Source of the DNA: Bacteroidaceae bacterium
Lineage (GTDB): Bacteria; Bacteroidota; Bacteroidia; Bacteroidales; Barnesiellaceae_A
NCBI GenBank assembly: GCA_017481745.1
Contig: JAFUOV010000005.1
Location: forward strand, 232 to 64,231
Direction: 5' to 3'
DNA length: 64,000 nt
The notes under the pieces were generated by a model. The model was given only the letters and a program-made list of their open reading frames with translations, ran no database searches and was not told the origin of the DNA. Both the position numbers and the translations under genes were made by a program. Below, one piece after another: positions 1 to 64,000 of this stretch. Positions within the stretch are counted from its first letter, which is position 1; every line of letters starts with the position of its first letter.

Positions 1-88
1 CATTTGCTGTTGGACTCTACAGGTACAATATTTATGAGTTTTTTTGAAATAATTTTGCGATTTTGTTTTGTGTATAAAAAAATAGTAT

Positions 89-96
89 TACCTTTG
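89..96 (+). promoter_or_regulatory. Bacteroidetes-type -7 promoter box TACCTTTG upstream of the tRNA-Val cluster
   Basis: Exact match to the TAnnTTTG consensus, 25 nt upstream of the first tRNA. Confidence 0.5.
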
Positions 97-120
97 CATC
101 GCTTTTCGATAGAGCATATC

Positions 121-195
121 GGGCGTTTAGCTCAGCTGGTTTAGAGCATCTGCCTTACAAGCAGAGGGTCGGCGGTTCGAATCCGTCAACGCCCA
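121..195 (+). tRNA. tRNA-Val (anticodon TAC), copy 1
   Basis: Hand-folded cloverleaf: acceptor GGGCGTT/AACGCCC, D arm GCTC..GAGC, anticodon stem TCTGC/GCAGA with loop CTTACAA, T arm GGCGG-TTCGAAT-CCGTC, 75 nt. Confidence 0.93.
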
Positions 196-240
196 CCGAT
201 AGACAATCAAGCGCGATTGTTTTGAAAAAGAGATATTTAA

Positions 241-315
241 GGGCGTTTAGCTCAGCTGGTTTAGAGCATCTGCCTTACAAGCAGAGGGTCGGCGGTTCGA
301 ATCCGTCAACGCCCA
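241..315 (+). tRNA. tRNA-Val (anticodon TAC), copy 2
   Basis: Sequence identical to copy 1. Confidence 0.93.
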
Positions 316-348
316 CTCTTAAATCTCAATTATAATTACTACACTCAA

Positions 349-423
349 GGGCGTTTAGCTCAGCTGGGTTAGAGCATCTGCCTTACAAGCAGAGGGTCGG
401 CGGTTCGAATCCGTCAACGCCCA
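349..423 (+). tRNA. tRNA-Val (anticodon TAC), copy 3
   Basis: Same as copies 1 and 2 except one D-loop substitution (GGGTT vs GGTTT). Confidence 0.92.
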
Positions 424-435
424 CACAAAAAATTC

Positions 436-470
436 AGACCGTTCTGTTTTACAGAATGGTCTTTTTTGTT
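436..470 (+). terminator. Intrinsic terminator after the tRNA-Val cluster
   Basis: 12-bp stem AGACCGTTCTGT/ACAGAATGGTCT (one G-U pair) followed by TTTTTTGTTTT. Confidence 0.8.
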
Positions 471-506
471 TTATATACACATTCTTTCTAACCTATTTGC
501 TGTACT

Positions 507-1271
507 ATGAAATCATTCTCTATTGTTGCGCCGGTGATGGCTTTGCTGCTCGCATTTGCCTCTTGCCAATGTCATGAAAAAGCTGCTTATGTAAGTTATA
601 CCGATACTATTGAGGTCAATGGTGTTGAGCTGTTCTACGCTGCCGAGGGTGTAGGGAAGCCTGTAATTCTGTTGCATGGCAATGGTGGCAGCCACAACGA
701 TATGGAGACGACGATGCGCCAACTTGCACAAGCCGGCTATATGGTATATGCCTTGGATTCGCGTGGACAGGGTTCTAACACGCCGTTGCCCGAATATCAC
801 TACATAGACATGGCAGAGGATGTGTATTGTTTTATACAAGAGAAGGGGTTGGAGCATCCGGCTGTGTTTGGCTTCAGCGACGGCGGTATTATCGCTATAC
901 AACTCGAGGTGATGTATCCCGGAACGTGGAGTGCCATTACAACCGGTGGTGCCAATATTTTCGTTGAAGATGCTCTTATACCCGAGTTTGCAGCCACATT
1001 CTTGACACAAGAAAATCCCAATCCGCTCACTCGTATGCTTATGGAAGAGCCCAATATGACTATTGAGGAGGTTGCGACAATAGCTTGCCCTGCATTGATT
1101 ATGGCTGGTGAGCACGATTTGATACGTGAGGAGCATACGCACCTTATTGCCAATACTATCCCGCAAGGTGAGGCGCTCATCATCCCGCAAGCCGATCATG
1201 GCTCGTATATTTACCACAACAATCTTGTCGGATTGCATATCCTCGATTTCTTCAAGCGCATAGGTTATTGA
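507..1271 (+). CDS. Alpha/beta hydrolase with signal/lipoprotein-like N-terminus
   Basis: HGNGGS oxyanion-type motif, GFSDGG nucleophile elbow (GxSxG), C-terminal ADHGS; signal peptide ending in Cys. Confidence 0.75.
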   Translation: MKSFSIVAPVMALLLAFASCQCHEKAAYVSYTDTIEVNGVELFYAAEGVGKPVILLHGNGGSHNDMETTMRQLAQAGYMVYALDSRGQGSNTPLPEYHYIDMAEDVYCFIQEKGLEHPAVFGFSDGGIIAIQLEVMYPGTWSAITTGGANIFVEDALIPEFAATFLTQENPNPLTRMLMEEPNMTIEEVATIACPALIMAGEHDLIREEHTHLIANTIPQGEALIIPQADHGSYIYHNNLVGLHILDFFKRIGY

Positions 1272-1460
1272 CACAATTTTGTGTTTCTTTAAAAATTATG
1301 CGATAAAATTATTTTCCTACCGATAAAAATACGTAACTTTACCGCTTGAGAGAGAATATATATCAATGTGGCAGGTTGTCGGTGGTGGCAATGAAATGAT
1401 TGCGTTGCTATGATGTTGGCTCTTAATATGTTAACCTTAAACGCTTGAAAAACTAATTCT

Positions 1461-2558
1461 ATGAAGAGATTGATAGGTATACTCCTATTACCCTTGTGCG
1501 CTTTGGGTGCATCGGCACAATGCAAAGATAAAGCCGATCACGAAGATCACAACCGAGTGGTGAACGTGAATGCCGAGGTGCGAATAGACTTCCAACAGGA
1601 GTATTTGGACAACGAACTCTATAAGCCCAACTCGGGCTTCAAGGGTAAATACCTTACCATTGCCCTCGATGGTCATATCAACAAATATTTCTATTACGCC
1701 TATCGTCAACGTCTCAATCGTGCACACAAAGACGAGAGTTTTTTCGATGCTACCGACTGGGTATATATCAGCTATCGTCCCAATGAGCATTGGGATATCT
1801 CGGCAGGTAAGCAAGTAGTAGGTATTGGTGGCTATGAATACGACCGTTCGCCTATCGACTTGTATTTCAACTCGGAGTATTGGAACAACATTGCCTGCTA
1901 TCAGTTGGGTGTAAGTGTTACCTATGCCATCGGAAATGGTAACGATCGCCTGATGGCACAAGTGTGCGAGAGCCCATATAGCACGCATCAAGACTTTATG
2001 TTTGCCTATAACTTGATGTGGTATGGCAAGCACGATTGGTTCAATACAATCTATTCGCTCAACATGACCGAGTTTAAGCCCGGAGAGTATATCTATTATG
2101 TAGTGTTGGGTAACGAGTTTAAGTTTGATAACTTCAAGTTTCAAATCGACTATATGAACCGCGCCACCAATGGTCATGCCTTCTTCTTCAAAGACGTCTC
2201 TATCATGGGCGAGTTGTCGTATATGATAAAAGACAAAGTAAATGTCTTTGGCAAGGCAACCTACGATGTGAACAAAAGCGGTGTCGAGGGCGACTACAGC
2301 GTTATGCCCGGCACCGAGTTGACACGTGTGGGTGCAGGTGTTGAGTATTATCCATTGTCGAAGGGTCGCAAAGACTTGCGCTTGTTTGCTCACTATAGCT
2401 ACTCGTGGGGTGTAAATGGCAATATAAACGGTACCATTAAAGACAAACAACACTTCTGGGGCGTGGGCGTAAAATGGAATATTGATATTATATCGTTAAC
2501 ACAAAAAATCTTTAAGAAAGATGGAAAATCCGGAAACCCCGAAGAAGCGGAAATTTAA
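1461..2558 (+). CDS. Putative outer-membrane beta-barrel/porin-like protein
   Basis: Signal peptide; alternating aromatic/Gly-rich amphipathic strand pattern resembling Bacteroidetes porins. Family not firmly recognised. Confidence 0.5.
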   Translation: MKRLIGILLLPLCALGASAQCKDKADHEDHNRVVNVNAEVRIDFQQEYLDNELYKPNSGFKGKYLTIALDGHINKYFYYAYRQRLNRAHKDESFFDATDWVYISYRPNEHWDISAGKQVVGIGGYEYDRSPIDLYFNSEYWNNIACYQLGVSVTYAIGNGNDRLMAQVCESPYSTHQDFMFAYNLMWYGKHDWFNTIYSLNMTEFKPGEYIYYVVLGNEFKFDNFKFQIDYMNRATNGHAFFFKDVSIMGELSYMIKDKVNVFGKATYDVNKSGVEGDYSVMPGTELTRVGAGVEYYPLSKGRKDLRLFAHYSYSWGVNGNINGTIKDKQHFWGVGVKWNIDIISLTQKIFKKDGKSGNPEEAEI

Positions 2559-3687
2559 TTTCCTAAAACACGTTCCTACCGGCGTGCCTTGTTTGGTGAT
2601 TGTCGTAGGTTTATTCTGCTTGATTGGCTCGCAAATGGGTGTTTCGCCCATGTTTAAAACTATCATGAATACTGCCCACGACTTGTTGCTCAATACAGTG
2701 TTCTTCCTGATGGCGGTGTGTGTGATTACCGGAGCAATAGGTCGCATCTTTATGGATTTTGGCGTGGTGAAGTTGCTCGAGAAGATGCTTCGCCCGTTGA
2801 TGAAACCGCTGTTCAACCTACCCGGTGTGGCTTCGTTGGGCGCAGTAATGACATTTTTGTCGGACAATCCGGCTATTATCTCGCTCTCGCAAGACAAGCG
2901 CTTTTGTAGCTACTTCAAGAAGTATCAATATATATCACTTACCAACTTTGGTACAGCCTTTGGTATGGGCTTGTTGGTGATTGTGTATATGATAGGCTTG
3001 GGCTACTTTGTAGAACCCTTTATAGGTTTGTTGGGTGCATTCTGCGGCTGTATTGTGTCGACTCGTATAATGCAATATTTCATCTTGAAAGAGTATCCCA
3101 ACTATGCCCACGAAGATGTGGTGGAGGAGGTGGTGAAACGCACTACTAAAGCTCAAGTAGAGGAAGATTCGTTGTTTACCCGCATCCTCAATGCGCTGCT
3201 CGACGGTGGTCGTACCGGTGTCGATGTGGGTATAGCTATCATCCCCGGTGTGCTCATTATTTCGACATTTGTTATGTTGCTCACTTTCGGTCCGAACAAA
3301 GAGACCGGCGAGTTTACCGGTGCTGCATATGAAGGTATCTCGGCATTGCCTTGGTTGGCAGGTAAGATAAACTTTATATTCGATTGGCTCTTTGGATTTA
3401 AAGATCCGCATTTGGTAGCATTCCCCATTACAGCGCTGGGTGCTGTGGGCGCTGCCTTGAGCTTGATACCCGAATTTATCAACGGTGGATATATTGATGG
3501 CAACGCCATAGCCGTATTTACTGCAATAGGTATGTGCTGGAGTGGCTATTTGAGCACTCACACTGCAATGCTCGACTCGCTGGGCTATCGCGAACTCACA
3601 TCAAAGGCTATCCTCTCGCACACCATTGGCGGATTGGTGGCTGCTATCGTTGCACACTGGGTATTTGTGCTGTATGCTCTGATATAA
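2521..3687 (+). CDS. Polytopic inner-membrane protein, nucleoside-recognition (Gate) domain-like (YjiH/SpmA-type)
   Basis: Multiple hydrophobic helices; N-terminal region resembles Gate-domain transporters. Overlaps the upstream ORF by 38 nt. Confidence 0.5.
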   Translation: MENPETPKKRKFNFLKHVPTGVPCLVIVVGLFCLIGSQMGVSPMFKTIMNTAHDLLLNTVFFLMAVCVITGAIGRIFMDFGVVKLLEKMLRPLMKPLFNLPGVASLGAVMTFLSDNPAIISLSQDKRFCSYFKKYQYISLTNFGTAFGMGLLVIVYMIGLGYFVEPFIGLLGAFCGCIVSTRIMQYFILKEYPNYAHEDVVEEVVKRTTKAQVEEDSLFTRILNALLDGGRTGVDVGIAIIPGVLIISTFVMLLTFGPNKETGEFTGAAYEGISALPWLAGKINFIFDWLFGFKDPHLVAFPITALGAVGAALSLIPEFINGGYIDGNAIAVFTAIGMCWSGYLSTHTAMLDSLGYRELTSKAILSHTIGGLVAAIVAHWVFVLYALI

Positions 3688-3832
3688 TAGGCCTGAGCCT
3701 GTTGTATTGGTTGGATAATATGCTTCTTGCGCATATCCTGTTGTTTGTTATATGGTGGTAAACCGCGGATATTGTTGCACTCGCTGTAATAAATATTGAA
3801 GTAAACTTTCATATTTCTTGCTCGTTTGTACG

Positions 3833-3840
3833 TATATTTG
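3833..3840 (+). promoter_or_regulatory. -7 promoter box TATATTTG
   Basis: Exact TAnnTTTG match 20 nt upstream of the ATG at 3860. It lies inside the longer tracked ORF, which argues for the 3860 start. Confidence 0.5.
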
Positions 3841-3859
3841 CACCACGAAACAACAAGGT

Positions 3860-5329
3860 ATGCGCAAGTTTCTTATTATATATATATGTATATTGTCGGC
3901 TATTGCCACCCTTGCATCGCCCAAGTATGAGATGCGAGCTGTGTGGTTGACGACCAATTGGGGGCTTGATTGGCCCTCGCAACCTGCGCGTAATGCTCGA
4001 GAAGCGGTTCGTCAGCAGGAGGAGTTGCGCCGGCTGCTCGATGAGGTAGAAGCGCTTGGGTTCAATACACTATTCTTTCAGGCGCGTATTCGTGGCGAAG
4101 TTTTTTATAATTCCGAGATAGAGCCTTGGAGTCGTATTGTCAGTGGCAAGCCGGGTGTATCGCCGGGCTATGATCCGTTGGCTTTTGTTGTTGCCGAGTG
4201 TCATCGCCGAGGCTTGGAGTGTCATGCGTGGATGGTGAGTATTCCTGTTGGCAGTGTAAAGCAGGTGAAGCAGCAAGGCGCAAGTGCATTGCCTGCTCGA
4301 CATCCCGAGATGTGTGTAAAGCTGAAGGGCGAGTGGTATCTCAACCCCGGACATCCTGCGGTTGCCGATTATCTGGCTTCTATTGCCGAGGAGATTGCCG
4401 ACAACTATGATGTTGATGGCATCCATCTCGATTATATTCGCTACCCCGATGAGATGGGCGCTTTCCCCGATGCCGATACCTACCAACGCTATGCCCCTGA
4501 AGATATGGCATTGGAAGATTGGCGCGTAGAGAATATTTCGCACATTGTAAGAACGGTGTGCGATGTCGTGAAAGATATTGACGAGGCTATCATGGTGAGT
4601 ACGGCTCCGCTGGGGCGCTATACGATGATAGATGGCATGCCGCCATCCGAATGGTGCTGCACAGGAGGTGCTTCGCAAGACGTTGTGCAATGGATGTTGG
4701 AGGGTTACAACGATTTTGTAGCTCCCATGATGTATTACCGCGATAGTAACTTCTTTCCTTACCTTAATGATTGGGTAGAGCGCACTGACGGCGAGGGCTA
4801 TGTTGTGGCAGGATTGGGTGCCTATCGCATGGAGCGAGGCGAGGGCGATTGGTCGCTCGATGATTTACGACACCAACTGCAAGCAACTCGACATTATGGT
4901 GCTGCAGGGCAGGCCTTCTTCAGGTTACAACATCTGTTGCGTTTCCCCGATTTGGCGCAATTCTTGTCGGGCGATTTTTATCGTTATCGTGCCTTAGTGC
5001 CGCCGATGGTCAAGGTGCATGCACCACTTGCCGCAACACCGCCGGTGGTAGAGCTGAAGAGTGGCTATAGCGGCGATACCCTAGTGTGGCAACCTGTCGA
5101 TGCTGCAGTGCGCTATGCCGTTTATGCTGATGTGTCGGATAGTGTTGATATTGAGGATGTTACCAATCTTGTATATACGTGGGTAACCGATACAACGGTC
5201 GTACTGCCCGCCATGCAATATAGGTCGTTTGCAGTAACGGCTATTGATGCCTATCGCCGAGAGACAGAGCCCTGCTACATAAACGCTCGCAAACTGCCTC
5301 ATTACAATGTTTCTCTATTTTGCAAATAA
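3860..5329 (+). CDS. Glycoside hydrolase-like family 10 (GHL10/DUF187, YngK-like) lipoprotein
   Basis: MRAVWLTTNWGLDWPS opening and TIM-barrel-like motifs (FFQAR, HAWM, GIHLDYIRYP) typical of this family; signal peptide from M at 3860. Confidence 0.7.
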   Translation: MRKFLIIYICILSAIATLASPKYEMRAVWLTTNWGLDWPSQPARNAREAVRQQEELRRLLDEVEALGFNTLFFQARIRGEVFYNSEIEPWSRIVSGKPGVSPGYDPLAFVVAECHRRGLECHAWMVSIPVGSVKQVKQQGASALPARHPEMCVKLKGEWYLNPGHPAVADYLASIAEEIADNYDVDGIHLDYIRYPDEMGAFPDADTYQRYAPEDMALEDWRVENISHIVRTVCDVVKDIDEAIMVSTAPLGRYTMIDGMPPSEWCCTGGASQDVVQWMLEGYNDFVAPMMYYRDSNFFPYLNDWVERTDGEGYVVAGLGAYRMERGEGDWSLDDLRHQLQATRHYGAAGQAFFRLQHLLRFPDLAQFLSGDFYRYRALVPPMVKVHAPLAATPPVVELKSGYSGDTLVWQPVDAAVRYAVYADVSDSVDIEDVTNLVYTWVTDTTVVLPAMQYRSFAVTAIDAYRRETEPCYINARKLPHYNVSLFCK

Positions 5330-5358
5330 TATGTTTGTGCGATTATGGAGTATTTTAT

Positions 5359-5366
5359 TATCTTTG
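5359..5366 (+). promoter_or_regulatory. -7 promoter box TATCTTTG upstream of manA
   Basis: Exact TAnnTTTG match 33 nt upstream of the start codon. Confidence 0.5.
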
Positions 5367-5398
5367 CAGTCGTAGTAGCTAAATGAGAAACACGCACT

Positions 5399-6376
5399 AT
5401 GTATATACTCAAGTTTCAAGATATCTACAAAACACCAATCTGGGGCGGTAGCAAAATAGGCACGTTCAAGGGCAAAACACTCGACTTGAGCTCGGTGGGC
5501 GAGAGTTGGGAGATTTCGGCTGTTGAGGGCGACCTGTCGATTGTTGCCAATGGTGTCGATGCCGGCAAAACGATTGCCGAGCTGATGGCACGCGACGGTG
5601 AACGATTGGTGGGTGCGCATGTGGCTCGATATTTTGGCACAACTTTCCCTTTGTTGGTGAAGTTTATTGATGCACACGACAACTTGTCGATACAGGTGCA
5701 TCCCGACGATAAATTGGCTCGTGAGCGTCATAATGCCTTCGGGAAAACCGAGATGTGGTATGTGATTGATGCCGAGCCGGGAGCAGGCTTGTATTCGGGT
5801 TTTTCAAAGGCGATAACTCCCGAAGAGTATGTTGAGCGTGTCGCCAACAATACCATTATGGACGTTTTGCAGTTTCATCCGGTGCATCCGGGCGATGTCT
5901 TTTATCTGCCGTCGGGTCGTATTCATGCCATTGGCAGCGGTGTGTTCATTGCCGAGATACAGCAGACGTCCAATATAACCTATCGTATTTTTGACTACAA
6001 TCGCGTGGATAAAAGTGGTAATCCGCGAGAGTTGCATACCGAGTTGGCAAAGGATGCAATAGACTATAAAATGTATGACAATCTCAAGATGGAGTATATA
6101 CCTATCAAGAACCAAGCCGTTGAGTTGGTAGATTGTCCCTATTTCACTACCACATTGTTGCAACTCGATATCCCGATGGAGCGCCCCATAGCTCTGTATG
6201 ACTCGTTTATGGTATATGTATGTATGCGAGGTAGTGCCCGCATCACAGCCGACAATGGTACGTGGGTCGATGTCAAGCAAGGCGAAACATGTCTTGTTCC
6301 TGCCGAGATAGGCAGTGTGAAGGTACACCCCAATATGTATACCGAGTTGCTCGAAAGCTACGTGCGTAAAGACTAA
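5399..6376 (+). CDS. manA: Mannose-6-phosphate isomerase, class I
   Basis: PIWGG, LVKFIDA..LSIQVHPDD and KTEMWYV motifs of type I PMI cupins. Confidence 0.85.
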   Translation: MYILKFQDIYKTPIWGGSKIGTFKGKTLDLSSVGESWEISAVEGDLSIVANGVDAGKTIAELMARDGERLVGAHVARYFGTTFPLLVKFIDAHDNLSIQVHPDDKLARERHNAFGKTEMWYVIDAEPGAGLYSGFSKAITPEEYVERVANNTIMDVLQFHPVHPGDVFYLPSGRIHAIGSGVFIAEIQQTSNITYRIFDYNRVDKSGNPRELHTELAKDAIDYKMYDNLKMEYIPIKNQAVELVDCPYFTTTLLQLDIPMERPIALYDSFMVYVCMRGSARITADNGTWVDVKQGETCLVPAEIGSVKVHPNMYTELLESYVRKD

Positions 6377-6417
6377 AAGCCTGTTTCGATAGGCACACAC
6401 CACAACCCCTATTTACG

Positions 6418-6864
6418 ATGGAAGTAAACAAAGAACTCGACGAGAAGTATATGCGCATGGCATTGCAGGAGGCGCAGCAAGCCGCCGATGCCGACGAGAT
6501 ACCCGTCGGGGCTGTCGTTGTGAGCAATGGGCGCATCATAGCTCGGGCTCACAATCTCACCGAGATGCTGTGCGATGTAACTGCCCATGCCGAGATGCAG
6601 GCTATTACCTCGGCTGCCAACAATCTGGGTGGTAAGTATCTCAACGATTGCACTTTATATGTAACACTCGAACCCTGCGTGATGTGTGCCGGAGCGATAG
6701 GGTGGGCACAAGTGTCGCGCCTTGTGTATGGAGCTTCCGACCCTCGTCGCGGATATAGCCAACTTGCTCCCGATGCACTGCATCCCAAGGCACAAGTCAG
6801 CTCGGGAGTTCTTGCCGATGAGTGTCAGGCTCTCATTCAAGATTTCTTTCGCAAGAAAAGATAG
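6418..6864 (+). CDS. tadA: tRNA adenosine(34) deaminase
   Basis: CDA-fold zinc motifs HAEMQAI and PCVMCAGA; size 148 aa. Confidence 0.9.
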   Translation: MEVNKELDEKYMRMALQEAQQAADADEIPVGAVVVSNGRIIARAHNLTEMLCDVTAHAEMQAITSAANNLGGKYLNDCTLYVTLEPCVMCAGAIGWAQVSRLVYGASDPRRGYSQLAPDALHPKAQVSSGVLADECQALIQDFFRKKR

Positions 6865-6904
6865 TTCCGGTAAGCCATAAATATCAATAAAATATCAATA
6901 AATC

Positions 6905-6937
6905 AGCTTTTTGTGCGAAAAAGCTTGCTGCTTTTTT
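6905..6937 (+). terminator. Intrinsic terminator after tadA
   Basis: Stem AGCTTTTT/AAAAAGCT with loop GTGCG, then a T-run. Confidence 0.6.
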
Positions 6938-6957
6938 GTGGGTACAAAAAAAATGCC

Positions 6958-6965
6958 TACCTTTG
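6958..6965 (+). promoter_or_regulatory. -7 promoter box TACCTTTG upstream of rpsA
   Basis: Exact TAnnTTTG match 72 nt upstream of the rpsA ATG. Confidence 0.55.
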
Positions 6966-7036
6966 TCCCCGATTTTATCAGACCATATAATGTCTAATTT
7001 ATTAATCACAAACCAAAATTTAATTATTAACTAACA

Positions 7037-8827
7037 ATGAGCGAAGAATTTAAAAGCCCGGTAGAAAACTTTGACTGGGATGCCTTTGAAAAAGGTGAAG
7101 TCTTCGGTGGTAAGAGCCGCGAAGAATTGGAGGCTGCTTACAACCAAACCTTGAACGCTGTCAAGGACAAAGAGGTACAAGAAGGTACCATTATCTCGAT
7201 GAACAAACGCGAAGTCGTTGTTAACATCGGTTACAAATCGGACGGTATCATTCCTATGAGCGAGTTCCGTTACAATCCCGATTTGAAAATCGGCGACACT
7301 GTAGAAGTATACGTAGAGAGCCAAGAAGACCGCAAAGGTCAACTCATTCTCTCGCACAAGAAAGCTCGCGCTGCTCACTCTTGGGAGCGTGTTAATGCTG
7401 CTTTCGACAACAACGAGATTATCACAGGTTACATCAAATGCCGTACTAAAGGCGGTATGATTGTAGAAGTATTTGGTGGCACAGAGGCATTCCTCCCCGG
7501 CTCTCAAATCGACGTTAAGCCTATCCGCGACTACGATATCCTCGTTGGCAAAACAATGGAATTCAAAGTTGTTAAAATCAACCAAGAGTATCGCAACGTT
7601 GTTGTTTCGCACAAAGCCCTCATCGAGGCCGAAATCGAAGCACAAAAGAAAGAAATTATCGCAAGCCTCCAAAAAGGTTCTGTATTGGCAGGTACTGTCA
7701 AGAACATCACTTCTTACGGTGTGTTCATCGACCTTGGTGGTATCGACGGTCTTATCCACATCACCGACCTCTCTTGGGGCCGCGTAAATCATCCCGAAGA
7801 GGTTGTTTCTCTCGATCAAAAACTCGAAGTGGTTGTTCTCGACTACGATGAGGAGAAGAAACGCATCGCCCTCGGTCTTAAACAACTCCAACCCCATCCC
7901 TGGGATGCTCTTCCCGCCGACCTCAAAGTGGGCGACAAAGTACAAGGTAAGGTTGTCGTTATGGCAGACTACGGTGCATTTATCGAAATCCTCCCCGGTG
8001 TTGAAGGTCTCATCCACGTTTCTGAGATGTCTTGGTCACAACACCTCCGCAGCGCTCAAGACTTCATGAAAGTTGGCGACGATGTTGAGGCTGTAGTACT
8101 TACTCTCGACCGCGAGGAGCGTAAGATGTCTCTCGGTATCAAACAACTCAAAGACGATCCTTGGCAAAACATCGAGACCAAATATGCTGTTGGTTCTCGC
8201 CACGCTGCCAAAGTTCGCAACTTCACTAACTTCGGCGTATTCGTTGAAATCGAAGAGGGTGTTGACGGCTTGATCCACATCAGCGACCTCTCTTGGACTA
8301 AGAAAATCAAACACCCCTCTGAGTTCACTCAAATTGGTGCTACTATCGACGTTCAAGTTCTCGAAATCGACAAAGAAAACCGTCGTCTCAGCCTCGGTCA
8401 CAAACAACTCGAAGCTAATCCTTGGGACAAATTTGAGGAAATCTACAAAGTAGACACTATCCACCAAGGTACTATCGAAGAGTTGCTCGAGCGTGGTGCT
8501 GTAGTTTCTTTGCCCGAAGGCGTTGAAGGCTTTGCTACTCCCAAACACCTTGTTAAACAAGATGGCTCTCAAGCTCAAGTGAAAGAGACTCTCGACTTCA
8601 AGGTTATCGAGTTCAACAAAGAGACTAAACGCATCATCCTTTCTCACAGCCGCATCTTCGAAGACGAAGCTAAGGCCGAAGTGAAGAAAGAAGCTGCTGC
8701 AAAACGTCCCGCTAAGAAAGCTAAACCCGCAGAGGAAGCTCCTGCAATTCCCGCAGTAGAGAAAACAACTCTCGGTGATATCGACGCTTTGGCAGCTCTC
8801 AAAGAGAAAATGGCTAAAGGCGAATAA
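7037..8827 (+). CDS. rpsA: 30S ribosomal protein S1
   Basis: Six S1-domain repeats (G..V.G.V......G.F........G..H.S) and a Lys/Ala-rich tail; 596 aa. Confidence 0.97.
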   Translation: MSEEFKSPVENFDWDAFEKGEVFGGKSREELEAAYNQTLNAVKDKEVQEGTIISMNKREVVVNIGYKSDGIIPMSEFRYNPDLKIGDTVEVYVESQEDRKGQLILSHKKARAAHSWERVNAAFDNNEIITGYIKCRTKGGMIVEVFGGTEAFLPGSQIDVKPIRDYDILVGKTMEFKVVKINQEYRNVVVSHKALIEAEIEAQKKEIIASLQKGSVLAGTVKNITSYGVFIDLGGIDGLIHITDLSWGRVNHPEEVVSLDQKLEVVVLDYDEEKKRIALGLKQLQPHPWDALPADLKVGDKVQGKVVVMADYGAFIEILPGVEGLIHVSEMSWSQHLRSAQDFMKVGDDVEAVVLTLDREERKMSLGIKQLKDDPWQNIETKYAVGSRHAAKVRNFTNFGVFVEIEEGVDGLIHISDLSWTKKIKHPSEFTQIGATIDVQVLEIDKENRRLSLGHKQLEANPWDKFEEIYKVDTIHQGTIEELLERGAVVSLPEGVEGFATPKHLVKQDGSQAQVKETLDFKVIEFNKETKRIILSHSRIFEDEAKAEVKKEAAAKRPAKKAKPAEEAPAIPAVEKTTLGDIDALAALKEKMAKGE

Positions 8828-8852
8828 TTCTCGCTGAGTCTATAACTTCTTT

Positions 8853-8889
8853 CGACGGCTGCACCATCGGTGCGGCCGTCGTTCTTTTC
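8853..8889 (+). terminator. Intrinsic terminator after rpsA
   Basis: GC-rich hairpin CGACGGCTGCACC-ATC-GGTGCGGCCGTCG followed by TTCTTTTC. Confidence 0.7.
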
Positions 8890-8966
8890 AATCGCTCTTC
8901 CTGTTCAATAGGATGCTCCTTTGTATGCCTGTTTTGCAATAGATTACCCAACCTATACCTATCGCT

Positions 8967-9887
8967 ATGTCGAGATTTGAAGTCAATATATTGGGCTGTG
9001 GTGCAGCAACACCCACCATGCGACACTTGCCTACGGCTCAAGTGGTAAATGTGCGCGATAAGCTGTTTATGGTCGATTGTGGCGAGGGTGCGCAAGTCGC
9101 ATTCCGTCGTGCACACCTCAACTACAACCGGTTGGGGCACATCTTTCTCTCGCACCTGCATGGCGATCATTGCTTTGGTTTGTTTGGCTTGCTTTCTACC
9201 ATGGCACTTACGGGGCATACGGGCGAACTTGTTATTCATGCACACCCCGATGCCGAGGTGCTGTTGCGCCCGATGTTCGACTATTTCTGCCGCGAAAATC
9301 CCTTCGATATACGCTTCAATGCGCTGTCGCCGTCGTCGAGCGAGGTTGTATATAGCGACCGCAGCGTCAGTGTGCGCACCATTCCGCTCAAACATCGCAT
9401 ACCTACTTGCGGTTTCCTCTTTGAAGAGGCGGTTGGCGATCGACACTTGCGTGGCGATATGGTCGAGTTTTATAATATTCCCACCTATATGCGCGCCGCT
9501 ATCAAGCAAGGTGCCGACTTTGCGACGCCCGACGGCAAGGTCGTTCCCAACTCGCAACTCACATTGCCACCTACGCCGCCGGCTCGATATGCCTATTGTA
9601 GCGATACGATGTATAGCGAGGGCATTATCCCCTACATCGAGGGTGTCGACTTGTTGTATCACGAAGCAACCTATGCCGATGATGCCGAGGCTATGGCACG
9701 CACTACATACCACTCTACGGCACGTCAGGCTGCCCGTATTGCAGCCAAGGCTCACGTGGGTCGTCTGCTTTTGGGACACTTCTCGGCGCGATACAACGAT
9801 GAAAAGATACTCTTACAGCAAGCCCTTGAGGAGTTTGCTCATACCGAGCTTGCCCATGAGAATATGAATGTCGTTTTGCGACGATAG
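8967..9887 (+). CDS. rnz: Ribonuclease Z
   Basis: MBL motif HLHGDH, N-terminal ILGCGAATP, typical 306-aa RNase Z layout. Confidence 0.9.
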   Translation: MSRFEVNILGCGAATPTMRHLPTAQVVNVRDKLFMVDCGEGAQVAFRRAHLNYNRLGHIFLSHLHGDHCFGLFGLLSTMALTGHTGELVIHAHPDAEVLLRPMFDYFCRENPFDIRFNALSPSSSEVVYSDRSVSVRTIPLKHRIPTCGFLFEEAVGDRHLRGDMVEFYNIPTYMRAAIKQGADFATPDGKVVPNSQLTLPPTPPARYAYCSDTMYSEGIIPYIEGVDLLYHEATYADDAEAMARTTYHSTARQAARIAAKAHVGRLLLGHFSARYNDEKILLQQALEEFAHTELAHENMNVVLRR

Positions 9888-10020
9888 CCCCCCGAACATT
9901 TGTTTTGCTACATTGTTTTTGCTAAAGATGCAACGGTTGCATAAATCTTAGTGCAAAGCGTTGCATTGACTAATTGTGTGATTATTACTACTTTTTGTGT
10001 ACGAATGGAAAATAATACAT

Positions 10021-10028
10021 TACTTTTG
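10021..10028 (+). promoter_or_regulatory. -7 promoter box TACTTTTG
   Basis: Exact TAnnTTTG match 44 nt upstream of the ATG at 10072. Confidence 0.45.
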
Positions 10029-10071
10029 TAGCGAAATATTAATATTAATGTTAAACAAAAAAGATTGTAAA

Positions 10072-10272
10072 ATGAATGTAGATGTTATCGGTTCTTGGGC
10101 TGGTCTCGTATGGGAAGCCTTGAACGCATCTGGTATGCTTACAGTAAAAGGTTTGAAGAAAGCTACCAAACTCAAAGAGAAAGAACTTTACGCAGCTCTC
10201 GGCTGGCTTGCTCGTGAGGGCAAAGTTTGTATTACTGAGACAGAAAGTGATGTTGAGGTTGTATTGTGTTAA
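10072..10272 (+). CDS. Small winged-helix protein (DUF2582-like)
   Basis: 66-aa ORF, IGSWAGLVWEAL...LGWLAREGKV pattern as in small wHTH proteins. The start is chosen downstream of the promoter box; ATG at 10048 is also possible. Confidence 0.5.
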   Translation: MNVDVIGSWAGLVWEALNASGMLTVKGLKKATKLKEKELYAALGWLAREGKVCITETESDVEVVLC

Positions 10273-10301
10273 TTAACGCAACACAATAAAACTTATACGA
10301 T

Positions 10302-10340
10302 AGAGGGTGTGTCCACATGGACACACCCTCTTTGTTTGTT
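10302..10340 (+). terminator. Intrinsic terminator after the wHTH gene
   Basis: Near-perfect palindrome AGAGGGTGTGTCC..GGACACACCCTCT followed by TTGTTTGTT. Confidence 0.75.
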
Positions 10341-10382
10341 GAAAGGTGAGAAGTAGGGACGTGCAGCTGGTGCGTGGTGAAT

Positions 10383-10643
10383 GTTGAGAGATGAGAGTTT
10401 AGTGTTTAGAGATTATAGACATAAGAACAAAAGAACGGGCGTTGAGAGATGTGAGCGTATGCACAAACCCCTCAGTCGCAGGGCGACAGCTCCCCTATAT
10501 TTTTCTGTCGAAAGACACAGAGGAGCAAAATATTACCATACAGCAAGAGTAACCTTTTCTGCCCCTGCGAGTGAAACGAGATAGGGGAAGTGCCCAAAGG
10601 GCGTAGGGGTTTTATGAATGTTTAGAGTTTAGAGTTTAGAGAG
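10383..10643 (+). repeat. Repeat-family copy A: heptad array + TAAGAACA..GTTGAGAG module + ~150-nt core + heptad array
   Basis: By-eye alignment to the copies at 15801-16060 and 16061-16260; lies in the convergent intergenic region between the wHTH and MBL genes. Confidence 0.85.
10465..10612 (+). ncRNA. Candidate structured RNA core (copy A) of the repeat family
   Basis: Closing helix AAACCCCT/AGGGGTTT encloses hairpins GTCGC-AGG-GCGAC, GCTCC..GGAGC, TTAC..GTAA, CCCCT..AGGGG and GCCC-AAA-GGGC. The strand of any transcript is unknown. Confidence 0.3.
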
Positions 10644-10661
10644 GGACAAGTTTTTGCGTTT

Positions 10662-11468
10662 TTACTTCTCGAAGGTGTATAGTGCCGAGGGGTGGTTGCG
10701 TGCCAACGTAACGAGTTGCACGTCCTTACCTACGCGGATGCCTTCGTTGTAGAGGCGACCTTCGATGGTCTTGTATGCAAGTTGCGGATGGTTGTTGTCG
10801 AGGCTCAAATGGCACAAGAAGATGTGTGTCAATTCGGGACGGTAGGTTGTTGCCAGGAACTCGGCGGTCTCGGCATTGTCCATGTGTCCGCGAGGGGCTA
10901 CAATGCGGCGTTTCAGGTGCAGCGGGTAAGGACCGTTTTGCAACATCGTGGCATCGTAGTTTGCCTCAATAACCAGATAGTTTGCCTCCGAGAGGTAGCG
11001 TGCAGCCGTCTCGGTAATGTGTCCCAAGTCGGTGGCGAGCACAAAGGTATGTTCGCCATAGCGTATGCGGTAGCCCACATTGTCGCTGCCGTCGTGAGGT
11101 ACTTCAAAGGCTGTTATCTCAAAGTCGCGTATCATAAAGGGCACTTCCTTCACAATCTCGCGGTGTGCGCTGTATATCTTGTCGGGCATGCAGTAGTTGC
11201 GGTTCATGCCATTGAGTATGCTCTGTGTGGTGTATACCGGTATGCCCAATTTCTCGCCCAAGTTACCCGCAGCCTTTATGTGGTCGGCGTGGTCGTGGGT
11301 GATGCACAGCGCAACAATCTTTTCAAAGGGGATGTTGTTGTCTTTAAGAGCCTTTTTGATGGTGCGTACACCTATTCCGGCATCTATCAAGATTCCATAT
11401 TCTTCTGTTCCCAAGTAGCAACAGTTGCCGCTGCTACCACTTGCCAGGCTCATATATTGTAGTTGCAT
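10662..11468 (-). CDS. MBL-fold metallo-hydrolase
   Basis: HDHADH metal-binding motif, 268 aa, YycJ-like layout. Confidence 0.8.
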   Translation of the reverse strand: MQLQYMSLASGSSGNCCYLGTEEYGILIDAGIGVRTIKKALKDNNIPFEKIVALCITHDHADHIKAAGNLGEKLGIPVYTTQSILNGMNRNYCMPDKIYSAHREIVKEVPFMIRDFEITAFEVPHDGSDNVGYRIRYGEHTFVLATDLGHITETAARYLSEANYLVIEANYDATMLQNGPYPLHLKRRIVAPRGHMDNAETAEFLATTYRPELTHIFLCHLSLDNNHPQLAYKTIEGRLYNEGIRVGKDVQLVTLARNHPSALYTFEK

Positions 11469-11527
11469 TGCTTTTTATTTTTTAAGATTACAAAGTTACA
11501 ACAATCGCGCCAATATCTAAAGTCTTT

Positions 11528-11672
11528 TGAGTGTTTTTATGTATTTAGTGTTTAGTGTTTAGTGTTTAGAGTTTAGATAGTAACCTTTTCTGCCCCTGCG
11601 AGTGGAACGAGATAGGGGAAGTCCACGAAGTGGGAAGGGGTTTTATGAAAGTTTAGAGATTAGTGTTTAGAG
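11528..11672 (+). repeat. Repeat-family partial copy: heptad array + 3' half of the core + heptads
   Basis: 11580-11644 matches the core 3' half (TAACCTTTTCTGCCCCTGCGAGTGGAACGAGATAGGGGAAGTCCACGAAGTGGGAAGGGGTTTT). Confidence 0.85.
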
Positions 11673-11710
11673 TTAAAAAGCCCCATAGGGCGAAAAGGAC
11701 GGCGAATGTC

Positions 11711-11779
11711 AAGAGATTAGGACTGAGGGGTTTGTGCGTGTGCTCTAAACTCTAACCCCTAATCTCTCAACTCTCACCC
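11711..11779 (-). repeat. Repeat-family partial copy in inverted orientation (heptads + core 5' end)
   Basis: The reverse complement reads GAGAGTTGAGAGATTAGGGGTTAGAGTTTAGAGCACACGCACAAACCCCTCAGTC. Confidence 0.75.
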
Positions 11780-11794
11780 GTTTCTATATAATAA

Positions 11795-11828
11795 GTGAGG
11801 TATGCCACTTGCTGGTGGCATACCTCAC
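11795..11828 (-). terminator. Hairpin terminator downstream of the T9SS cargo gene
   Basis: 14-bp perfect stem GTGAGGTATGCCAC/GTGGCATACCTCAC, 42 nt after the stop codon; only a weak U-tract on the minus strand. Confidence 0.55.
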
Positions 11829-11869
11829 TCGGCCGACTGTAAATTATATATACTTTTGTTGAGTGCTTG

Positions 11870-14800
11870 TTAGCGAACAACCTTGCTTACGTTGTCGTTG
11901 CAACGTACGATGTAAACGCCTCCGTTCATGCCGTTGAGGTCTACTTCGTTCTCGCCACGAGCTACTACTGCACCGCTCATGTTGTACACTACGATAGTGC
12001 CTTCGGCTGTTACGATGCCGTTCTTGTATGCTATACCATTTTCGACTGTTACACCTTCAATACCTGTGCCTATTGAAGTATCGGGAGCAAGTGTTACTGT
12101 GAAGCTAAACTCGGGGCTTACACGCTCGGCAAGACCTTTTGCTGCAAAAGTTACGGCTCCTTGTTCGAATGTAATAGTGTAAGTTTCACCGGTAGTGAGG
12201 CATCCGTCCCAACTGTTTACACCGAACGATACTGTACCACCACTGATGCCTTTGTTCAACACTTGACGTTCGCCTTCGATGTGAACACCGTTGTAGTGCA
12301 TCCACCAAGTCTCGGGAGTGATTATCACTTTCGAAGCATCAAAGTCAGATACTTTCTCGAAGAAAGTAACAGTCATAGTTTCGGTTTGAGTCTTTTCTGC
12401 AACTGTGAGGTATGTACCATCGGCAGGCGATGTGCTTTCGTAAGGAAGTACATAGAGTGAGTTGTAATCGGGGCGAACTTCTACCTTATATACACCTGCA
12501 CCTGCCACTTTAAATTGGTTGTTTATGGGATTCGATGCGAAACTATAATCAAGACCTTGGAGTGCGAAGTGCTCGGCTACCTTGCCGTCTTCACGAGCAA
12601 CGAATGCGGGGTGCAATGCCGACTCGGTGGTGGGGAACAAGAAACCTTCATCGGCACTTACAAAGTTTACAACGGCAGTGTAAACAGCCTCGCCGTTTTC
12701 GCCGGTAGTAGGCTCAAGTGCACCACGACCGTCCACGCCATACTCTGTTGCGTTACCTGCTATGAAGATGTATTCGAATGTTTCTTCTTCAACAGGATAG
12801 AATGTAACTTTCATATTGACAAGGTCTATAACGGCTTTTACTTTTACGCGAGTTTCACCCTCTACGGCTGCTCCATCGTAAGTTTCCATACCGTCGAAGC
12901 CATTAGAGTGGAAGAGGCGTTTGCTGGTATCATCCCAGGAGAATGAGAGGTTGTAAGCCTCTTCATAGTTGATATCTGTTGTAGCTACATCGGGGATGAG
13001 GTGACCACCGTTGGCAAAACCACTACCCAAGAGGAATTTGAAACGAGAGTTGTCTGCACCGTCGCCATTGTCGTCGTAGAGATAACCGGTCCATGTATAT
13101 GTACCTGATGCCAAGTCAACATCGCAACCTTGGATGGTCGATACACCCCAACCTGTTGAGCCGCCACCTACATCGCTGGCTTCATATTTCTCAACTACGG
13201 CACTACCGGCAATGTAAACGTCGGCAGGAAGTACACGCACTGTATTGAGTGCGCGATTTACCTCTATAGTAACATTAATAGGATTGCCGTTGGGAGTAGT
13301 GAATGTTTTGGCATCGTTGCTCGATGTCGATTTCATACCGTAGGTTTTACCTATCTCTATTTGCAAGTCGTTGTCGCTGTTGGCACCATATTGACCGTTG
13401 TCGCTTTCTTTGTAAAGACGGAATTTGAAGCCACCTTTGAGAGGTCCGGTATAAGTGTAGATGTTACCATCGGTTGAGGTCATTGCCAAGCACTCATTCC
13501 AGTTGTCATTTGTACCTGTTACGAAGTAGAATCCGGCCTCTTCTTCAACGGGCTTTGTAGGAGTAGTAGTGTTACCATCTGCATCGTAAGTCGTATTGTC
13601 TTTCCAAGTCAAGTCTGTGGTTTGACTGCCATTATTACCATTGTTGAAGATAAGACCTGCACCGTTTAGATCGCTTGTAGTAGTGTATGCCCAAGTGGTG
13701 TCATTTATTTCTTTTGCTGTGCTACCGGGCCATTCGCCCAAGTATTTTTCGTCGGTCTCTAAGTTCCAAGCATATACACTTACTGTATCCCAATTCTTGC
13801 TATTGGTAAAGTACACAGTGTGGTTGTTTGTTGTGTCGATAGGATCTGTTTTTCCGTTGTCATCGTATGTAGCACCGTTTTCGAGTGCGAGGTCGCCGGT
13901 TTGGGTATTATTACCTTCGTTGAAAATCACCATAGGCGTAACAAGTACATCGGTAGTAGTGAATGAAATTTCCCAAACACCGTTGTTATAAGTCATTGCA
14001 GAACCGGGCCATTCGCCAAGATATTTTTTGCTGTCATTGCCTTGGTCCCAAACGTATGCGTGAACTTTGGTTTTACCACCGATGTAGTAGAAAGTCCAAG
14101 TAATTTCCTCGGGGGCTGCTGTTACTGTAACAGTAGCAGTCTTGGTTTCGGCAGCGCCGGCAAGAGTTGCTGTAATTTCGTATGTGCCTACTGCACCGGG
14201 AGTCCAAGGCGAAGTGATTTTGTTGCCGTCGATGGTATATTCAACATCGGCTGCATCGGCATTCTCAACCTCGCAAGTGAAAGTAACCTCCTCACCAAGT
14301 ACGATTGTTGAGGGCTCGGCCGTGAAAGTTACGATTGCGGGAACAGGTACTGCATTAACAATTACAGTAGCTGTTTTGCTTTCTGCACCTTCGAGTGAAG
14401 CAGTGATGGTGTATGTACCTACAGCAGCAGGTGTCCAAGGCGAAGTTATAACTTCGTCGTTTACTGTGTAAACGACATTCTCGGTAGTATTTTCAGTTGT
14501 AGAAGTCAAAGTAACCGACTCGCCAAGAGTAATTTCGGCAGGCTCGGCTGTGAAAGAAGTGATAGCAGGAACGGGAACTGCATTAACAGTTACAGTAGCT
14601 GTTTTGCTTTCTGCACCTTCGAGTGAAGCAGTGATGGTATATGTACCTACAGCAGCAGGTGTCCAAGGCGAAGTGATAACCTCTTCGTTAACAGTATAAA
14701 CTACTTCATTAGTAGTGTTTTCAGTTGTAGAAGTCAAAGTAACCGACTCGCCAAGTACGATTGTTGAGGGCTCGGCTGTGAAAGTAAGAATAGCAGGAGT

Positions 14801-15526
14801 TGCAACAACTACTTCCGAGAACTTAGCAGTAAGTTTTACATCGGCGTGAGGTGCTGTGTAAGTGTAAGTTGTGGCTGTAGATACTAGGTTGCCTTCAGCA
14901 TCGTACCAACCCAAGAACTCTGCGCCGTCATCGGGGGTAGCTGTACAAGTAACAGTAGCAGTATAAGCAGCATCGGCAGAAGTTGTACCCGAAGAGGCTG
15001 TAGCAGTGCTTGCGGCAGTCAACTTATAAGTTGAAATAGCAGTTGTACCCTCACCCTCGATGGTGATGTTTTGAGCGTGGTTAAGGGCTGTGTAACTATT
15101 TGAACTGTTTCCGATATAATTAATATCGATGTTAGCATTTTTATTTGCATTTTCTTTGGTTACCAAATAATATGATCCGGAATCAAAGCGGTAGTCACCG
15201 TAAGTATTGGTATAATATTGAGCATTGGTGCGATTGCCAGAACTCCAATTGCCACTACCCCAAGATCCAGTTGTACCAATGACACAAAAATAATTTGCAC
15301 CACCCCAAGAAATTTGTTTGTAGTGATATAAATTTGTACCTGCAATCTTTTTCATTTCGAAAAGACTTGTGTAACTGTTGTGACCTACGCAAGCATATAC
15401 GTATTTGTACTCAGGAATATCTGTACCATCAAAATAGATATCTCCTCCTGAGTGGTCAACTGCCATTGCGTTGAAGTTAGCGCATAGCAATAATGCACTA
15501 ACAAGAGTTAATAAGATTTTTCTCAT
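11870..15526 (-). CDS. T9SS-secreted multi-domain surface protein: Listeria-Bacteroides repeat, 3 Ig-like repeats, 2 CBM25/26-like starch-binding-type modules, further beta-rich FKF-motif modules, T9SS C-terminal sorting domain
   Basis: Signal peptide from MRKILLTLVS (ATG 15526); FLGWYDAEGNLV motif; three 76-aa repeats; two Y.W....KYLGEWPG...IFN.GNN.QT.DL modules; C-terminal VYNMSGAVVARG..LNGMNGGVYIVR..KVVR. No catalytic domain recognised. Confidence 0.8.
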   Translation of the reverse strand: MRKILLTLVSALLLCANFNAMAVDHSGGDIYFDGTDIPEYKYVYACVGHNSYTSLFEMKKIAGTNLYHYKQISWGGANYFCVIGTTGSWGSGNWSSGNRTNAQYYTNTYGDYRFDSGSYYLVTKENANKNANIDINYIGNSSNSYTALNHAQNITIEGEGTTAISTYKLTAASTATASSGTTSADAAYTATVTCTATPDDGAEFLGWYDAEGNLVSTATTYTYTAPHADVKLTAKFSEVVVATPAILTFTAEPSTIVLGESVTLTSTTENTTNEVVYTVNEEVITSPWTPAAVGTYTITASLEGAESKTATVTVNAVPVPAITSFTAEPAEITLGESVTLTSTTENTTENVVYTVNDEVITSPWTPAAVGTYTITASLEGAESKTATVIVNAVPVPAIVTFTAEPSTIVLGEEVTFTCEVENADAADVEYTIDGNKITSPWTPGAVGTYEITATLAGAAETKTATVTVTAAPEEITWTFYYIGGKTKVHAYVWDQGNDSKKYLGEWPGSAMTYNNGVWEISFTTTDVLVTPMVIFNEGNNTQTGDLALENGATYDDNGKTDPIDTTNNHTVYFTNSKNWDTVSVYAWNLETDEKYLGEWPGSTAKEINDTTWAYTTTSDLNGAGLIFNNGNNGSQTTDLTWKDNTTYDADGNTTTPTKPVEEEAGFYFVTGTNDNWNECLAMTSTDGNIYTYTGPLKGGFKFRLYKESDNGQYGANSDNDLQIEIGKTYGMKSTSSNDAKTFTTPNGNPINVTIEVNRALNTVRVLPADVYIAGSAVVEKYEASDVGGGSTGWGVSTIQGCDVDLASGTYTWTGYLYDDNGDGADNSRFKFLLGSGFANGGHLIPDVATTDINYEEAYNLSFSWDDTSKRLFHSNGFDGMETYDGAAVEGETRVKVKAVIDLVNMKVTFYPVEEETFEYIFIAGNATEYGVDGRGALEPTTGENGEAVYTAVVNFVSADEGFLFPTTESALHPAFVAREDGKVAEHFALQGLDYSFASNPINNQFKVAGAGVYKVEVRPDYNSLYVLPYESTSPADGTYLTVAEKTQTETMTVTFFEKVSDFDASKVIITPETWWMHYNGVHIEGERQVLNKGISGGTVSFGVNSWDGCLTTGETYTITFEQGAVTFAAKGLAERVSPEFSFTVTLAPDTSIGTGIEGVTVENGIAYKNGIVTAEGTIVVYNMSGAVVARGENEVDLNGMNGGVYIVRCNDNVSKVVR
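14117..14800 (-). repeat. Intragenic tandem repeat, 3 x 228 bp (76-aa Ig-like units)
   Basis: CTGCATTAACA..GTGTCCAAGGCGAAGT blocks recur with a 228-nt offset (14351 vs 14579). Two units are near-identical and the third is diverged. Confidence 0.9.
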
Positions 15527-15624
15527 TTTTTTGTGTTTTATGTTTTTAGATTTAATATTCGGCTTCTTTATATTGTTGTCTTTCAGTGGTTTGTTTGTAT
15601 CACTTTCGGCGTAATAATTGCCTG

Positions 15625-15632
15625 CAAAATTA
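15625..15632 (-). promoter_or_regulatory. -7 promoter box TAATTTTG for the T9SS cargo gene
   Basis: Plus strand CAAAATTA is TAATTTTG on the minus strand, about 100 nt upstream of ATG 15526. Confidence 0.5.
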
Positions 15633-15685
15633 AACAAACACATTGTTAATATTGAGAAAAATATATTTTTAAACAAAAATTAACC

Positions 15686-15699
15686 CGCAAACGTTTGCG
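15686..15699. promoter_or_regulatory. 14-bp perfect palindrome CGCAAACGTTTGCG, LacI/PurR-type operator-like
   Basis: Perfect dyad with a CG centre, matching the generic LacI-family half-site pattern (..AAACG|CGTTT..); lies 54 nt upstream of the -7 box. Confidence 0.4.
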
Positions 15700-15865
15700 C
15701 CATGGGCGTAGCAGGGGGTAGACCTAAGAACAGGTGTTGAGAGATTTAAAGACACATGAACATTAGAACAAAAAAATAGTGAGCGTAGGGGTTCATGAAA
15801 GATGAGAGTTTAGTGTTTAGAGTTTAGAGACCTAAGAACAGGCGTTGAGAGGTGTGAGCATACGC

Positions 15866-16015
15866 AAAACCCTTCAGTCGCAGGGCGACAGCTCCCCTAT
15901 ATTTTTCTGTCGAAAAACACAGAGGAGCAAAATATTACCATAACAGCAAGGTAACCTTTTCTGCCCCTGCGAGTGAAACGAGATAGGGGAAGTCCACGAA
16001 GTGGGAAGGGGTTTT
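15866..16015 (+). ncRNA. Candidate structured RNA core (array unit 1)
   Basis: P1 15866-15874/16007-16015; hairpins at 15877-15889, 15891-15928, 15935-15954, 15964-15989 and 15994-16004. Confidence 0.3.
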
Positions 16016-16066
16016 ATGAAAGATGAGAGTTTAGTGTTTAGAGTTTAGAGTTTAGTGTGTATGTAC

Positions 16067-16216
16067 AAAACCCCTCAGTCGCAGGGCGACAGCTCCCCTG
16101 TATTTTCCTCTCGGAAAACACAGAGGAGCAAAATATTACCATAACAGCAGGGTAACCTTTTCTGCCCCTGCGAGTGAAACGAGATAGGGGAAGTCCACGA
16201 AGTGGGAAGGGGTTTT
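16067..16216 (+). ncRNA. Candidate structured RNA core (array unit 2)
   Basis: Same architecture; P1 AAAACCCCT/AGGGGTTTT is a perfect 9 bp. Confidence 0.3.
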
Positions 16217-16334
16217 ATGAAAGTTTAGGGTTTAGAGTTTAGTGTTTAGTGTTTAGAGTGTATACGCAAAACCCCTCAACACCTTTTTGTTCTTATGTTC
16301 TTGTGCCTATGAATCTTTCGCCACACCCCACTCT

Positions 16335-17564
16335 CTACGCTTTTTTCTCTAATTTCTTGCGGAGGATGTGTGCGGGGTAGCCGGCGGTGAGGGCGCCAAG
16401 GAGTAGTACGATAGCTGTAACGATGAGGGTGTCGCTCCACTCGATGCGTACGGGGTAGGCTTCGACGATGAAAGTATTGGCTTCGCCGTTACCCAGTTGC
16501 AGCAAGCCGAACTCTTGTTGCAGCCAGCATAGCAATGTGCCTACTACGAGTCCCGATAGAGCGCCTATCATAGAGATGAGCCAGCCCTCGGTCATGAAGA
16601 TGCGGGTGATGAGCCGGTCGTCGGCACCGAGCTTGCGCAGGGTGGCGATGTCGTCTTGCTTGTCGACGATGAGCATCGAGAGCGAGCCGACAATGTTGAA
16701 TGTGGCTATAAGCAGTATAAAGGCGAGGATAAGGAAGGTAATCCACTTTTCTATCTGTATCCAGCGGTACGACTCGCCGTTCTGCATGAGGCGGTCTTGG
16801 ATGATGTAGCCGTCGCCCAATCGTTGTTGCAGGCGGTCTATTACCTTGTGTGTCGATGCGCCCGGTGTGGTGCACAGCTCTATGCTTGTTGCCTCGGTGG
16901 GGTAGTCGAAGAGGGTGCGTGCATCGTCGAGGGGGATGTATATGACGTTGTCGTCGTATTGTGTCTGGTTGGTGTAGAACGTAGCCGACACGAAAAAACG
17001 TTGCGAGGTGAACGAGCCGGCGGGATTGGCAAGGTTGACACGACGGTTGCGTTGTGGGGCATATAGTTCGATGGGGCGGGCAAAGTTGGCACCGGCTTCG
17101 AGTTTAGCCCCCACGCCTATGCCTATGATGGCATACGACACAATCTCGTCTTGCAGCAGATATTCGCCATTGTATAGGGTACGGTCGAGGGCTATGCCTT
17201 GGTTGTAATCGAGGGGTATGCCCTTCACGACGACCGGCATCTGGCGTTGGTACACAGCCAAGGCTGTCTCTTCGATGACGGGGGTAAGGTATGCCACGTC
17301 GTCCCACGCAGCTATTTCGTCCCATGCCTCTATTGTGCCGTCGATGGTCTTGCCCTCGGCAGGAAGTATCTTTATCTCGGGCTGTATGTCGGATAGCAGC
17401 GAGTCGATGAGGCTCGAGAAGCCGTTATATACCGACAGTGTGCATATAAGTGCAGCCGTAATGAGTGCCACTCCGCACACCGATATAATAGATATGATGT
17501 TGATGGCAGAGTGCGATTTCTTGGAGAAAAGATACCTTGATGCTATGCGCAGGGCGAGAGACAT
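16335..17564 (-). CDS. ABC transporter permease, FtsX/LolE-like
   Basis: 409 aa, N-terminal TM helix, large periplasmic loop, C-terminal FtsX-type 3-TM bundle (DIATLRKLGA motif). Confidence 0.8.
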   Translation of the reverse strand: MSLALRIASRYLFSKKSHSAINIISIISVCGVALITAALICTLSVYNGFSSLIDSLLSDIQPEIKILPAEGKTIDGTIEAWDEIAAWDDVAYLTPVIEETALAVYQRQMPVVVKGIPLDYNQGIALDRTLYNGEYLLQDEIVSYAIIGIGVGAKLEAGANFARPIELYAPQRNRRVNLANPAGSFTSQRFFVSATFYTNQTQYDDNVIYIPLDDARTLFDYPTEATSIELCTTPGASTHKVIDRLQQRLGDGYIIQDRLMQNGESYRWIQIEKWITFLILAFILLIATFNIVGSLSMLIVDKQDDIATLRKLGADDRLITRIFMTEGWLISMIGALSGLVVGTLLCWLQQEFGLLQLGNGEANTFIVEAYPVRIEWSDTLIVTAIVLLLGALTAGYPAHILRKKLEKKA

Positions 17565-17577
17565 AGACGTTGCAGGG

Positions 17578-17913
17578 TTATTTGCGTAGCAAGTTGTCGA
17601 TGTTCTCGATATAGTCGAGCGAGTCGTCGAGGTAGAAGTGCAACTCGGGCATTTTGCGCAACTGGTATCTTACGCGTTGCGCCAGTTGGTAGCGTATCTC
17701 GCGCGACGAGGCGTTGACGGCTTCGATAGTGGCTTGTGCCTTCTCGGAGGGGAATACGCTCAAGTATGCCTTGGCGATGCTCAAGTCGGGGCTGATGCGC
17801 ACGATGCTCACCGATACCAATGTGCCGGGCATCTTGCGGGTTTCGGTCAAGAATATTTCGCTCAACTCCTTCTGTATCAAGCGACATATTTTGTTTTGTC
17901 TTGTTGTTTCCAT
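17578..17913 (-). CDS. rbfA: Ribosome-binding factor A
   Basis: 111 aa; motif-level resemblance to RbfA (R...I...L..I, SPDLSIAKAYLSV). Confidence 0.9.
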   Translation of the reverse strand: METTRQNKICRLIQKELSEIFLTETRKMPGTLVSVSIVRISPDLSIAKAYLSVFPSEKAQATIEAVNASSREIRYQLAQRVRYQLRKMPELHFYLDDSLDYIENIDNLLRK

Positions 17914-17971
17914 ATTGTTCTATGAGGTTTTATCTTGCAAAATAACACAATTCTTGTCGATGCAACAAGTG

Positions 17972-18610
17972 TTATTGCGGTTTTTTCCATAAAATAGTGA
18001 GTCCGTCGCGTAGGGGCAGTATCACCTTTTCTACGCGGTCGTCGGTAGCGACGAAGTTGTTAAACTCGACAATACCCACCGTCTGTGGGTCGCGGCTGTC
18101 GGGCTCGGTAACCACCTTGCCGTCCCACAGCGTATTGTCGGCAAGGATTATTCCACCCGGGCGCACCAACGGCAGCACTGCCTCGTAGTAGCGCAGGTAG
18201 TCGCGCTTGTTGGCATCAATAAACACGAGGTCGTAGGTGTCGGTGAGGGTTTTGATAGTCTCGAGAGCATCGCCGATATACATCTTCACCTTGTCGCCAT
18301 AGGGCGATTGTGCAAAGTGTTCGCGGGCAAAGTCTTCTACCTCGTCGTCTATCTCGAGGGTGTGCACCTCGCCGTCGGGAGCCATACCCTCGGCAAAGCA
18401 TAACGCCGAGTAGCCGGTGAAAGTGCCCAATTCGAGTACGCGATGTGGCTGCACCATGCGGCATATCATCTTGAGGATGCGCCCTTGCAGGTGTCCCGAC
18501 ACCATGCGTGGTCGCAGGTGGTAGACGTGTGTATCGCGGTCGAGCCGCGCCAAGGCGGGCTCGGCGGGGTCGATGTGCCGGCAGATGTATTCTTCTATTG
18601 CGTCGTACAT
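17972..18610 (-). CDS. Class I SAM-dependent O-methyltransferase (caffeoyl-CoA OMT/YrrM-like)
   Basis: VLELGTFTGYS SAM-binding motif, FIDANK and LADN motifs. Confidence 0.8.
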   Translation of the reverse strand: MYDAIEEYICRHIDPAEPALARLDRDTHVYHLRPRMVSGHLQGRILKMICRMVQPHRVLELGTFTGYSALCFAEGMAPDGEVHTLEIDDEVEDFAREHFAQSPYGDKVKMYIGDALETIKTLTDTYDLVFIDANKRDYLRYYEAVLPLVRPGGIILADNTLWDGKVVTEPDSRDPQTVGIVEFNNFVATDDRVEKVILPLRDGLTILWKKPQ

Positions 18611-18617
18611 GGGTGGT

Positions 18618-19067
18618 CTATTGGTTGTTTATGATGCTCTCGATGGCAAGACGGTACGAGTCGAGCCCAAATCCGGCTATCGTTCCGCGGCAAGCACCGG
18701 CTATCATAGATTGTCGGCGATACTCCTCGCGGGCATGTATGTTGGATATGTGTACCTCTATAACCGGTGCATTGATGGCGCGAATGGCATCGGCAATGGC
18801 GATAGAGGTGTGGGTATAAGCCCCGGCATTGAGGATAATGGCGTTGGCAGTGAAGCCATATTGGTGCAGATAGTCGATGATAGTGCCCTCGCAGTTGCTC
18901 TGAACATACTCGATGTTGAGCCCATGATAGGCGGCACGCAGCTCGGCAAGATAGTTGTCAAACGACTTGTTGCCATAGATGCTTGTTTCGCGGCGACCCA
19001 GCAGGTTGAGGTTAGGACCGTTGATTATAACTATATTCATTGCGAAAAAGAGTTTTTTACTGTTCAA
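18618..19067 (-). CDS. aroQ: Type II 3-dehydroquinate dehydratase
   Basis: INGPNLNLLGRRE..IYG opening and HISNIHAREE.R motif. Confidence 0.92.
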   Translation of the reverse strand: MNSKKLFFAMNIVIINGPNLNLLGRRETSIYGNKSFDNYLAELRAAYHGLNIEYVQSNCEGTIIDYLHQYGFTANAIILNAGAYTHTSIAIADAIRAINAPVIEVHISNIHAREEYRRQSMIAGACRGTIAGFGLDSYRLAIESIINNQ

Positions 19068-19095
19068 AACAAACAGCGGTTTCGTTATCTTTCGT

Positions 19096-19103
19096 TACCT
19101 TTG
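19096..19103 (+). promoter_or_regulatory. -7 promoter box TACCTTTG upstream of xerD
   Basis: Exact TAnnTTTG match. Confidence 0.45.
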
Positions 19104-19181
19104 CCCTTGCGATAGAACGAATATCGTCGTTGCATCGCGGCGTACAAAAGTAGTCAAAAAAATCGGAATAGCTAACGTATT

Positions 19182-20102
19182 ATGGCAGTAGTTACACAAG
19201 ATAGCTTGTTGCGGCGTTATGTGGCATACCTTCATCTCGAAAAAGGTATGAGCTACAATACCATCGAGGCGTATACCCGCGATGTCGAGAAGCTGTTGCG
19301 GTATATCGCCACCGACAACCTCTCGCTGCGCGATGTGGGTCGCAGTACGTTGCACGATTTTGTGTGTACGTTGCAGGATGTAGGCATCGGGGCGCGCTCG
19401 CAGGCGCGGGTTATCTCGGGTATCAAGTCGTTCTTCAAGTTTCTGAAACTCGAGGGTTACATTGCCGAGGATGCTGCCGATAGGTTGGAGATGCCGCAGA
19501 CGGGTCGTCATCTGCCCGAGGTGCTCACCGTCGACGAGATAGATGCCATGCTCTCGTCGATAGACCTCACCGCTGCCGAGGGGCAGCGCAACCGAGCCAT
19601 TCTCGAGGTGCTGTATAGTTGCGGACTGCGTGTGTCGGAGTTGGTGGGCTTGCGCCTCTCGCAGCTCTATCTTGCCGACGAGTATATATGTGTAGAGGGC
19701 AAGGGCAACAAGCAGCGGTTGGTGCCCATCTCGCCACAAGCTGTGCGCGAGATAGAGTTGTATATGCCTTGTCGCGCCCTGCTCGACATCAAGCCCGGCG
19801 AGGAAGACTACCTCTTCCTCAATCGTCGCGGCAGACACCTCACGCGGGTGATGGTGTTCTATATTGTGCGCGATGCTTGTGCGCGATGCGGCATAGAGAA
19901 GACGGTGAGCCCGCACACCTTGCGCCACTCGTTTGCCACCCATTTGCTCGAGAATGGTGCCAACTTGCGCGCCATACAGCAGATGCTGGGGCACGAAAGC
20001 ATCACCACCACCGAGATATATGTGCACCTCGACAAGCACTTCTTGCGACGTGAGGTGCTGGAGCATCATCCGCGCAACAACCCGCAAATATGTGATAAGT
20101 AG
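19182..20102 (+). CDS. xerD: Site-specific tyrosine recombinase XerD
   Basis: N-terminal SAM-like domain (YLHLEKGMSYNTIEAY), catalytic R..HTLRHSFATHLL..LLGH..TTEIYVH with terminal Tyr. Confidence 0.85.
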   Translation: MAVVTQDSLLRRYVAYLHLEKGMSYNTIEAYTRDVEKLLRYIATDNLSLRDVGRSTLHDFVCTLQDVGIGARSQARVISGIKSFFKFLKLEGYIAEDAADRLEMPQTGRHLPEVLTVDEIDAMLSSIDLTAAEGQRNRAILEVLYSCGLRVSELVGLRLSQLYLADEYICVEGKGNKQRLVPISPQAVREIELYMPCRALLDIKPGEEDYLFLNRRGRHLTRVMVFYIVRDACARCGIEKTVSPHTLRHSFATHLLENGANLRAIQQMLGHESITTTEIYVHLDKHFLRREVLEHHPRNNPQICDK

Positions 20103-20176
20103 TTTAAAAATGTCGACTATTTAATTAAATTAATTAAAAAGCGAGCTACTTTCTGGGCATTATCAATAAGATTTCG

Positions 20177-20184
20177 TACTTTTG
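20177..20184 (+). promoter_or_regulatory. -7 promoter box TACTTTTG
   Basis: Exact TAnnTTTG match 57 nt upstream of the ATG at 20241. Confidence 0.45.
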
Positions 20185-20240
20185 TACCTTGAAATAAAAG
20201 CGATAATAAAAACAAAAAAATAACTTTAAAACATTACATT

Positions 20241-21917
20241 ATGAGAAGAAAACTAACAATCCAAATGCTGTGCCTTTGCTTGTTGGCGTTGGTAGGTTGT
20301 AACAAAGAGATGACTCCTCTTACAGCCGATTATTTCAAGGTAAATCCCTCGCCCCTCGAAGCAAAAGGCGGTATGGTAGAAGCTACTGTAACCGGTACAT
20401 TCCCCGAGAAGTACTTCAACAAGAAAGCCGTTGTTACCGTAACACCCTATTTGGTATATGCCGAAGGCGAAACAGCCGGTGCTCCCTTTACCTATCAAGG
20501 CGAGAAAGTGCAAGGCAACGACCAAACTATCAGCTACAAAGCCGGTGGCGTTGTAACCATGCCCGTTGCATTTAAGTATATCCCCGAGATGCAAAAGTCG
20601 GCTCTCTACCTCTCGTTCAACGTACAACAAGGCAAGAAAACCTATGAATTGCCTCGCGTGAAAGTTGCCGATGGTGTGGTAGCTACTGCCGAGCTTGCCA
20701 ATGCAGCTACTGTAACACCCGCTATTACTGCCGATAAGTTCCAACGCATCATCAAAGAGATGTATTCGGCAGACATCAAGTTCCTCATTCAACAAACCAA
20801 CATCCGCGCAGAGGAGTTGAAGTCGGCAGATATGAATGCTTTCCACAGCCAAATGCGTGAGGCAAATGCCGCCGAGAATGTTGAGATTGAGAACGTAAAC
20901 ATCTCTTCTTACGCTTCGCCCGATGGTAACATCGACCTCAACACCCGCTTGGCAGAAGGTCGTGAGGCCAACACTGTGAAGATGATGGAGAAACAATGGA
21001 AGAAAGACGGTATCACTGCCGACCTTACTGCCGAGTTTACTGCCGAGGACTGGGACGGCTTCAAAGAGCTCGTTTCTGCCTCTAACATCCAAGACAAAGA
21101 CCTCATCCTCCGTGTGTTGGAGATGAACAAAGACCCCGAGCAACGCGAGAAAGAGATTAAAAACCTCTCGTCTATTTATAGCGCATTGGCAGACGAAATC
21201 TTGCCTCAATTGCGCCGTTCACGCATCACTGCATCTATCAACGTAATTGGTAAATCGGACGACGAAATCTCGGCTCTTGCTGCCAACGACCCCGCATCGT
21301 TGTCGGTTGACGAATTGCTCTATGCTGCTACACTCGTTAAGAGCAACTCTGCCAAGAGCGAGATCTATCGCAAAGTTACCGAAATCTATCCCGACGACTA
21401 TCGCGGTTACAACAACTTGGGTATGATGTACTACAAAGCCGGCAACTATAGCGAGGCAGAGCGCCTCTATGCCGAGGCTGCCAAACGCGCTCCCGAGTCG
21501 GCAGAGGTAGCTATGAACAAAGGTCTTATCGAGTTGTACGAAGGCAACTATGCCGATGCTGCTGCTGCCTTTGGTAAAGCCGGTAACGTGCCCGAGGTGA
21601 ACGAGGCTCTCGGTGTATATTACACCAAGAAGGGCGACTACAATGCTGCTGTTAAAGCCTTTGGCGACAGCAAGAGCAACAACGCCGCTTTGGCTCAAAT
21701 CATGGTGAAAGACTATAACAAAGCTCGCACTACATTGGGCGGCATCACTACTCCCGATGCTACCACATACTACTTGCTTGCCTTGCTTGGTGCGCGTACC
21801 AACAACGAGCAAATGGTAACTACCAACTTGCGCCAATCTTTCCGCCTCGACTCTAACATGCGCGAAAGAATTGTCAAAGACTTGGAGTTTGTTAAGTTCG
21901 ACCTTTCAAATATCTAA
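20241..21917 (+). CDS. Lipoprotein with C-terminal tetratricopeptide repeats
   Basis: Lipobox LALVGC; C-terminal half has TPR-like A..Y..A repeats (YNNLGMMYYKAGNYSEAERLYAEA...). Confidence 0.6.
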   Translation: MRRKLTIQMLCLCLLALVGCNKEMTPLTADYFKVNPSPLEAKGGMVEATVTGTFPEKYFNKKAVVTVTPYLVYAEGETAGAPFTYQGEKVQGNDQTISYKAGGVVTMPVAFKYIPEMQKSALYLSFNVQQGKKTYELPRVKVADGVVATAELANAATVTPAITADKFQRIIKEMYSADIKFLIQQTNIRAEELKSADMNAFHSQMREANAAENVEIENVNISSYASPDGNIDLNTRLAEGREANTVKMMEKQWKKDGITADLTAEFTAEDWDGFKELVSASNIQDKDLILRVLEMNKDPEQREKEIKNLSSIYSALADEILPQLRRSRITASINVIGKSDDEISALAANDPASLSVDELLYAATLVKSNSAKSEIYRKVTEIYPDDYRGYNNLGMMYYKAGNYSEAERLYAEAAKRAPESAEVAMNKGLIELYEGNYADAAAAFGKAGNVPEVNEALGVYYTKKGDYNAAVKAFGDSKSNNAALAQIMVKDYNKARTTLGGITTPDATTYYLLALLGARTNNEQMVTTNLRQSFRLDSNMRERIVKDLEFVKFDLSNI

Positions 21918-21935
21918 TAGAAAGTAATCATTATA

Positions 21936-21974
21936 GCGAGGTTGCCCTCTGTGGCAGCCTCGCTCTTGTTTTTT
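21936..21974 (+). terminator. Intrinsic terminator after the TPR lipoprotein gene
   Basis: Stem GCGAGGTTGCC/GGCAGCCTCGC followed by TCTTGTTTTTT. Confidence 0.75.
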
Positions 21975-22016
21975 AGAGAATATTCGTTTCTCGCCACTCC
22001 CATAAAACGTAGTGTT

Positions 22017-24446
22017 ATGAATTGGAAAGCAAATGTAAAGAAGGCTTTGCCTTATGTGTTGTCAGTCGTATTTTTTGCGGTTGTGTCGTACCTCTATTTT
22101 GCACCCGAGATTTTCGAGGGCAAGATACTGTTTCAACACGATACACAGCAGGGTATAGCCATCGGTCAGGAGGCAAAGGCGTTTAAAGAGGCTACCGGCG
22201 AGACAACTCGCTGGACCAATACTACCTTCTCGGGTATGCCCACGTTCCAGATTGCGCCTTCGTATGCCAATTATCCCATTATCCGACACATCGAGCATGC
22301 CTATAGCTTGTGGATGACAAGTCCCGCTTCGCTCGTTTTCATTATGTTGGTGGGCTTCTTTATCTTTATGCTTTCCATGGGTTGTAAGTGGCACTATGCG
22401 GTGCTGGGCGCTATTGCCTACGCCTTTTCGTCCTACTTCTTTATCATCATTCAGGCAGGACACATCTGGAAGTTTGTAACCCTTGCATACATACCGCCTA
22501 CATTGGCAGGTATCGTGTGGGCATACCGCGGTCGCTACCTCTTGGGTGGCGGTGTGGCAGCACTCTTTGCCATGTTGCAGATTGCATCCAACCACATACA
22601 GATGTCGTATTACTTCCTCTTCGTTATCGTTGCTATGGTTGTAGCGTATGCCGTCGAACTGATACGCGAGAAGAAAACTGCTCAATTCCTCAAGGCGAGT
22701 GGTGTGCTCGTGGTGGCTGCGGCGCTTGCCATAGGTGCCAACTTACCCTCGCTATATCACACACAGAAGTATAGCAAGGAGACCATGCGTGGCGGACACT
22801 CGGAGCTTACTGCCACTACCGGTGGCGCTGCTGCCGAGTCTCAAAGCGGATTGAGCAAGGATTATATTACCCAATGGAGCTATGGCAAGATGGAGACTGT
22901 CTCGCTGCTTATTCCCAACATTAAGGGTGGCGCATCGGGTATGTTGTCGAGCCACGAGAAGGCTGTCGAGGCTGCATCGTCGTCGGTACGACCCTATCTG
23001 TCGCAAGTCAACAGCTATTGGGGCGACCAACCCGGCACTTCGGGTCCTGTGTATGTGGGTGCTATCATCTGCATGCTGTTTGTAATGGGATGCATCACCA
23101 TCAAGTCGCCCATGAAGTGGGCTTTGATAGCTGCCACAATCCTCTCGATACTCCTCTCTTGGGGCAAGAATTTTATGCCGCTTACCGATTGGTTTATCGA
23201 CTATTTCCCCATGTATAACAAGTTCCGTACGGTGTCGAGTATCTTGGTTGTTGCCGAGTTCTGCATCCCTGTGTTGGCTATCATGGCATTGAAACAATTC
23301 TTTGAAAGCCCCGACAAGAAGCAACTCAAGGCAATGTTTGTTGCCACCGGCATCACTGCCGGCATTGCACTCTTGGCGTATGTTGCACCCGGATTGTTCG
23401 GCTCGTTCACCAGCTGTTACGAGAACGATATGATAGCACAAAACGCTCAGTTGCGCCCGCTCTTCGACGATATTGCCGAGGCACGCCAAGCAGTGTTCAG
23501 TGCCGATGCCTTGCGCACATTATTATATATAGCTGCGGCTGCCCTCGTCATGTACCTCGTGGGCTCAGGTCGCTTCAAGAAACAATGGGCTTTGTTGTTG
23601 CTCGGCGTGTTGCTCATTGCCGATATGGGTACGGTGAACAAGCGCTACCTCAATGGCGACTCGTTTGTCGAAAATCGTCGCAAGAGCGATCCTTTCCCCA
23701 TGACACAAGTCGACAAGTATATCCTGCAAGACCCCGATCCCAACTATCGCGTGTTTAATCTTGCAGCCGGCGACCCCTTCAGCGATGCCCGCACGTCATA
23801 CTATCACAAGTCGGTAGGTGGCTATCATGCTGCCAAGTTGGCTCGTTATCAAGACCTTATCAACCGTCAACTCTCGCGCATGAGTGAGCCTGTGCTCAAT
23901 ATGCTCAATACCAAGTACTTCATCGTACCCTTGCAAGATGGCAATGTTACCGTACAGCAGAACCCCGATGCCATGGGCAATGCGTGGTTTGTCGACGAGG
24001 TGCAATGGGTAGATAATGCCGATGCCGAGATGGCTGCACTCGACACCTTCGACCCCGCTCGCACAGCCGTTGTCGACCGCCGATTTGCCGAGTTGATAGA
24101 TGATACCGCCGTTGCGGCAGCCGAGGGCGATACTATACACCTCACTTCATATTGCCCCAACGAGTTGCGCTACATAAGCCATGCCGCCAACGACCGCATT
24201 GCCGTATTCTCCGAGATATACTTCCCATGGGGCTGGCACGTTACCATCGACAGTGCACCCGTCAAAGAGGCTCGCGCCAACTACGTCTTGCGTGCGCTCA
24301 ACATCCCCGCCGGCACACACGAAATAGTATTCCGCTTCGAACCCACATCCATTGCCACTACCGAGCATATCGCCTTTGCCTCTATGGCAGGCATCCTACT
24401 CATGCTCCTCGCCGCCATCTTCGTGCGATGCAGGTTGAAAGGTTAG
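22017..24446 (+). CDS. YfhO-family large polytopic membrane protein (putative glycosyl-transfer/lipid-linked glycan function)
   Basis: About 12 or more TM helices in the N-terminal two thirds, soluble C-terminal domain, then a final TM helix. ATG 22017 is chosen because the tracked start at 21942 lies inside the upstream terminator. Confidence 0.6.
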   Translation: MNWKANVKKALPYVLSVVFFAVVSYLYFAPEIFEGKILFQHDTQQGIAIGQEAKAFKEATGETTRWTNTTFSGMPTFQIAPSYANYPIIRHIEHAYSLWMTSPASLVFIMLVGFFIFMLSMGCKWHYAVLGAIAYAFSSYFFIIIQAGHIWKFVTLAYIPPTLAGIVWAYRGRYLLGGGVAALFAMLQIASNHIQMSYYFLFVIVAMVVAYAVELIREKKTAQFLKASGVLVVAAALAIGANLPSLYHTQKYSKETMRGGHSELTATTGGAAAESQSGLSKDYITQWSYGKMETVSLLIPNIKGGASGMLSSHEKAVEAASSSVRPYLSQVNSYWGDQPGTSGPVYVGAIICMLFVMGCITIKSPMKWALIAATILSILLSWGKNFMPLTDWFIDYFPMYNKFRTVSSILVVAEFCIPVLAIMALKQFFESPDKKQLKAMFVATGITAGIALLAYVAPGLFGSFTSCYENDMIAQNAQLRPLFDDIAEARQAVFSADALRTLLYIAAAALVMYLVGSGRFKKQWALLLLGVLLIADMGTVNKRYLNGDSFVENRRKSDPFPMTQVDKYILQDPDPNYRVFNLAAGDPFSDARTSYYHKSVGGYHAAKLARYQDLINRQLSRMSEPVLNMLNTKYFIVPLQDGNVTVQQNPDAMGNAWFVDEVQWVDNADAEMAALDTFDPARTAVVDRRFAELIDDTAVAAAEGDTIHLTSYCPNELRYISHAANDRIAVFSEIYFPWGWHVTIDSAPVKEARANYVLRALNIPAGTHEIVFRFEPTSIATTEHIAFASMAGILLMLLAAIFVRCRLKG

Positions 24447-24500
24447 AGATGAGGGTTTAGAGTGTAGTGTTTAGTGTTTAGAGACATAAGAACAAAAGAA
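24441..24500 (+). repeat. Heptad array + TAAGAACA module relic abutting the yfhO-like stop codon
   Basis: GGTTAGAGATGAGGGTTTAGAGTGTAGTGTTTAGTGTTTAGAGACATAAGAACAAAAGAA; the TAG stop at 24444-24446 lies in the first heptad. Confidence 0.8.
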
Positions 24501-24819
24501 TACGAGCCGAAATGCCGTCTGAAAGACGTGTCGAGGGTTGAAAGCCCGAGTATGGATAACCCCCAACGAATGAGCCGATAGGCGAATGAAGTTGGGGGGA
24601 TGTTGCCAACCCACCACGCCACCGTCTGTAAAGACGAGAAGCCCCATCGCAATCCTCGCCGGAAAAAACCGTATTGCCATGCCCAACCCACCACGCCGGC
24701 AGATGACTGCTATATACCTTATACCCGGCACTTCGCTCGCCGATGGCTCGCTCGTACCGGGCTATTGATTTCGCGGGCTTGCAGCCCTTGACACGTGCTT
24801 TGCACGTTGCTAAACAAAA

Positions 24820-24854
24820 GCGGGTGAGTCGAATATTCCATTCGGCTCACCCGC
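24820..24854 (-). terminator. Intrinsic terminator of rho
   Basis: 15-bp stem GCGGGTGAGTCGAAT/ATTCGGCTCACCCGC; TTTTGTTT follows on the minus strand. Confidence 0.8.
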
Positions 24855-24875
24855 GTATATTATATAATGTGTCTA

Positions 24876-26945
24876 TCAGTCGTTCATCGATAGCAGGAAC
24901 TCTTCGTTTGACGATGTGCGCTCGAGGCGTTCTTTGAGGAACTCCATTGCCTCTACCGAGTTCATGTCGGCGAGGTAGCGACGTAGTATCCACATGCGAT
25001 TGAGTGTCTCCTTGTCGTGCAAGAGGTCGTCGCGGCGGGTGCTCGATGCGTTGATGTCGACGGCGGGGAAGATGCGCTTGTTGGACAACTTGCGGTCGAG
25101 CTGCAACTCCATGTTGCCTGTACCCTTGAACTCCTCGAAGATTACTTCGTCCATCTTCGAACCTGTGTCGATGAGTGCAGTGGCGATGATGGTGAGGCTA
25201 CCGCCGTTCTCGATGTTACGGGCTGCACCAAAAAAGCGCTTGGGCTTGTGCAGGGCGTTGGCATCGACACCACCCGACAGCACCTTGCCCGATGCGGGCG
25301 AAACGGTGTTGAATGCACGTGCCAAGCGGGTGATTGAGTCGAGCAATATCACAACGTCATGACCGCACTCTACCATGCGCTTGGCTTTCTCCAACACGAT
25401 GTTGGTAACTTTTACGTGGCGCTCGGCGGGCTCGTCGAAGGTAGAGGCTATGACCTCTGCCTTTACGCTGCGTGCCATGTCGGTAACCTCCTCGGGGCGC
25501 TCGTCGATGAGGAGTATGATCATATATACCTCGGGGTGGTTTTCCGATATTGCATTGGCTATATCTTTGAGAATTACTGTTTTACCGGTCTTTGGCTGAG
25601 CTACGATAAGACCACGTTGCCCCTTGCCTATGGGCGAGAACATATCGACTACGCGAGTAGAGAGGTTGCTCGACTTGCCGCTGGTGAGGTCGAACTTCTC
25701 GTTGGGGAAGAGCGGGGTGAGGTGGTCGAAGGGAACGCGGTCGCGCACGTACTCGGGCAAGCGACCGTTTATGCGCTCGACCTTGGCGAGGGGGAAGTAT
25801 TTTTCACCCTCTTTGGGCGGACGGATAGGACCTTCCACCACGTCGCCGGTCTTCAATCCGTAGAGTTTTATCTGCGATTGCGACACGTAGATGTCGTCGG
25901 GCGAGGTGAGGTAGTTGTAGTCGGGCGAGCGCAAGAAACCATAGCCGTCGGGCATCATTTCCAGTACGCCCGAGCCCATGAGTATGCCCTCGAAGTCGTA
26001 CAAACGCTCGCCGGGATACATGTCGTCGCGAGCGGGTTCGTCGCGGCGCACGTCGTCTTGTTGCGCATTGTTTTGCTTGTTGCGTTTGTTGTTCTGCTTG
26101 TTATTTTGTTTGTTGTTGCCCGGGTGGTTGTTGTTACCACCGTTGTTATTGTCGGGGTTGTTCTCTCTGTTTTGCGGGGTGAACTGCTGCTTGACGATGT
26201 TGCCGTTCTTGTCGCGCGAAATGAAACGTGTAGCCTTGGGGAAGAACGCCGACAGACCTGGGGTAGGGGGCAACGTGGGCTCTTGTGGCTTGGCAGCCTC
26301 GGTGTTGGCGGGCTCTTGTGCGGCGGGTTGCGCTGTGGGCTCGGGGGTAGCCGTTTCGGTAGCGACTGCTTGCTCCTCGGCAGGCTCGTTGGCTGCGGGC
26401 TTCTCCTCGCGGTTGATGCGCTTGCGACCGCGACGAGGTTTCTCCTCGACGGGCTCTTGCTCCTCGGTTGAGGGCGCTGTGGTAGCAGCCGGCTCGGCAG
26501 CTACATCGGCAGTGGGCTCGATGGCATCCTCGGCTTTTTGTTTCTTCTTGCGACCCGGGCGACCCTTTTGTGCGGGAGCTTCAGCAGCCTCGGCAGGCTC
26601 GGCAGTGGCAACTTGGGGTTGCGCATTGTTCTCGGGCTTTGCTTCCTCCACATTATTAATATTAGGCTCGGCAGCGACCTCGGTGGTGGGAACTTCGAGC
26701 GGCAACGAGGGTTGCTCGTCGGTAGTATCTTCGTTCTCTTTTTCGGTCTTGCCGGTGCGAGTCTTTTTCTTCCGTTTTTTGCCTTCGCCTTGCGAAGTCT
26801 TGCTGGCAGTGATAGCCTGCTCGTCGAGAATGGTGTATACCAAGTCGTCGGTGTCGATGTTGTTGCCGACAGCTATGCCCAATTGTGCAGCTATCTCTTT
26901 CAACTCGGGTAAAGTTTTAGCTTTGAGTTCAAAAATGTTATACAT
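24876..26945 (-). CDS. rho: Transcription termination factor Rho with a ~260-aa low-complexity insertion
   Basis: N-terminal [19 protein letters not shown], cold-shock-like [14 protein letters not shown], Walker A PKTGKT, C-terminal RecA-like domain. Start moved to M12 of the tracked ORF. Confidence 0.95.
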
Positions 26946-27086
26946 TTGATATTGTGTTTTTTCGTAGCGACGATACATAAACGCGCATAAAGCAATGCTG
27001 TATCGTGTGTTTTACTAAAATAAATAACGAAAATCTTGTGAAAAACAGGACATTCGAGCGAATGACCTTCCTGAAATATTACGTTG

Positions 27087-27094
27087 CAAATATA
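27087..27094 (-). promoter_or_regulatory. -7 promoter box TATATTTG for rho (~135-nt leader)
   Basis: Plus strand CAAATATA is TATATTTG on the minus strand. Confidence 0.4.
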
Positions 27095-27190
27095 ACGCAA
27101 TTTTTCGAAATTAACGTATGAAAGAGTATTTAAGTTTGTCGTTTTAACACTTTTTCGGAACGAATGAGCCCCAAATGTGAACCTGGGACT

Positions 27191-28519
27191 TTACACTTTG
27201 TCGTATTTGAACACTACGACATTCTTGGTGTGGTGGGTGATGCGGGCCTCGTTGCCGGCGCGCTCGCCTACAATCCACAAGATTTTCTCGCTATCGCATA
27301 GTAGCAGGGCATTCTCCTTGTCAATAAGCGAGAACTTGTGGTCGTTGAAGTAGTCGCTCACTTTCTTGCGCCCTTTCATGCCAAAGGGGATGAAAGAGTC
27401 GCCCTGTTGCCAACGGCGCAGAACAAGTGGAAACTTTACGCGGTCGAGGTCGAAGCAGGCGGTATTCTTGTCGCGTATGATGGCAAAGTGGTCGGCATCG
27501 CAATAGGTGGGGGTGATGCCACATCGAGTAGTCGTGTCGGCAGCGAGCCATGTAGCCAAGATGTCGGTTGTATCGGCGGTGATAGCCTTTATAATAATGT
27601 TGTTGCGGTGGCTTACCGCGCGGTGCGTAGCCGATAGAAATTGTCGCCCCGAAGGCTGCTCGAGCATAGCCATATCCTCGATTTGTGAGGCGTTGAAGCC
27701 CAATGGCGCAGCAATCTCGAACAAGAGTGTTGAGGCATCGGGCGATGTGTGTAACAAGGTGAGGTCGATGTATAGCTCGTCGCCGCTCTGGCTGCACACT
27801 CGTTGTGTCCACTCGTCGATGGCGGCGCGGTAGAACTTCTCGCTACTGCGCAGGTGGGCTATCGAGCGTTCGATGCATGTGTCGGCAGCGCTGTTTATCT
27901 CGCGCAGCAGCGGCATAACCTCAAGGCGTATTTTGTTGCGTGTGTATATCGCTTGCAGATTGGTGCTGTCGGTAACATAGTCGAGTTGCGCTTGGGCAAG
28001 GTAGGATGTCAACTCGTCGCGCGACACGCATAGCAAAGGGCGGACAATCTTGCCATTGCGCGCACCCATGCCCGTAACACCGGCAAGTCCTGTGCCACGT
28101 ATGAGGTTGAGCAATACCGTCTCGGCGTTGTCGTCGCGGTGATGCGCAACGGCGATAGCCTCGGCGAGGTGCTCGATGCGCATCTGCTCGAACCACTCGT
28201 AACGCAACTCGCGGGCAGCCATTTCGATAGAGATGCCTTTCTGCTTGGCATAACCCGTAGTGTCGAATGTCGTCTCGACAAAGGTGGCTTGCAATTTGTT
28301 GGCAATGCCTTGGGCGTGATTGCGGTCGCGCAAGCTTTCGTCGCCGCGCAGCATGAAGTTGCAATGACAAGCCACACAGTCATATCCGAGGGCTGTGAGG
28401 ATAGCAAGTAGTGCCACCGAATCGGCACCACCACTCAGCCCCACTACCACGCGGCATCCCGGCGATAGCAACTCTTCTTGAGCAATAAGCTCGGCTATAT
28501 GGCTTGTAATATCGTTCAT
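27191..28519 (-). CDS. tilS: tRNA lysidine(34) synthetase
   Basis: PP-loop SGGADS, 442 aa, typical TilS layout. Confidence 0.9.
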   Translation of the reverse strand: MNDITSHIAELIAQEELLSPGCRVVVGLSGGADSVALLAILTALGYDCVACHCNFMLRGDESLRDRNHAQGIANKLQATFVETTFDTTGYAKQKGISIEMAARELRYEWFEQMRIEHLAEAIAVAHHRDDNAETVLLNLIRGTGLAGVTGMGARNGKIVRPLLCVSRDELTSYLAQAQLDYVTDSTNLQAIYTRNKIRLEVMPLLREINSAADTCIERSIAHLRSSEKFYRAAIDEWTQRVCSQSGDELYIDLTLLHTSPDASTLLFEIAAPLGFNASQIEDMAMLEQPSGRQFLSATHRAVSHRNNIIIKAITADTTDILATWLAADTTTRCGITPTYCDADHFAIIRDKNTACFDLDRVKFPLVLRRWQQGDSFIPFGMKGRKKVSDYFNDHKFSLIDKENALLLCDSEKILWIVGERAGNEARITHHTKNVVVFKYDKV

Positions 28520-28538
28520 ACTGCAATATTTATCACTG

Positions 28539-28546
28539 CAAATTTA
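28539..28546 (-). promoter_or_regulatory. -7 promoter box TAAATTTG for tilS
   Basis: Plus strand CAAATTTA, 20 nt upstream of the tilS ATG. Confidence 0.45.
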
Positions 28547-28680
28547 AGTCATCTTGCACAAACCTACAAGTGTAACATGTTTTTTGTGAAAAATACCTTC
28601 TGTACTTCTTGTAGGAGTTTTTAAAAGAAGAATTATAAAAAAACAGTATATGAAATGTGTGTAAATTGCGATAAAATGCT

Positions 28681-28688
28681 TATCTTTG
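28681..28688 (+). promoter_or_regulatory. Distal -7 promoter box TATCTTTG upstream of rpmB
   Basis: Exact TAnnTTTG match 221 nt upstream of the rpmB ATG. Confidence 0.4.
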
Positions 28689-28848
28689 CACTGCCTAACG
28701 GCGGCGAGAAGGGTAACTTCTTGTTACACAATAACAAAGCAAATTTCTGGCAGTTGAAAAATATTGTCGTGATGCTCTAAAAATGGCAGGGAAAAGATTT
28801 TTTAGATTTTTTCTCGGTCTAAAATTTGGACGGTATGTCAAAATGCTG

Positions 28849-28856
28849 TAAATTTG
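28849..28856 (+). promoter_or_regulatory. Proximal -7 promoter box TAAATTTG upstream of rpmB
   Basis: Exact TAnnTTTG match 53 nt upstream of the rpmB ATG. Confidence 0.5.
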
Positions 28857-28908
28857 CACACTGTTTTGTGAAAGTTGGAAAAGTAAACTAAAAAAAGAAA
28901 AGATAGCG

Positions 28909-29163
28909 ATGTCAAAGATTTGTCAAATTACAGGGAAGAAAGCTATGGTTGGCAATAACGTTTCGCACTCGAAACGTCGCACGAAACGCCGTTTCAATGT
29001 TAACCTCTTTAGCAAAAAATTCTATTGGGTCGAGCAAGAATGCTGGATCAGCCTCACTGTATCGGCAGCCGGTCTCCGCTTGATTAACAAGATGGGCTTG
29101 GATGCTGCGATTAAATATGCAGTAGAGAAAGGGTATTTAACCGAAATTAAAATGATGAACTAA
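28909..29163 (+). CDS. rpmB: 50S ribosomal protein L28
   Basis: [28 protein letters not shown] signature. Confidence 0.95.
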
Positions 29164-29164
29164 T

Positions 29165-29353
29165 ATGGCAAAGAAAGCTAAAGGTAATAGAGTGCAAGTA
29201 ATTCTCGAATGCACCGAGCACAAGGCAAGTGGTATGCCCGGCACTTCGCGTTATATTACAACCAAAAACCGTAAAAATACCACCGAGCGTTTGGAGTTGA
29301 AAAAATACAACCCCATCCTCAAAAAAGTAACAGTTCACAAAGAAATTAAATAA
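29165..29353 (+). CDS. rpmG: 50S ribosomal protein L33
   Basis: [18 protein letters not shown]...[10 protein letters not shown] signature, 62 aa. Confidence 0.95.
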
Positions 29354-29369
29354 TAAGGAGGTCTGAACC

Positions 29370-29522
29370 ATGGCAAAGAAAACCGTTGCAACCCTGCAAA
29401 AAGGCGATAGCCGTGCTTATGCGAAAGTAATCAAAGTGGTGAAATCGCCCAAGACCGGTGCCTATATGTTCCAAGAGGAAATGATCCTCAAGGAGAATGT
29501 AGATGCTGCTTTGAAAGCATAA
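29370..29522 (+). CDS. DUF4295-like small basic protein (50 aa), absent from the ORF track
   Basis: Hand translation: MAKKTVATLQKGDSRAYAKVIKVVKSPKTGAYMFQEEMILKENVDAALKA. AGGAGG precedes the ATG. The position directly after rpmG is typical of Bacteroidetes. Confidence 0.7.
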   Translation: MAKKTVATLQKGDSRAYAKVIKVVKSPKTGAYMFQEEMILKENVDAALKA

Positions 29523-29611
29523 TCTGCGATAGATACAATTATACTAAGGTATAAAAATTTCCTTGCGCAATATTTTGTGCGAGGAAGTTTTTTTTTACCC
29601 TGCGAATTTGT

Positions 29612-29619
29612 TATTTTTG
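29612..29619 (+). promoter_or_regulatory. -7 promoter box TATTTTTG upstream of ftsY
   Basis: Exact TAnnTTTG match 68 nt upstream of the ftsY ATG. Confidence 0.45.
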
Positions 29620-29686
29620 CACGAAAATAGGTAGCTGTGTCGTTATTGCATGCGACATGGTGTAAATAGATATAAAGAAAGTTTTT

Positions 29687-30640
29687 ATGGCTTGGTTTAA
29701 TTTCTTCTCGAAAGAGAAAAAAGAGACATTGGACAAGGGCTTGTCTAAAACAAAAGAGGGCGTATTTACCAAATTGGCGCGTGCCGTTGCCGGTAAATCG
29801 CAAGTTGATGACGAGGTGTTAGACAATCTCGAGGAGGTACTTATTACCTCGGATGTTGGTGTAGATACTACGCTGCGCATCATAGAACGTATCGAGGAGC
29901 GTGTGGCTCGTGATAAATATATGGGCACATCGGAGCTCAATCGCATCTTGCGTGAAGAGATAACCGCTCTGCTCACCGAAACCGGCGAAGACGATGTCGA
30001 AGACTTTGCTGTTCCTGCCGAGAAACGTCCATACGTTATCATGGTGGTGGGCGTGAATGGTGTGGGTAAAACCACAACCATAGGCAAGTTGGCTTATCAA
30101 TATAAGAAAAAAGGCTACTCGGTATATTTGGGCGCTGCCGATACTTTCCGCGCTGCTGCTGTCGAGCAGTTGGTGGCTTGGGGTGAGCGAGTGGGTGTGC
30201 CTGTGGTGAAGCAAAAGATGGGTTCCGACCCTGCTTCGGTAGCATTTGATACCCTCAGTTCGGCTAAAGCCAATAATGCCGATGTAGTGATTATCGACAC
30301 TGCCGGTCGTTTGCACAATAAGATAGGCTTGATGAACGAGCTTACCAAGATAAAAAACGTTATGGCAAAGGTATTGCCCGATGCGCCGCACGAAGTGTTG
30401 TTGGTGCTCGATGGCTCAACCGGACAGAATGCCTTTGAACAAGCCAAGCAGTTTACTGCTGCTACCGAGGTGAATGAGTTGGCTATCACCAAGCTCGATG
30501 GTACTGCCAAGGGTGGTGTGGTGATAGGTATTTCCGACCAATTTAAGATACCCGTTAAATATATAGGACTGGGCGAGGGTATGGAGGACTTGCAAGTCTT
30601 TCGTCGTGCTGCTTTTGTCGACTCACTCTTTGGCGATTGA
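29687..30640 (+). CDS. ftsY: Signal recognition particle receptor FtsY
   Basis: SRP GTPase motifs GVNGVGKTTT, DTAGR, TKLDG; NG-domain layout. Confidence 0.95.
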   Translation: MAWFNFFSKEKKETLDKGLSKTKEGVFTKLARAVAGKSQVDDEVLDNLEEVLITSDVGVDTTLRIIERIEERVARDKYMGTSELNRILREEITALLTETGEDDVEDFAVPAEKRPYVIMVVGVNGVGKTTTIGKLAYQYKKKGYSVYLGAADTFRAAAVEQLVAWGERVGVPVVKQKMGSDPASVAFDTLSSAKANNADVVIIDTAGRLHNKIGLMNELTKIKNVMAKVLPDAPHEVLLVLDGSTGQNAFEQAKQFTAATEVNELAITKLDGTAKGGVVIGISDQFKIPVKYIGLGEGMEDLQVFRRAAFVDSLFGD

Positions 30641-30641
30641 T

Positions 30642-31934
30642 ATGAAGCGTAATAGGGTAGACATAGTATCATTGGGCTGCTCCAAAAATCTTGTCGATTC
30701 GGAGCGCTTGATGCACCGATTTGCCGAGGCGGGTTATGAGGTGTTTCACGATGCCGAGAAGGTGTCGGGCGAAATTGTTGTAGTGAATACTTGTGGCTTT
30801 ATTGGCGATGCCAAGGAAGAGAGTATCGAGATGATACTGCAACTTGCCGATGCCAAGAAGCGCCGTCGCATAGGTAAGCTGTTTGTTATGGGTTGTCTCT
30901 CGGAGCGTTACCGCGAAGAACTTACTGCCGAGATACCCGAGGTTGACAAGTTTTATGGCAAGTTCGATTGGGAAAATCTGCTTGCCGATTTGGGACGTCC
31001 CGAGGTGGTGTGCTCTACCGAGCGCATACTCACTACTCCGTCGCACTATGCCTACATCAAGATAGCCGAGGGTTGCAATCGTTTCTGTTCCTATTGCGCC
31101 ATTCCGCTCATTACAGGGCGTTTCAAGTCATATCCGATGGAGCAGATACTCGACGAGGTGCGCTCGTTGGTTGCAAAGGGTGTCAAGGAGTTTCAAGTCA
31201 TTGCGCAAGACCTCTCTTATTACGGTGAGGACTTGTATGGCGAAAATCGTTTGGCTCAACTCATCGGCCAAATGGCGCAAATCGAAGGTGTGGAGTGGAT
31301 ACGTCTGCACTATGCATATCCTGCCGGATTTCCCTACGACTTGCTGCCTGTAATGGCTCGACATGATAATGTGTGCAAGTATCTCGATATAGCTTTGCAA
31401 CACATCAGCGACAATATGCTCGACAAGATGTTGCGCCACGTAACCAAGCAAGAGACCTACGACCTATTGGCACGCATCCGCCGAGAAGTACCCGGCATAC
31501 ATCTGCGCACAACGCTTATGGTGGGTCATCCGGGTGAGACCGAGGCTGACTTTGAGGAGTTGCTGCAATTTGTGCGTGATGCCCGCTTCGAACGCATGGG
31601 CGCGTTTGCCTATTGCGAGGAAGAGGGTACTTACGCTGCACGTCATTATGCCGACGATATACCCGAAGAGGTGAAGCAAAATCGCTTGGATCGTCTGATG
31701 GCATTGCAAGAGGAGATAGCAGCCGATATAAATGCAGCGAAACACGATACTATATTGCGTGTCTTGGTAGATAGAGAAGACCCCGACTACTATGTGGGTC
31801 GCACTCAATACGACTCGCCCGAGGTCGATAATGAGGTGCTGATAGAGAAGACTCGGTCGCTCTCTGTCGGCGAGTTTTGCGAGGTGAAAGTCGTAGAAAC
31901 CTTGCCATTCGATTTGATAGCCCGCCCGCTCTGA
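30642..31934 (+). CDS. rimO: Ribosomal protein S12 methylthiotransferase
   Basis: UPF0004 N-domain (SLGCSKN), radical-SAM CNRFCSYC, C-terminal TRAM domain. Start at MKRNRV. Confidence 0.92.
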   Translation: MKRNRVDIVSLGCSKNLVDSERLMHRFAEAGYEVFHDAEKVSGEIVVVNTCGFIGDAKEESIEMILQLADAKKRRRIGKLFVMGCLSERYREELTAEIPEVDKFYGKFDWENLLADLGRPEVVCSTERILTTPSHYAYIKIAEGCNRFCSYCAIPLITGRFKSYPMEQILDEVRSLVAKGVKEFQVIAQDLSYYGEDLYGENRLAQLIGQMAQIEGVEWIRLHYAYPAGFPYDLLPVMARHDNVCKYLDIALQHISDNMLDKMLRHVTKQETYDLLARIRREVPGIHLRTTLMVGHPGETEADFEELLQFVRDARFERMGAFAYCEEEGTYAARHYADDIPEEVKQNRLDRLMALQEEIAADINAAKHDTILRVLVDREDPDYYVGRTQYDSPEVDNEVLIEKTRSLSVGEFCEVKVVETLPFDLIARPL

Positions 31935-31938
31935 TTGT

Positions 31939-33012
31939 ATGAACGAGTATGCGCCATATTGCAGTGTTGATGAGGCGAGTGAGCTGATTGCTTGCTGCTT
32001 GGCGAAGAATATACCCTTTTATGCTTGCCGATATCCCGGTGAGGAAGATTGCCGATTTGGAGCACAGACGGTCGATGCGCCACGTCGTGCCATTGACAAC
32101 GGTTTCTGTGTAGTGCCGTTCGATATGGCGGGCGATACCGAGGCTTATACCATCACACCCGATACATTTGCACGCGATATAGATACATTGCAGGCGCTAC
32201 CCCGACGTGAGGCGGTGGCTCGACAATTTTCCGATAGTGATATAGACTGCCCTGCCTATCTTGCCGAGGCACAATCGCTTATCGAGTGTATGCGTGAGGG
32301 TGAGTTGCAAAAGGTGGTACTATCGCGCACGATTACACACTCTTGCGATACAAATAATTTCTTGCCCCAATATTTTGCCCGATTGTGCCGTATGTATGCT
32401 TCGGCGTATATATTTATCGTGAACATTCCCGGCGTGTGTGGCTGGGTGGGGGCTACTCCCGAGATGTTGTTGCAGTCGCATAGCGCCGGTTATGAAACCA
32501 TGGCTTTGGCGGGTACTCGCCCTGCCGGTACTACAACCCCATGGGGCGCTAAAGAGCAAGACGAGCAGCAATATGTAGAGCGATATATTGCCGATATATT
32601 GCACCGGGCAGGACTTAAAGATACAACCATTGATAGATATACCCGACGAGCAGCGCAAGTAGAGCACTTGTGCACGCAATTCAACATCCGTTCGCAACAC
32701 GATGTTGCGTTGCGCAATGCCTTGGTTGCTGCATTGCATCCCACTCCCGCCGTTGCCGGAACGCCCACCGATATGGCAATTGAAGCCATTCGTTCAACCG
32801 AAACACATTCCAGACGTTATTATGGTGGATACGTTGGCGAGTCGTTGAGCGATGGACGTTGCGCGTTGTATGTCAACTTGCGCAGTATGGAGTTTACACC
32901 CTCGGCGGTGCGCCTATATGTTGGTGGCGGATTGACAGCGCAGTCGGTTGCTATTGACGAATGGAACGAAACTTGTGCCAAGTCGCAAACATTGCTTTCG
33001 GCTTTTCAATAG
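31939..33012 (+). CDS. menF: Isochorismate synthase (menaquinone pathway)
   Basis: Chorismate-binding signature HPTPAVAG.P and RRYYGGYVG; sits immediately upstream of menD. Confidence 0.8.
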   Translation: MNEYAPYCSVDEASELIACCLAKNIPFYACRYPGEEDCRFGAQTVDAPRRAIDNGFCVVPFDMAGDTEAYTITPDTFARDIDTLQALPRREAVARQFSDSDIDCPAYLAEAQSLIECMREGELQKVVLSRTITHSCDTNNFLPQYFARLCRMYASAYIFIVNIPGVCGWVGATPEMLLQSHSAGYETMALAGTRPAGTTTPWGAKEQDEQQYVERYIADILHRAGLKDTTIDRYTRRAAQVEHLCTQFNIRSQHDVALRNALVAALHPTPAVAGTPTDMAIEAIRSTETHSRRYYGGYVGESLSDGRCALYVNLRSMEFTPSAVRLYVGGGLTAQSVAIDEWNETCAKSQTLLSAFQ

Positions 33013-33021
33013 AATAGAATT

Positions 33022-34704
33022 ATGGAAAATACCACTCATACCCTTTGCCGTCATTTGGTTGCTCTGTGCGTTGCGCATGGAGTGCGTCGTGTTGTTTTGT
33101 CGCCCGGTTCGCGCAATGCTCCGTTGGTTGTGGCTTTTGCGCGCGAGGCTGCCATAGAACATCGCGTAGTGGTAGATGAGCGCGTAGCGGCTTTTGTAGC
33201 ATTGGGTATGGCTACTCGTAGCCAGGAGCCGGTAGCATTGGTATGCACATCGGGTACGGCAATGCTCAATTATGCTCCAGCCGTAGCCGAGGCATATTAT
33301 CGACATATTCCCCTTATAGTTATCTCTGCCGACCGCCCCGATGAGTGGATAGACCAAGACGATAGTCAGACCATCCGACAATATGGTGCTTTGGCGCATT
33401 TCGTTAAGCAGTCGTATCAGTTGCCAACGACCGACGACAAGACCTCGTTGTGGTATGCCTCTCGTATGGTGAACGAAGCTCTTTTGCTTGCCAAAGAGCC
33501 CTGCTGCGCACCGGTGCATATCAATGTGCCTCTGCGCGATCCCTTGTGCGCTGTTGCCGATGTAGAGCCTGCACAGCCCAAGGTTGTGGCAGCAACACAG
33601 GCTATGTCGCAAGTGGCAAAAAGCGATGCCGAGCGCTTTGCTCATGCCATTTCGCGTGCACGTAAGGTGATGATATTGGCAACTATGTCGCAACCCTCGG
33701 CACATTTGCAAGAGGCATTGAGCCGATTGGCGCAGTTGCCACAAGTAGTAGTGCTCACCGAGAGTATTGCCAACCTGCATGATGCCAATTTTATACCCAC
33801 TATCGACCGCGTGCTCACAGCTATAGATAATAGCGAAAAGACCGATTTCGCTCCCGAACTGCTTATCACCTTGGGGGGTGCACCCGTATCGCGTATGGTG
33901 AAAGAATTCTTGCGCACATACACACCCAACGAGCATTGGCGCGTAGGAAGTGATAGTCGTCTGATAGACACAATGCAGTGTCTTACACACTCAATTGCAG
34001 CCAGTCCTGCATCGTTCATGGCACAGATGGCTGCGTTATGCCAGCAATCGGCATCCGACTATTCGGCATTATGGCACGATAGAGAGGTGGTGGCTACGGC
34101 ATTGCACAATCGCGTGCTCGATGCTGCACCATGGTGCGACTTGCGAGCCTTCTCAGCGCTTTTGCCCGCCATTCCGCAGGGTACGGTGCTACACCTATCC
34201 AATGGAACATCCATTCGTTATGCCCAGCTATTCGACACCCCACAAGTGGCAGCATCATATTGCAATCGCGGTGTGAGTGGTATAGACGGCAGTACGTCGA
34301 CAGCCTTAGGAGCTTCGTTGGTCGATGATAAACAACATCTGCTCATAACCGGCGATATGAGTTTTGGCTACGATGCCGGAGCATTGGCTACCGCATTGGC
34401 AACACCACGATTTAAAATTGTTGTCATCAACAATGGGGGAGGCGGCATCTTTCGTTTCATCAAAGGACCTTCCGACCTGCCCGAACTCGAGGAGTGCTTC
34501 GAGGTACAACGTCGTCAACCCATTGAGGGTTATGCAGCTATACATGGTTTTAGCTATTATTGCGCCGATAATGAAGAAGCATTGCAGAAAGCCCTGCCGA
34601 TGTTCTTTGCCGAGAGCGATCGCCCAGCCATTCTCTCAATAGAAACTCCCGCAGAGATTAATGCCACCGTCCTGCGCAACTATATGCGCCGCGCCCGCTT
34701 GTGA
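33022..34704 (+). CDS. menD: SEPHCHC synthase (2-succinyl-5-enolpyruvyl-6-hydroxy-3-cyclohexene-1-carboxylate synthase)
   Basis: ThDP enzyme layout (SPGSRNAPL, TSGTA.LN, GDMSFGYD...NNGGGGIF). Confidence 0.88.
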   Translation: MENTTHTLCRHLVALCVAHGVRRVVLSPGSRNAPLVVAFAREAAIEHRVVVDERVAAFVALGMATRSQEPVALVCTSGTAMLNYAPAVAEAYYRHIPLIVISADRPDEWIDQDDSQTIRQYGALAHFVKQSYQLPTTDDKTSLWYASRMVNEALLLAKEPCCAPVHINVPLRDPLCAVADVEPAQPKVVAATQAMSQVAKSDAERFAHAISRARKVMILATMSQPSAHLQEALSRLAQLPQVVVLTESIANLHDANFIPTIDRVLTAIDNSEKTDFAPELLITLGGAPVSRMVKEFLRTYTPNEHWRVGSDSRLIDTMQCLTHSIAASPASFMAQMAALCQQSASDYSALWHDREVVATALHNRVLDAAPWCDLRAFSALLPAIPQGTVLHLSNGTSIRYAQLFDTPQVAASYCNRGVSGIDGSTSTALGASLVDDKQHLLITGDMSFGYDAGALATALATPRFKIVVINNGGGGIFRFIKGPSDLPELEECFEVQRRQPIEGYAAIHGFSYYCADNEEALQKALPMFFAESDRPAILSIETPAEINATVLRNYMRRARL

Positions 34705-34777
34705 TAAAGTTTACTTATTGTAAATAATACCCTATAAAAATACTTTGTATAATAGGTGCATCCTGCCAATTTTTTTG

Positions 34778-34785
34778 TATTTTTG
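34778..34785 (+). promoter_or_regulatory. -7 promoter box TATTTTTG upstream of aspS
   Basis: Exact TAnnTTTG match 111 nt upstream of the aspS ATG. Confidence 0.45.
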
Positions 34786-34895
34786 CAAGTTGTATAATTT
34801 GCATCAGACTGCGCATGCCGTAGGTGTGCCGGGTGATGTTGCAAAGGTGCAACAGGTGATTGTAAAGAAATAATAAACCTAAAATATAACAGAAA

Positions 34896-36659
34896 ATGTA
34901 CAGGACTAAAACTTGTGGCGAATTGCGCTTGAGCGATGCCGGAACAACCGTAACCTTGTGCGGTTGGGTGCAACGTACTCGTAAAATGGGCGGTATGACA
35001 TTCGTCGACTTGCGCGACCGTTATGGTCTTACTCAGTTGGTATTCAACCAAGAGGTGAATGCCCCTTTGTGTGAACAAGCCAATAAACTCGGACGTGAAT
35101 ATGTGATACAAATTACCGGAGAAGTTGCCGAGCGTAGCAATAAAAACTCGCGCATGGAAACCGGCGAGATAGAGATTATCGTGAGCAATCTCAACGTGTT
35201 GAATGCCTCTATCGTGCCTCCGTTTACTATCGAAGACGAGACCGATGGTGGCGACGACTTGCGCATGCAATATCGTTACCTCGACTTGCGCCGTAATGCT
35301 GTTCGTCGCAATCTCGAGTTGCGCCACAAAATGGCTTTTGAGGTACGCCGTTACCTCGATGCACAGAACTTCCTCGAAGTGGAAACTCCTGTGCTGATAA
35401 AATCTACTCCCGAAGGTGCGCGCGACTTTGTTGTGCCTTCGCGCATGAATCCCGGTGAGTTCTACGCTTTGCCCCAATCGCCCCAAACACTCAAGCAGTT
35501 GCTCATGGTGTCGGGCTTCGACCGCTACTTCCAGATTGTGAAGTGCTTCCGCGACGAGGACTTGCGTGCCGACCGTCAACCCGAGTTTACTCAAATCGAC
35601 TGCGAGATGTCGTTTGTTGAGCAAGAAGATGTGCTCAATGTCTTTGAGGGTATGGCAAAACACTTGTTCAAATACATCAAAAATATAGACTTTACCGAGC
35701 CCTTCCCCCGTATGGCGTGGGCAGATGCCATGAAATACTATGGTAGCGACAAGCCCGATACCCGCTTCGAAATGAAGTTTGTTGAGTTGAAAGACCTTAC
35801 CGAGGGTAAGAACTTTGTGGTATTCGACAGCGTACCCTATGTAGGTGGTATCTGCTGTAAAGGTTGTGCGGGATATACTCGCAAGCAAATCGACGAGTTG
35901 ACCGACTTTGTGAAACGTCCCCAGATAGGTGCCAAAGGCTTGGTGTGGGTGCGCTACGACGAAGGTGGTAACTTCAAATCGTCGGTCGACAAGTTCTACA
36001 CTGCCGACGACTTGCGTGCTTGGGCTGAGCGCTTCAATGCCGAGCCCGGCGACTTGATGCTTATCCTTGCAGGCGACACAATGAAGACTCGCAAGGCTTT
36101 GTGCGAGTTGCGCCTCGAAATGGGTAGCCGCCTCGGATTGCGCGACAAGAATGTATATTCGCCCCTTTGGGTTATCGACTTCCCCCTCTTCGAGTGGGAC
36201 GACGAGACACAACGCTTCTATGCGATGCACCACCCCTTCACATCGCCCAAACCCGAGGATATTCACTTGCTCGAAAGCGATCCCGGTGCTGTTCGCGCCA
36301 ATGCCTACGATATGGTGGTGAATGGTGTTGAGCTGGGTGGCGGTTCTATCCGTATACACGACAGTAAGTTGCAAGATACAATGTTCAAGTTGCTCGGTTT
36401 CACACCCGAACAAGCGCAAGCACAATTTGGCTTCTTGATGAATGCCTTTAAGTATGGTGCACCTCCTCATGGCGGTTTGGCTTTTGGTCTCGACCGCTTT
36501 GTGTCAATCTTTGCAGGACTCGATTCTATTCGCGACTGTATTGCATTCCCCAAGAACAACTCGGGTCGCGACGTGATGATGGATGCGCCCTCGACCATTG
36601 CTCCCGAGCAATTGGAAGAGTTGTGCATAGATGTGTGTCTTAAAGAGGAACAAGCATAA
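34896..36659 (+). CDS. aspS: Aspartate--tRNA ligase
   Basis: Class II aaRS motifs ([34 protein letters not shown]), N-terminal OB fold. Confidence 0.97.
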
Positions 36660-36663
36660 TCAT

Positions 36664-37755
36664 ATGCCCACCATACGCGACATAATTGCAGCGATAGAAG
36701 ATTTTGCCCCATTGGCACTGCAAGAGAGCTACGACAATGCCGGGCTGCAAGTAGGCGATGCCTCGCTTGCAGCTACCGGTGTGTTGCTCTGTGTAGATGT
36801 TACCGAGGCTGTTGTCGACGAGGCAATAGAGCGAGGATGCAACCTTATTGTGGCACATCACCCCTTGTTGTTCCGCCCTCTCAAGCGCATTACAGGCGGT
36901 AACTATATAGAGCGAGTGGTAATGAAAGCCTTGCGCAACGATGTCGCCATTTATGCTGCACATACCAACCTCGATGCAGTGGCAGTAAATCATCGTTGGG
37001 CGCAAATGTTGGCTCTCACCGATGTCGAGGTGTTGCAACCTACTGTCGATATGCTATATAAGTTGGTTGTATATGTGCCCGAAGCTCACACCGATGCTGT
37101 GCGCCAAGCACTCTTTGATGCAGGCGCCGGCAATATAGGTAATTACGATAGTTGCAGCTATGTTGCTCAAGGAGTAGGCACATTCTGCGCAGGAGAGAAT
37201 ACGCAACCCTATTGTGGTGAGAGAGGCGAGTTGCATCATGAGCCCGAGAGTAGGGTAGAGGTGGTTTTACCACGCTATCTCAAGAGTCGCGTTGTGCGCG
37301 CCTTGTTGGCAGTACACCCCTATGAAGAGCCCGCCTACGACCTCATACCCATAGCCAACGACTATACACGTGCCGGTATGGGAGTAGTGGGTAACTTGCC
37401 ACATCCGGTAGATGCATTAGAGCTGTTGCAACACGTAAAAGAGCAGTTGCATTGTGGCGCTATCCGTCATAATGCCACATCGGGCAAGATGGTACAACGT
37501 GTAGCATTGTGTGGTGGCTCGGGTAGCTCGCTCATAGGCAATGCGATGGCAGCCGGTGCCGATATCTTCATTACAGGCGAGATAGGTTATCATCAATTCT
37601 TCGGTTACGAAGGTCGTCTTATAATGGCTGAAACCGGTCATTATGAGAGCGAGCAGCACACAAAAGAAATTTTTTACGAGGTTATTACAAAAAAATTCCC
37701 TAACTTTGCGCCCTACTACGCAAAAGTAGAAACAAATCCGATAAAATATCTGTAA
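36664..37755 (+). CDS. Nif3-like dinuclear metal centre protein
   Basis: NIF3 signature (WDNAGLQVG-type YDNAGLQVGD, VAHHPLLF, TGEIGYH); start at MPTIRDI. Confidence 0.85.
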   Translation: MPTIRDIIAAIEDFAPLALQESYDNAGLQVGDASLAATGVLLCVDVTEAVVDEAIERGCNLIVAHHPLLFRPLKRITGGNYIERVVMKALRNDVAIYAAHTNLDAVAVNHRWAQMLALTDVEVLQPTVDMLYKLVVYVPEAHTDAVRQALFDAGAGNIGNYDSCSYVAQGVGTFCAGENTQPYCGERGELHHEPESRVEVVLPRYLKSRVVRALLAVHPYEEPAYDLIPIANDYTRAGMGVVGNLPHPVDALELLQHVKEQLHCGAIRHNATSGKMVQRVALCGGSGSSLIGNAMAAGADIFITGEIGYHQFFGYEGRLIMAETGHYESEQHTKEIFYEVITKKFPNFAPYYAKVETNPIKYL

Positions 37756-37758
37756 GCG

Positions 37759-38517
37759 ATGGCAGAAAAGACAAAAGAAAAAGAGTACACCGTAGAGGAA
37801 AAACTCAAATCACTCTACGAATTGCAAACATTACATTCGGACATCGACCGCATTAAAACCCTTCGTGGTGAGTTGCCCCTTGAGGTAGAAGACCTTGAGG
37901 CTGAAGTAACTGGTCTGCAAACACGTATCGAAAAATTTCAAGAGGCTATCAGCGCAAGCCGCAAAGATATCACCTCTTACAATGAAGAGATACACGTAGC
38001 GCACAACAAAATAGAGCGTTATAAAGCTCAACTCGACGAGGTGCGTAACAACCACGAGTTTGACAAGTTGAACAAGGAGATTGAGTTCCAAGACCTCTCT
38101 ATCCAAGCGCTCGAAAAGAAAATACGCGAAGCTAACAACATCATCAACCGTCGCAACGACGAGTTGGAGCAATGCCGCGAAAACCTCGAAGACCGTTCGA
38201 AACTCCTCGAAGAGAAGAAATCGGAGCTGGAAGGTATTGTAGCCGAGACCAAGCAAGAAGAGGAAAAGATACGTGAGCAAGTGAAAAAGCTCGAAGAGAA
38301 CATCGAGCCTCGTTTGTTGCAAGCCTTCAAGCGCATCCGCAAGAATGCACGCAACGGTTTGGCTGTAGTTTACATCCAACGCGATGCATGTGGTGGTTGC
38401 TTCAACCGTATACCGCCCCAACGTCAGCTCGACATCAAGATGCACAAGAAAATCATCGTATGCGAATATTGCGGTCGCATCATGGTTGATCCCGAGCTTG
38501 CCGGTGTAGTAGAATAA
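37759..38517 (+). CDS. Coiled-coil protein with C-terminal C4 zinc ribbon (COG1579/DUF164-like)
   Basis: Long heptad-rich helix plus CGGC...CEYCGR zinc ribbon; the pairing with the nif3-like gene is conserved. Confidence 0.7.
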   Translation: MAEKTKEKEYTVEEKLKSLYELQTLHSDIDRIKTLRGELPLEVEDLEAEVTGLQTRIEKFQEAISASRKDITSYNEEIHVAHNKIERYKAQLDEVRNNHEFDKLNKEIEFQDLSIQALEKKIREANNIINRRNDELEQCRENLEDRSKLLEEKKSELEGIVAETKQEEEKIREQVKKLEENIEPRLLQAFKRIRKNARNGLAVVYIQRDACGGCFNRIPPQRQLDIKMHKKIIVCEYCGRIMVDPELAGVVE

Positions 38518-38630
38518 CCGATAACAGGTAAGCGAGCATCGAAAACGTCTGCGACGTTGTGAAATATACGAGATAGGTCTTTGTTGTACCATTGCGCAGA
38601 GGCTTATTCTCGATGCAAGTCAGGAAACAT

Positions 38631-38638
38631 TACTTTTG
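38631..38638 (+). promoter_or_regulatory. -7 promoter box TACTTTTG immediately upstream of the 38645 palindrome
   Basis: Exact TAnnTTTG match 142 nt upstream of the portal-like ATG. Confidence 0.35.
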
Positions 38639-38644
38639 ATATAG

Positions 38645-38684
38645 GAGGGTGTGCCAAAATTTTGGCACACCCTCTTTGTGTTTG
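38645..38684 (+). terminator. Perfect 30-nt palindrome + T-rich tract: terminator of the nif3 operon and/or leader attenuator of the portal-like gene
   Basis: GAGGGTGTGCCAAAA/TTTTGGCACACCCTC followed by TTTGTGTTTG. Confidence 0.7.
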
Positions 38685-38779
38685 TCAATTATATCACGCT
38701 TCAAATTCTCTCTATCGCAGTGAGTCGCTGTGCTGTGGCGGTTACTTTGTGGTCGAAAAATTACTTTAAATTATCGACT

Positions 38780-40702
38780 ATGGATTTTATTGATTATCGC
38801 ACATTCAATCGTAAACGGCTCATGCCTACATCCGATATAAAGGATATGGGCGAAGCAGCTCCCTTTGGCAAGCAAGATAGCGAGGTGCTGCATGAGGCAT
38901 ACTCGGCATGGGAGGCGTTATCTCATTATCGGTCGCAGCGTACACGCAATCGCAACTATACATTTGGCAGGCAGTGGTGCGATCCCGTAAAGCTACCCGA
39001 TGGGCGTGTTGTTACCGAGGAGCATTATCTGCACGAGCAGGGAAAAGTACCTCTCAAAAACAACCTGATACGACAACTTGTCAAGAGCGTACTCGGGCAG
39101 TTTCGCAGTGCGCAGACCGAGCCTGTTTGTGTGGCTCGTGAACGTAACGAGCAGCTTTTGGGCGAACTGATGAGTGCTGTCATGCAATATGTCTATCAGC
39201 ACAACAAGATGTACGAGTTGGATAGTCGTACGCTCGAGGAGTTCCTCATCTCGGGTTCATGCTTTCATAAGATAGGTTATAGCACTCGCCGCGGCAAGAC
39301 CGATGTGTGGGTCGATACCGTACAACCTTCGCGCATCTTCTTCAATAATATTGAGGATTGCCGACTGTGGGATTGCACCATGATAGGCGAGCTACACGAT
39401 ATGAAACTTGCCGACCTTATAGCTCGTTTCTGCAAGGGCGATGAGGCAAAGGCGCGTATATTGCACGATATGTATGGTGATGTTACCGAGGAGAATATCT
39501 TCAACGAGCACGACTTCCTAAACGGTCGCCGAAACGATACTCTCGACTTTTATATGCCCGCATCGTCCGATTGTTGTCGTGTGATAGAGGTGTGGCGATT
39601 GGAGTCGCGCGAGCGTTTGCGTTGCCACGATACCTTGTCGGGCGAGTATTATAAGATAGAAACCGCCGAGAAAGCGGCTATTGACAAGGAGAACAAAGAG
39701 CGTATATCGCAAGCCAAGAAACAAGGGATAGATGCAGCCCAAGTGCCATTGATAGAGTGTGAGTGGTTTATCGACCATTTTTGGTACTATCGTTTCTTCT
39801 CGCCGCTGGGGCATATTCTCGATGAGGGCGAAACACCCTATTGGCATGGCGAGCATCCATATAGCTTCCGTCTTTACCCCTTGCTCGATGGCGAGGTACA
39901 CTCGTTTGTAGAGGATGTGATAGACCAACAACGCTATGTCAACCGCCTTATCACGATGATAGATTTTATCATGGGCAGTAGTGCCAAGGGTGTTTTGCTC
40001 TTCCCCGAAGACCAAATCCCCGACGGTATGACACTCGAAGATATTGCCTCCGAGTGGACTCGATACAATGGCGTGATACTCTTCCGTCCCAAGCCCGGCA
40101 GCACCATGCCGCAGCAGATTTCGGTCAACGCCACCAATGTGGGCGCGTATGAGTTATTGTCGTTGCAGATGCGTTTGCTTGAAGATATTTCGGGTGTACA
40201 TAGTGCCATGCAGGGCAAGCCTGTTGCAAGCGGTACGCCATCGTCGCTCTATGCGCAGCAAGTACAATATTCGGCTACCAATCTGCTCGATATCTTCGAG
40301 TCGTTCAAGACCTTTAGAGAGGAGCGCGACAACAAGATACTCAAGACCATTCGTCAGTTCTACACCGAGCAACGATATATACAGATTGCCGGTGAAGATA
40401 GTGCTGCATTAGCAGAGATTACGCCCGAGCAGGTACAATACTCCGAGGTCGACATCATTATCAGCGAGTCGGCAGCAGCTCCGGCATTCCGCCAATCGTC
40501 CAACGAATTGTTGCTCGCCCTTTTCCGCAGCGGGCATATTACGTTGCAAACGCTGTTGCAAACAGGCTCGTTCCCCTTTGCCGACAAGTTGTTGCAACGG
40601 ATTGATGCCGAGCAGCAAGAGCTCGAGCAGAAAACTCAAGAACAGATGCAGCAATTACAGCAACTGCAACAGTTACAAAAGTCGGCATCACCAAAAGATT
40701 GA
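38780..40702 (+). CDS. Phage portal-like protein (P22/podovirus-type), orphan
   Basis: 640 aa. By-memory resemblance to P22-type portals: N-terminal NYTFGRQW motif, NNLIRQLVKSV..P helix, central LLFPEDQIP motif, Gln-rich C-terminal helix EQQELEQKTQEQMQQLQQLQQLQ. Not a computed alignment. Confidence 0.55.
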   Translation: MDFIDYRTFNRKRLMPTSDIKDMGEAAPFGKQDSEVLHEAYSAWEALSHYRSQRTRNRNYTFGRQWCDPVKLPDGRVVTEEHYLHEQGKVPLKNNLIRQLVKSVLGQFRSAQTEPVCVARERNEQLLGELMSAVMQYVYQHNKMYELDSRTLEEFLISGSCFHKIGYSTRRGKTDVWVDTVQPSRIFFNNIEDCRLWDCTMIGELHDMKLADLIARFCKGDEAKARILHDMYGDVTEENIFNEHDFLNGRRNDTLDFYMPASSDCCRVIEVWRLESRERLRCHDTLSGEYYKIETAEKAAIDKENKERISQAKKQGIDAAQVPLIECEWFIDHFWYYRFFSPLGHILDEGETPYWHGEHPYSFRLYPLLDGEVHSFVEDVIDQQRYVNRLITMIDFIMGSSAKGVLLFPEDQIPDGMTLEDIASEWTRYNGVILFRPKPGSTMPQQISVNATNVGAYELLSLQMRLLEDISGVHSAMQGKPVASGTPSSLYAQQVQYSATNLLDIFESFKTFREERDNKILKTIRQFYTEQRYIQIAGEDSAALAEITPEQVQYSEVDIIISESAAAPAFRQSSNELLLALFRSGHITLQTLLQTGSFPFADKLLQRIDAEQQELEQKTQEQMQQLQQLQQLQKSASPKD

Positions 40703-40724
40703 ATACTTGCCGCCCCGTCGTTTG

Positions 40725-40760
40725 AGAGTAGAAAATCCGACCTGATTTTCTACTCTTTTT
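40725..40760 (+). terminator. Intrinsic terminator after the portal-like gene
   Basis: 12-bp stem AGAGTAGAAAAT/ATTTTCTACTCT followed by TTTTT. Confidence 0.8.
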
Positions 40761-40841
40761 GCACTTGTTATAGGAGTTCTTGCAGTATGGTTTATTCTGT
40801 ATTATCGCTCTCTTTTGTTTTGATATATCGCAATTCTTTAT

Positions 40842-40849
40842 TATTTTTG
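40842..40849 (+). promoter_or_regulatory. -7 promoter box TATTTTTG upstream of the DUF1460-like gene
   Basis: Exact TAnnTTTG match 35 nt upstream of the ATG. Confidence 0.45.
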
Positions 40850-40883
40850 TTCCCATTGTTATAATCATTTGTAAAATATTAAT

Positions 40884-41756
40884 ATGAATATGAAGAGATT
40901 GACATTCAGCGCCGTAGTGCTTGTAATGGTTGTTTGCAATGCTTTGGCTGCTACTCCCGATAGCGTGCGCTATCACCATTACGATACCGATACTGCAACG
41001 GTAAATAATATATTGGAAAAAACTCGCGCTGCCAACCTTGCAACACCTGCCGAGCGCGTAGTCTTTATAGCCAAGCAATTTGTGGGTACTCCCTATAAAG
41101 CAGCAACCCTCGAGTACGATGAAGAGTTGCTTACGGTCAATCTTTCGCAAATGGATTGTACCACATTGGTCGAGAATGTTATAGCACTTGCCGGCACAGC
41201 GGCTGTAGATACTGCCACATTTGATGATTTTGTTGCCAAGCTGCAAAACATACGTTATCGTAATGGTGTTGTAGATGGATATGCTTCACGTTTGCACTAC
41301 TCGAGCGATTGGGTTGCCGATAACGTAAAACGCGGCAATCTTGTAGAAGCAACCGGTAAATTCCCGGCGGCTGTAAAGCAGTCGAAACGACTTGATTATA
41401 TTTCGACTCATAGTCGCGATTATCAAGCCTTGCGCGAAGATACCGCTGCATGCCAACAAATCAAAGATATCGAGAAGCAATACAACCCTTTCCTTTTCTC
41501 GTATGTCCCCAAAAATATGATTGCTGCGCCTGCCGTACAGAAAAACCTCAAGGATGGCGACATACTGCTCATTACCACCTCGACAAAGGGTCTCGATGTG
41601 ATGCACATGGGCATTGTGGTTTTTAAAAGCAGTAAGCCATTTTTGCTGCACGCTACGACAAAAGGCAATGTTGTTAAGGTTGACTCGCAACCGCTGGCTA
41701 TGTACCTTTCGTCGCTCAAGTCGGCAACCGGTATTCGTGTTGTGAGAGTGTTGTAA
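40884..41756 (+). CDS. Secreted DUF1460-like protein (N-acetylmuramoyl-L-alanine amidase-like fold)
   Basis: Signal peptide; FVGTPYKAATLE...MDCTTLVENV motif remembered from DUF1460. Confidence 0.55.
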   Translation: MNMKRLTFSAVVLVMVVCNALAATPDSVRYHHYDTDTATVNNILEKTRAANLATPAERVVFIAKQFVGTPYKAATLEYDEELLTVNLSQMDCTTLVENVIALAGTAAVDTATFDDFVAKLQNIRYRNGVVDGYASRLHYSSDWVADNVKRGNLVEATGKFPAAVKQSKRLDYISTHSRDYQALREDTAACQQIKDIEKQYNPFLFSYVPKNMIAAPAVQKNLKDGDILLITTSTKGLDVMHMGIVVFKSSKPFLLHATTKGNVVKVDSQPLAMYLSSLKSATGIRVVRVL

Positions 41757-41840
41757 GACCTTTTCGATATACTTTTTCGAGTCGCCACACATCAACCGCA
41801 TATAGATAATATGTAGTATAACAATTTTAATCTTGACAAG

Positions 41841-43205
41841 ATGTATTCCGATTTACTGAAACGTCAACGTCTGTTTTACACAGAGCACATCACACGCGAA
41901 TTGCCTTATCGCCTCACTGCATTAGACCGCTTGCGAGAGGGGATAAAAGACCATGAGCAAGAGCTTTCCGATGCCCTGTATAACGACTTGGGTAAGTCGG
42001 CTTTTGAGAGTTATGCTACCGAGATAGGCATCCTGCTCAGCGAAATAAGTTATGTGCAAAGCAACTTGCGCCGTTGGGCTGCCGACCGTTGGGCGTTTAC
42101 GCCACTTACGCTCTTTGGCTCAAGCAGTCGAGTGCATTACGAGCCTCGTGGTGTAGTGCTTATTATTGCTCCTTGGAACTATCCTTTGCAACTTGCATTG
42201 TCGCCTCTTATTGGTGCTATTGCTGCCGGAAACTGTGCCGTAGTGAAGCCTTCGGCAAGTGCTCCGCATACTGCGGCTGTCATTAAGAAAATCATCGAGG
42301 AGTGTTTTGAGGACGAATATATTGCCGTAGTTTCGCCCGGAAAATCTGTTAACGAGGAGCTGCTCAAACTGCACTGGGACTATATCTTCTATACAGGAAG
42401 CGAAGTACATGGAAAGTATGTATTGGAAGCTGCCGCCCGACATCTCACGCCCGTTACACTCGAACTTGGTGGCAAGTCGCCTTGCATAGTCGATAAAGAT
42501 GCCGATTTGCGCACAGCAGCTCGGCGCATTGTGTGGGGAAAATTGGTCAATTGTGGGCAGACGTGTGTCGCTCCCGATTACCTCTTCTTGCACAATGATG
42601 TGAGAGATAGATTTATAGAACTGCTCAAGCAAGAGGTTACCCGACAGTATGGTGAAGATCCCAGGCTGAGCCCCGACTATCCGCGCATTGTCAATCAAAA
42701 ACATTTCGACCGTCTGACGGCTATGTTGTCCGACGGTACGGTGTTGCTGGGTGGAACAACCGACAGAGAGCAACGTTATATAGCACCAACGCTTATAACC
42801 GATGTGCGCCCCGATTCGCGATTGCTCACCGACGAAATTTTTGGTCCTATATTGCCCATTATACCCTTTGACGACGTAGACGATTGTGTAGAGTATATCA
42901 ACAATCGCCCCACACCATTGGCACTCTATTACTTTTCGCAAAGTAAAAAGCAAGCACGATACATCATCAATCACACCGAGTCGGGTGGGGTGTGTATCAA
43001 CGATACGGTAGCACACGTTGCCAACAACCGATTGCCCTTTGGTGGAGTAGGAGCAAGTGGCATGGGACGTTATCATGGCAAGTATAGTTTCGAGACATTC
43101 AGTCATGCCAAGGCGGTGTTGAAAACTACCACACGTATGTACTTGGATATCAAGTGTGCTCCTTATCTCGACAAACTCAAGTGGGTGAAGAAAGTGCTCA
43201 AGTGA
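41841..43205 (+). CDS. NAD(P)-dependent aldehyde dehydrogenase (ALDH3-like)
   Basis: ELGGKSP and GQTCVAPDY catalytic motifs, 454 aa. Confidence 0.88.
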   Translation: MYSDLLKRQRLFYTEHITRELPYRLTALDRLREGIKDHEQELSDALYNDLGKSAFESYATEIGILLSEISYVQSNLRRWAADRWAFTPLTLFGSSSRVHYEPRGVVLIIAPWNYPLQLALSPLIGAIAAGNCAVVKPSASAPHTAAVIKKIIEECFEDEYIAVVSPGKSVNEELLKLHWDYIFYTGSEVHGKYVLEAAARHLTPVTLELGGKSPCIVDKDADLRTAARRIVWGKLVNCGQTCVAPDYLFLHNDVRDRFIELLKQEVTRQYGEDPRLSPDYPRIVNQKHFDRLTAMLSDGTVLLGGTTDREQRYIAPTLITDVRPDSRLLTDEIFGPILPIIPFDDVDDCVEYINNRPTPLALYYFSQSKKQARYIINHTESGGVCINDTVAHVANNRLPFGGVGASGMGRYHGKYSFETFSHAKAVLKTTTRMYLDIKCAPYLDKLKWVKKVLK

Positions 43206-43257
43206 GTCTTGTTGCAAAGCATTAATTTTATTGTGTAAGTTATAATTAATATATATA

Positions 43258-45582
43258 GTGGAAAAATCCCTTTTACAAAATCTCAATTCGGCGCAACGCG
43301 ATGCTGTTCTCTATACCGACGGACCTCAGTTGGTCATTGCCGGCGCAGGTTCGGGAAAGACTCGCGTGCTCACCTATAAGATTGCATATCTGCTCTCGCA
43401 AGGCTATGAGCCGTGGCGTATATTGGCACTTACATTCACAATTAAGGCTGCCAACGAAATGAAAGAGCGTATTGCTCGGTTGGTGGGACGTGAGGTGGCT
43501 GCCCGGTTGTGGATGGGAACATTCCACTCTATCTTCTCTCGCATACTGCATGCCAATGCCGAGCGCTTGAATTTCCGTAGCGATTTCACTATATACGACA
43601 CTGCCGACTCACGCTCGCTGCTCAAAACCATTATCAAGGAGATGCAGCTCGACGACAAGATATACAAGCCGGCAACCGTTCAGAGCATCATATCGAATGC
43701 CAAGAATGCACTTATTACCCCATCATTGTATAGCACCAATGCCGAGTTGCTCGAGATGGACCGCAAGCAGAAGCGCCCTATGATGCACAACATCTATCGT
43801 ACCTATTGGGAGCGATGCTTCCGTGCCGGAGCAATGGACTTTGACGACTTGTTGCTCTATACCAATATACTCTTTCGCGACCACCCCGATGTGGCGCAGA
43901 AATACCGCGATTTGTTCCGTTATGTCTTGGTTGACGAGTATCAAGATACCAACTTCTCGCAGCATCTTATTGTCAATCAATTGTGCCGCGAACATGGTCG
44001 ATTGTGCGTGGTGGGTGATGATGCACAGAGCATCTACTCGTTTCGTGGTGCCAATATAGGCAATATACTCAATCTTAAAAACGAGTATAAGGGCTTGCAA
44101 ATCAATAAGCTGGAACAGAATTATCGCTCGACGCAGAACATTGTCGATGCTGCCAATAGCCTCATCAGCAAGAACAAAGAGCAAATACGCAAGCGCGTAT
44201 TCTCCGAGAAAGAGCGTGGTAGCAAAGTGGCAGTATTTGCCTCATATTCCGATTTTGAAGAGGGCTATCTTGTTGCCAATCGTATCAAGGAGATGCACTT
44301 GCTCAACAGTACGCCGTACAACGATTTTGCCATACTCTACCGCACCAACGCACAGTCGCGTGTGCTTGAGGAGGCATTGCGCAAGCGCAATATGCCCTAT
44401 CGTATCTATGGTGGTCTTTCGTTCTATCAACGCAAAGAGATTAAAGATGCTGTGGCATATATGCGCCTTACCATCAATCCCAATGACGAGGAGGCTTTCA
44501 AGCGTGTTGTCAACTATCCGGCGCGAGGTATTGGCGAGACTACCGTTGGCAAGATACTTGCTTGTGCGCAGCTGCACAACGTAGGGGTGTGGAGCGTATT
44601 GTCCGATCCTACCGAGTACAACCTGCAAATAAATTCGGGTACTCGCACCAAGCTTGCCGCCTTCCGCGATTTGATACAGGGCTTCAGCGATAGTGCCGGC
44701 GAGAAGTCTATATACGATTTGGTCGAGCATATCTTGCAGCGCTCGGGCATCATTGCCGATATATACACATCCGATACACCCGAAAATATAAGCCGACAAG
44801 AAAATATACAGGAGTTGCTCGGTGGTGTGATGGAGTTCTATTCTTTGCGTCAGGAGGAAGGAAACGAGGCTGTTACGCTATCCGACTTTCTCGCCGAGAT
44901 TTCTCTCATTACCGACCAAGACAAGGGCGATGAGCAAGACGACGATAAAGTAACGCTCATGACCATACACTCGGCAAAGGGATTGGAGTTTCGCAATGTC
45001 TTTATTACCGGTCTTGAAGAAGACCTCTTTCCCTCGGCAATGTGTGTAGAGAGTCTGCAGCAAATCGAGGAGGAGCGCCGGCTGCTATATGTAGCCATCA
45101 CGCGTGCGCAAGAAAATTGCATCCTAACCTATGCGCACACACGCTTCCGCAATGGCAAGACCAATACTTGTCGCCCCAGCCGTTTCCTGAAAGACCTCGA
45201 TACGCAATATGTCAATATGCCCGACGAAGCGCCGGTATCGACCACCAAGTCGCCCTATGCCGATGCACCTTGGCGTAGCCAATATACATCGTTCGAGCGC
45301 AGTTTCAAAGCTCCGACAAAGCCATCGACCCTCAAACCTATCGAAAATTCGCGCCGCATTGTTACCGCCGAGCAGCCTGTCGCCCCGACTCAGCAACGCG
45401 ATAGTGTAATGTCGGGTGCCGGTACGTTGCGTGTGAGTGCGCGTATCCGTCATGAACGCTTCGGATTGGGTACGGTCGAGGCAATAGAAGGCGTGGGCGA
45501 CAACTGCAAGATAAGTGTTGCCTTCGACAACGTAGGTCGCAAGCAACTACTACTGAAATTTGCCAAATTTACAATCCTCTAA
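43258..45582 (+). CDS. ATP-dependent DNA helicase, UvrD/PcrA/Rep family
   Basis: SF1 motifs AGAGSGKT, VDEYQDTN, TIHSAKGLEF, YVAITRA; GTG start. Confidence 0.9.
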   Translation: MEKSLLQNLNSAQRDAVLYTDGPQLVIAGAGSGKTRVLTYKIAYLLSQGYEPWRILALTFTIKAANEMKERIARLVGREVAARLWMGTFHSIFSRILHANAERLNFRSDFTIYDTADSRSLLKTIIKEMQLDDKIYKPATVQSIISNAKNALITPSLYSTNAELLEMDRKQKRPMMHNIYRTYWERCFRAGAMDFDDLLLYTNILFRDHPDVAQKYRDLFRYVLVDEYQDTNFSQHLIVNQLCREHGRLCVVGDDAQSIYSFRGANIGNILNLKNEYKGLQINKLEQNYRSTQNIVDAANSLISKNKEQIRKRVFSEKERGSKVAVFASYSDFEEGYLVANRIKEMHLLNSTPYNDFAILYRTNAQSRVLEEALRKRNMPYRIYGGLSFYQRKEIKDAVAYMRLTINPNDEEAFKRVVNYPARGIGETTVGKILACAQLHNVGVWSVLSDPTEYNLQINSGTRTKLAAFRDLIQGFSDSAGEKSIYDLVEHILQRSGIIADIYTSDTPENISRQENIQELLGGVMEFYSLRQEEGNEAVTLSDFLAEISLITDQDKGDEQDDDKVTLMTIHSAKGLEFRNVFITGLEEDLFPSAMCVESLQQIEEERRLLYVAITRAQENCILTYAHTRFRNGKTNTCRPSRFLKDLDTQYVNMPDEAPVSTTKSPYADAPWRSQYTSFERSFKAPTKPSTLKPIENSRRIVTAEQPVAPTQQRDSVMSGAGTLRVSARIRHERFGLGTVEAIEGVGDNCKISVAFDNVGRKQLLLKFAKFTIL

Positions 45583-45613
45583 ACACTCAACTTTAAACAC
45601 TCAACACTCAACA
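45577..45613 (-). repeat. Heptad array (TTGAGTG/TTTAGAG type, inverted) filling the whole uvrD-like/nspC intergenic spacer
   Basis: CTCTAAA CACTCAA CTTTAAA CACTCAA CACTCAA; the uvrD-like TAA stop lies in the first heptad. Confidence 0.7.
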
Positions 45614-45615
45614 AA

Positions 45616-46743
45616 ATGCAAATACCTTCACCCTGTTATGTTCTCGAAGAGGCGCTTTTGCGTCGCAATCTTGCTCTCATCAAGTCGGTAAAAGAGCGTG
45701 CCGGTGTCGAAATTATTTTGGCATTCAAGGCATTTGCTTTATGGGAAGCTTTTCCTATAGTGCGTGAATATATCCCCACGTCTACTGCAAGTTCCATACA
45801 CGAAGCACGCTTGGCATACGAAGAGTTGGGCTGCTTGGCTCACACCTATTCGCCTGCCTACACCGATGAAACTTTCGACAATATTTTGCGTTACAGCAGC
45901 CACATTACGTTCAATTCATTGACACAGTTTGAGCGCTTCATCCCGCGTGTCAATGCCTATGAGCGCCATATCTCTTGTGGCTTGCGCATCAACCCCGAGT
46001 TTTCCGATGTAGAGACCGACCTCTACAATCCATGTGCGCCGGGTTCGCGCTTGGGTGTTATAGCCGACCACTTGCCTGCTACCTTACCGGCAGGAGTTGA
46101 GGGATTGCACTTCCACACGTTATGCGAATCGACGTCGTACGATCTTGAGCGCACACTTGCAGTGGTAGAAGAGCGTTTCGCACCTTGGTTGTCGCAGGTA
46201 AAATGGCTCAATATGGGTGGTGGACACTTGATGACCCGCAAGGGCTACGATGTAGAACATCTTATCAAAGTGTTGACCGATTTCCGTACTCGTCATCCAC
46301 ACTTGCACATTATCATGGAGCCGGGTAGCGCCTTTGCTTGGCAAACCGGTACTCTGCACACAACTGTTGTCGATATTGTCGAAAATCATGGTATTAAAAC
46401 AGCCATACTTGATGCCTCGTTTGCCTGTCATATGCCCGACTGCCTTGAGATGCCCTACAAACCTGCCATTCGCGGTGCTAAGGAAGCCGGTGAGTTGGCA
46501 TACGACTATCGTATGGGCGGAAACTCTTGCTTGAGTGGCGACTTTGTGGGCGATTGGAGTTTCGACCACCCGTTGCAGATAGGTGAGCGCATTATATTTG
46601 AAGATATGATACACTATACGATTGTAAAGACAACAATGTTCAATGGTGTACCACATCCTTCGTTGGCTATGATAAATGTCAATGGCGATGTTGAGATATG
46701 GAAACATTTCACATACCAAGACTATAAAAATAGAATGGGATAA
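45616..46743 (+). CDS. nspC: Carboxynorspermidine decarboxylase
   Basis: MQIPSPCYVLEE opening and alanine-racemase-fold decarboxylase layout typical of NspC; 375 aa. Confidence 0.82.
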   Translation: MQIPSPCYVLEEALLRRNLALIKSVKERAGVEIILAFKAFALWEAFPIVREYIPTSTASSIHEARLAYEELGCLAHTYSPAYTDETFDNILRYSSHITFNSLTQFERFIPRVNAYERHISCGLRINPEFSDVETDLYNPCAPGSRLGVIADHLPATLPAGVEGLHFHTLCESTSYDLERTLAVVEERFAPWLSQVKWLNMGGGHLMTRKGYDVEHLIKVLTDFRTRHPHLHIIMEPGSAFAWQTGTLHTTVVDIVENHGIKTAILDASFACHMPDCLEMPYKPAIRGAKEAGELAYDYRMGGNSCLSGDFVGDWSFDHPLQIGERIIFEDMIHYTIVKTTMFNGVPHPSLAMINVNGDVEIWKHFTYQDYKNRMG

Positions 46744-46856
46744 GCCCTTTTCGGTAGTTCCGAATATACACTTTATTCAAAATATCGAAATAGCTTTTTG
46801 CAATTTATAACTATAAAAAGGTGCAAAAAGTTTTGGTCTTTTGGTCATAAGTCGCT

Positions 46857-46864
46857 TATCTTTG
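46857..46864 (+). promoter_or_regulatory. Orphan -7 promoter box TATCTTTG
   Basis: Exact TAnnTTTG match with no credible CDS downstream before the terminator at 46943. Confidence 0.35.
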
Positions 46865-46942
46865 TCATGCAACAAAAGCAAAAAGAGTAAATTCAGTTTC
46901 ATAATGCCAAATGCCACTGAGAAGTGGGGTAAATGGAAGAGG

Positions 46943-46982
46943 CTGTGTCAAAATGAAAATTTTGGCACAGTTTCTTTTTTTT
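46943..46982 (+). terminator. Strong intrinsic terminator
   Basis: 12-bp stem CTGTGTCAAAAT/ATTTTGGCACAG, GAAA loop, then TTTCTTTTTTTT. Confidence 0.8.
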
Positions 46983-47035
46983 GCACAAAGTCCCGACTTC
47001 CCCAAGCCGAGACTTTGTTATAAGAAACAAAAAAA

Positions 47036-47057
47036 GGAACGCGTGAAAACGTGTTCC
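47036..47057 (-). terminator. Intrinsic terminator of tRNA-Lys
   Basis: Stem GGAACGCG/CGTGTTCC; TTTTTTTGTTT follows on the minus strand. Confidence 0.7.
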
Positions 47058-47067
47058 TTCTTTTCTG

Positions 47068-47140
47068 TGATCCGCCTGGGGCTCGAACCCAGGACCCCAA
47101 CATTAAAAGTGTTGTGCTCTACCAGCTGAGCTAGCGAATC
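47068..47140 (-). tRNA. tRNA-Lys (anticodon TTT)
   Basis: The reverse complement folds as GATTCGC-TA-GCTC..GAGC-A-CAACA-CTTTTAA-TGTTG-GGGTC-CTGGG-TTCGAGC-CCCAG-GCGGATC-A. Confidence 0.92.
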
Positions 47141-47241
47141 ATCATTGTGCTTTTCCTTAAAAGCGATGCAAAGGTAGTGCTTTTCTATATACCTACCAAA
47201 TTTTGATAGAGATAGTTTTGTTAACAAAAGTTAAGCGTGTG

Positions 47242-48369
47242 CTAACTATCTTGTTCTGTGTTTGTTAAGTCTGTGCTTTCTTCTGTGTTTCCTTGCTCTA
47301 TGATGTAGCGTTGGTAGTAGGATAGTAGCAATGAGGTGAGGGGTAGGGCTATGATTATGCCTATAAATCCGAGCAGTGAGCCCCAAATGGAGAGCGACAG
47401 GAGTATGATGGCGGGGTTTAGTCCTGTTGCGTTGCCCATGATGCGAGGTATAAGGAAGCCATCTTGTATGATTTGTGCTATTATAAACACCGCTACCGTA
47501 AGTCCTGCCAGCAGCCAGAAGTTACCACCACCGTCGGCTGCGCCTATTATACATAGTATAGCTGCCGGTATGTAGCTGAGTATCTGCATATAGGGTACAA
47601 GATTGAGCAGACCTACCAGTATGCCCAACGGTATTGCCATGGGTAGTCCTATGATGAGAAATCCTATGCAATGTAGTAACCCTACGACGGTTGCAATGAG
47701 TGCTTGCCCGCGGAAGTAGCGATTCATGCTCTCTTTTACATCGTTGCCTATGCGTGCTACGGTGTTGCGGTATTGCTTGGGTATGAGCTTGCCAAAGCCT
47801 TTGATAATGCTGTCGTAGTCTTGCAGTATGAAAAATATGTATAGTAGTACAATACCCCAACTGATGAGTGTTGCTATGCCATGAACCGATGTTGTGAACA
47901 CATGATGCAGTTGCTTGGCAAGTTCTTGTCCCAAGTTCATCCATTGGTCGTGGCTCAGTAGTGCGCTTATCTTTTCGAGCGTAATGTGTTGTCGCAAAAA
48001 ATCTTGCAGCGCAATAGGTAAGAATGGTATTTTTTCGGTCGAATTGACATAGACGGTGAGCAGGTGGTATAGATGCTGCGTTTCGTTTATGATCATGGGC
48101 ACAACAATGAGCCCTATCATGGTGAGTGCTATGGCTATTTCGGCAAAAGTGATGAGTATGGCAAGGATGCGCTTGGGCAGTCGCATGATGCGTGCGTTCC
48201 ACTCGACAAGCGGATTTATCATATATGCTATGAGCCATGCCACAAGGAAGGGTAATAGTACCCCCTTGAGCCGGTTGAGCAGTAATATAATACCCACAAC
48301 GACAACGAGTGCTATAACAATGCGCACAACGCGATCGAAGGTGTAGGGCTTACGAGCATTATTTTCCAT
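47242..48369 (-). CDS. AI-2E family transporter (PerM/UPF0118)
   Basis: 375 aa, 7-8 TM helices, conserved NLVPY and GLNP..ILLSL motifs. Confidence 0.82.
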   Translation of the reverse strand: MENNARKPYTFDRVVRIVIALVVVVGIILLLNRLKGVLLPFLVAWLIAYMINPLVEWNARIMRLPKRILAILITFAEIAIALTMIGLIVVPMIINETQHLYHLLTVYVNSTEKIPFLPIALQDFLRQHITLEKISALLSHDQWMNLGQELAKQLHHVFTTSVHGIATLISWGIVLLYIFFILQDYDSIIKGFGKLIPKQYRNTVARIGNDVKESMNRYFRGQALIATVVGLLHCIGFLIIGLPMAIPLGILVGLLNLVPYMQILSYIPAAILCIIGAADGGGNFWLLAGLTVAVFIIAQIIQDGFLIPRIMGNATGLNPAIILLSLSIWGSLLGFIGIIIALPLTSLLLSYYQRYIIEQGNTEESTDLTNTEQDS

Positions 48370-48425
48370 GTAGATATAACGTATGTGCCTGTGTTATGGT
48401 TGGTGCAGAGGAGCAGCAGGCGATA

Positions 48426-49013
48426 TTACATCTCGCCTTTCTCTTTCATGCGGCGCAAGTAGCATTTGCGGCAGAGGGGCTGATACTCGTTCTTCTCGCC
48501 AAGCAACACGCGGCGGTCGCTGTCGACAAGACGGTATGAGTAGTTGGCTGTGTGTCCGCACTCTACGCATATGGCGTGCACCTTGCTTACGTCGTCGGCA
48601 AGCGACAACAAGGCGGGCATAGGACCGAATGGTACGCGGCGGAAGTCCATGTCAAGACCGGCTACAATTACGCGAATACCGTTGTCCGATAGCTGTGCGC
48701 ACACTTCGGCAAGACCGTCGTCAAAGAATTGAGCCTCGTCAATACCCACAACATCTACATCGTTGGTCATCAATAGGATGCTACGTGAGTTGTCTACCGG
48801 TGTAGAGTGTATAGCGTTGCTGTCGTGCGATACTACCTCGTCGTCCGAGTAGCGCTTGTCGACTGCCGGTTTGAATATTTCCACTCTTTGGCGTGCAATC
48901 TTGGCACGTTTCAGTCGGCGAATGAGTTCTTCGGTTTTTCCAGAGAACATCGAGCCGCATATCACCTCTATACAGCCACGGCGGCTGGTTTCGTAATTGT
49001 CTTCGTTGAACAT
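48426..49013 (-). CDS. tdk: Thymidine kinase
   Basis: [15 protein letters not shown]-loop, IDEAQFF, C-terminal zinc-ribbon Cys pairs. Confidence 0.93.
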
Positions 49014-49148
49014 AATGTTTTGTGTGTTTTTTTATGGGCTGTAAAAGTACAATTTTTATATTTTATATGCAAACTTGCTCGAGAGTAAAAACATTATTTT
49101 GATTTTTAATTGTGTATGTATGGTAATTAGTTTAAATTTGTGTCGTAA

Positions 49149-50312
<1,164 letters not shown>

Positions 50313-50355
50313 AAAATAAAGCGCTCTTACATATTGTTTATTACAACAACTGTTG

Positions 50356-50363
50356 TACCTTTG
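50356..50363 (+). promoter_or_regulatory. -7 promoter box TACCTTTG upstream of marR
   Basis: Exact TAnnTTTG match 23 nt upstream of ATG 50386, flanked by the small palindromes ACAACA-AC-TGTTGT and ATTGCAAT. Confidence 0.5.
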
Positions 50364-50385
50364 CATAGTTGTAATTGCAATAGTT

Positions 50386-50853
50386 ATGGATATAAACTTT
50401 TCTACATTTAGCCCCGAAATGCTGTTTTCGATGATCAGTGGCAAGCTGTCGGCAGCCATCAGTCGTCGTTTGTATCGTGTGTTCCGTCGTGAAGGTATAG
50501 AAGTAACACCCGAGCAATGGACGGTGATGTACTATCTGTGGACACGCGATGGTGTAACGCAACAAGAGTTGTGCAACCTCACCTTTAAGGATAAGCCCAG
50601 CATGACACGCCTCATAGACAATCTCGAGAAACTGCATTGCGTAGAGCGTATTCCCAGCAAGCAAGATCGTCGCATCAACATCATAAAGCTCACCGATAAG
50701 GGTCGCAGCCTGGAGCCTGTTACCAAACCCATTGTAATGGGTGTGATACGTGAGGCGTTGACAACCTTGTCGCAAGAGGATATCGAGGTGGCATGTCGTG
50801 TGTTGGTGTGTATATTTGACAATTTGCGTAATTCGCTGGAAACCAATGAGTAA
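50386..50853 (+). CDS. MarR-family transcriptional regulator
   Basis: wHTH pattern QWTVMYYLW..DGVTQQELCN...DKPSMTRLIDNLEK..V.R..S..DRR. Confidence 0.8.
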   Translation: MDINFSTFSPEMLFSMISGKLSAAISRRLYRVFRREGIEVTPEQWTVMYYLWTRDGVTQQELCNLTFKDKPSMTRLIDNLEKLHCVERIPSKQDRRINIIKLTDKGRSLEPVTKPIVMGVIREALTTLSQEDIEVACRVLVCIFDNLRNSLETNE

Positions 50854-51868
50854 TATATTTTCTATGCGACAAGCCCTTTTGTGGCTTGTTTGTGCTGTGG
50901 CATTTGTATGCCCGGCGCAATATTATCAACCCGATGTGTTGGGTGGTAACTACGAGCAACATACGTTTGTCATGCCCGACGACTATCATGGCAAGGTGGT
51001 ATCGACCCTTGTGCGCTGCTTGGTTCCCGATACATCACATCGTGCTGTGCTCTATGTGCATGGCTATAACGATTACTTTTCGCAAGACGAAATGGCACAG
51101 AAGTTTGTCGAAAACGGATATAATTTCTATGCGATAGACTTGCGTAAGTATGGGCGCTCGTTGCGCGATGGTCAGTTTGAATATGAGGCACGCGACATGA
51201 GCGAGTATTTTGCCGATATCGACTCGGCATTGGCTGTTGTACGTCGTGAAGGAAATGAGCAAGTTGTGCTCATGGGACACTCGACGGGTGGTCTTACCAC
51301 ATCGCTCTACTGCCAAGCACATCGCGAAGAAGCTCCTGTCGATGCATTGATACTCAACAGCCCGTTTTTCGAGTGGAATTTCAATGCATTGTATCGCAAC
51401 GTTCTTATACCAGCGGTGGCATTTATAGGTAAGTTTTTCCCCGATTGGGGCTTGCCCGATGCAACACGTATATCGCCCTATGCCAAGACCCTGCTCAAGC
51501 AATATAATGGCGAGTGGGAGTTTAATACCGAGTGGAAGAAGCCGATGTCGCGTGGAGAGCGATTTGGTTGGATACGTGCCATAGATCGTGGTCATGATGT
51601 CGTACACAACGATATGAACCTTTCTATCCCGGTATTGCTGTTACGCTCCGACAAAACTATACGAGGTAAAGAGTGGACTCCCGAATTTCATACAGGCGAT
51701 GCTGTGCTCGATGTGGAGCATATATCGAAATATGGTTGCAAGATAGGTGCGCAAGTTACTGAAGTAATCATTGACGATGCCTTGCACGATGTCTTTTTGT
51801 CGCGTAAAGATGTGCGTGAAGAGGCATATAAAGCCACGTTTGAGTGGTTACATAAGGAGGTAAAATAG
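50846..51868 (+). CDS. Alpha/beta hydrolase (lysophospholipase/monoglyceride-lipase-like)
   Basis: VHGYNDY, GHSTGG nucleophile elbow, C-terminal HD; the ATG overlaps the marR stop by 8 nt. Confidence 0.7.
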   Translation: MSNIFSMRQALLWLVCAVAFVCPAQYYQPDVLGGNYEQHTFVMPDDYHGKVVSTLVRCLVPDTSHRAVLYVHGYNDYFSQDEMAQKFVENGYNFYAIDLRKYGRSLRDGQFEYEARDMSEYFADIDSALAVVRREGNEQVVLMGHSTGGLTTSLYCQAHREEAPVDALILNSPFFEWNFNALYRNVLIPAVAFIGKFFPDWGLPDATRISPYAKTLLKQYNGEWEFNTEWKKPMSRGERFGWIRAIDRGHDVVHNDMNLSIPVLLLRSDKTIRGKEWTPEFHTGDAVLDVEHISKYGCKIGAQVTEVIIDDALHDVFLSRKDVREEAYKATFEWLHKEVK

Positions 51869-52345
51869 ATGAAAATAAACAAAACCAATGCTGCACGATT
51901 GCTCGATAAAGCCAAGATAGCGTATGAATTGATACCCTATGCGGTCGATGAAAACAATCTGGCAGCCGACCACGTTGCCCAAGAGTTGGGCGAGAATATC
52001 GAACAGGTGTTCAAAACCCTTGTCTTGCGAGGCGACAAGAGTGGTATATTTGTATGTGTAGTGCCCGGTAATCGAGAGGTCAACCTCAAGCAAGCCGCCC
52101 GAATATCGGGCAACAAAAGCGCTGAAATGATAGCAATGAAAGAGTTGCTGCCTACGACAGGATATATACGTGGAGGCTGTTCGCCCATAGGCATGAAGAA
52201 GGCTTTTCCTACCTATATACATGCTACATGCATGGACTTTGCATACATCTATATCAGTGCCGGAGTACGAGGCTTGCAGATAAAAATTGCCCCATCCGAT
52301 TTGGTGCGTTTTGTACGTGCTACGGTGGGAGAGATTGCCGAGTAA
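51869..52345 (+). CDS. ybaK: Cys-tRNA(Pro)/Cys-tRNA(Cys) deacylase
   Basis: YbaK-domain motifs (KTLVLRGD, GGCSPIG), 158 aa. Confidence 0.85.
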   Translation: MKINKTNAARLLDKAKIAYELIPYAVDENNLAADHVAQELGENIEQVFKTLVLRGDKSGIFVCVVPGNREVNLKQAARISGNKSAEMIAMKELLPTTGYIRGGCSPIGMKKAFPTYIHATCMDFAYIYISAGVRGLQIKIAPSDLVRFVRATVGEIAE

Positions 52346-52419
52346 TGGCTCTCATGTGAAAACAAAATTGTAACTTCGCACTCCCAATATCACGATTAAA
52401 TAATAAAACAGAATATAAA

Positions 52420-53211
52420 ATGACACAACATACCAAAGAAGAGAAACTTGCCGCATTCGGTCGTCTGCTCGATGTGCTCGACGAGTTGCGTGTAAAATGC
52501 CCATGGGATCGCAAACAGACCAACGAAAGTCTGCGCCCCAACACGATTGAAGAGACCTACGAGTTGTGCGAGGCAATAATCAAATGCGACAACGAAGCCA
52601 TCAAAAAAGAGCTTGGCGATGTGTTGTTGCACGTGGTTTTCTACTCGAAGATAGGCGAGGAGCAAGGATTGTACGATGTTGCCGATGTGTGCAATGCCCT
52701 GTGCGACAAGTTGATATTTCGTCATCCCCACGTCTTTGGCGATGTGAGTGTCGACGGCTCACGACAAGTCGAGCAAAATTGGGAACAGATAAAGCTCAAA
52801 GAGAAAGGCGGTAACAAAACCGTATTGGCAGGTGTGCCCGGAGGTTTGCCTGCATTGGTAAAGGCGTATCGAGTGCAAGAGAAGGCTTGCAACGTGGGCT
52901 TCGATTGGGAGTCGCGTGAGCAAGTTTGGGATAAAGTGCGCGAGGAGTTGAACGAGTTGATTACCGAGGTTGAGCGTGGCGACAGTGATAACATGGAAGC
53001 CGAGATGGGCGATTTTATCTTCAGTATTGTCAATGCTGCCCGATTGTATAAAATTAACCCCGATAATGCCCTTGAACGCACCAATCAGAAGTTTATACGC
53101 CGGTTTAACTATGTAGAACAAGCTGCCCTCAATCAAGGCAAAAATCTGAAAGAGATGACCCTTGCCGAGATGGATGCATTGTGGAACGAAGCTAAAACAA
53201 AAGGACTGTAA
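52420..53211 (+). CDS. mazG: Nucleoside triphosphate pyrophosphohydrolase MazG
   Basis: Tandem MazG domains: CPWDRKQT, EETYEL, ELGDVLL and the second EEL.E..MGD repeat. Confidence 0.9.
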   Translation: MTQHTKEEKLAAFGRLLDVLDELRVKCPWDRKQTNESLRPNTIEETYELCEAIIKCDNEAIKKELGDVLLHVVFYSKIGEEQGLYDVADVCNALCDKLIFRHPHVFGDVSVDGSRQVEQNWEQIKLKEKGGNKTVLAGVPGGLPALVKAYRVQEKACNVGFDWESREQVWDKVREELNELITEVERGDSDNMEAEMGDFIFSIVNAARLYKINPDNALERTNQKFIRRFNYVEQAALNQGKNLKEMTLAEMDALWNEAKTKGL

Positions 53212-53217
53212 TACGAT

Positions 53218-55287
53218 ATGAAAGTCTGCATAGCCGAGAAACCAAGTGTTGCCAAGGATATCGCCCAGATATTGGGTGCTACGGCTCGTCGCGACGGTTA
53301 TTACGAAGGTAACGACTATTGTGTTACTTGGGTTTTTGGACACTTGTGCGAGCTGAAAGAACCTCACGAGTATGACGAGCGTTGGAAGCGATGGACACTC
53401 AGTTCGCTACCTATGATACCGCAACGTTTCGGCATCAAACTCAAAGATGATAAAGGCGTTGAGAAACAATTTAAAACAATAGAACAGCTCATTGCCCAAG
53501 CCGAGTGTGTGATAAACTGCGGTGATGCCGGGCAAGAGGGAGAGTTGATACAGCGATGGGTGATGCAGAAAGCCGGTTGCAAATGCCCCGTATTGCGGTT
53601 GTGGATTTCGTCATTGACCGAGGAGGCTATTCGCGAAGGCTTTGCCAAGCTGCGCCCGCAGGAAGAATTTGAGCGCTTGTATTTAGCCGGACTGACACGC
53701 GCCATAGGCGACTGGCTGTTGGGTATGAATGCCACACGACTATATACACTACGTTATGGTCGCGACCGTCAGGTGCTTTCGATAGGTCGTGTGCAGACTC
53801 CTACTTTGGCGCTTATCGTCAATCGTCAGCTGGAGATAGAAAACTTTGTGCCACAGCCCTATTGGGAGCTGAAAACGGTATACAGAGATACAACCTTCTC
53901 GGTAACGCAAGGTCGCTACACAAGTGTTGAGGAAGGACAAAAAGCCCTTGCAACCATCGAGGGTAAACCTTTTACCGTTACCGATGTTACGACCAAAAAT
54001 GGCAAAGAAGCTCCGCCGAGATTGTTTGACCTTACCAGCTTGCAGGTAGAGTGTAACAAAAAATTCTCTTTCTCGGCAGAGGAGACTTTGCAACTCATAC
54101 AGTCGCTGTACGAAAAGAAAGTTACGACCTATCCGCGTGTCGATACGACCTATCTGAGCGACGATATATACCCCAAGGTGAAGGGCATTTTGGCAGCCTT
54201 GACACAAACGCAATACGATGCCATTGTTCGTCCTTTGCTGCAACAAGATAAATTGCCCAAGAGCAAGAAAGTGTTTGACAACAGCAAGGTTACCGATCAC
54301 CATGCCATTATACCCACCAATGTGCGGGCTAACAACCTCACCGATCGTGAGAAGTTGGTATATGACCTTGTGGCACGTCGTTTTGTGGCTGCATTTTATC
54401 CCGATTGTCAGGTTGCCAATACCACCGTTATGGGCGAAGTGGATAATGTGGAGTTTAAAGTAACGGGTCGTCAAATCTTATCGCCCGGATGGCGTGTCGT
54501 CTTTGGCAAGGATGATGCCGGTGATGAAAACAGCGAAAGCCAGATTTTGCCCGCTTTTGCAGTAGGCGAGAGTGGTAGTCACGAGCCGGCACTGACCGAG
54601 AAGCAAACACAACCTCCCAAGCCCTATACCGAGGCTACGCTGTTGCGTGCCATGGAGACCGCCGGTAAGTCGGTCGACGATGAGGTTTTGCGTGATGCTT
54701 TGAAGGAGAATGGTATAGGTCGACCTTCAACACGCGCTGCCATTATAGAGATACTCTTCAAGCGCCGATACATCCGCAAGGAGCGCAAGAGTCTGACAGC
54801 TACACCTACGGGTGTCGAGCTGATACAGACTATCCGCAACGAGCTGCTCAAGTCGGTAGAACTGACCGGACAATGGGAGAATAAGCTACGTCGCATTGAG
54901 CGCAACGAGTATGAGCCGGCTACTTTCCTCGATGAATTGAAGGCGATGGTAAACTCTATCGTGATAGATGTGTTGAGCGATAATACCGGAACGGTAGCTT
55001 CGACCCCTGCCGAGGAGGAGAAGAAAAAGCGCAAGCCGTCGACCAAGCCCACCGATACTGAGAAGAAACCCCGCAAGCCGCGTGAGAAGAAGCCGGTGCA
55101 ACCGCAAGTTGTGGTATGTCCCATCTGTGGCAAGGGCAACGTGATAAAAGGTCGCAATGCGTATGGTTGCAGCGCTTGGCAGCAAGGTTGTAACTTCCGC
55201 TTGCCATTCGATACTTATGGTGCCGACCTGACAATCGAGCGCTTGCAAGAAATTGTCAATAAGATAAAAGAACAGCATGGAAAATAA
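53218..55287 (+). CDS. topB: DNA topoisomerase III (type IA) with Lys-rich linker and C-terminal zinc ribbon
   Basis: TOPRIM (CIAEKPS, DAGQEGE), catalytic-Tyr region TTYPRVDTTYL, C-terminal CPICG...GCSAW..GC. Confidence 0.88.
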   Translation: MKVCIAEKPSVAKDIAQILGATARRDGYYEGNDYCVTWVFGHLCELKEPHEYDERWKRWTLSSLPMIPQRFGIKLKDDKGVEKQFKTIEQLIAQAECVINCGDAGQEGELIQRWVMQKAGCKCPVLRLWISSLTEEAIREGFAKLRPQEEFERLYLAGLTRAIGDWLLGMNATRLYTLRYGRDRQVLSIGRVQTPTLALIVNRQLEIENFVPQPYWELKTVYRDTTFSVTQGRYTSVEEGQKALATIEGKPFTVTDVTTKNGKEAPPRLFDLTSLQVECNKKFSFSAEETLQLIQSLYEKKVTTYPRVDTTYLSDDIYPKVKGILAALTQTQYDAIVRPLLQQDKLPKSKKVFDNSKVTDHHAIIPTNVRANNLTDREKLVYDLVARRFVAAFYPDCQVANTTVMGEVDNVEFKVTGRQILSPGWRVVFGKDDAGDENSESQILPAFAVGESGSHEPALTEKQTQPPKPYTEATLLRAMETAGKSVDDEVLRDALKENGIGRPSTRAAIIEILFKRRYIRKERKSLTATPTGVELIQTIRNELLKSVELTGQWENKLRRIERNEYEPATFLDELKAMVNSIVIDVLSDNTGTVASTPAEEEKKKRKPSTKPTDTEKKPRKPREKKPVQPQVVVCPICGKGNVIKGRNAYGCSAWQQGCNFRLPFDTYGADLTIERLQEIVNKIKEQHGK

Positions 55288-55795
55288 TACCCGTCAAGAA
55301 CTCTTTCCTATTGTCGACGAGCAGGGCAATGTGGTAGGCAGTGCTACACGAGCCGAGTGCCATAGCGGCAGTATGTTGTTACACCCCGTAGTGCACTTGC
55401 ATATTTTCGATAGTCAAGGTCGCCTCTACTTGCAACGTCGCTCGATGAACAAAGATATACAACCCGGCAAGTGGGATACCGCCGTAGGAGGGCACGTAGA
55501 CTATGGCGAGAGTATCGAGCAGGCGCTCCGTCGCGAGGTGCGCGAGGAGTTGGGTATCACACAATTTACACCCATACACAACTTTACATATCATTTCCAA
55601 TCGAGTGTCGAGCGCGAGTTGGTGCACTCATATCGCACTATATATGAAGGCGATATAAAGATAGACCCGGTAGAGATTGATGAAGGACGTTATTGGGATA
55701 TTAACGACATCACAGAGCAGTTGGGCAAGGGGGTGTTTACTCCCAACTTTGAGCAAGAGTTCCGCCAATTGATAGCTGTGATACAATCCAATTAA
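55277..55795 (+). CDS. NUDIX hydrolase
   Basis: Nudix box GGHVDYGESIEQALRREVREELGI; overlaps the topB end by 11 nt. Confidence 0.82.
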   Translation: MENNTRQELFPIVDEQGNVVGSATRAECHSGSMLLHPVVHLHIFDSQGRLYLQRRSMNKDIQPGKWDTAVGGHVDYGESIEQALRREVREELGITQFTPIHNFTYHFQSSVERELVHSYRTIYEGDIKIDPVEIDEGRYWDINDITEQLGKGVFTPNFEQEFRQLIAVIQSN

Positions 55796-55870
55796 TGATT
55801 TTTCAGAAAGATTTGTCGAGATTATAGCGCTATTCATCAACAATAGAGTGAGTTTCTCGATTATATTTTT

Positions 55871-55878
55871 TAATTTTG
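55871..55878 (+). promoter_or_regulatory. -7 promoter box TAATTTTG only 4 nt before the nrnA ATG
   Basis: Exact TAnnTTTG match at 55871; ATG at 55883. Confidence 0.35.
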
Positions 55879-55882
55879 CAAC

Positions 55883-56917
55883 ATGATTACACCTATAATA
55901 GACAATGACAAAATAAATGAACTGAGCAATGTATTGTTGCGCAGTAACGATATTGTGATAACTTGCCATGTAGCACCCGATGGCGATGCTATTGGTTCGT
56001 CGTTAGGGTGGTATCACTTCTTACGTAAGTTGGGAAGAAATGTTACGGTTGTAGTGCCCGATATGGTGCCTCGCAATTTGCATTTCTTGCCCGGAATGAA
56101 ATATGTGTTGGTATACACACAGCAACCCGAAAAGGCAGCTGCTGCCATAGAAAATGCCGATTTGGTATTCTGCCTCGATTATAACGCTCTGCATCGTGTC
56201 GACAAGTTGTCGCCCATTGTTGCTCAATCGAAGGCATATAAAGTCTTGATAGACCATCACCTTGAGCCCGAAGATTTTTGCAACCTCACTATATCGCATC
56301 CCGAAATTTCGTCTACTTGCGAGGTGATATTCCGCATTATCTGGCAGATGGGACGTTATCGCTTTATGAGTCGCAGCTCGGCAGAGTGTATCTATACAGG
56401 TATGATGACCGATACCGGCAATTTTACTTACAACTCCAATCAGCCCGAGATATACAATATCATAGCATTGCTTGTGAAAAAAGGTATTGACAAGGATAAT
56501 ATATACAATCTTGCTTGCAATACGCAGACTGCCAATAAGTTGCAACTGAATAGCTATGCAATATGCAATAAGTTGGAGCTCTTCCCCGAGTATGGCGCTG
56601 CCATGATATACCTTACCCAGCCCGAGATGTCGCGCTATAATTTTCAGAAAGGCGATTGCGATGGGCTGGTCAATGTACCGCTCAGTATCAAAGGTATATA
56701 CTTCTCGGTCTTTATACGTGAGGACAGAGATTTTGTGAAGATATCGCTTCGCTCGCAAGGCGACTTTGCTGTCAATACCATTGCAGCCGAGCACTTTGGG
56801 GGTGGCGGACACCTCAATGCCGCCGGTGGCGAGTTTTATGGTACGCTGGACGAGGCGGTTGCCAAGTTTCGCGAGATATTGCCCCTATATTGTAGTAAAG
56901 AAGAAGTTAAATCGTAA
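55883..56917 (+). CDS. nrnA: DHH/DHHA1 phosphoesterase (oligoribonuclease/pAp phosphatase NrnA-like)
   Basis: HVAPDGDAIGS, DHH motif (LIDHH), C-terminal GGGH. Confidence 0.8.
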   Translation: MITPIIDNDKINELSNVLLRSNDIVITCHVAPDGDAIGSSLGWYHFLRKLGRNVTVVVPDMVPRNLHFLPGMKYVLVYTQQPEKAAAAIENADLVFCLDYNALHRVDKLSPIVAQSKAYKVLIDHHLEPEDFCNLTISHPEISSTCEVIFRIIWQMGRYRFMSRSSAECIYTGMMTDTGNFTYNSNQPEIYNIIALLVKKGIDKDNIYNLACNTQTANKLQLNSYAICNKLELFPEYGAAMIYLTQPEMSRYNFQKGDCDGLVNVPLSIKGIYFSVFIREDRDFVKISLRSQGDFAVNTIAAEHFGGGGHLNAAGGEFYGTLDEAVAKFREILPLYCSKEEVKS

Positions 56918-56932
56918 AGTTTGAGATATAAC

Positions 56933-57511
56933 ATGAAGATAATGAAAACATTGAAGTTTCTGTGTGGCGCTATGGCATTGTTGTTGTCGGCAGCCGTTGC
57001 TACCTCTTGTGAAGATACAAAGTCGTATGCCGAGTTGCTCGACGAGGAGAATGATGCTGTCGAGAAGTTTTTGGAAACAAAGACTGTTATCAACACAATA
57101 CCCGCCGATACCGTTTTTGAAGTGGGCGAGAATGCTCCATATTATAAGCTCGACGAAGATGGCTATGTATATATGCAAGTGCTCAATCCCGGCGATGGTG
57201 GCATGGCAAAATACAACGATGTGATATTTTTCCGCTATTCGCGTATGAACATCCTCACATGGGCCGAAGGCGGCGATCAGATTCCTACCGGCAACGATGA
57301 TAATGTATCGTTGGCATATTCGTTCAACTTTCTGAATACAACACTCAACTCGACATTGCAATATGGCACAGGAATACAAGAGCCTCTCAAGTATCTGCAA
57401 TTGAATTGTCATGTCAATCTCATTGTCAAGTCAAAAGCCGGTAATACCAATGACCTTACATCGGTAACTCCGTACTTGTATAATGTTCGTTATTTCCCCT
57501 CGAATATTTAA
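56933..57511 (+). CDS. Lipoprotein, DUF4827-like
   Basis: Lipobox ATSC; N-terminal YAELLDEENDAVEKFL pattern remembered from Bacteroides DUF4827 proteins. Confidence 0.45.
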   Translation: MKIMKTLKFLCGAMALLLSAAVATSCEDTKSYAELLDEENDAVEKFLETKTVINTIPADTVFEVGENAPYYKLDEDGYVYMQVLNPGDGGMAKYNDVIFFRYSRMNILTWAEGGDQIPTGNDDNVSLAYSFNFLNTTLNSTLQYGTGIQEPLKYLQLNCHVNLIVKSKAGNTNDLTSVTPYLYNVRYFPSNI

Positions 57512-57520
57512 TAATTTTAT

Positions 57521-57552
57521 CGTTTAGAGCATAGTGTTTGGTGAGGTTTGTG
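57521..57552 (+). repeat. Decayed heptad relic after the DUF4827-like gene
   Basis: GTTTAGAGCATAGTGTTTGGTGAGGTTTGTG. Confidence 0.4.
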
Positions 57553-57608
57553 TAAAGCTATTTACGCTCAACTCGATGCAAAATTGTAATCTTTAAAATC
57601 CACTTAAT

Positions 57609-58997
57609 ATGTCATTAATCAAATCTATTTCCGGTATTCGTGGAACCATAGGCGGAGCAGTAGGCGAAGGTCTTAATCCGCTCGATATAGTGAAGTTTAC
57701 AGCGGCATATGCTGCATTTATTCGTAAACACACACCCCTCGACAGCAACCGCATAGTTGTAGGTCGCGATGCTCGTATCTCGGGCGAGATGGTTATGCAC
57801 ACCGTTGTAGGCACGCTCATGGGTATGGGTTGGGATGTTGTATATATAGGACTTGCCTCTACACCTACCACCGAGATAGCTGTAACAGGCGAGGGCGCTT
57901 GCGGAGGTATCATCCTCACTGCCAGCCACAACCCCAAGCAATGGAATGCACTGAAGCTCCTCAATGAGAAGGGCGAGTTTCTCAATGCAGCCGAGGGTCA
58001 AGAGGTGTTGCGTATTGCCGAAGCCGAAGATTTTACATTTGCCGATGTAGACCATTTAGGCAAGCTTATTAACGTCGATGACTATAACGAGCGACACATA
58101 GCTCAAGTATTGGCGTTGGCATTGGTAGATCGCGCAGCTATCGAAGCTGCCAACTTTACCGTTGCTGTCGATTGTGTCAACTCGGTAGGTGGTATCGTTA
58201 TTCCGCAATTACTACGGGCTCTTGGCGTTAAAAATATTGTTGAGCTCAACTGCGAGCCCACAGGACACTTTGCTCACAACCCTGAGCCTATCCCAGCCAA
58301 CCTCACCGAGATTGCCGAGGTGATGCGACAAGGTAAAGCCGATGTGGGCTTTGTTGTAGACCCCGACGTAGACCGTCTTGCTATCATCTGCGAGAATGGC
58401 GAAATGTTTGTCGAGGAATATACCCTTGTGGCTGTAGCCGACTATGTGTTGAGCCACACACCCGGCAGCACCGTTTCAAACCTCAGTTCGTCGCGTGCCT
58501 TGCGCGATGTTACTCGCAAATATGGTTGTGAGTACAATGCTGCAGCCGTTGGCGAGGTGAATGTCGTTGAGAAGATGAAGGCAACCAATGCCATTATAGG
58601 TGGCGAAGGCAATGGTGGTGTGATATATCCCGAAAGCCACTATGGTCGCGATGCTCTTGTAGGTATTGCTCTGTTCCTCTCGCATCTTGCACATGAGAAG
58701 AAAACCGTCAGTGAGTTGAAAGCTACATATCCTCCCTACAGCATTACCAAGCAGAAGATAGAACTCACACCCGATATTGATGTGGATGCGTTGCTCGTAG
58801 CTGTAAAAGAGAAATATGCAGGCGAGGAGATTAACGATATAGATGGTGTGAAAATCGACTTTGCCGATAGCTGGGTACACTTGCGCAAGTCAAATACCGA
58901 GCCCATCATCCGCGTGTATGCCGAGGCGCACAGCGAAGAGGCTGCCGAGCAGACTGCTGCCGGCGTAATGGACGTAATAAAGAGCATCGTAGGATAA
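57609..58997 (+). CDS. glmM: Phosphoglucosamine mutase
   Basis: Active-site TASHNP, DPDVDR metal loop, GGEGNGG sugar loop. Confidence 0.88.
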   Translation: MSLIKSISGIRGTIGGAVGEGLNPLDIVKFTAAYAAFIRKHTPLDSNRIVVGRDARISGEMVMHTVVGTLMGMGWDVVYIGLASTPTTEIAVTGEGACGGIILTASHNPKQWNALKLLNEKGEFLNAAEGQEVLRIAEAEDFTFADVDHLGKLINVDDYNERHIAQVLALALVDRAAIEAANFTVAVDCVNSVGGIVIPQLLRALGVKNIVELNCEPTGHFAHNPEPIPANLTEIAEVMRQGKADVGFVVDPDVDRLAIICENGEMFVEEYTLVAVADYVLSHTPGSTVSNLSSSRALRDVTRKYGCEYNAAAVGEVNVVEKMKATNAIIGGEGNGGVIYPESHYGRDALVGIALFLSHLAHEKKTVSELKATYPPYSITKQKIELTPDIDVDALLVAVKEKYAGEEINDIDGVKIDFADSWVHLRKSNTEPIIRVYAEAHSEEAAEQTAAGVMDVIKSIVG

Positions 58998-59050
58998 TAT
59001 CGGTGCATACAATAAGCGATTATCTGTACACATTAAATGATAATATAAAA

Positions 59051-59084
59051 ACGAGAGGGCTGCCCGCAGGGGCAGCCCTCTCGT
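59051..59084. terminator. Bidirectional intrinsic terminator between glmM and the GH97 gene
   Basis: 15-bp GC-rich stem ACGAGAGGGCTGCCC/GGGCAGCCCTCTCGT, flanked by an A-run and a T-run. Confidence 0.85.
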
Positions 59085-59102
59085 TTTTATATGAAATAGG
59101 GG

Positions 59103-61277
<2,175 letters not shown>

Positions 61278-61325
61278 TTATATTGTGGGCGGTGTGTTAT
61301 AATGATGTGTGGCTATGGGTTGTAC

Positions 61326-62363
61326 TTATTGAACAACCTTGGCAAGGTATATAATGACCGGGAAGTGGTCGCTATATCCGTTGAGCCAACGACCTTGTGC
61401 GTGTGTACGCTTGGGATAGCCTTTATATTTGCCGCTGTCTTGGCGCAGGAAGTCTTTGTTGAAAATCTCCGATTTGAAGTATTTCAATGTCGAGCGGTCT
61501 TTACCTACAAGATTGCCCGAAACGATTATCTGGTCAAACAGGTTCCATTTGCCTTGGTAGCCGAGTGTGCCGAAGCCCTCGTCAAAGAGTTTCCACATTG
61601 TGTTGAAGTAGCCATTCTCTTTCACATCTTTTTGTTCCTTCACAGCACCAAGTACTTCGCAGCAACTCTTGTTGTTGGGGTCGTCGTTCAAGTCGCCCAT
61701 GATGATAACCTTCGACTCGGGGTCGGCTGCCAATACCGAGTCGGCAAGTTGGCGTGAGAGTGCAGCAGCTGCCTCACGACGGCAACGCGATTTTGTCTCT
61801 CCACCCAAGCGCGAGGGCCAGTGGTTGACGATGATGTGAACGCGCTCACCTGCCAAACGTCCGCTCACGAGCAGTTGATCGCGAGTGAGAGTGTTGGGCG
61901 AACATTCTATAAAGAGTCGTGCGCTTATTGCAGTGTCAACCTCAAATTGGTCGCGGTCGTACAGCAAACCTACGTCCACACCACGACGGTCGGGGCTGTC
62001 GAAGTGTACGATGTCGTAGTTGCGATTGGCAAGCTCGCCGGTCTTGATAAGGTCTTCAAGAACCTGACGGTTTTCTATCTCACTTACACCTATCACAGCC
62101 GGACCTTGGGGGCAGAATTTGTCGGTTCCCAACTTGCTGATGGTGTATGCCATGTTTTTGAGCTTGTTTTCATACTTCAAGGCACCCCAGCGATATGTAC
62201 CACCGGGCAAGAACTCCTCATCGTTGGTATCGGGGTTATTGATTGTGTCAAATAGGTTTTCGAGGTTGTAGAAGGCTACCGAGTATACGGCGGCTTTCTG
62301 TTGAGCAAATGTCATTCCTGCAAACAACATGCTCATAATGAGTGTGATTACTGCTTTTTTCAT
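61326..62363 (-). CDS. Secreted endonuclease/exonuclease/phosphatase (EEP) family protein
   Basis: Signal peptide, FYNLENLFD opening, GDLND and SDHFPV terminal motifs. Confidence 0.78.
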   Translation of the reverse strand: MKKAVITLIMSMLFAGMTFAQQKAAVYSVAFYNLENLFDTINNPDTNDEEFLPGGTYRWGALKYENKLKNMAYTISKLGTDKFCPQGPAVIGVSEIENRQVLEDLIKTGELANRNYDIVHFDSPDRRGVDVGLLYDRDQFEVDTAISARLFIECSPNTLTRDQLLVSGRLAGERVHIIVNHWPSRLGGETKSRCRREAAAALSRQLADSVLAADPESKVIIMGDLNDDPNNKSCCEVLGAVKEQKDVKENGYFNTMWKLFDEGFGTLGYQGKWNLFDQIIVSGNLVGKDRSTLKYFKSEIFNKDFLRQDSGKYKGYPKRTHAQGRWLNGYSDHFPVIIYLAKVVQ

Positions 62364-62648
62364 CGTATTGTGTATTATAGTTTTCTTTTGAGGGTGTAAA
62401 TATACTATTTTATTATGAAATATCGGAGTCGTAAGGCAAGAGATTTACTAAATGGTGAAATAAAAAATGGGAATATGAAATTTAATATTAATGTCATAGG
62501 TTATATCGTTTTTTTTTCTTTATTTTGCACTCTTCATTATATGCCGTACTATGCACTGTAATGAATGAGAAACCCATGTAAAAGCATTTTTAGGAATATA
62601 AAACAACTAATAATACAATCTAATTATCTAAAAATTAAACACTTTCTT

Positions 62649-64000
62649 ATGAAAAGAAGTTTTTGGACAACAGTAATCCTTGCGTTAGCAATAGCATTGC
62701 CTTTGCAAGCCGGTATTGTGCAAGGAACTGTTATCGACGACGTTACCAAGCAACCTTTGGCTGGTATTACGGTGTCGATGAATGGAATGGTTGCCACTAC
62801 AGCCGGGGATGGTACTTATGTACTTGCCGGTGTTGACGAAGGTAACGGTGTCGTTGCTTTTAGTGGTGAAAATTATGAGGCTCAGTCTATTGATGTTACT
62901 GTCCTCGCTGAACCTTCAGTACTCAATGTAGAGATGGTACCTGCTACCAATGCCAAGAAAGAAGCAGAGGTAGATGCAGTAGCATCGCGCGAAGAGAATA
63001 CCCTGCTCTTCGACGAGGCTATGCTCGAAGACGAGGGTACAACATCGAGCCAATCGGTAGCTTACCTTGCCGGTTCCTCCGACGACCCCTTCTTGAGCGC
63101 ATCGAGCTATGTATTCAGCCCCATGCGTTTCTCGTTGCGTGGTTATGACCAACGCGACCATGCTACCTATATCAATGGTATTGACTTTACCGACACCGAG
63201 CGCGGTCGTTTCAACTACTCGAGCCTTGGTGGTCTTAACAATGCCACTCGCAACAAAGATGTAGTACATGGCTTGGAGATGACAGGCTTTGGTTATGGCT
63301 CGCTCACAGGTGCTACCAATATCAACACTCATGCTGCCGACTATGCTGCCGGTGCACAAGTAGGTCTGGCATACACCAATCGCGCCTACAACTTGCGTGC
63401 TCAAGCTACCTACGCTACCGGTCTGATGAACAACGGTTGGGCATTTACTGGTTCGCTCGTATATCGTTGGGCAGAGAAAGGTCGCGCCGAAGGTACATCA
63501 TACAACTCGATGGGTTACTTCTTTGCAGCGCAAAAGATTTTTGGCGATCACAGCTTGGCGCTCACTACATGGGGTGCACCTACCGAGCGCGGTCAGTCGA
63601 GCGCTTCTACTCAAGAGGTGTATGACTATCGCGGTATCTATTACAACTCATATTGGGGTTACCAAGATGGCAAAGTGCGCAACTCTCGTGTGGTACAAAG
63701 CTACGACCCCACTGTGTTGTTGAACTATGAGTGGAACATCAACCAAGAGAGTGCCTTGAAAGTGGGCGCTGCGTTCCATTATAGTATGTATAGCAACAGC
63801 GCATTGTCGTTCTACAATGCTCCCGATCCTCGCCCCGACTACTATCGCAACTTGCCCAGTTTCCAATATACCAACTTGGGTGTGAATGGTCCCGGCGATA
63901 CCGAAGACCCCAACTATGGCTATGTAAACCAAGACTTGTATAACGCCTTGGAGAATAATTGGGTAAACAACAATACCGATGTTACTCAAATCAATTGGGA
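62649..64000 (+). CDS. TonB-dependent receptor with N-terminal carboxypeptidase-regulatory-like domain (partial, runs off the window)
   Basis: Hand translation gives MKRSFWTTVILALAIALPLQAGIVQGTVIDDVTKQPLAGITVS..., then plug-like RGYDQRDHATYINGIDF. The frame stays open to the window end and is not in the ORF track. Confidence 0.75.
   Translation, partial: MKRSFWTTVILALAIALPLQAGIVQGTVIDDVTKQPLAGITVSMNGMVATTAGDGTYVLAGVDEGNGVVAFSGENYEAQSIDVTVLAEPSVLNVEMVPATNAKKEAEVDAVASREENTLLFDEAMLEDEGTTSSQSVAYLAGSSDDPFLSASSYVFSPMRFSLRGYDQRDHATYINGIDFTDTERGRFNYSSLGGLNNATRNKDVVHGLEMTGFGYGSLTGATNINTHAADYAAGAQVGLAYTNRAYNLRAQATYATGLMNNGWAFTGSLVYRWAEKGRAEGTSYNSMGYFFAAQKIFGDHSLALTTWGAPTERGQSSASTQEVYDYRGIYYNSYWGYQDGKVRNSRVVQSYDPTVLLNYEWNINQESALKVGAAFHYSMYSNSALSFYNAPDPRPDYYRNLPSFQYTNLGVNGPGDTEDPNYGYVNQDLYNALENNWVNNNTDVTQINW

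Follow-up and report, generated by a model that had tools for sequence, protein, structure and literature searches.

A composite hairpin repeat of an uncultured Bacteroidaceae lineage is probably assembled from REP/BoxC-like DNA modules that recur beside DUF559 nuclease genes

Introduction

We analyzed a core of ~150 nt that recurs within a 64,000-nucleotide stretch of an uncultured Bacteroidaceae genome (contig JAFUOV010000005.1; "the window" denotes this whole stretch) and conclude that it is probably a composite, non-autonomous form of a REP/BoxC-like DNA repeat that is built from modules. The modules form a cross-phylum family with covarying hairpins, occur in every arrangement, and are gained and lost at the strain level. 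A subfamily of solo DUF559 nucleases (Vsr-like PD-(D/E)xK) is encoded in the linker of a divergent module pair, in the order M'-gene-M, and this nuclease may be what spreads the repeat. What the window holds would then be an ordinary orphan repeat and not a new RNA gene.

REP/BIME- or BoxC-like repeats have been described before, and those of the BoxC/PIT type were first noted in the 1990s. BoxC, PIT, and TMECO are one and the same element, which is intergenic, strand-unbiased, often paired in inverted orientation, found at rearranged loci, and able to form an intrastrand purine-motif triplex in vitro (PMC4666352). TMECO has been reported in Proteobacteria only, with no protein partner, function, or mobile partner proposed (PMC4666352). 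The DUF559 association appears new: in the searchable literature, itself incomplete, we found no description of the module family, of its P1-in-loop architecture, or of the association. Concept searches for the module family in Bacteroides or Clostridia returned no description either, sequence-string searches gave chance matches, and the searchable papers that mention DUF559 contain, by their titles and abstract openings, nothing on repeats.

Results

Three full copies of the core lie on the + strand of the window, at 10465-10612, 15866-16013, and 16067-16214, the second and third being units 1 and 2 of a 201-nt tandem pair. An earlier note on this DNA had listed the copies, their coordinates, and the stems of the ~150-nt core, all of which we found as claimed. 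Copy 1 begins with a module M (10465-10526) that comprises a C tail (AAACCCCT, 10465-10472), hairpin P1 (GTCGC-AGG-GCGAC, 10475-10487), and hairpin P2 (GCTCC...GGAGC, 10489-10526). A spacer hairpin, P3 (TTACC/(A)GTAA, 10533-10552), pairs over 4 bp with a C.A mismatch here and over the full 5 bp in the remaining copies. The copy ends in an inverted, diverged module M' (10558-10612) made up of P4 (CCCCT...AGGGG, 10562-10587), P5 (GCCC-AAA-GGGC, 10592-10602), and a G tail forming the 3' strand (AGGGGTTT, 10605-10612). The swap that had been pointed out in P5 is real, the hairpin reading CCAC-GAA-GTGG at 15994, at 16195, and in a half copy at 11623, as is the C-to-T change in the tail of copy 2, which gives a G.U pair in the closing helix. 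Copy 3 carries a compensatory U-A to C-G change in inner P2.

The half copy (11580-11644, +) is an inverted M' alone, with P4, P5, and G tail. Two + strand fragments complete the set: an orphan C tail (AAAACCCCTCA, 16264-16278), which starts a further unit and diverges into another repeat module, and an orphan G-tail fragment (GGACTGAGGGGTTTG, 11720-11734), the remnant of another module. A tail match at 27391 lies inside coding sequence and was rejected as chance. The relaxed structural descriptor used below recovers every M and M' of the window, at a cost of one false match in the 64 kb. As in MITEs, the element's two ends carry terminal inverted repeats, AAAACCCCT and AGGGGTTTT. In the same region, a DUF2582 gene is flanked by two MBL-fold hydrolase genes (8967-9887, +; 10662-11468, -). 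Both proteins have precomputed Pfam matches to Anti-Pycsar Apyc1, unmarked for the 306-aa protein (E up to 1e-5) and weak for the 268-aa protein, and one cluster member is named phosphoribosyl 1,2-cyclic phosphodiesterase.

The conserved unit is module M, ~45-65 nt long, which combines the C-rich tail AACCCCTC[A/C], a hairpin P1 whose base is GTC...GAC and whose interior is free, and the pyrimidine/purine hairpin P2 ([G/C]CTCCCC-loop-GGGGAG[C/G]). Reverse-complemented, the 3' half of the core in the window reads AAAACCCCTTC-CCAC-TTC-GTGG-ACTTCCCCTAT..., a diverged M. The 148-nt core thus resolves into M, a spacer hairpin, and an inverted M', and its closing helix is therefore formed by the two inverted tails. 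BLAST of one unit returned no matches against plasmids and three weak partial matches against phages, which revealed divergent relatives that agree with the unit in its 5' part only. This part was turned into a search pattern, AACCCCTCMGTC-N5-11-GACASCTCCCCTA, which matched 20 IMG/VR contigs and at least 120 stretches in bacterial genomes sampled at one genome per species, and a second pattern matched at least 120 further gut-metagenome stretches. A metagenome scan anchored on the window-specific 3' half gave zero matches.

The species matches among those listed are mostly Clostridia MAGs, accompanied by many Bacteroidia (Muribaculaceae, Barnesiella, Alistipes, Paludibacteraceae, Bacteroidaceae, Ca. 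Limisoma, Aphodosoma) and by phage-like contigs. Megasphaera, Bifidobacteriaceae, Verrucomicrobiaceae, Kiritimatiellae, Victivallales, Ca. Nomurabacteria, and Limnohabitans are each represented by a single contig among the matches listed; part of the taxon assignments is based on short MAG contigs, and some of these single-contig labels may be mis-binned. Neighboring strict-pattern modules no more than 600 nt apart are convergent, or closed, in 28 cases among the matches listed, divergent in 31 (most with tails 4-24 nt apart), and tandem in 46, including 47-49-nt arrays in phage contigs. Closure is thus a feature of just one arrangement among several. The 5-way junction is not supported as the unit of selection, the two-hairpin module occurring also alone, in direct tandem, and in divergent pairs. 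Inverted doublets and alternating arrays in extragenic space, as known for REP/BIME elements, are both present. In a Barnesiella MAG (L087, 3361-3552), an inverted module is nested in another composite, with several partial copies within 1 kb; from this nesting, it appears that elements integrate into one another or recombine among themselves.

ORF clustering across about 260 pattern-fetched loci among the matches listed yielded no transposase family and one small family of nuclease genes, DUF559 (Pfam PF04480, E 1e-27 to 1e-30). The DUF559 gene adjoins modules in loci L028, L102, L114, L132, L148, and L214, all ascertained by the pattern. It starts 12-37 nt past the G tail of an M' in L028, L102, and L114 and likewise shortly after one in L132, where the start position is approximate; in the same four loci, a module starts at or shortly past the stop codon. 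L148 and the Bacteroides loci L158, L214, L253, and L270 share this layout with longer spacers.

Two further sets of loci were ascertained by the nuclease. A DUF559 profile provided 45 IMG/VR loci (108 kb). The descriptor gave 17 matches there, of which 8 are located upstream of the gene at a distance of 5-106 nt (binomial p about 1e-6). All eight upstream modules point their G tail towards the gene, and all belong to the 19 closest homologues. More distant DUF559 homologues in phage contigs have no modules, and the link is limited to one subfamily. The second set comprised eight solo DUF559 genes picked only by diversity and contig extent, from Bacteroidota, Weeksellaceae, Chitinophagaceae, Muribaculaceae, Nitrospirota, a Tara marine scaffold, and two unlabelled contigs. 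Each of the eight has modules within about 130 nt and lies between an inverted pair of them, as in the pattern-ascertained loci. Neither a DUF559 gene nor a transposase was found in the 64-kb window. A single profile search returned at least 7,989 DUF559 proteins (E up to 1e-10). A structure has been solved for just one relative, 3HRL, annotated "endonuclease-like protein." On a 6.5-Mb contig (L320, 501-875), a solo DUF559 gene lies between hsdR and hsdM of a type I restriction-modification operon, with modules downstream.

We also considered RAYT as the partner, using an approximate IS200 TnpA sequence as the query. No cognate RAYT flanked by modules was found in the about 260 loci listed or in the window. 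The one IS200-like ORF in those loci (L076) is frameshifted, has its own distinct REPs, and was judged coincidental. That locus, from a Kiritimatiellae MAG, places the Y1 pseudogene about 150 nt from a module, followed by REP-like hairpins (GTAGCCACGGG...; about 5200-5850, + coordinates).

Folding was examined on both strands. Every window copy folds better than all 200 of its dinucleotide shuffles, with z between -3.4 and -4.7 for the + strand and between -4.3 and -5.7 for the - strand. For nine copies from three genera (the window lineage, the Barnesiella MAG L087, and a goat-colon Bacteroidaceae MAG, L113), RNAalifold predicts a closed multi-hairpin junction on either strand, at -45.2 kcal/mol (+) and -57.3 kcal/mol (-). 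Of the five hairpins, P3 appears in the prediction for the - strand only. Double changes across the nine copies occur in P5 (CG6/GC3 and CG4/AU4/UA1), inner P2 (UA5/CG3), and P1 (GC7/AU1). The closing helix is an invariant AACCCCT/AGGGGTT, with no covariation at the adjoining positions. Since this pair of tails varies solely by one G.U, the closing helix supplies no covariation evidence.

A broader test used alignment A5, which holds 60 diverse Bacteroidia-type modules under a named P1 plus P2 structure; the modules were collected by exact patterns, which fixes some of its columns. Paired cells amount to 82.4%, compared with 76.2% after shuffling (0 of 500 shuffles reach the observed value) and 42-60% in slid controls. 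The covariation score is 0.144, compared with 0.067 (again 0 of 500) and 0.016-0.051, respectively. P1 pair 14-24 is distributed as AU33/CG18/GC5/UA1 and the P2 closing pair as CG51/GC7, and inner P2 exchanges whole stems (TTTTGC/GCAAAA, CGCAC/GTGCG, GGC/GCC, CTCGGC/GCCGAG). Half-changed stems are common as well, with a P1 T.C pair in 21 of the 60 modules. Constraint at the level of the hairpin is well supported by these data; constraint at the level of the junction is not supported. The earlier note had regarded pairing that outlasts sequence divergence as a signature of selection that would not be expected of a neutral repeat. Hairpin pairing does persist, across the 60 modules and relative to shuffles, but covariation is usual in REP-like repeats and so does not set the core apart from an ordinary repeat family.

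The mismatches in P2 differ between strands. The C-tail strand has 146 A.C or C.A mismatch cells and 18 G.T cells, and at the one mismatch pair left free by the search pattern, C.A occurs 30 times and C-G 29 times. These same positions are G.T (or G.U) wobbles on the G-tail strand, which consequently folds mismatch-free. An inverted pair places one such module on each strand; therefore, no single transcript is favored, in agreement with the absence of orientation bias described below. We infer that each module folds as single-stranded DNA on the G-rich strand, and RNA folding inside read-through transcripts is possible. A few modules (L245 and row 18 of A5) carry P2 flipped (CTGTGTTTTGC...GCAAAATATAG), so that it is the C-tail strand that bears the G.T wobbles, as though an in-place inversion of the hairpin had occurred.

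The module also contains three blocks in which one purine block mirrors another: the G tail GAGGGG mirrors the P2 purine arm GGGGAG. The tail changes along with the arm from lineage to lineage: other pairings of purine arm and G tail are GGAGGGG with GGGGTGG, GGGGAGAG with GAGAGGGG, and AGAGGGA with GAGGGAG. Mirror matches of at least 6 nt number 57, compared with 34.8 in shuffles (maximum 49), although this excess is confounded by lineage. The tail base beside P1 covaries with the P2 closing pair, the two combining as C with C-G (123), A with G-C (82), or otherwise (13); these states form two lineages, and the covariation may be phylogenetic. In the window itself, the purine arm is AGAGGAG, which fits the C tail imperfectly as a triplex partner. 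Judged by this geometry, a G tail that mirrors the purine arm could form a BoxC-type intrastrand triplex.

Strain variation was assessed on nine orthologous contigs; proteins at least 90% identical to those of the window come from MAGs named "Bacteroidaceae bacterium." The copy adjoining the MBL gene is present in all strains compared. The tandem pair is absent from L002, L003, and L005, and its site is also empty in L009; the half copy is absent from all four, and L004 has different units. In L006 (5650-6000, corresponding to window 11468-16334), the 3.8-kb gene of a CBM26/Flg_new_2 surface protein is missing and one hybrid copy is left; in the window, this gene is bordered by the half copy at one end and by full copies at the other. 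The comparison suggests a deletion or insertion via recombination between element copies. The "empty" alleles keep tail remnants such as GTAGGGGTTTTGCG, so the repeats seem to have changed by recombining with one another and by slippage, and not by clean transposition. Neither a clean empty site nor a target-site duplication was found at the three polymorphic sites, whose boundaries lie inside other repeats. The CBM26/Flg_new_2 gene itself (11870-15676, - strand) contains 228-nt tandem repeats (14154-14798; 2.3 copies, 83% identity), which presumably encode repeated protein domains.

The linkers beside every window element are filled by tandem heptamers (GTTTAGA/GTTTAGT). An array of (GTTTAGA)n occupies the linker 3' of copy 1 (10620-10641), where strains differ by 7-nt steps, and (TTTAGTG)n lies directly 5' of the half copy (11536-11576). 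Further arrays are found directly 3' of the half copy (11650-11674), at 11743-11774, 5' of copy 2 (15805-15829), in the linker of copies 2 and 3 (16026-16055), and 3' of copy 3 (16223-16256); those at 24441-24481 and 45579-45613 have no core. Other genomes have heptamers of their own beside modules (ATTCGGC, CATTCCT, TTATCTN, GTTGAGN, TAAGTAA, AATAATT). Period-7 arrays lie within 80 nt of a tail in 6 of 33 cases, compared with an expectation of 3.9% (p about 0.002); arrays of period 5, 6, or 8 never do, and those of period 9 do in 2 of 37. The linker heptamers could be repair scars of staggered cuts.

Discussion

We infer a selfish nuclease-plus-repeat element. In the proposed mechanism, modules would fold as single-stranded DNA on the G-tail strand, as a hairpin with or without the triplex, and the DUF559 nuclease would recognize either this fold or the palindromic tail junction and nick there. 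Nicking would in turn drive copying or recombination, in the manner of RAYT on REPs or of a free-standing homing endonuclease. The window copies would be orphans, acted on in trans or decaying, that now evolve by recombination and slippage. A wider proposal, which we put forward tentatively and hold with less confidence than the composite nature of the core, is that the solo DUF559 subfamily and the tail-plus-two-hairpin module constitute an unrecognized cross-phylum selfish element. E. coli BoxC/PIT motifs and the 148-nt window composites would be its non-autonomous derivatives or its targets, and recognition would proceed via the folded G-strand hairpin or triplex with its G.T wobbles. Alternatively, the adjacency could mean that the nuclease gene homes into the repeats and does not spread them.

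The main competing reading assigns the element a cis-acting RNA role: as part of read-through transcripts, co-transcribed copies would serve mRNAs as a 3'-end stabilizer, a processing site, or an attenuator. Such roles have been reported for some REP, ERIC, and BOX elements, and we regard this reading as unlikely here, though worth weighing. All four window copies, in + orientation, are antisense within a run of - strand genes, and the transcript would carry the - strand, which has the lower alifold energy and a 17-bp P2 with G.U. Modules also favor convergent gene ends: by crude ORF calls, 79 of the 378 unique-context modules among the matches listed lie between convergent genes and 32 between divergent genes. 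The same calls, however, reveal no strand preference between co-directional genes, where 67 of 128 modules are on the gene strand and 61 on the opposite one. Moreover, inverted pairs leave one mismatched hairpin on either transcript, the copies are dispensable between closely related strains, and no terminator signal was seen.

Less probable still is a decaying or neutral palindromic repeat, with no protein partner, whose arms are kept complementary by templated repair or gene conversion. Indels arising from recombination between repeated pieces, 7-nt slippage, and the frequent half-changed stems all speak for it. It accounts poorly for one architecture retained across phyla with many different P1 and P2 stems, and for the non-random placement of modules around DUF559 genes.

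The leading idea of the earlier note, an independent small-RNA gene or array producing a ~150-nt RNA with a 5-way junction, is very improbable: a stable closed fold with compensatory changes and a 3' half nearly identical in the window lineage, the Barnesiella MAG, and the second (goat-colon) Bacteroidaceae MAG speak for it, but orientation is inconsistent, the junction is one arrangement among several, half and nested copies exist, and strains differ in copy presence. A discrete RNA is not supported. At the gathering threshold, Rfam matches only tRNAs in the window, and at E up to 10 it gives chance-level matches across 10200-16500. Scans for sigma-70-type promoter and intrinsic-terminator consensus sequences at the window copies remain at chance level, with no excess. 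Lacking both an Rfam match and a promoter or terminator signal, the core is unlikely to be an RNA gene, and a stand-alone sRNA is unlikely. The window does contain three tandem, near-identical tRNA genes (121-423; anticodon TAC, Val; 108-120 nt spacing).

The interpretation that we favor, a modular REP/BoxC-like DNA repeat, can be placed beside several described systems. Like REP/BIME/REPIN elements with their RAYTs in E. coli and Pseudomonas, the modules are short, high-copy, extragenic hairpin repeats that occur singly, as inverted doublets, and in alternating arrays, favor gene 3' ends, vary between strains, and can enclose a small nuclease-type gene between two inverted repeats. They differ from REPs, which are imperfect palindromes of 20-40 nt behind a conserved tetranucleotide, in having no GTAG-like 5' tetranucleotide, the 5' part being AACCCCTC[A/C] followed by two hairpins, and in that the flanked gene encodes a PD-(D/E)xK DUF559 protein and not an HUH Y1 transposase. 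With pneumococcal BOX and other bacterial MITEs (ERIC, Correia), they share modular units (A-Bn-C), end modules that close a multi-hairpin fold, intergenic tandem arrays, and frequent co-transcription. Sequence similarity to these elements is absent, the module family spans phyla, and neither a target-site duplication nor a parent insertion sequence was seen. Homing endonucleases of the I-Bth0305I family (PMC3239194) likewise pair a small Vsr-like nuclease gene with a specific DNA site. The candidate site for DUF559, as judged from sequence, is the palindromic junction between two tails, and the putative target is a dispersed repeat instead of a conserved gene.

In geometry, the module resembles TMECO: each joins a pyrimidine arm and a purine arm to a third, G-rich block mirroring the latter. 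Like TMECO, the module is intergenic, shows no strand bias, often comes in inverted pairs, and is tied to local rearrangement. The second loop, which is 3 nt in TMECO, is replaced here by the covarying hairpin P1 of 13-22 nt. With its loop limit of 1-6 nt, the published search (Holder et al. 2015, PMC4666352) would therefore miss the module. The TMECO pattern CCCTCNCCC-N3-6-GGGNGAGGG-N3-GGGNGAGGG is unmatched here, the module stems being 6-8 nt and of other sequence.

If the DUF559 link holds, it offers a testable function for this domain, proposes a protein partner for BoxC/PIT-type triplex repeats, and adds a second nuclease-plus-repeat system to RAYT-REP. Gut Clostridia, Bacteroidia, and their phages carry the family in abundance. 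It creates strain-level indels that include the loss of the 3.8-kb surface-protein gene, and its modules probably seed assembly breaks in metagenomes as well as spurious ORFs, an example being a 392-aa ORF call in L188 that continues through a module.

In E. coli, ycjD is the sole DUF559 gene so named in the annotation, and a TMECO/BoxC motif (CCCTCGCCCC-TCT-GGGGAGAGGG-TTA-GGGTGAGGGG) lies about 190 nt downstream of it. A comparison of ycjD presence and absence in E. coli was set aside, as it is confounded by the eef locus upstream of fabI in UPEC 536. At the 3' end of ycjD in E. coli K-12 (L319, 4300-4420), a stretch of about 60 nt encoding the C-terminus is repeated just past the stop codon, and a CCCTCTCCC motif contains the current stop, which points to an earlier rearrangement of this gene end.

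Follow-up and report, generated by a model that had tools for sequence, protein, structure and literature searches.

Introduction

Modular or inverted-repeat intergenic repeats such as BOX in Streptococcus pneumoniae and the Correia elements in Neisseria form stable RNA if they are co-transcribed and can alter the expression of their neighbours, with Correia elements showing in addition a TA duplication at the target and inverted repeats of a defined length (26 nt). REP units are 20–40 nt long and end in a GTAG (or CGTC) tetranucleotide located outside the stem (PMC3733652). In Bacteroidetes, 'atypical secondary structures' have been reported on the flanks of TnpA_REP/RAYT genes and were described for TnpA_REP subclass 2.6 (PMC6006769), and the BrickBuilt MITE of Porphyromonas gingivalis has a demonstrated promoter activity (PMC4596501).

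Here we describe a repeat array in a stretch of 64,000 nt from a Bacteroidaceae bacterium (contig JAFUOV010000005.1; the whole stretch is called the window). The original prediction for this locus had proposed a noncoding tandem element bounded by inverted terminal modules next to a gene for a type IX secretion system (T9SS) cargo protein. We could confirm that the 201-nt tandem array is real, and the interpretation given to it is partly supported. With a probability of about 60% we regard the array as a cluster of a lineage-specific noncoding palindromic mosaic repeat of the same kind as REP/REPIN-BIME and hairpin MITEs. The family itself is a previously undescribed hairpin-forming intergenic repeat of a few uncultured gut Bacteroidales species.

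Results and Discussion

Anatomy of the array

Both genes flanking the array are encoded on the minus strand, and the parts of the array are described here in this direction. It is located immediately 3' of an ftsX/MacB-type permease gene (16335..17564), the last of the rbfA-ftsX run, and PF12704 and PF02687 are recorded for a protein identical to this permease. The ftsX stop is followed by a junction segment (16279..16334) with an inverted AGRCAYAAGAACAWAAGAAC brick at 16289-16308, also present in strains L031-L034, a solo 3' core tip (16262..16278, sense TGAGGGGTTTTGCGTAT), a heptad microsatellite spacer consisting of about five copies of the sense motif CTAAACN plus TTTCAT (16219..16261), the full core C (16067..16218; nhmmer 154.4 bits, model positions 3-170), a second heptad spacer (16018..16066) and the full core B (15867..16017; nhmmer 153.9 bits). 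Repeat comparison then identified the 3'-flank bricks of core B (15831..15866, sense GCGTATGCTCACACCTCTCAACGCCTGTTCTTAGG), which show the same order as the bricks 3' of core E, another copy in the window. A heptad run (15801..15830) leads to the relic of a 5' core tip (15773..15800, sense TTTCATGAACCCCTACGC), recognised by comparison with the array-less alleles L026-28 and joined to what remains of the ftsX terminator, its right arm and T-run (CCCTACGCTCACTATTTTTTT), and to the bricks TAAGAACAGGTGTTGAGAG and AGACACATGAACATTAGAAC (15720..15772), which are also found in the array-less allele. The edges of the array are therefore solo tips, a 3' core tip on the ftsX side and a 5' tip on the other side.

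The proposed period was recovered with Tandem Repeats Finder at 15860-16278 (2.1 copies, 91% matches, score 719), and the segments 15854-16054 and 16055-16255 are 92% identical in the repeat comparison. The recurring string TCAGTCGCAGGGCGACAGCTCCCCT is present as an exact match at 15874 and 16075 and once more at 10472, with none being expected by chance. Also the truncated start of a third unit was found again at 16262-16278 (repeat family D3), which is the solo 3' tip described above. Runs of GTTTAGA/GTTTAGT heptads were located by Tandem Repeats Finder at 15805-15829, 16026-16055 and 16223-16256, and a double-heptad pattern matches 31 times in the window compared to 0.32 expected matches. 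The relic of a core end was borne out as well (15781-15801). As had been claimed, the element is repeated, modular and noncoding, and it is without an Rfam match in a covariance-model scan. A CRISPR array was rejected, as the whole unit is repeated with a 201-nt period and no unique spacers, and an assembly artefact is ruled out by the independent assemblies L029 and L030, which show 100% identity as far as they extend into the array.

A different picture emerged for the proposed ends of the array. The CCTAAGAACAGGYGTTGAGAG module does exist at 15723-15743, but instead of acting as a terminal arm it recurs as a direct repeat (15831-15851) and as a diverged copy (10428-10448) and is therefore a building block of the family. 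An inverted repeat indeed surrounds the array, but it is longer and has another register than suggested: 15734-15783 pairs with 16275-16324 over 50 nt with 76% complementarity, one arm belonging to the TAAGAACAGGTGTTGAGAG and AGACACATGAACATTAGAAC bricks and the other to the junction segment. The idea of a composite or MITE-like unit ending in TAAGAACA..GTTGAGAG modules is not supported, as such modules are located internally, as bricks, and are found as direct repeats too; one TAAGAACA/GTTGAGAG-type module is even native to the array-less allele (L026-28). The true inverted termini, AACCCC...GGGGTT, sit inside every core.

The length of 658 nt given for the spacer between both genes applies only with the downstream start at TTG 15676, but with the ATG at 15526, which is followed by a signal-peptide-like MRKILLTLV..., the spacer comprises 808 nt. 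The strain-variable gene starting there (11870..15526, minus strand) encodes a secreted protein of 1218 aa with CBM26, PKD and Flg_new_2 domains, and a match to the T9SS C-terminal sorting domain at residues 1173-1212 is below the curated cut-off.

In total, the window contains three full cores and one half core. Copy E (10378..10645, minus strand) is located 3' of a metallo-beta-lactamase-fold gene and consists, in sense order, of heptads (10620-10641), the core (10464-10615), a GTTGAGAG brick (10428-10448), an AGACAT.. brick (10417-10436) and heptads (10390-10418), with its strain alleles differing in heptad number and brick content. The half core is a solo 5' half-site (11574-11646; nhmmer 77.3 bits, model positions 3-75) with heptad runs on both sides (11543..11672, minus strand). 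Downstream of the terminator of the T9SS gene an inverted solo 3' tip GACTGAGGGGTTTGTGCGT (11721-11739) is accompanied by inverted heptads (11743-11776), both on the plus strand (11721..11776). Heptads, the AGACAYAAGAAC.. brick, the GTTGAGAG brick and cores follow each other in varying orders at 10.4, 11.6, 15.7-16.3 and 24.45 kb, and this order also varies between strains. Like in BIMEs, a palindromic unit and a small set of short motifs are variably combined and reiterated in tandem.

Structure of the core

Each unit is a doublet of 150-190 nt built from two inverted half-sites of ~70 nt with two hairpins each. A half-site comprises AACCCCT, a small hairpin, GAC and a CCCCTAT..ATAGGGG hairpin, and both half-sites are joined by the variable central hairpin AAAAGGTTACC..GGTAACCTTTT. 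The inversion is visible from both core ends, which read AACCCCT-hairpin-GAC..CTCCCCTAT, and from the reverse complement of P3, which nearly equals P1b of the copy L014_3941. The cores of the window species are surrounded by the CTAAACN heptad microsatellite and a small number of further short bricks. Core C represents such a palindromic doublet with the helices P0, P1, P1b, P2, P3 and P4, and the minus strand of core B folds with -60.8 kcal/mol (z = -5.0). In L022 and L041 small bricks are inserted within P2.

The core helices are supported by compensatory changes. For 20 distinct copies, 92.9% of the pairing cells are filled by pairs compared to 47-57% when the partners are slid, and 12 pairs of the RNAalifold fold show changes on both sides. 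The covariation score of 0.151 was reached in none of 500 shuffles (0.078) and drops to 0.03-0.05 with slid partners. P0 (AACCCC/GGGGTT) runs into T-rich/A-rich flanks and co-varies as well, with AAAACCCC/GGGGTTTT in some and TTAACCCC/GGGGTTAA in other copies. With 111 G.U pairs against 22 A.C the folding favours one strand, and in 18 of the 22 copies the sense strand forms the more stable fold. Hardly any variation between species is seen in long unpaired stretches such as GACTTCCCCTATCTCGTTTCACTCGCAGGGGCAGAAAAG; these near-invariant stretches, like the G.U bias, would also suit a functional RNA and speak to that extent against a mere repeat. Two structural candidates were abandoned: a 12-bp inner stem TCACTCGCAGGG/CCCTGCGAGTGA is restricted to the window species and replaced elsewhere by the co-varying local P4 hairpin, and a UNCG tetraloop in P1, which would have been specific for RNA, was withdrawn as the loop has only 3 nt (UUC/UGC).

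Distribution of the family

A 20-mer scan resulted in 24 stretches in 4 MAGs (GenBank), and nhmmer gave 127 hits, often clustered, comprising full, 5'-only and 3'-only copies in both orientations. The family is also present in several ENA/JGI assemblies, again usually with clustered copies, and further loci were reached through spurious ORFs spanning tandem copies. With copies outside the locus the family is dispersed, and a local duplication confined to this site, which the original prediction had kept as an option, does not apply. Two patterns searched against JGI metagenome contigs gave no match and from 5.8 billion proteins a chimeric six-frame peptide query retrieved nothing but 5 spurious ORFs, so the family has a narrow distribution. 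No match was found by blastn in 50,697 phage and 72,556 plasmid records or among the viral contigs of IMG/VR. The region 15300-16700 searched against Rfam (4227 families, E up to 10) gave only noise, at best a 16.5-bit ssnA match inside the ftsX ORF and 40-nt microRNA look-alikes, and in the whole window only 4 tRNAs reach the Rfam gathering score. A literature search for the conserved 13-mers did not return a paper containing them, nor was a description of such repeats near T9SS genes found in the literature.

Strain alleles and recombination

Strains of one species whose flanks are ~99% identical differ at this site, some being without the array and others having a single core or the array itself. 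In L026-28 an intact GTAGGGAC..GTCCCTAC+T7 terminator of ftsX is present at the site without any array, and the GTAGGGAC palindrome occurs in the window as one truncated copy only. Compared to these alleles, the array-bearing allele has 537 nt of its own at 15791-16327 in place of 31 nt, which is not a simple insertion. The search for a target-site duplication and a clean empty site, suggested along with the original prediction, was negative, and a direct-repeat footprint is absent at L003, L036 and the window locus. The lack of a target-site duplication or a clean transposition footprint is a point against the repeat reading.

The 1218-aa secreted-protein gene is absent in L025, L050 and L032-34, with L050 having one core, and its identity is 89-92% between strains with flanks that are ~99% identical. 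L025 is 99.99% identical to the window and joins 16152 to 11674 within a shared 95-nt stretch, the crossover partner being the half-site at 11574-11646. This shows that the secreted-protein gene was lost in L025 by a crossover between core copies. A 385-nt tandem duplication distinguishes L035 and L036. The copies have thereby been shown to be substrates of homologous recombination, leading to presence/absence and copy-number polymorphism including the loss of the adjacent secreted-protein gene.

Neighbouring genes and the search for an enzyme

Large secreted or T9SS-type genes adjoin about half of the independent loci, and three of them lie between separated half-sites. In L003 the element is split into a 5' part (model 3-63) and a 3' part (63-173), which enclose a promoter, an 808-aa Por_Secre_tail gene and its terminator, with junctions that fit an intact copy (...GGCGTT joined to GAGGTAAC...). 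In L036 a 1154-aa gene is located between parts covering model 2-112 and 61-172, and in L002 a pair of inverted 5' half-sites encloses a 1022-aa gene. Without exception the outer P0 ends point away from the bracketed gene, and the orientation of the element relative to its neighbours is not constant in other genomes. That nearly half of the loci adjoin T9SS-type genes is not predicted by a purely selfish repeat.

When the ORFs of 24 loci were clustered all against all, nothing was obtained except pseudo-ORFs derived from the element and BspA-type LRR proteins, and Pfam analysis of ~40 neighbours revealed housekeeping or secreted proteins. The statement that the window lacks a transposase proved correct, its Pfam scans showing only housekeeping functions and an xerD-like recombinase. 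This gene, the sole tyrosine recombinase of the window, is located next to aroQ, 3 kb away, in all alleles. Across the loci, the Pfam hits of the neighbours included no transposase adjoining any copy and no Y1_Tnp, and a parent insertion sequence with the same ends was detected neither in the locus DNA nor in plasmids or phages. As a further observation against the repeat reading, a cognate enzyme was not found, including in 454 kb of DNA scanned for an HUH-Y1 motif pair, which contained none.

Alternative explanations and proposed mechanism

The core might also be a structured noncoding RNA whose sense strand is the minus strand of the window. It could function as a small RNA encoded in multiple copies or, in cis and as part of a UTR, by stabilising, terminating or insulating the transcripts of neighbours, particularly of T9SS-cargo genes, and the array would then be a multi-unit RNA. 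We regard this as unlikely, even if several features point in its direction: the multi-helix fold carries compensatory changes, conserved G.U pairs occur on one strand only (111 vs 22), the sense strand folds better and the unpaired segments are near-invariant across species. However, a DNA hairpin would be expected to show covariation just as well, given the two-fold palindromic nature of the element, and repeat DNA typically displays solo halves, nested insertions and truncated tips. All window copies are co-oriented with the flanking genes, T9SS or secreted-protein genes adjoin about half of the loci, and read-through into the array, up to a hairpin and T-run at 15699-15686, is likely because the ftsX terminator is destroyed. 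Elsewhere the orientation varies, though, with the element being antisense to both neighbours in L038 and L041. An own promoter of the element is not indicated either, as the -7 motif TAnnTTTG, searched by eye on both consensus strands, is present in few copies (antisense of L001-type P3) and not conserved; a conserved terminator was not seen by eye, the consensus scan predicts no intrinsic terminator inside the array and an Rfam match is absent.

That the half-sites are ends or recombination sites of a mobile unit moving whole T9SS surface-protein gene cassettes, with the cores as its cargo-less form, appears improbable. Genes in L003, L036 and L002 are bracketed by element parts with the outer P0 ends facing away from the gene, and the T9SS gene of the window species is present or absent depending on the strain, with core pieces on both sides. 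The same picture would result from breakage at the palindrome centre and repair, however, and none of the copies has a linked recombinase or transposase. Moreover, no gene was seen in two genomic contexts, homologous genes (L014/L035-37, L021/L041, L018/L038-40) are found at the same loci, the L036 junctions resemble two truncated elements and not one clean insertion, and a direct-repeat footprint was not seen. The 50-nt, 76% inverted repeat bracketing 491 nt upstream of a surface-protein gene also recalls the invertible promoters of Bacteroidales, and the array could accordingly be a phase-variable promoter region of the secreted-protein gene. This is very improbable, as one arm is native to the array-less allele and both arms are brick copies found elsewhere, the inverted orientation occurs in 0 of 10 strain contigs, and an adjacent recombinase gene is missing. 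The array contains no promoter motif, and a -7-like box (TAATTTTG) is located downstream of it near 15630.

For the palindromic mosaic repeat, our preferred explanation, the 201-nt array might have arisen by tandem duplication or unequal exchange of a 'heptads + core' unit, thereby probably replacing the left arm of the ftsX terminator. In the window strain its transcript would probably form a long 3' UTR of the ftsX operon with extensive secondary structure. Having no enzyme of its own, the repeat is most likely propagated as a folded single strand on which a structure-specific enzyme of the host acts in trans, and the Bacteroidetes-specific TnpA_REP/RAYT HUH transposases would be the best candidate class. 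The palindrome centre may serve as the preferred breakpoint or insertion point, as suggested by the brick inserts in P2 (L022, L041), the split in L003 and the similar arrangements in L036 and L002.

Significance

REP/REPIN/BIME repeats and hairpin MITEs are known mostly from Proteobacteria, and the family described here is a well-defined example from Bacteroidales offering strain-level natural experiments. It directly demonstrates that such repeats make a surface-protein gene polymorphic, either present or absent, among strains otherwise 99.99% identical. The repeats break short-read assemblies, because many copies sit at contig ends, and they generate spurious ORFs (P0001-P0005), both of which matter for the quality and annotation of MAGs. 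A new route by which gut Bacteroidales diversify their cell surface would be indicated if the link to T9SS cargo reflects a mechanism and not just co-location in variable regions. Should whole gene cassettes indeed be moved, gut Bacteroidales of this clade would exchange, invert or discard adhesin and glycan-binding gene cassettes via a hairpin-recognising enzyme, in an integron-like or REPtron-like system for cell-surface variation.

Comparison with known systems

Similar to integron attC sites and their cassettes, the repeat has structured imperfect palindromes that fold single-stranded, brackets single genes and shows presence/absence between strains. In contrast to integrons, there is no integrase, attI or R'/R'' GTTRRRY core, sequence and structure are both highly conserved, and the bracketed genes have their own promoters and terminators. 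BOX and Correia elements differ in belonging to other phyla with unrelated sequences, and neither the TA duplication nor the 26-nt inverted repeats of Correia elements are seen here.

Inverted terminal repeats as in MITEs are present in the form of P0. The BrickBuilt MITE (PMC4596501) shares the Bacteroidales host, a strictly intergenic location, the restriction to a species, the lack of a linked transposase and a copy number in the tens, and it is also modular, consisting of a minisatellite, a 'leader' and a 'tail' with small inverted ends. However, it has a 23-nt minisatellite between short inverted ends, whereas the present repeat is a 150-nt double-hairpin palindrome with a 7-nt microsatellite spacer, and both have no motifs in common, motifs being the only basis of this comparison.

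Compared to the single 20-40-nt hairpin of REP, each half-site has ~70 nt with two hairpins and ends in AACCCC/GGGGTT without the GTAG/CGTC tag; the far larger half-sites and the missing terminal tag are points against a kinship with REP. GTAG is found only in another brick, GTAGGGACG..CGTCCCTAC, and there inside the stem. The heptad microsatellite spacer, the very narrow distribution and the association with T9SS-type genes distinguish the present repeat further. On the other hand it resembles the REP/REPIN/BIME repeats of Proteobacteria in being extragenic, multicopy and noncoding, and its replicative-looking unit is an inverted palindromic doublet folding as a hairpin, with mutually inverted 5' and 3' modules and common solo halves as in REPINs. 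As in REP, the hairpins are kept by compensatory changes. Like these repeats it occurs as singlets and in clusters, including tandem reiterations together with flanking DNA, and forms mosaics with other short motifs, with a copy number that varies between strains.

Results and Discussion

Using Tandem Repeats Finder and a repeat alignment we found the 201-nt tandem array at 15721–16305 as originally predicted: 15860–16278 holds 2.1 copies of period 201 with 91% matches and without indels, and three 7-nt arrays (the heptads) lie at 15805–15829, 16026–16055 and 16223–16256. A repeat search within the window aligned 15854–16054 with 16055–16255 at 92% identity and recovered both the truncated start of a third unit (16262–16278) and the relic of another core end (15788–15829). 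A 25-mer from the core, the ~150-nt palindromic unit, occurs three times in the window with none expected, and a double-heptad pattern 31 times against 0.32 expected. On the ftsX side the array ends with a solo 3' tip of the core (16262–16278), on the other side with a solo 5' tip to which the surviving arm of the ftsX terminator is fused (15773–15800). The "terminal modules" thought to bound the array are actually bricks, short motifs that recur as direct repeats too; an allele lacking the array natively carries one of them.

As had been suspected, the core belongs to no known Rfam family: Rfam 15 gave no credible match even at E values up to 10, and at the gathering score the whole window yielded nothing except four tRNAs. 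Three nearly identical tRNA-Val(TAC) genes lie in tandem at 121–424 (+). The original prediction had asked for copies elsewhere, and the family is indeed dispersed, with further copies in the window and in other genomes. The window carries another full core, copy E (10464–10615), a half copy (11574–11646), heptad runs with a second brick AGACAYAAGAACAWAAGAAC (24455–24501) and a run related to the heptads at 45577–45612 (−), where GTTGAGT/GTTTAAA variants occupy a 33-nt gap between the stop codon of a uvrD-like gene and the next start codon. Of the GenBank MAGs only four ('Barnesiella sp.' JAZRIS01 and 'Bacteroidaceae bacterium' RGIG2076, RGIG6483 and RGIG6227) matched a 20-mer taken from the best-conserved part of the core, with 24 stretches hit, many of them at contig ends; searches of IMG/VR, plasmids, phages and JGI metagenome contigs each found no member of the family. 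Other assemblies contributed five spurious ORFs, recovered by a six-frame peptide query and spanning two or three copies in tandem, and the contigs carrying them were added to the compared loci (L numbers) as L035–L041. Across the collected DNA nhmmer gave 127 profile matches to full, 5'-only and 3'-only copies, mostly clustered and in both orientations.

Alignments of distinct full copies (A1, n = 13, then A2, n = 20), to which RNAalifold was also applied, led to a multi-helix fold. Its closing helix P0 (AACCCC/GGGGTT) extends into T-rich and A-rich flanks and encloses the 4-bp hairpin P1, P1b (CUUCCCCU pairing with AGGGGCAG, variable tip), the variable central hairpin P2 with its anchor AAAAGGTTACC/GGTAACCTTTT, P3 (GCUCCUCUGUGUU pairing with AAUAUAGGGGAGC) and the small hairpin P4. 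Standard pairs fill 92.9% of the A2 cells compared with 47–57% when the partners are slid by 1–3 columns, twelve pairs show changes on both sides, and the covariation score of 0.151 exceeds that of shuffled (0.078, with 0/500 reaching 0.151) and slid (0.03–0.05) pairings. Reading the copies side by side, the 3' half is a diverged inverted copy of the 5' half, both showing from the outside in AACCCCT, a small hairpin, GAC and (C/G)(T)TCCCCTAT, and in the variant L014_3941 P1b is almost identical to the reverse complement of P3. Each core is therefore a doublet in which a variable centre separates two palindrome-containing half-sites of ~70 nt. As both flanking genes lie on the minus strand we named this strand "sense" for the element. 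It folds more stably in 18 of 22 copies, a moderate preference only (mean z −5.1 against −4.0 for antisense); G·U outnumber A·C pairs by 111 to 22 and all four fixed wobble pairs are on this strand. This bias points to a function as a single strand, being compatible with RNA and single-stranded DNA alike.

Strain contigs of the same species, picked by identical FtsX or metallo-beta-lactamase-fold proteins, match the window at 98.8–99.99% identity in housekeeping DNA and differ sharply at the array locus. The array is missing from L026–28: after the ftsX stop comes a perfect palindrome GTAGGGAC..GTCCCTAC with T7, which appears to be the native ftsX terminator, and window sequence then resumes at 15790, running downward. 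From this layout, 15791–16327 (537 nt) is specific to the array-bearing allele, in which it replaces 31 nt including the left terminator arm. In other strains (L026–28 7237–7270; L050 2660–2700) the GTAG-type perfect palindrome GTAGGGACG..CGTCCCTAC apparently acts as the ftsX terminator; it also lies truncated beside copy E (10353–10376), is duplicated in strain L045 and seems to represent a second family of REP-like repeats in this species. In L050 (GCA_054287005.1) the terminator, heptads and a single full core are present, the beta-lactamase-fold gene comes directly afterwards, and the secreted-protein gene is absent. L025 is 99.99% identical to the window, yet has 16152 joined to 11674 inside a 95-nt stretch common to core C (16067–16218) and the solo half-site; it is a recent homologous deletion of a 4.5-kb segment with the secreted-protein gene. 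L032–34 join 16294 to 11790 without homology. Around copy E the strains vary in heptads (2–4), a ~59-nt brick block and a 75-nt duplication, and in another species a 385-nt tandem duplication inside a cluster separates L035 from L036. Arrays and bricks thus vary among near-identical strains, and recombination between copies removes the adjacent gene.

The native ftsX terminator is disrupted by the array. In the window strain transcription probably runs from the ftsX-type permease gene (16335..17564, minus strand) through the array to a hairpin with a T-run at 15699–15686, and crossing the array would result in a long structured 3' UTR. The large secreted-protein gene on the same strand ends at 11870 and likely starts with the ATG at 15526, after which a signal-peptide-like sequence comes next. 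It contains internal ~234-nt tandem repeats (14130–14570 against 14364–14798, 76% identity). Its identity between strains is only 89–92% although the flanking genes are ~99% identical, which makes it a dispensable surface protein that diverges fast.

None of the copies examined has a transposase, integrase or reverse transcriptase next to it. The window lacks a transposase, as had been noted, and its sole recombinase, a xerD-like gene by aroQ, is present in all alleles. About half of ~24 independent loci have large secreted multidomain proteins as neighbours, among them the window gene (CBM26, PKD, Flg_new_2), BspA-type LRR proteins, Fn3_assoc/Big_5, BNR, fn3 and DUF5689 proteins and a Peptidase_C10; elsewhere the neighbours are ordinary housekeeping genes. 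Several of the secreted proteins have a T9SS C-terminal sorting domain exactly C-terminal, above or just below the curated cut-off. In L036 an AbiEii/DUF6088 pair (AbiE-type toxin-antitoxin, 1533–3175) adjoins the element cluster and an element-flanked 1154-aa gene; it was seen in this one strain, the matching position in the sister contig L035 being beyond the contig end.

The palindrome centre itself can be occupied. In L022 and L041, P2 of element copies is interrupted by insertions of ~100 nt that consist of other small palindromic bricks. L003 has a complete cassette of promoter region, 808-aa gene (weak Por_Secre_tail match) and terminator between a 5' part (model positions 3–63 of the profile) and a 3' part (63–173), and its junctions ...GGGGCGTT| and |GAGGTAAC... 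agree with the intact neighbouring copy ...GTGGCGTT GAGGTAACC... The 1154-aa gene of L036 and L035 lies on the opposite strand between parts at 2–112 and 61–172, and in L002 two inverted 5' half-sites enclose a 1022-aa gene; outward-facing P0 ends are common to all three cases. Such genes could be cargo between element ends, or mark breakage and repair at the palindrome tip, and the arrangement fits either. Breakage and repair of this kind are known for long palindromes, as in SbcCD-dependent palindrome instability. No gene was found at two different sites among the loci compared, so cassette mobility would be hypothetical, and we regard a hairpin-site cassette system for surface-protein genes as improbable.

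In the 'Barnesiella sp.' MAG at least four copies (L003 377–635, L016 243–501, L017 252–510, L019 3829–4087) carry within the 5' half-site, at an identical point between P1 and CCCCTATCTCG, an inserted ~85-nt repeat of another kind (..TGTCTATCGACCAAGTTGCTCACGCTCGGCA..CTCGCTTAATCGCAACAG), which makes a multicopy composite of two nested repeats. In the window the convergent spacer between a YfhO-like gene and rho (24447–24875) contains a ~280-nt imperfect giant palindrome (core 24500–24800), with RNA fold z values of −5.5 (plus strand) and −3.8 (minus strand) and, ahead of it, the same heptad run and AGACATAAGAACAAAAGAAT brick as before the cores. Perhaps this palindrome too belongs to the palindromic-repeat ecosystem of the cores; no second copy was found in the DNA examined. 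One 683-aa protein, encoded at 38651–40702 (+), gives a match to the phage P22-like portal family (PF16510, E = 1.6e-45); its gene is surrounded by housekeeping genes (NIF3, zinc-ribbon protein, AmiA-like amidase, aldehyde dehydrogenase), with no other phage genes recognised nearby.

Conclusion

In summary the element is a dispersed, clustered and structured palindromic repeat family without a linked enzyme; its propagation would take place in trans, with the element folded as a single strand. It is real and undescribed, and its kind is familiar, namely a REPIN/BIME/MITE-like mosaic repeat. Clusters in which REP singletons or dimers, along with flanking DNA, are reiterated in tandem have been documented (PMC3733652), and BrickBuilt is a modular precedent from Bacteroidales (PMC4596501). 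What is unusual is that its 70-nt half-sites are double hairpins, that a heptad microsatellite forms the spacers, that it is strongly associated with T9SS-type genes (about half of ~24 loci, a plain count) and that whole genes sit at the palindrome centre.

Follow-up and report, generated by a model that had tools for sequence, protein, structure and literature searches.

Introduction

Phage satellites such as the PICIs, cf-PICIs and P4 pirate the capsids of helper phages, and helper late functions can switch on satellite genes. Satellites carry a subset of packaging and morphogenesis genes, the rest coming from another element, and they form discrete mobile islands equipped with an integrase and replication genes. 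In gene transfer agents (GTAs), some genes lie outside the main cluster, and the known GTAs have a head–tail cluster that includes a capsid gene. GTAs, e.g., RcGTA of Rhodobacter capsulatus, are made up of phage-derived structural and packaging genes that are inherited vertically under purifying selection (PMC8987985). Domesticated defective prophages and tailocins similarly consist of prophage-derived genes under host selection (PMC8987985, PMC7744054), with tail genes as the usual survivors (PMC7744054). Surveys of prophage decay place the portal and terminase among the first genes to be lost (PMC7744054), and in a broad review of mobile-element recruitment, no portal or terminase is listed as exapted except in GTAs (PMC8987985).

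Here, we describe a phage-derived portal gene in a 64-kb stretch of DNA from a Bacteroidaceae bacterium (the window) that differs from all of these systems. Like a satellite, the portal and its companion genes in related genomes represent a subset of packaging and morphogenesis functions; unlike a satellite, they are fixed and dispersed singly among housekeeping genes, co-diverge with the host, and do not form a mobile island with integrase, replication and regulation genes. Vertical inheritance and purifying selection are found as in GTAs (monophyly, synteny, and a dN/dS that tracks the flanking genes), but no capsid gene was found, and the parts may be scattered singly. In contrast to domesticated prophages and tailocins, it is the head-vertex and packaging genes that survive. 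This is the opposite of the usual decay: the genes are single, intact and slowly evolving, with no capsid gene detected beside them. Our literature search found no prior account of orphan or domesticated portals, of Bacteroidales GTAs, of a GTA in the Barnesiellaceae, or of Barnesiella with a portal or terminase. The observations point to a hitherto undescribed kind of domesticated machine derived from a phage. If its parts cooperate, it would represent a new architecture for such a machine in an abundant gut order, and would matter for how gut communities exchange genes and resist phages.

Results

The portal gene and its product

The portal gene is intact and encodes a protein of 640 amino acids on the forward strand, from an ATG at 38780 to a stop codon that ends at 40702. 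A mechanical ORF call had placed the start at a GTG at 38651, which would run into the upstream terminator. The ATG at 38780 is the start used on public contigs and is kept in the orthologues.

Profile searches matched the product to the P22_portal family of Pfam (PF16510) with E = 1.3e-45 and a score of 156.5 bits (cut-off 26.1 bits), over positions 7–579 of the 594 in the profile. The phrog_156 portal profile matched with E = 4e-81 and the PDB portal 8jov with 1e-9, while neither PADLOC nor NCBIfam gave any match. An AF2 model was built on a shallow alignment of 45 orthologues and had a mean pLDDT of 57, making it fit for local fold matching only. When this model was submitted to Foldseek, the top matches were exclusively podophage portals, with E down to 8e-14 and probability 1.0, but TM-scores of merely 0.2–0.39. 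Compared to the P22 gp1-type family, the protein thus matches almost the entire profile and finds portals only by fold, but its sequence identity to the solved portals (P22, Sf6, GP4, Pan3, crAss001 and N4) is only 10–17%, and the model is too poor for a detailed comparison of domains. The ORF at 38780–40702 is a true P22-type portal, although the model establishes neither domain labels nor oligomeric state. No signal peptide or membrane segment was apparent when the protein sequence was read.

The sequence-only reading had proposed a P22/podovirus-type portal, and the profile and structure searches, which gave portal hits only, bear this out. It had relied on four motifs (RNRNYTFGRQW, NNLIRQLVKSV, GVLLFPEDQIP and EQQELEQKTQEQMQQLQQLQQLQ). 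All four are present in the translation, but they are not established hallmarks of P22, and the family assignment rests on the profile matches.

The most conserved part of the protein is a core comprising residues 341–500 (39800–40279, forward strand), where mean conservation within the orphan clade described below is 0.74–0.97 per 20-residue block. The same region is among the best conserved in the phage-borne relatives. The AF2 model predicts helices at residues 372–399, 456–474 and 487–527, with a pLDDT below 50 over most of the stretch. By analogy with general portal architecture, the core, with its predicted long helices and the loop between them, may correspond to the stem, clip and tunnel region. 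At the C-terminus, the model predicts a long helix at residues 601–635 with a glutamine-rich end (40580–40684, forward strand; block pLDDT 64–76). The last 20 residues are variable in the orphan and phage groups alike. The helix had been likened to the barrel of the P22 portal; it can be called barrel-like, but only as an analogy.

Terminators and a conserved promoter-like signature

The left edge of the portal unit is a strong terminator hairpin at 38643–38676 (forward strand), which closes the preceding aspS–NIF3–Zn-ribbon unit. Its 15-bp stem, which includes 8 GC pairs, leads into a T-rich tail. Folding of 38636–38690 gave a ΔG of −29.3 kcal/mol (z = −7.75), which none of 200 shuffled sequences equalled. 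A second hairpin at 40724–40757 (forward strand), 22 nt past the portal stop codon, has an AT-rich 14-bp stem and a 6-nt loop followed by a T-run; folding of 40703–40765 gave −18.5 kcal/mol (z = −5.29), again equalled by 0 of 200 shuffles. A scan with a terminator consensus missed this second hairpin because its stem is GC-poor. These hairpins correspond to the flanking terminators that had been noted at 38645 and 40725.

Between the upstream hairpin and the gene lies a promoter-like signature, TATCGCA-N23-TACTTTG (38713–38749, forward strand), 31 nt 5′ of the ATG. Its 3′ box resembles TAnnTTTG, which we take to be the Bacteroidetes −7 element. Both boxes were invariant across seven orthologous loci with differing upstream neighbour genes. 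In 1.79 Mb of sequence, the strict pattern occurred 12 times, 11 of them at the same position before portal genes, whereas shuffled sequence gave 0–3 matches. A relaxed form was also found ahead of Barnesiella portals, a stand-alone tail nozzle gene (L025) and a large terminase (TerL) gene (L029/L030), so that the portal, the nozzle and one terminase lineage have TATCGCA-N23-TTTG in common. It was absent 5′ of TerL at four other loci (L037, L035, L038 and L007). Phage loci were rejected as a source of the signature, as the matches there lay inside ORFs and at chance expectation, except in L041. The role as a promoter is inferred, without expression data. The signature, together with the flanking hairpins, supports the proposal that the gene is a monocistronic unit.

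The genomic neighbourhood

The upstream neighbours of the portal gene are aspS, NIF3 and Zn_ribbon_9; downstream are an AmiA-like gene (formerly DUF1460), Aldedh and UvrD. About 46 of the 50 ORFs called in the window carry ordinary cellular Pfam domains, and the three long ORFs without a Pfam match had no PHROG or PADLOC match either. None of the 50 matched a capsid, terminase, tail, lysis or integrase family. When 28 proteins of the Bacteroides phage BKO1-TP3 (virion, late-region and flanking) were compared to the window by tblastn, the portal alone matched. Other phage genes were thus not detected in the 38.8 kb upstream or the 23.3 kb downstream; neither terminase nor nozzle was found in the window, and no integrase or att remnant near the portal. 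Rfam searches detected tRNAs and no other family in the window, and the portal flanks gave no match. A virion module, with terminase and capsid genes beside the portal, is present in the phage relatives and partly so at Coprobacter-type relic loci (TerL and nozzle, no MCP), but not in the window. The neighbour list of the sequence-only reading and the absence of terminase, capsid, tail, lysis and integrase genes, claimed there for about 25 kb on either side, hold throughout the 64 kb, and proper annotation of the flanks revealed no contiguous prophage.

The same portal context occurs on 13 independent contigs, and the isolate Barnesiella viscericola DSM 18177, whose genome is complete, has an orthologue, so the orphan portal is not an assembly artefact.

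The AmiA-like neighbour was considered as a possible phage lysin and rejected: it was without a counterpart in the phage, matched PHROG only marginally (0.0015) and has an N-terminal signal-like sequence. It did not match PADLOC. The Zn-ribbon neighbour gave only weak PADLOC matches, to the coiled coils of JetC/LmuB-type models, which fits the coiled coil that it contains itself.

Phage origin and vertical inheritance

The closest cultivated relatives are the portals of the Bacteroides phages BKO1-TP3 (gp54), BS-TP4 and BF1-TP2 (PQ571269, PQ571277 and PQ571263), with 40–45% identity over 90–94% of the window protein. These are cultivated temperate phages (PMC12694917), and those with portals at this level of identity encode an integrase, MCP and endolysin. 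Their portals belong to the same Pfam and PHROG family as the window portal and have the same length, and of 52 residues conserved at ≥85% in 126 phage-type relatives, the window portal has kept 51. However, the BKO1-TP3-type portals are encoded in complete genomes of ≈65 kb, beside TerL, MCP, giant internal proteins, endolysin and integrase, none of which lie near the window portal. The latter falls in a separate clade and co-diverges with host genes. Its descent from a podovirus-like temperate phage of the Bacteroidales is clear from these comparisons.

In a neighbour-joining tree of 170 representatives, the 44 clusters with at least 58% identity to the window protein were monophyletic, and every member examined had a cellular context. 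Among the neighbouring branches is that of P0122, with 84.5% identity to the portal of BKO1-TP3, and the nearest outgroup portals belong to closely packed operons resembling those of phages. The orphan clade spans Barnesiella, Coprobacter and uncultured ruminant-gut Bacteroidales, and the gene order portal–AmiA–Aldedh–UvrD–OrnDC is common to several loci with 65–85% portal identity. The test for conservation and synteny thus found both. A 701-aa gene between portal and AmiA at one locus (L021) was considered as a further relic gene and discarded, having no similarity among the sequences compared.

The dN/dS ratio of the portal was 0.056–0.084, similar to that of the neighbouring housekeeping genes, which in these genome pairs gave 0.06 (Aldedh), 0.08 (NIF3) and 0.03–0.06 (UvrD). 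These values are approximate, since dS exceeded 0.9 in all pairs, but the dN of the portal climbs in step with that of the flanking genes; in one pair (L007 and L019), the portal is 68% and SufS 69% identical. The conservation profile also parallels that of phage portals. All 120 relatives among the matches listed were 612–690 aa long with an intact ORF, and 12 of the 15 listed alleles in the window's own portal cluster were full length. A scan of genome contigs with portal peptide patterns recovered only seven loci, and a scan of viral contigs with a single portal protein none, the patterns being too specific.

The earlier description of an intact gene, and not a decaying prophage fragment, is borne out by the intact ORFs and low dN/dS, and the orthologues, whose frequent pseudogenisation would have spoken against it, are not pseudogenised. 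These data demonstrate that the portal is a vertically inherited, monocistronic chromosomal gene that has lost its prophage, and that purifying selection on it is as strong as on its housekeeping neighbours.

Companion genes in related genomes

Related genomes keep further parts of the phage: a large terminase, a gp57-like protein of ≈170 aa, a gp55-like protein of ≈670–890 aa, an 82-aa protein and a tail nozzle. The genes are contiguous in Coprobacter-type genomes and singly dispersed among housekeeping genes elsewhere, and the gp57-like, gp55-like and 82-aa proteins recur over the relic loci. The gp57-like protein is a candidate small terminase.

The gp34-like protein is identified as the tail nozzle on the basis of its AF2 model (pLDDT 89.4, pTM 0.84), for which the top 27 Foldseek matches were podophage nozzle, tail-tube or tail-hub chains or tail complexes, including the nozzles of T7/P22/SU10/crAss001-type podophages. 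Neither Pfam nor a profile search against PDB sequences gave a match for this family, and structure comparison alone provided the identification. The nozzle gene adjoins the portal at four loci (L007, L019, L020 and L038) and stands alone between LpxK and MenE at three others (L025–27).

The gp51 homologue is TerL (phrog_2, 8.8e-18). TerLs that are 57–65% identical to P0594 stand alone on contigs of 142–383 kb, flanked by SecA and histidine kinases in some cases and by a methylase and a TonB-dependent receptor in others, whereas those at or below about 50% identity belong to full phage modules with MCP. TerL is conserved to a degree comparable to the portal, which is the slowest-evolving of the relic genes. 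The nozzle evolves far faster, with 33–43% identity compared to 68–72% for the portal in the same genome pairs.

A tblastn search with the phage MCP found no capsid gene beside the companion genes at any of the relic loci; it covered loci, not whole genomes, and a diverged MCP would escape it. Scaffold and adaptor genes were likewise not found in the relic loci, with whole genomes outside the search. B. viscericola DSM 18177 had no nozzle among the 120 matches listed of 175, and may have kept the portal without it.

The longest contigs carrying portal and companion genes were in several cases of identical size: 222,514 bp for the window's own portal cluster and nozzle P0408, 143,102 bp, 98,206 bp (with six contigs each) and 68,921 bp (with two each). 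These coincidences only hint that portal and companion genes share a chromosome. Another, of 3,768 bp, between portal P0022 and nozzle P0303 was discarded because both genes would not fit. The presence of terminase and nozzle in the window's own genome is thus an inference from relatives and contig sizes and has not been demonstrated. The portal is an orphan in the window, but probably not in the genome.

Discussion

We propose that the portal is part of a domesticated, dispersed portal-vertex and packaging kit of phage origin, a reading to which we assign a probability of roughly 0.6; the function is inferred and not demonstrated. The sequence-only reading had offered two uses, a lone domesticated ring or a part employed in trans. 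The second is favoured because relatives retain the terminase, nozzle and other parts, and the term orphan applies to the window but probably not to the genome. The protein would still form a dodecameric ring, as inferred from the 51 of 52 family-conserved residues retained, and with the terminase and nozzle could make up a co-regulated vertex able to package DNA. The shell might be encoded by an unlinked domesticated capsid gene that has so far escaped detection, giving a GTA-like particle. It might instead be pirated from a related phage during infection, and such piracy would hamper that phage while also mobilising host DNA. Since no capsid, scaffold or adaptor was found in the relic loci and whole genomes were not searched, a particle-forming function has no demonstrated shell.

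Alternatively, the portal alone could serve in anti-phage interference, as a dominant-negative decoy made upon infection by a related phage, replacing that phage's own portal in procapsids and leading to dead particles. The other relic parts would then be unneeded, and B. viscericola may indeed hold a portal without a nozzle. A monocistronic gene with its own promoter-like signature, whose nearest relatives are portals of temperate Bacteroidales phages and whose family-conserved residues are kept as mimicry demands, would fit such a decoy. Nevertheless, we consider it improbable: defence genes usually turn over quickly in variable islands, whereas the portal evolves at a housekeeping pace at one syntenic locus; it matches no model in PADLOC-DB; and co-assembly is doubtful at 40–47% identity to known phage portals. 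Retention of terminase and nozzle with the same upstream signature would also be left unexplained. Still less do we favour a lone exapted ring with a new cellular role unrelated to virions, such as a DNA- or protein-conducting channel or a scaffold, in which case the terminase and nozzle genes of relatives would have been left over independently. In favour of such a ring, no other relic gene evolves as slowly as the portal or lies in the window, and the portal persists in B. viscericola with TerL and nozzle unseen nearby or among the listed matches. However, a new function should have relaxed or shifted the constraint on phage-specific surfaces, contrary to the near-complete retention of phage-conserved residues and the parallel conservation profiles, and there is no signal peptide or membrane segment; moreover, TerL is conserved comparably, and one of its lineages shares the signature.

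It is very improbable that the gene is a non-functional prophage remnant, either not yet decayed or gained independently in different genomes. It is prophage-derived, and the subsets of phage genes differ by lineage, as progressive decay would give. This reading is already contradicted by a dN/dS of 0.06–0.08 and an intact ORF in the 120 listed relatives over genus- to family-level divergence, and by the monophyletic clade with its shared synteny and conserved promoter-like signature. None of the signs of a decaying prophage (relaxed selection, broken ORFs, integrase or att remnants) was seen at the locus, and degraded prophages normally lose the portal and terminase first (PMC7744054). That the portal instead belongs to a complete prophage overlooked in the window is already refuted for these 64 kb, both by the predominance of cellular domains, with no match to capsid, terminase, tail, lysis or integrase families, and by the tblastn comparison with BKO1-TP3, and nothing was found in its favour.

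A narrower form of the packaging-kit reading, which we offer only tentatively and regard as possible but unlikely, is a fixed, dispersed and co-regulated kit without a capsid gene of its own that uses the shells of infecting phages to package host DNA. Its members would be the portal, large terminase, candidate small terminase, tail nozzle and internal protein, and it would be switched on via the retained phage-type promoter. If true, it would amount to a domesticated, immobile satellite that both blocks the phage and disseminates host genes. Direct tests are possible, since cultured species carry the genes: the portal is present in B. viscericola DSM 18177 and a relative of the terminase in Coprobacter fastidiosus.

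Identity and Surroundings of the Portal Gene

The portal gene occupies positions 38780–40702 on the + strand, with an ATG start, 640 codons and its stop at 40702. The longest open frame at this locus runs on the same strand from a GTG at 38651 to the same stop, but would overlap a strong terminator hairpin, and ATG 38780 was therefore taken as the real start. This is also the start reported by gene callers on public contigs, and the ATG and first residues are kept among the orthologues.

The sequence-only reading had called the product portal-like from four motifs, all of which were found in the translation, and profile searches bore out the identification. The protein matched Pfam P22_portal (PF16510) with E = 1.3e-45 over profile positions 7–579 of 594, PHROG 156 (portal) at 4e-81 and, among solved structures, the phage GP4 portal (8jov) at 1e-9. 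An AlphaFold2 model, calculated from an alignment of 45 orthologues, was confident only in part: its mean pLDDT was 57, and the beta-rich wing scored 80–89. Nevertheless, Foldseek with this monomer returned podophage portals only (Pan3, crAss001, VP1, GP4, P22, Sf6 and N4), with E-values down to 8e-14, yet low TM-scores (0.2–0.39). Given the Pfam, PHROG and 8jov matches and the portal-only Foldseek result, the assignment is secure at the family level; statements about individual domains are inferred. By sequence, the protein thus belongs to the P22-type portals, but such portals lie in a morphogenesis module, a contextual criterion that the window gene fails.

The neighbours had been correctly named on both sides: aspS, NIF3 and a Zn_ribbon_9/CT398-type protein upstream, and an AmiA-like protein (former DUF1460), aldehyde dehydrogenase (Aldedh), UvrD and Orn/DAP decarboxylase (OrnDC) downstream. 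Fifty ORFs were called across the 64-kb window, and those not covered before were also scanned. The products are ribosomal proteins, FtsY, MenF/MenD, Rho, TilS, ribosomal protein S1, topoisomerase, glycoside hydrolases and others with cellular roles of this sort. None of the 50 was assigned to a capsid, terminase, tail, lysis or integrase family, and when 28 proteins from the closest phage in culture were searched against the window by tblastn, only the portal was matched, so that the claimed absence of phage genes near the portal holds for the entire window. Both of the flanking terminators proposed earlier are present, as a hairpin at 38643–38676 (dG −29.3, z −7.75) and another, followed by a T-run, at 40724–40757 (dG −18.5, z −5.29). 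The gene is monocistronic, and its context was found again on 13 independent contigs.

Conservation of the Portal Lineage

More than 7,400 database proteins matched the window portal, the best 120 of which were 59–100% identical to it and 612–690 aa long. A neighbour-joining tree built from 170 representatives placed all 44 clusters with at least 58% identity to the window protein in a single clade, here called the orphan clade. Every member whose context was read lay among cellular genes, unlike the two closest outgroup portals, which belong to densely packed operons whose genes are unannotated. On the neighbouring branches, the database protein P0122 shares 84.5% identity with the portal of the cultivated temperate Bacteroides phage BKO1-TP3.

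Gene order is shared by several members of the clade. In the window and two related loci (L022 and L023), a Zn-ribbon gene precedes the portal, and AmiA, Aldedh, UvrD and OrnDC follow. The same four genes follow in L013, where Omp85 precedes the portal, and in L021, where a DEAD helicase precedes it and a 701-aa unknown intervenes before AmiA. The portal is followed by Aldedh in three Barnesiella and UMGS48 loci (L004, L005 and L008), and it lies between miaA plus an OMP gene and ferritin in B. viscericola DSM 18177 and Barnesiella sp. An55. The 701-aa gene (L021 12067–14172, + strand) occurs in one lineage only and had no Pfam, PHROG or other match. In one Barnesiella contig (L016 5192–5858, − strand), a HigB-like toxin and HTH antitoxin pair lies just past ferritin, downstream of the portal; B. 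viscericola DSM 18177 lacks the pair at the equivalent position.

Nei–Gojobori estimates of dN/dS for the portal were 0.056 (window vs L022), 0.081 (window vs L023) and 0.084 (B. viscericola vs An55), compared to ≈0.06 for Aldedh, 0.08 for NIF3 and 0.03–0.06 for UvrD in the same genome pairs. Since dS exceeded 0.9 everywhere, the portal ratios are approximate, and the robust part of the result is the comparison with the neighbouring genes. The dN values climb in step (0.087, 0.139, 0.231 and 0.261 for the portal; 0.073, 0.116, 0.175 and 0.213 for Aldedh), and on the basal branch (L007 vs L019) identity was 68% for the portal and 69% for SufS. The orphan clade has kept 51 of the 52 positions that are at least 85% conserved among 126 phage-type relatives, and conservation peaks at residues 341–500 in both groups. 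Twelve of the 15 listed members of the window's 90% cluster are full length (98.9–100% identity); the others are 631, 410 and 495 aa long, the 410-aa one being a fragment without residues 1–230 on a 1,967-bp contig. The 495-aa form (P0473; residues 1–495, 99.8% identical) is on a long contig (longest, 222,514 bp), yet may reflect either a real truncation or frameshift, or an assembly error.

Taken together, the clade dN/dS, the co-divergence with the flanks, the conserved residues and the full-length alleles argue for a vertically inherited, functional protein that still does a portal's job, an activity that is itself inferred. The purifying selection (0.056–0.084), the shared synteny and the lengths of the best matches uphold the earlier view that the gene is not a decaying prophage fragment.

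Phage Relatives and Companion Genes

Only three close relatives were found in phage records, the portals of Bacteroides phages BKO1-TP3, BS-TP4 and BF1-TP2, which are 40–45% identical to the window portal over 90–94% of the protein. These are cultivated temperate phages of ≈65 kb (PMC12694917). Their gene content includes an integrase, a DUF5309-type capsid gene, giant internal proteins, a diversity-generating retroelement and an endolysin.

In four loci of the basal subclade (Coprobacter sp. L007, L019, L020 and L038), a gene of ≈860 aa adjoins the portal on the opposite strand. Its product is a full-length homologue of BKO1-TP3 gp34 and of phrog_32516, and had no Pfam match and no PDB sequence match. 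The AlphaFold2 model was confident (pLDDT 89.4, pTM 0.84), and its top 27 Foldseek matches were all podophage tail nozzle, tail-tube or tail-hub chains or tail complexes, including SU10, A4, the crAss001 muzzle, T7 gp12, the P22 gp10–gp26 complex and the Sf6 gp8:gp14N complex (E-values 8e-17 to 5e-8). Judging from this predicted structure, the protein is a tail nozzle. In ruminant-gut "Bacteroidaceae bacterium" MAGs, the nozzle gene stands alone between SppA–LpxK and MenE–MenC–MenB.

Downstream of the Coprobacter portal lies a 678-aa homologue of gp51 (45% identity) that matched the terminase large-subunit families phrog_2 (8.8e-18), phrog_24361 and phrog_5989, and that is, by these profile matches, a large terminase (TerL). 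Relatives at 55–82% identity occur in Coprobacter fastidiosus, C. tertius and many "Bacteroidaceae bacterium" MAGs. In the GenBank record of BKO1-TP3, the labels of both phage homologues look wrong or missing: gp51 (PQ571269.1 37872–39986; L017 22548–24662, − strand) is labelled "tail spike protein" in a record without an annotated terminase, and gp34 (L024 16999–19647), whose family model matches podophage tail nozzles, is labelled "hypothetical".

A metagenome scan with a TerL alignment gave 80 loci, which a tblastn screen divided cleanly into two classes. TerLs up to ≈50% identical to the query lie inside complete phage modules (giant protein, gp45, gp46, MCP, gp48–50, TerL, gp52/53, portal, gp55 giant protein), with portals 42–50% identical to that of the window. 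TerLs at 57–65% identity are on contigs of 142–383 kb, with neither an MCP nor a portal gene closer than 10 kb. Pfam confirmed host flanks for two of these stand-alone genes. In L030, SecA is followed by genes of 788, 190 and 174 aa (−), an 82-aa gene and TerL (+), and histidine kinases; in L037, TerL lies between a 7TM-HD receptor plus methylase and a TonB-dependent receptor.

Smaller families recur as well: a gp57-like protein (≈170 aa), a 165–190-aa protein, a gp55-like protein (≈670–890 aa) and the 82-aa protein, whose gene lies just upstream of TerL. The gp57-like gene adjoins TerL in phage contigs and is, by position only, a candidate small terminase. A gp57-like, 166-aa and gp55-like trio lies ≈4 kb from the B. 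viscericola portal, and in L038 the whole set lies within about 13 kb beside the Suf operon, with no capsid gene detectable in the part of the contig examined. Since the nozzle, TerL and smaller families recur with or apart from the portal, they represent one ancient prophage reduced to unique-vertex and packaging parts, scattered over the chromosome yet intact in several lineages.

Where the gp57-like trio and the 82-aa/TerL operon diverge, the promoter region between them contains a conserved CAAATATCACC box (L030 9529–9652; L038 3228–3343; L028 about 9460–9693; L011 about 16060–16110), which in B. viscericola takes the form of an inverted repeat, ATATTTGCGACAAATAT. The box has the look of an operator and is not the TATCGCA-N23-TTTG signature described below.

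A Shared Upstream Signature

Two invariant boxes, TA(T/C)CGCA and T(A/T)CTTTG, 23 nt apart and ending ≈30 nt before the ATG (38713–38749 in the window), are common to seven orthologous portal loci that differ in their upstream neighbours. A strict pattern had 12 matches in 1.79 Mb, 11 of them at the portal-upstream position (shuffles, 0–3); a relaxed pattern had 25, against 7.4 expected. Correctly placed intergenic matches to the latter preceded 10 portals, the Barnesiella ones among them; the portal of L020; the nozzle that stands alone in L025, where the CTCTATCGCA decamer and the spacing match those of the window; TerL in both L029 and L030, with 35 nt to the ATG; and the gp49–TerL operon of L041. 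Other matches were inside ORFs or far from same-strand gene starts, as expected by chance. The evidence is partial, since TerL of L037, L035, L038 and L007 lacks the signature. The 3′ box resembles the Bacteroidetes −7 element, and the 5′ box differs from the usual −33 element, TTTG, which suggests, by inference, a dedicated factor.

Neither terminase nor nozzle is inside the 64-kb window, and their presence elsewhere in its genome has not been shown. Several relic proteins share a longest-contig size: nozzle P0408 and a portal from the window's own cluster (222,514 bp), portal P0036 and nozzle P0433 (143,102 bp), portal P0025 and TerL P0665 (98,206 bp, 6 contigs each), and portal P0011 and TerL P0592 (68,921 bp, 2 contigs each). 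These are hints only, because a further coincidence at 3,768 bp is too short to be real.

Possible Roles of the Retained Genes

The portal gene is intact, vertically inherited and strongly constrained, in a lineage that also keeps a terminase, a nozzle and a few other phage parts. We infer that the portal would form the usual 12-mer ring and work together with these parts. Portal, terminase and nozzle would make up a DNA-packaging motor and tail hub but no container, so the shell must come from elsewhere, either from an unlinked capsid gene, as in a GTA, or from an infecting relative, through piracy or interference. We give this combined reading, a domesticated kit with a borrowed or unlinked shell, a probability of about 0.6; each of the two routes, taken singly, remains doubtful. 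The ensemble resembles GTAs in being domesticated and vertically inherited, but lacks their capsid-bearing cluster; it resembles phage satellites in its incomplete kit, but lacks their mobility genes. We rated prophage domestication as the known kind to which the case belongs.

A portal acting alone as a decoy is improbable, since it evolves as slowly as a housekeeping gene and partner genes are retained alongside it. A new cellular job for the ring would have to be reconciled with a phage-type constraint that is unchanged, and is slightly harder still to credit. Neutral decay of a prophage remnant is contradicted by the data and very unlikely; surveys of degraded prophages report a preferential loss of portal and terminase (PMC7744054). 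A prophage overlooked inside the window is likewise contradicted, and can be practically dismissed. Outside GTAs, a review on the recruitment of mobile elements names neither a portal nor a terminase (PMC8987985), and literature searches found no published account of the gene set retained here.

Other Features of the Window

The AmiA-like gene (40884–41756, + strand) follows the portal in several lineages and evolves much faster than its neighbours (≈50% identity where the portal has 70%; dN/dS 0.10–0.17). Its product has a signal-like sequence at the N-terminus and no homologue in the related phage. Three ORFs had no Pfam match: 22017–24446 (+, 809 aa), 19095–20069 (−, 324 aa) and 17543–17887 (−, 114 aa). 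The first two also had no PHROG or PADLOC match; the third was scanned against Pfam only. The GC content is 0.51–0.56 at 16–20 kb and 24–28 kb and ≈0.47 in the rest of the window. Three tandem tRNA genes, two with identical scores, lie at the window start (121–423, +), and a fourth (47068–47140, −) is downstream of the Orn/DAP decarboxylase gene. At 36631–36664 (+), the longest NIF3 ORF (374 aa, ATG at 36631) has 29 nt in common with the end of aspS, while public gene calls start 11 codons further downstream (363 aa). Rho (24876–26978, −) is 700 aa long, with ≈280 residues between its N-terminal domain (residues 17–55) and its RNA-binding domain (residues 336–409), indicating a long insertion.
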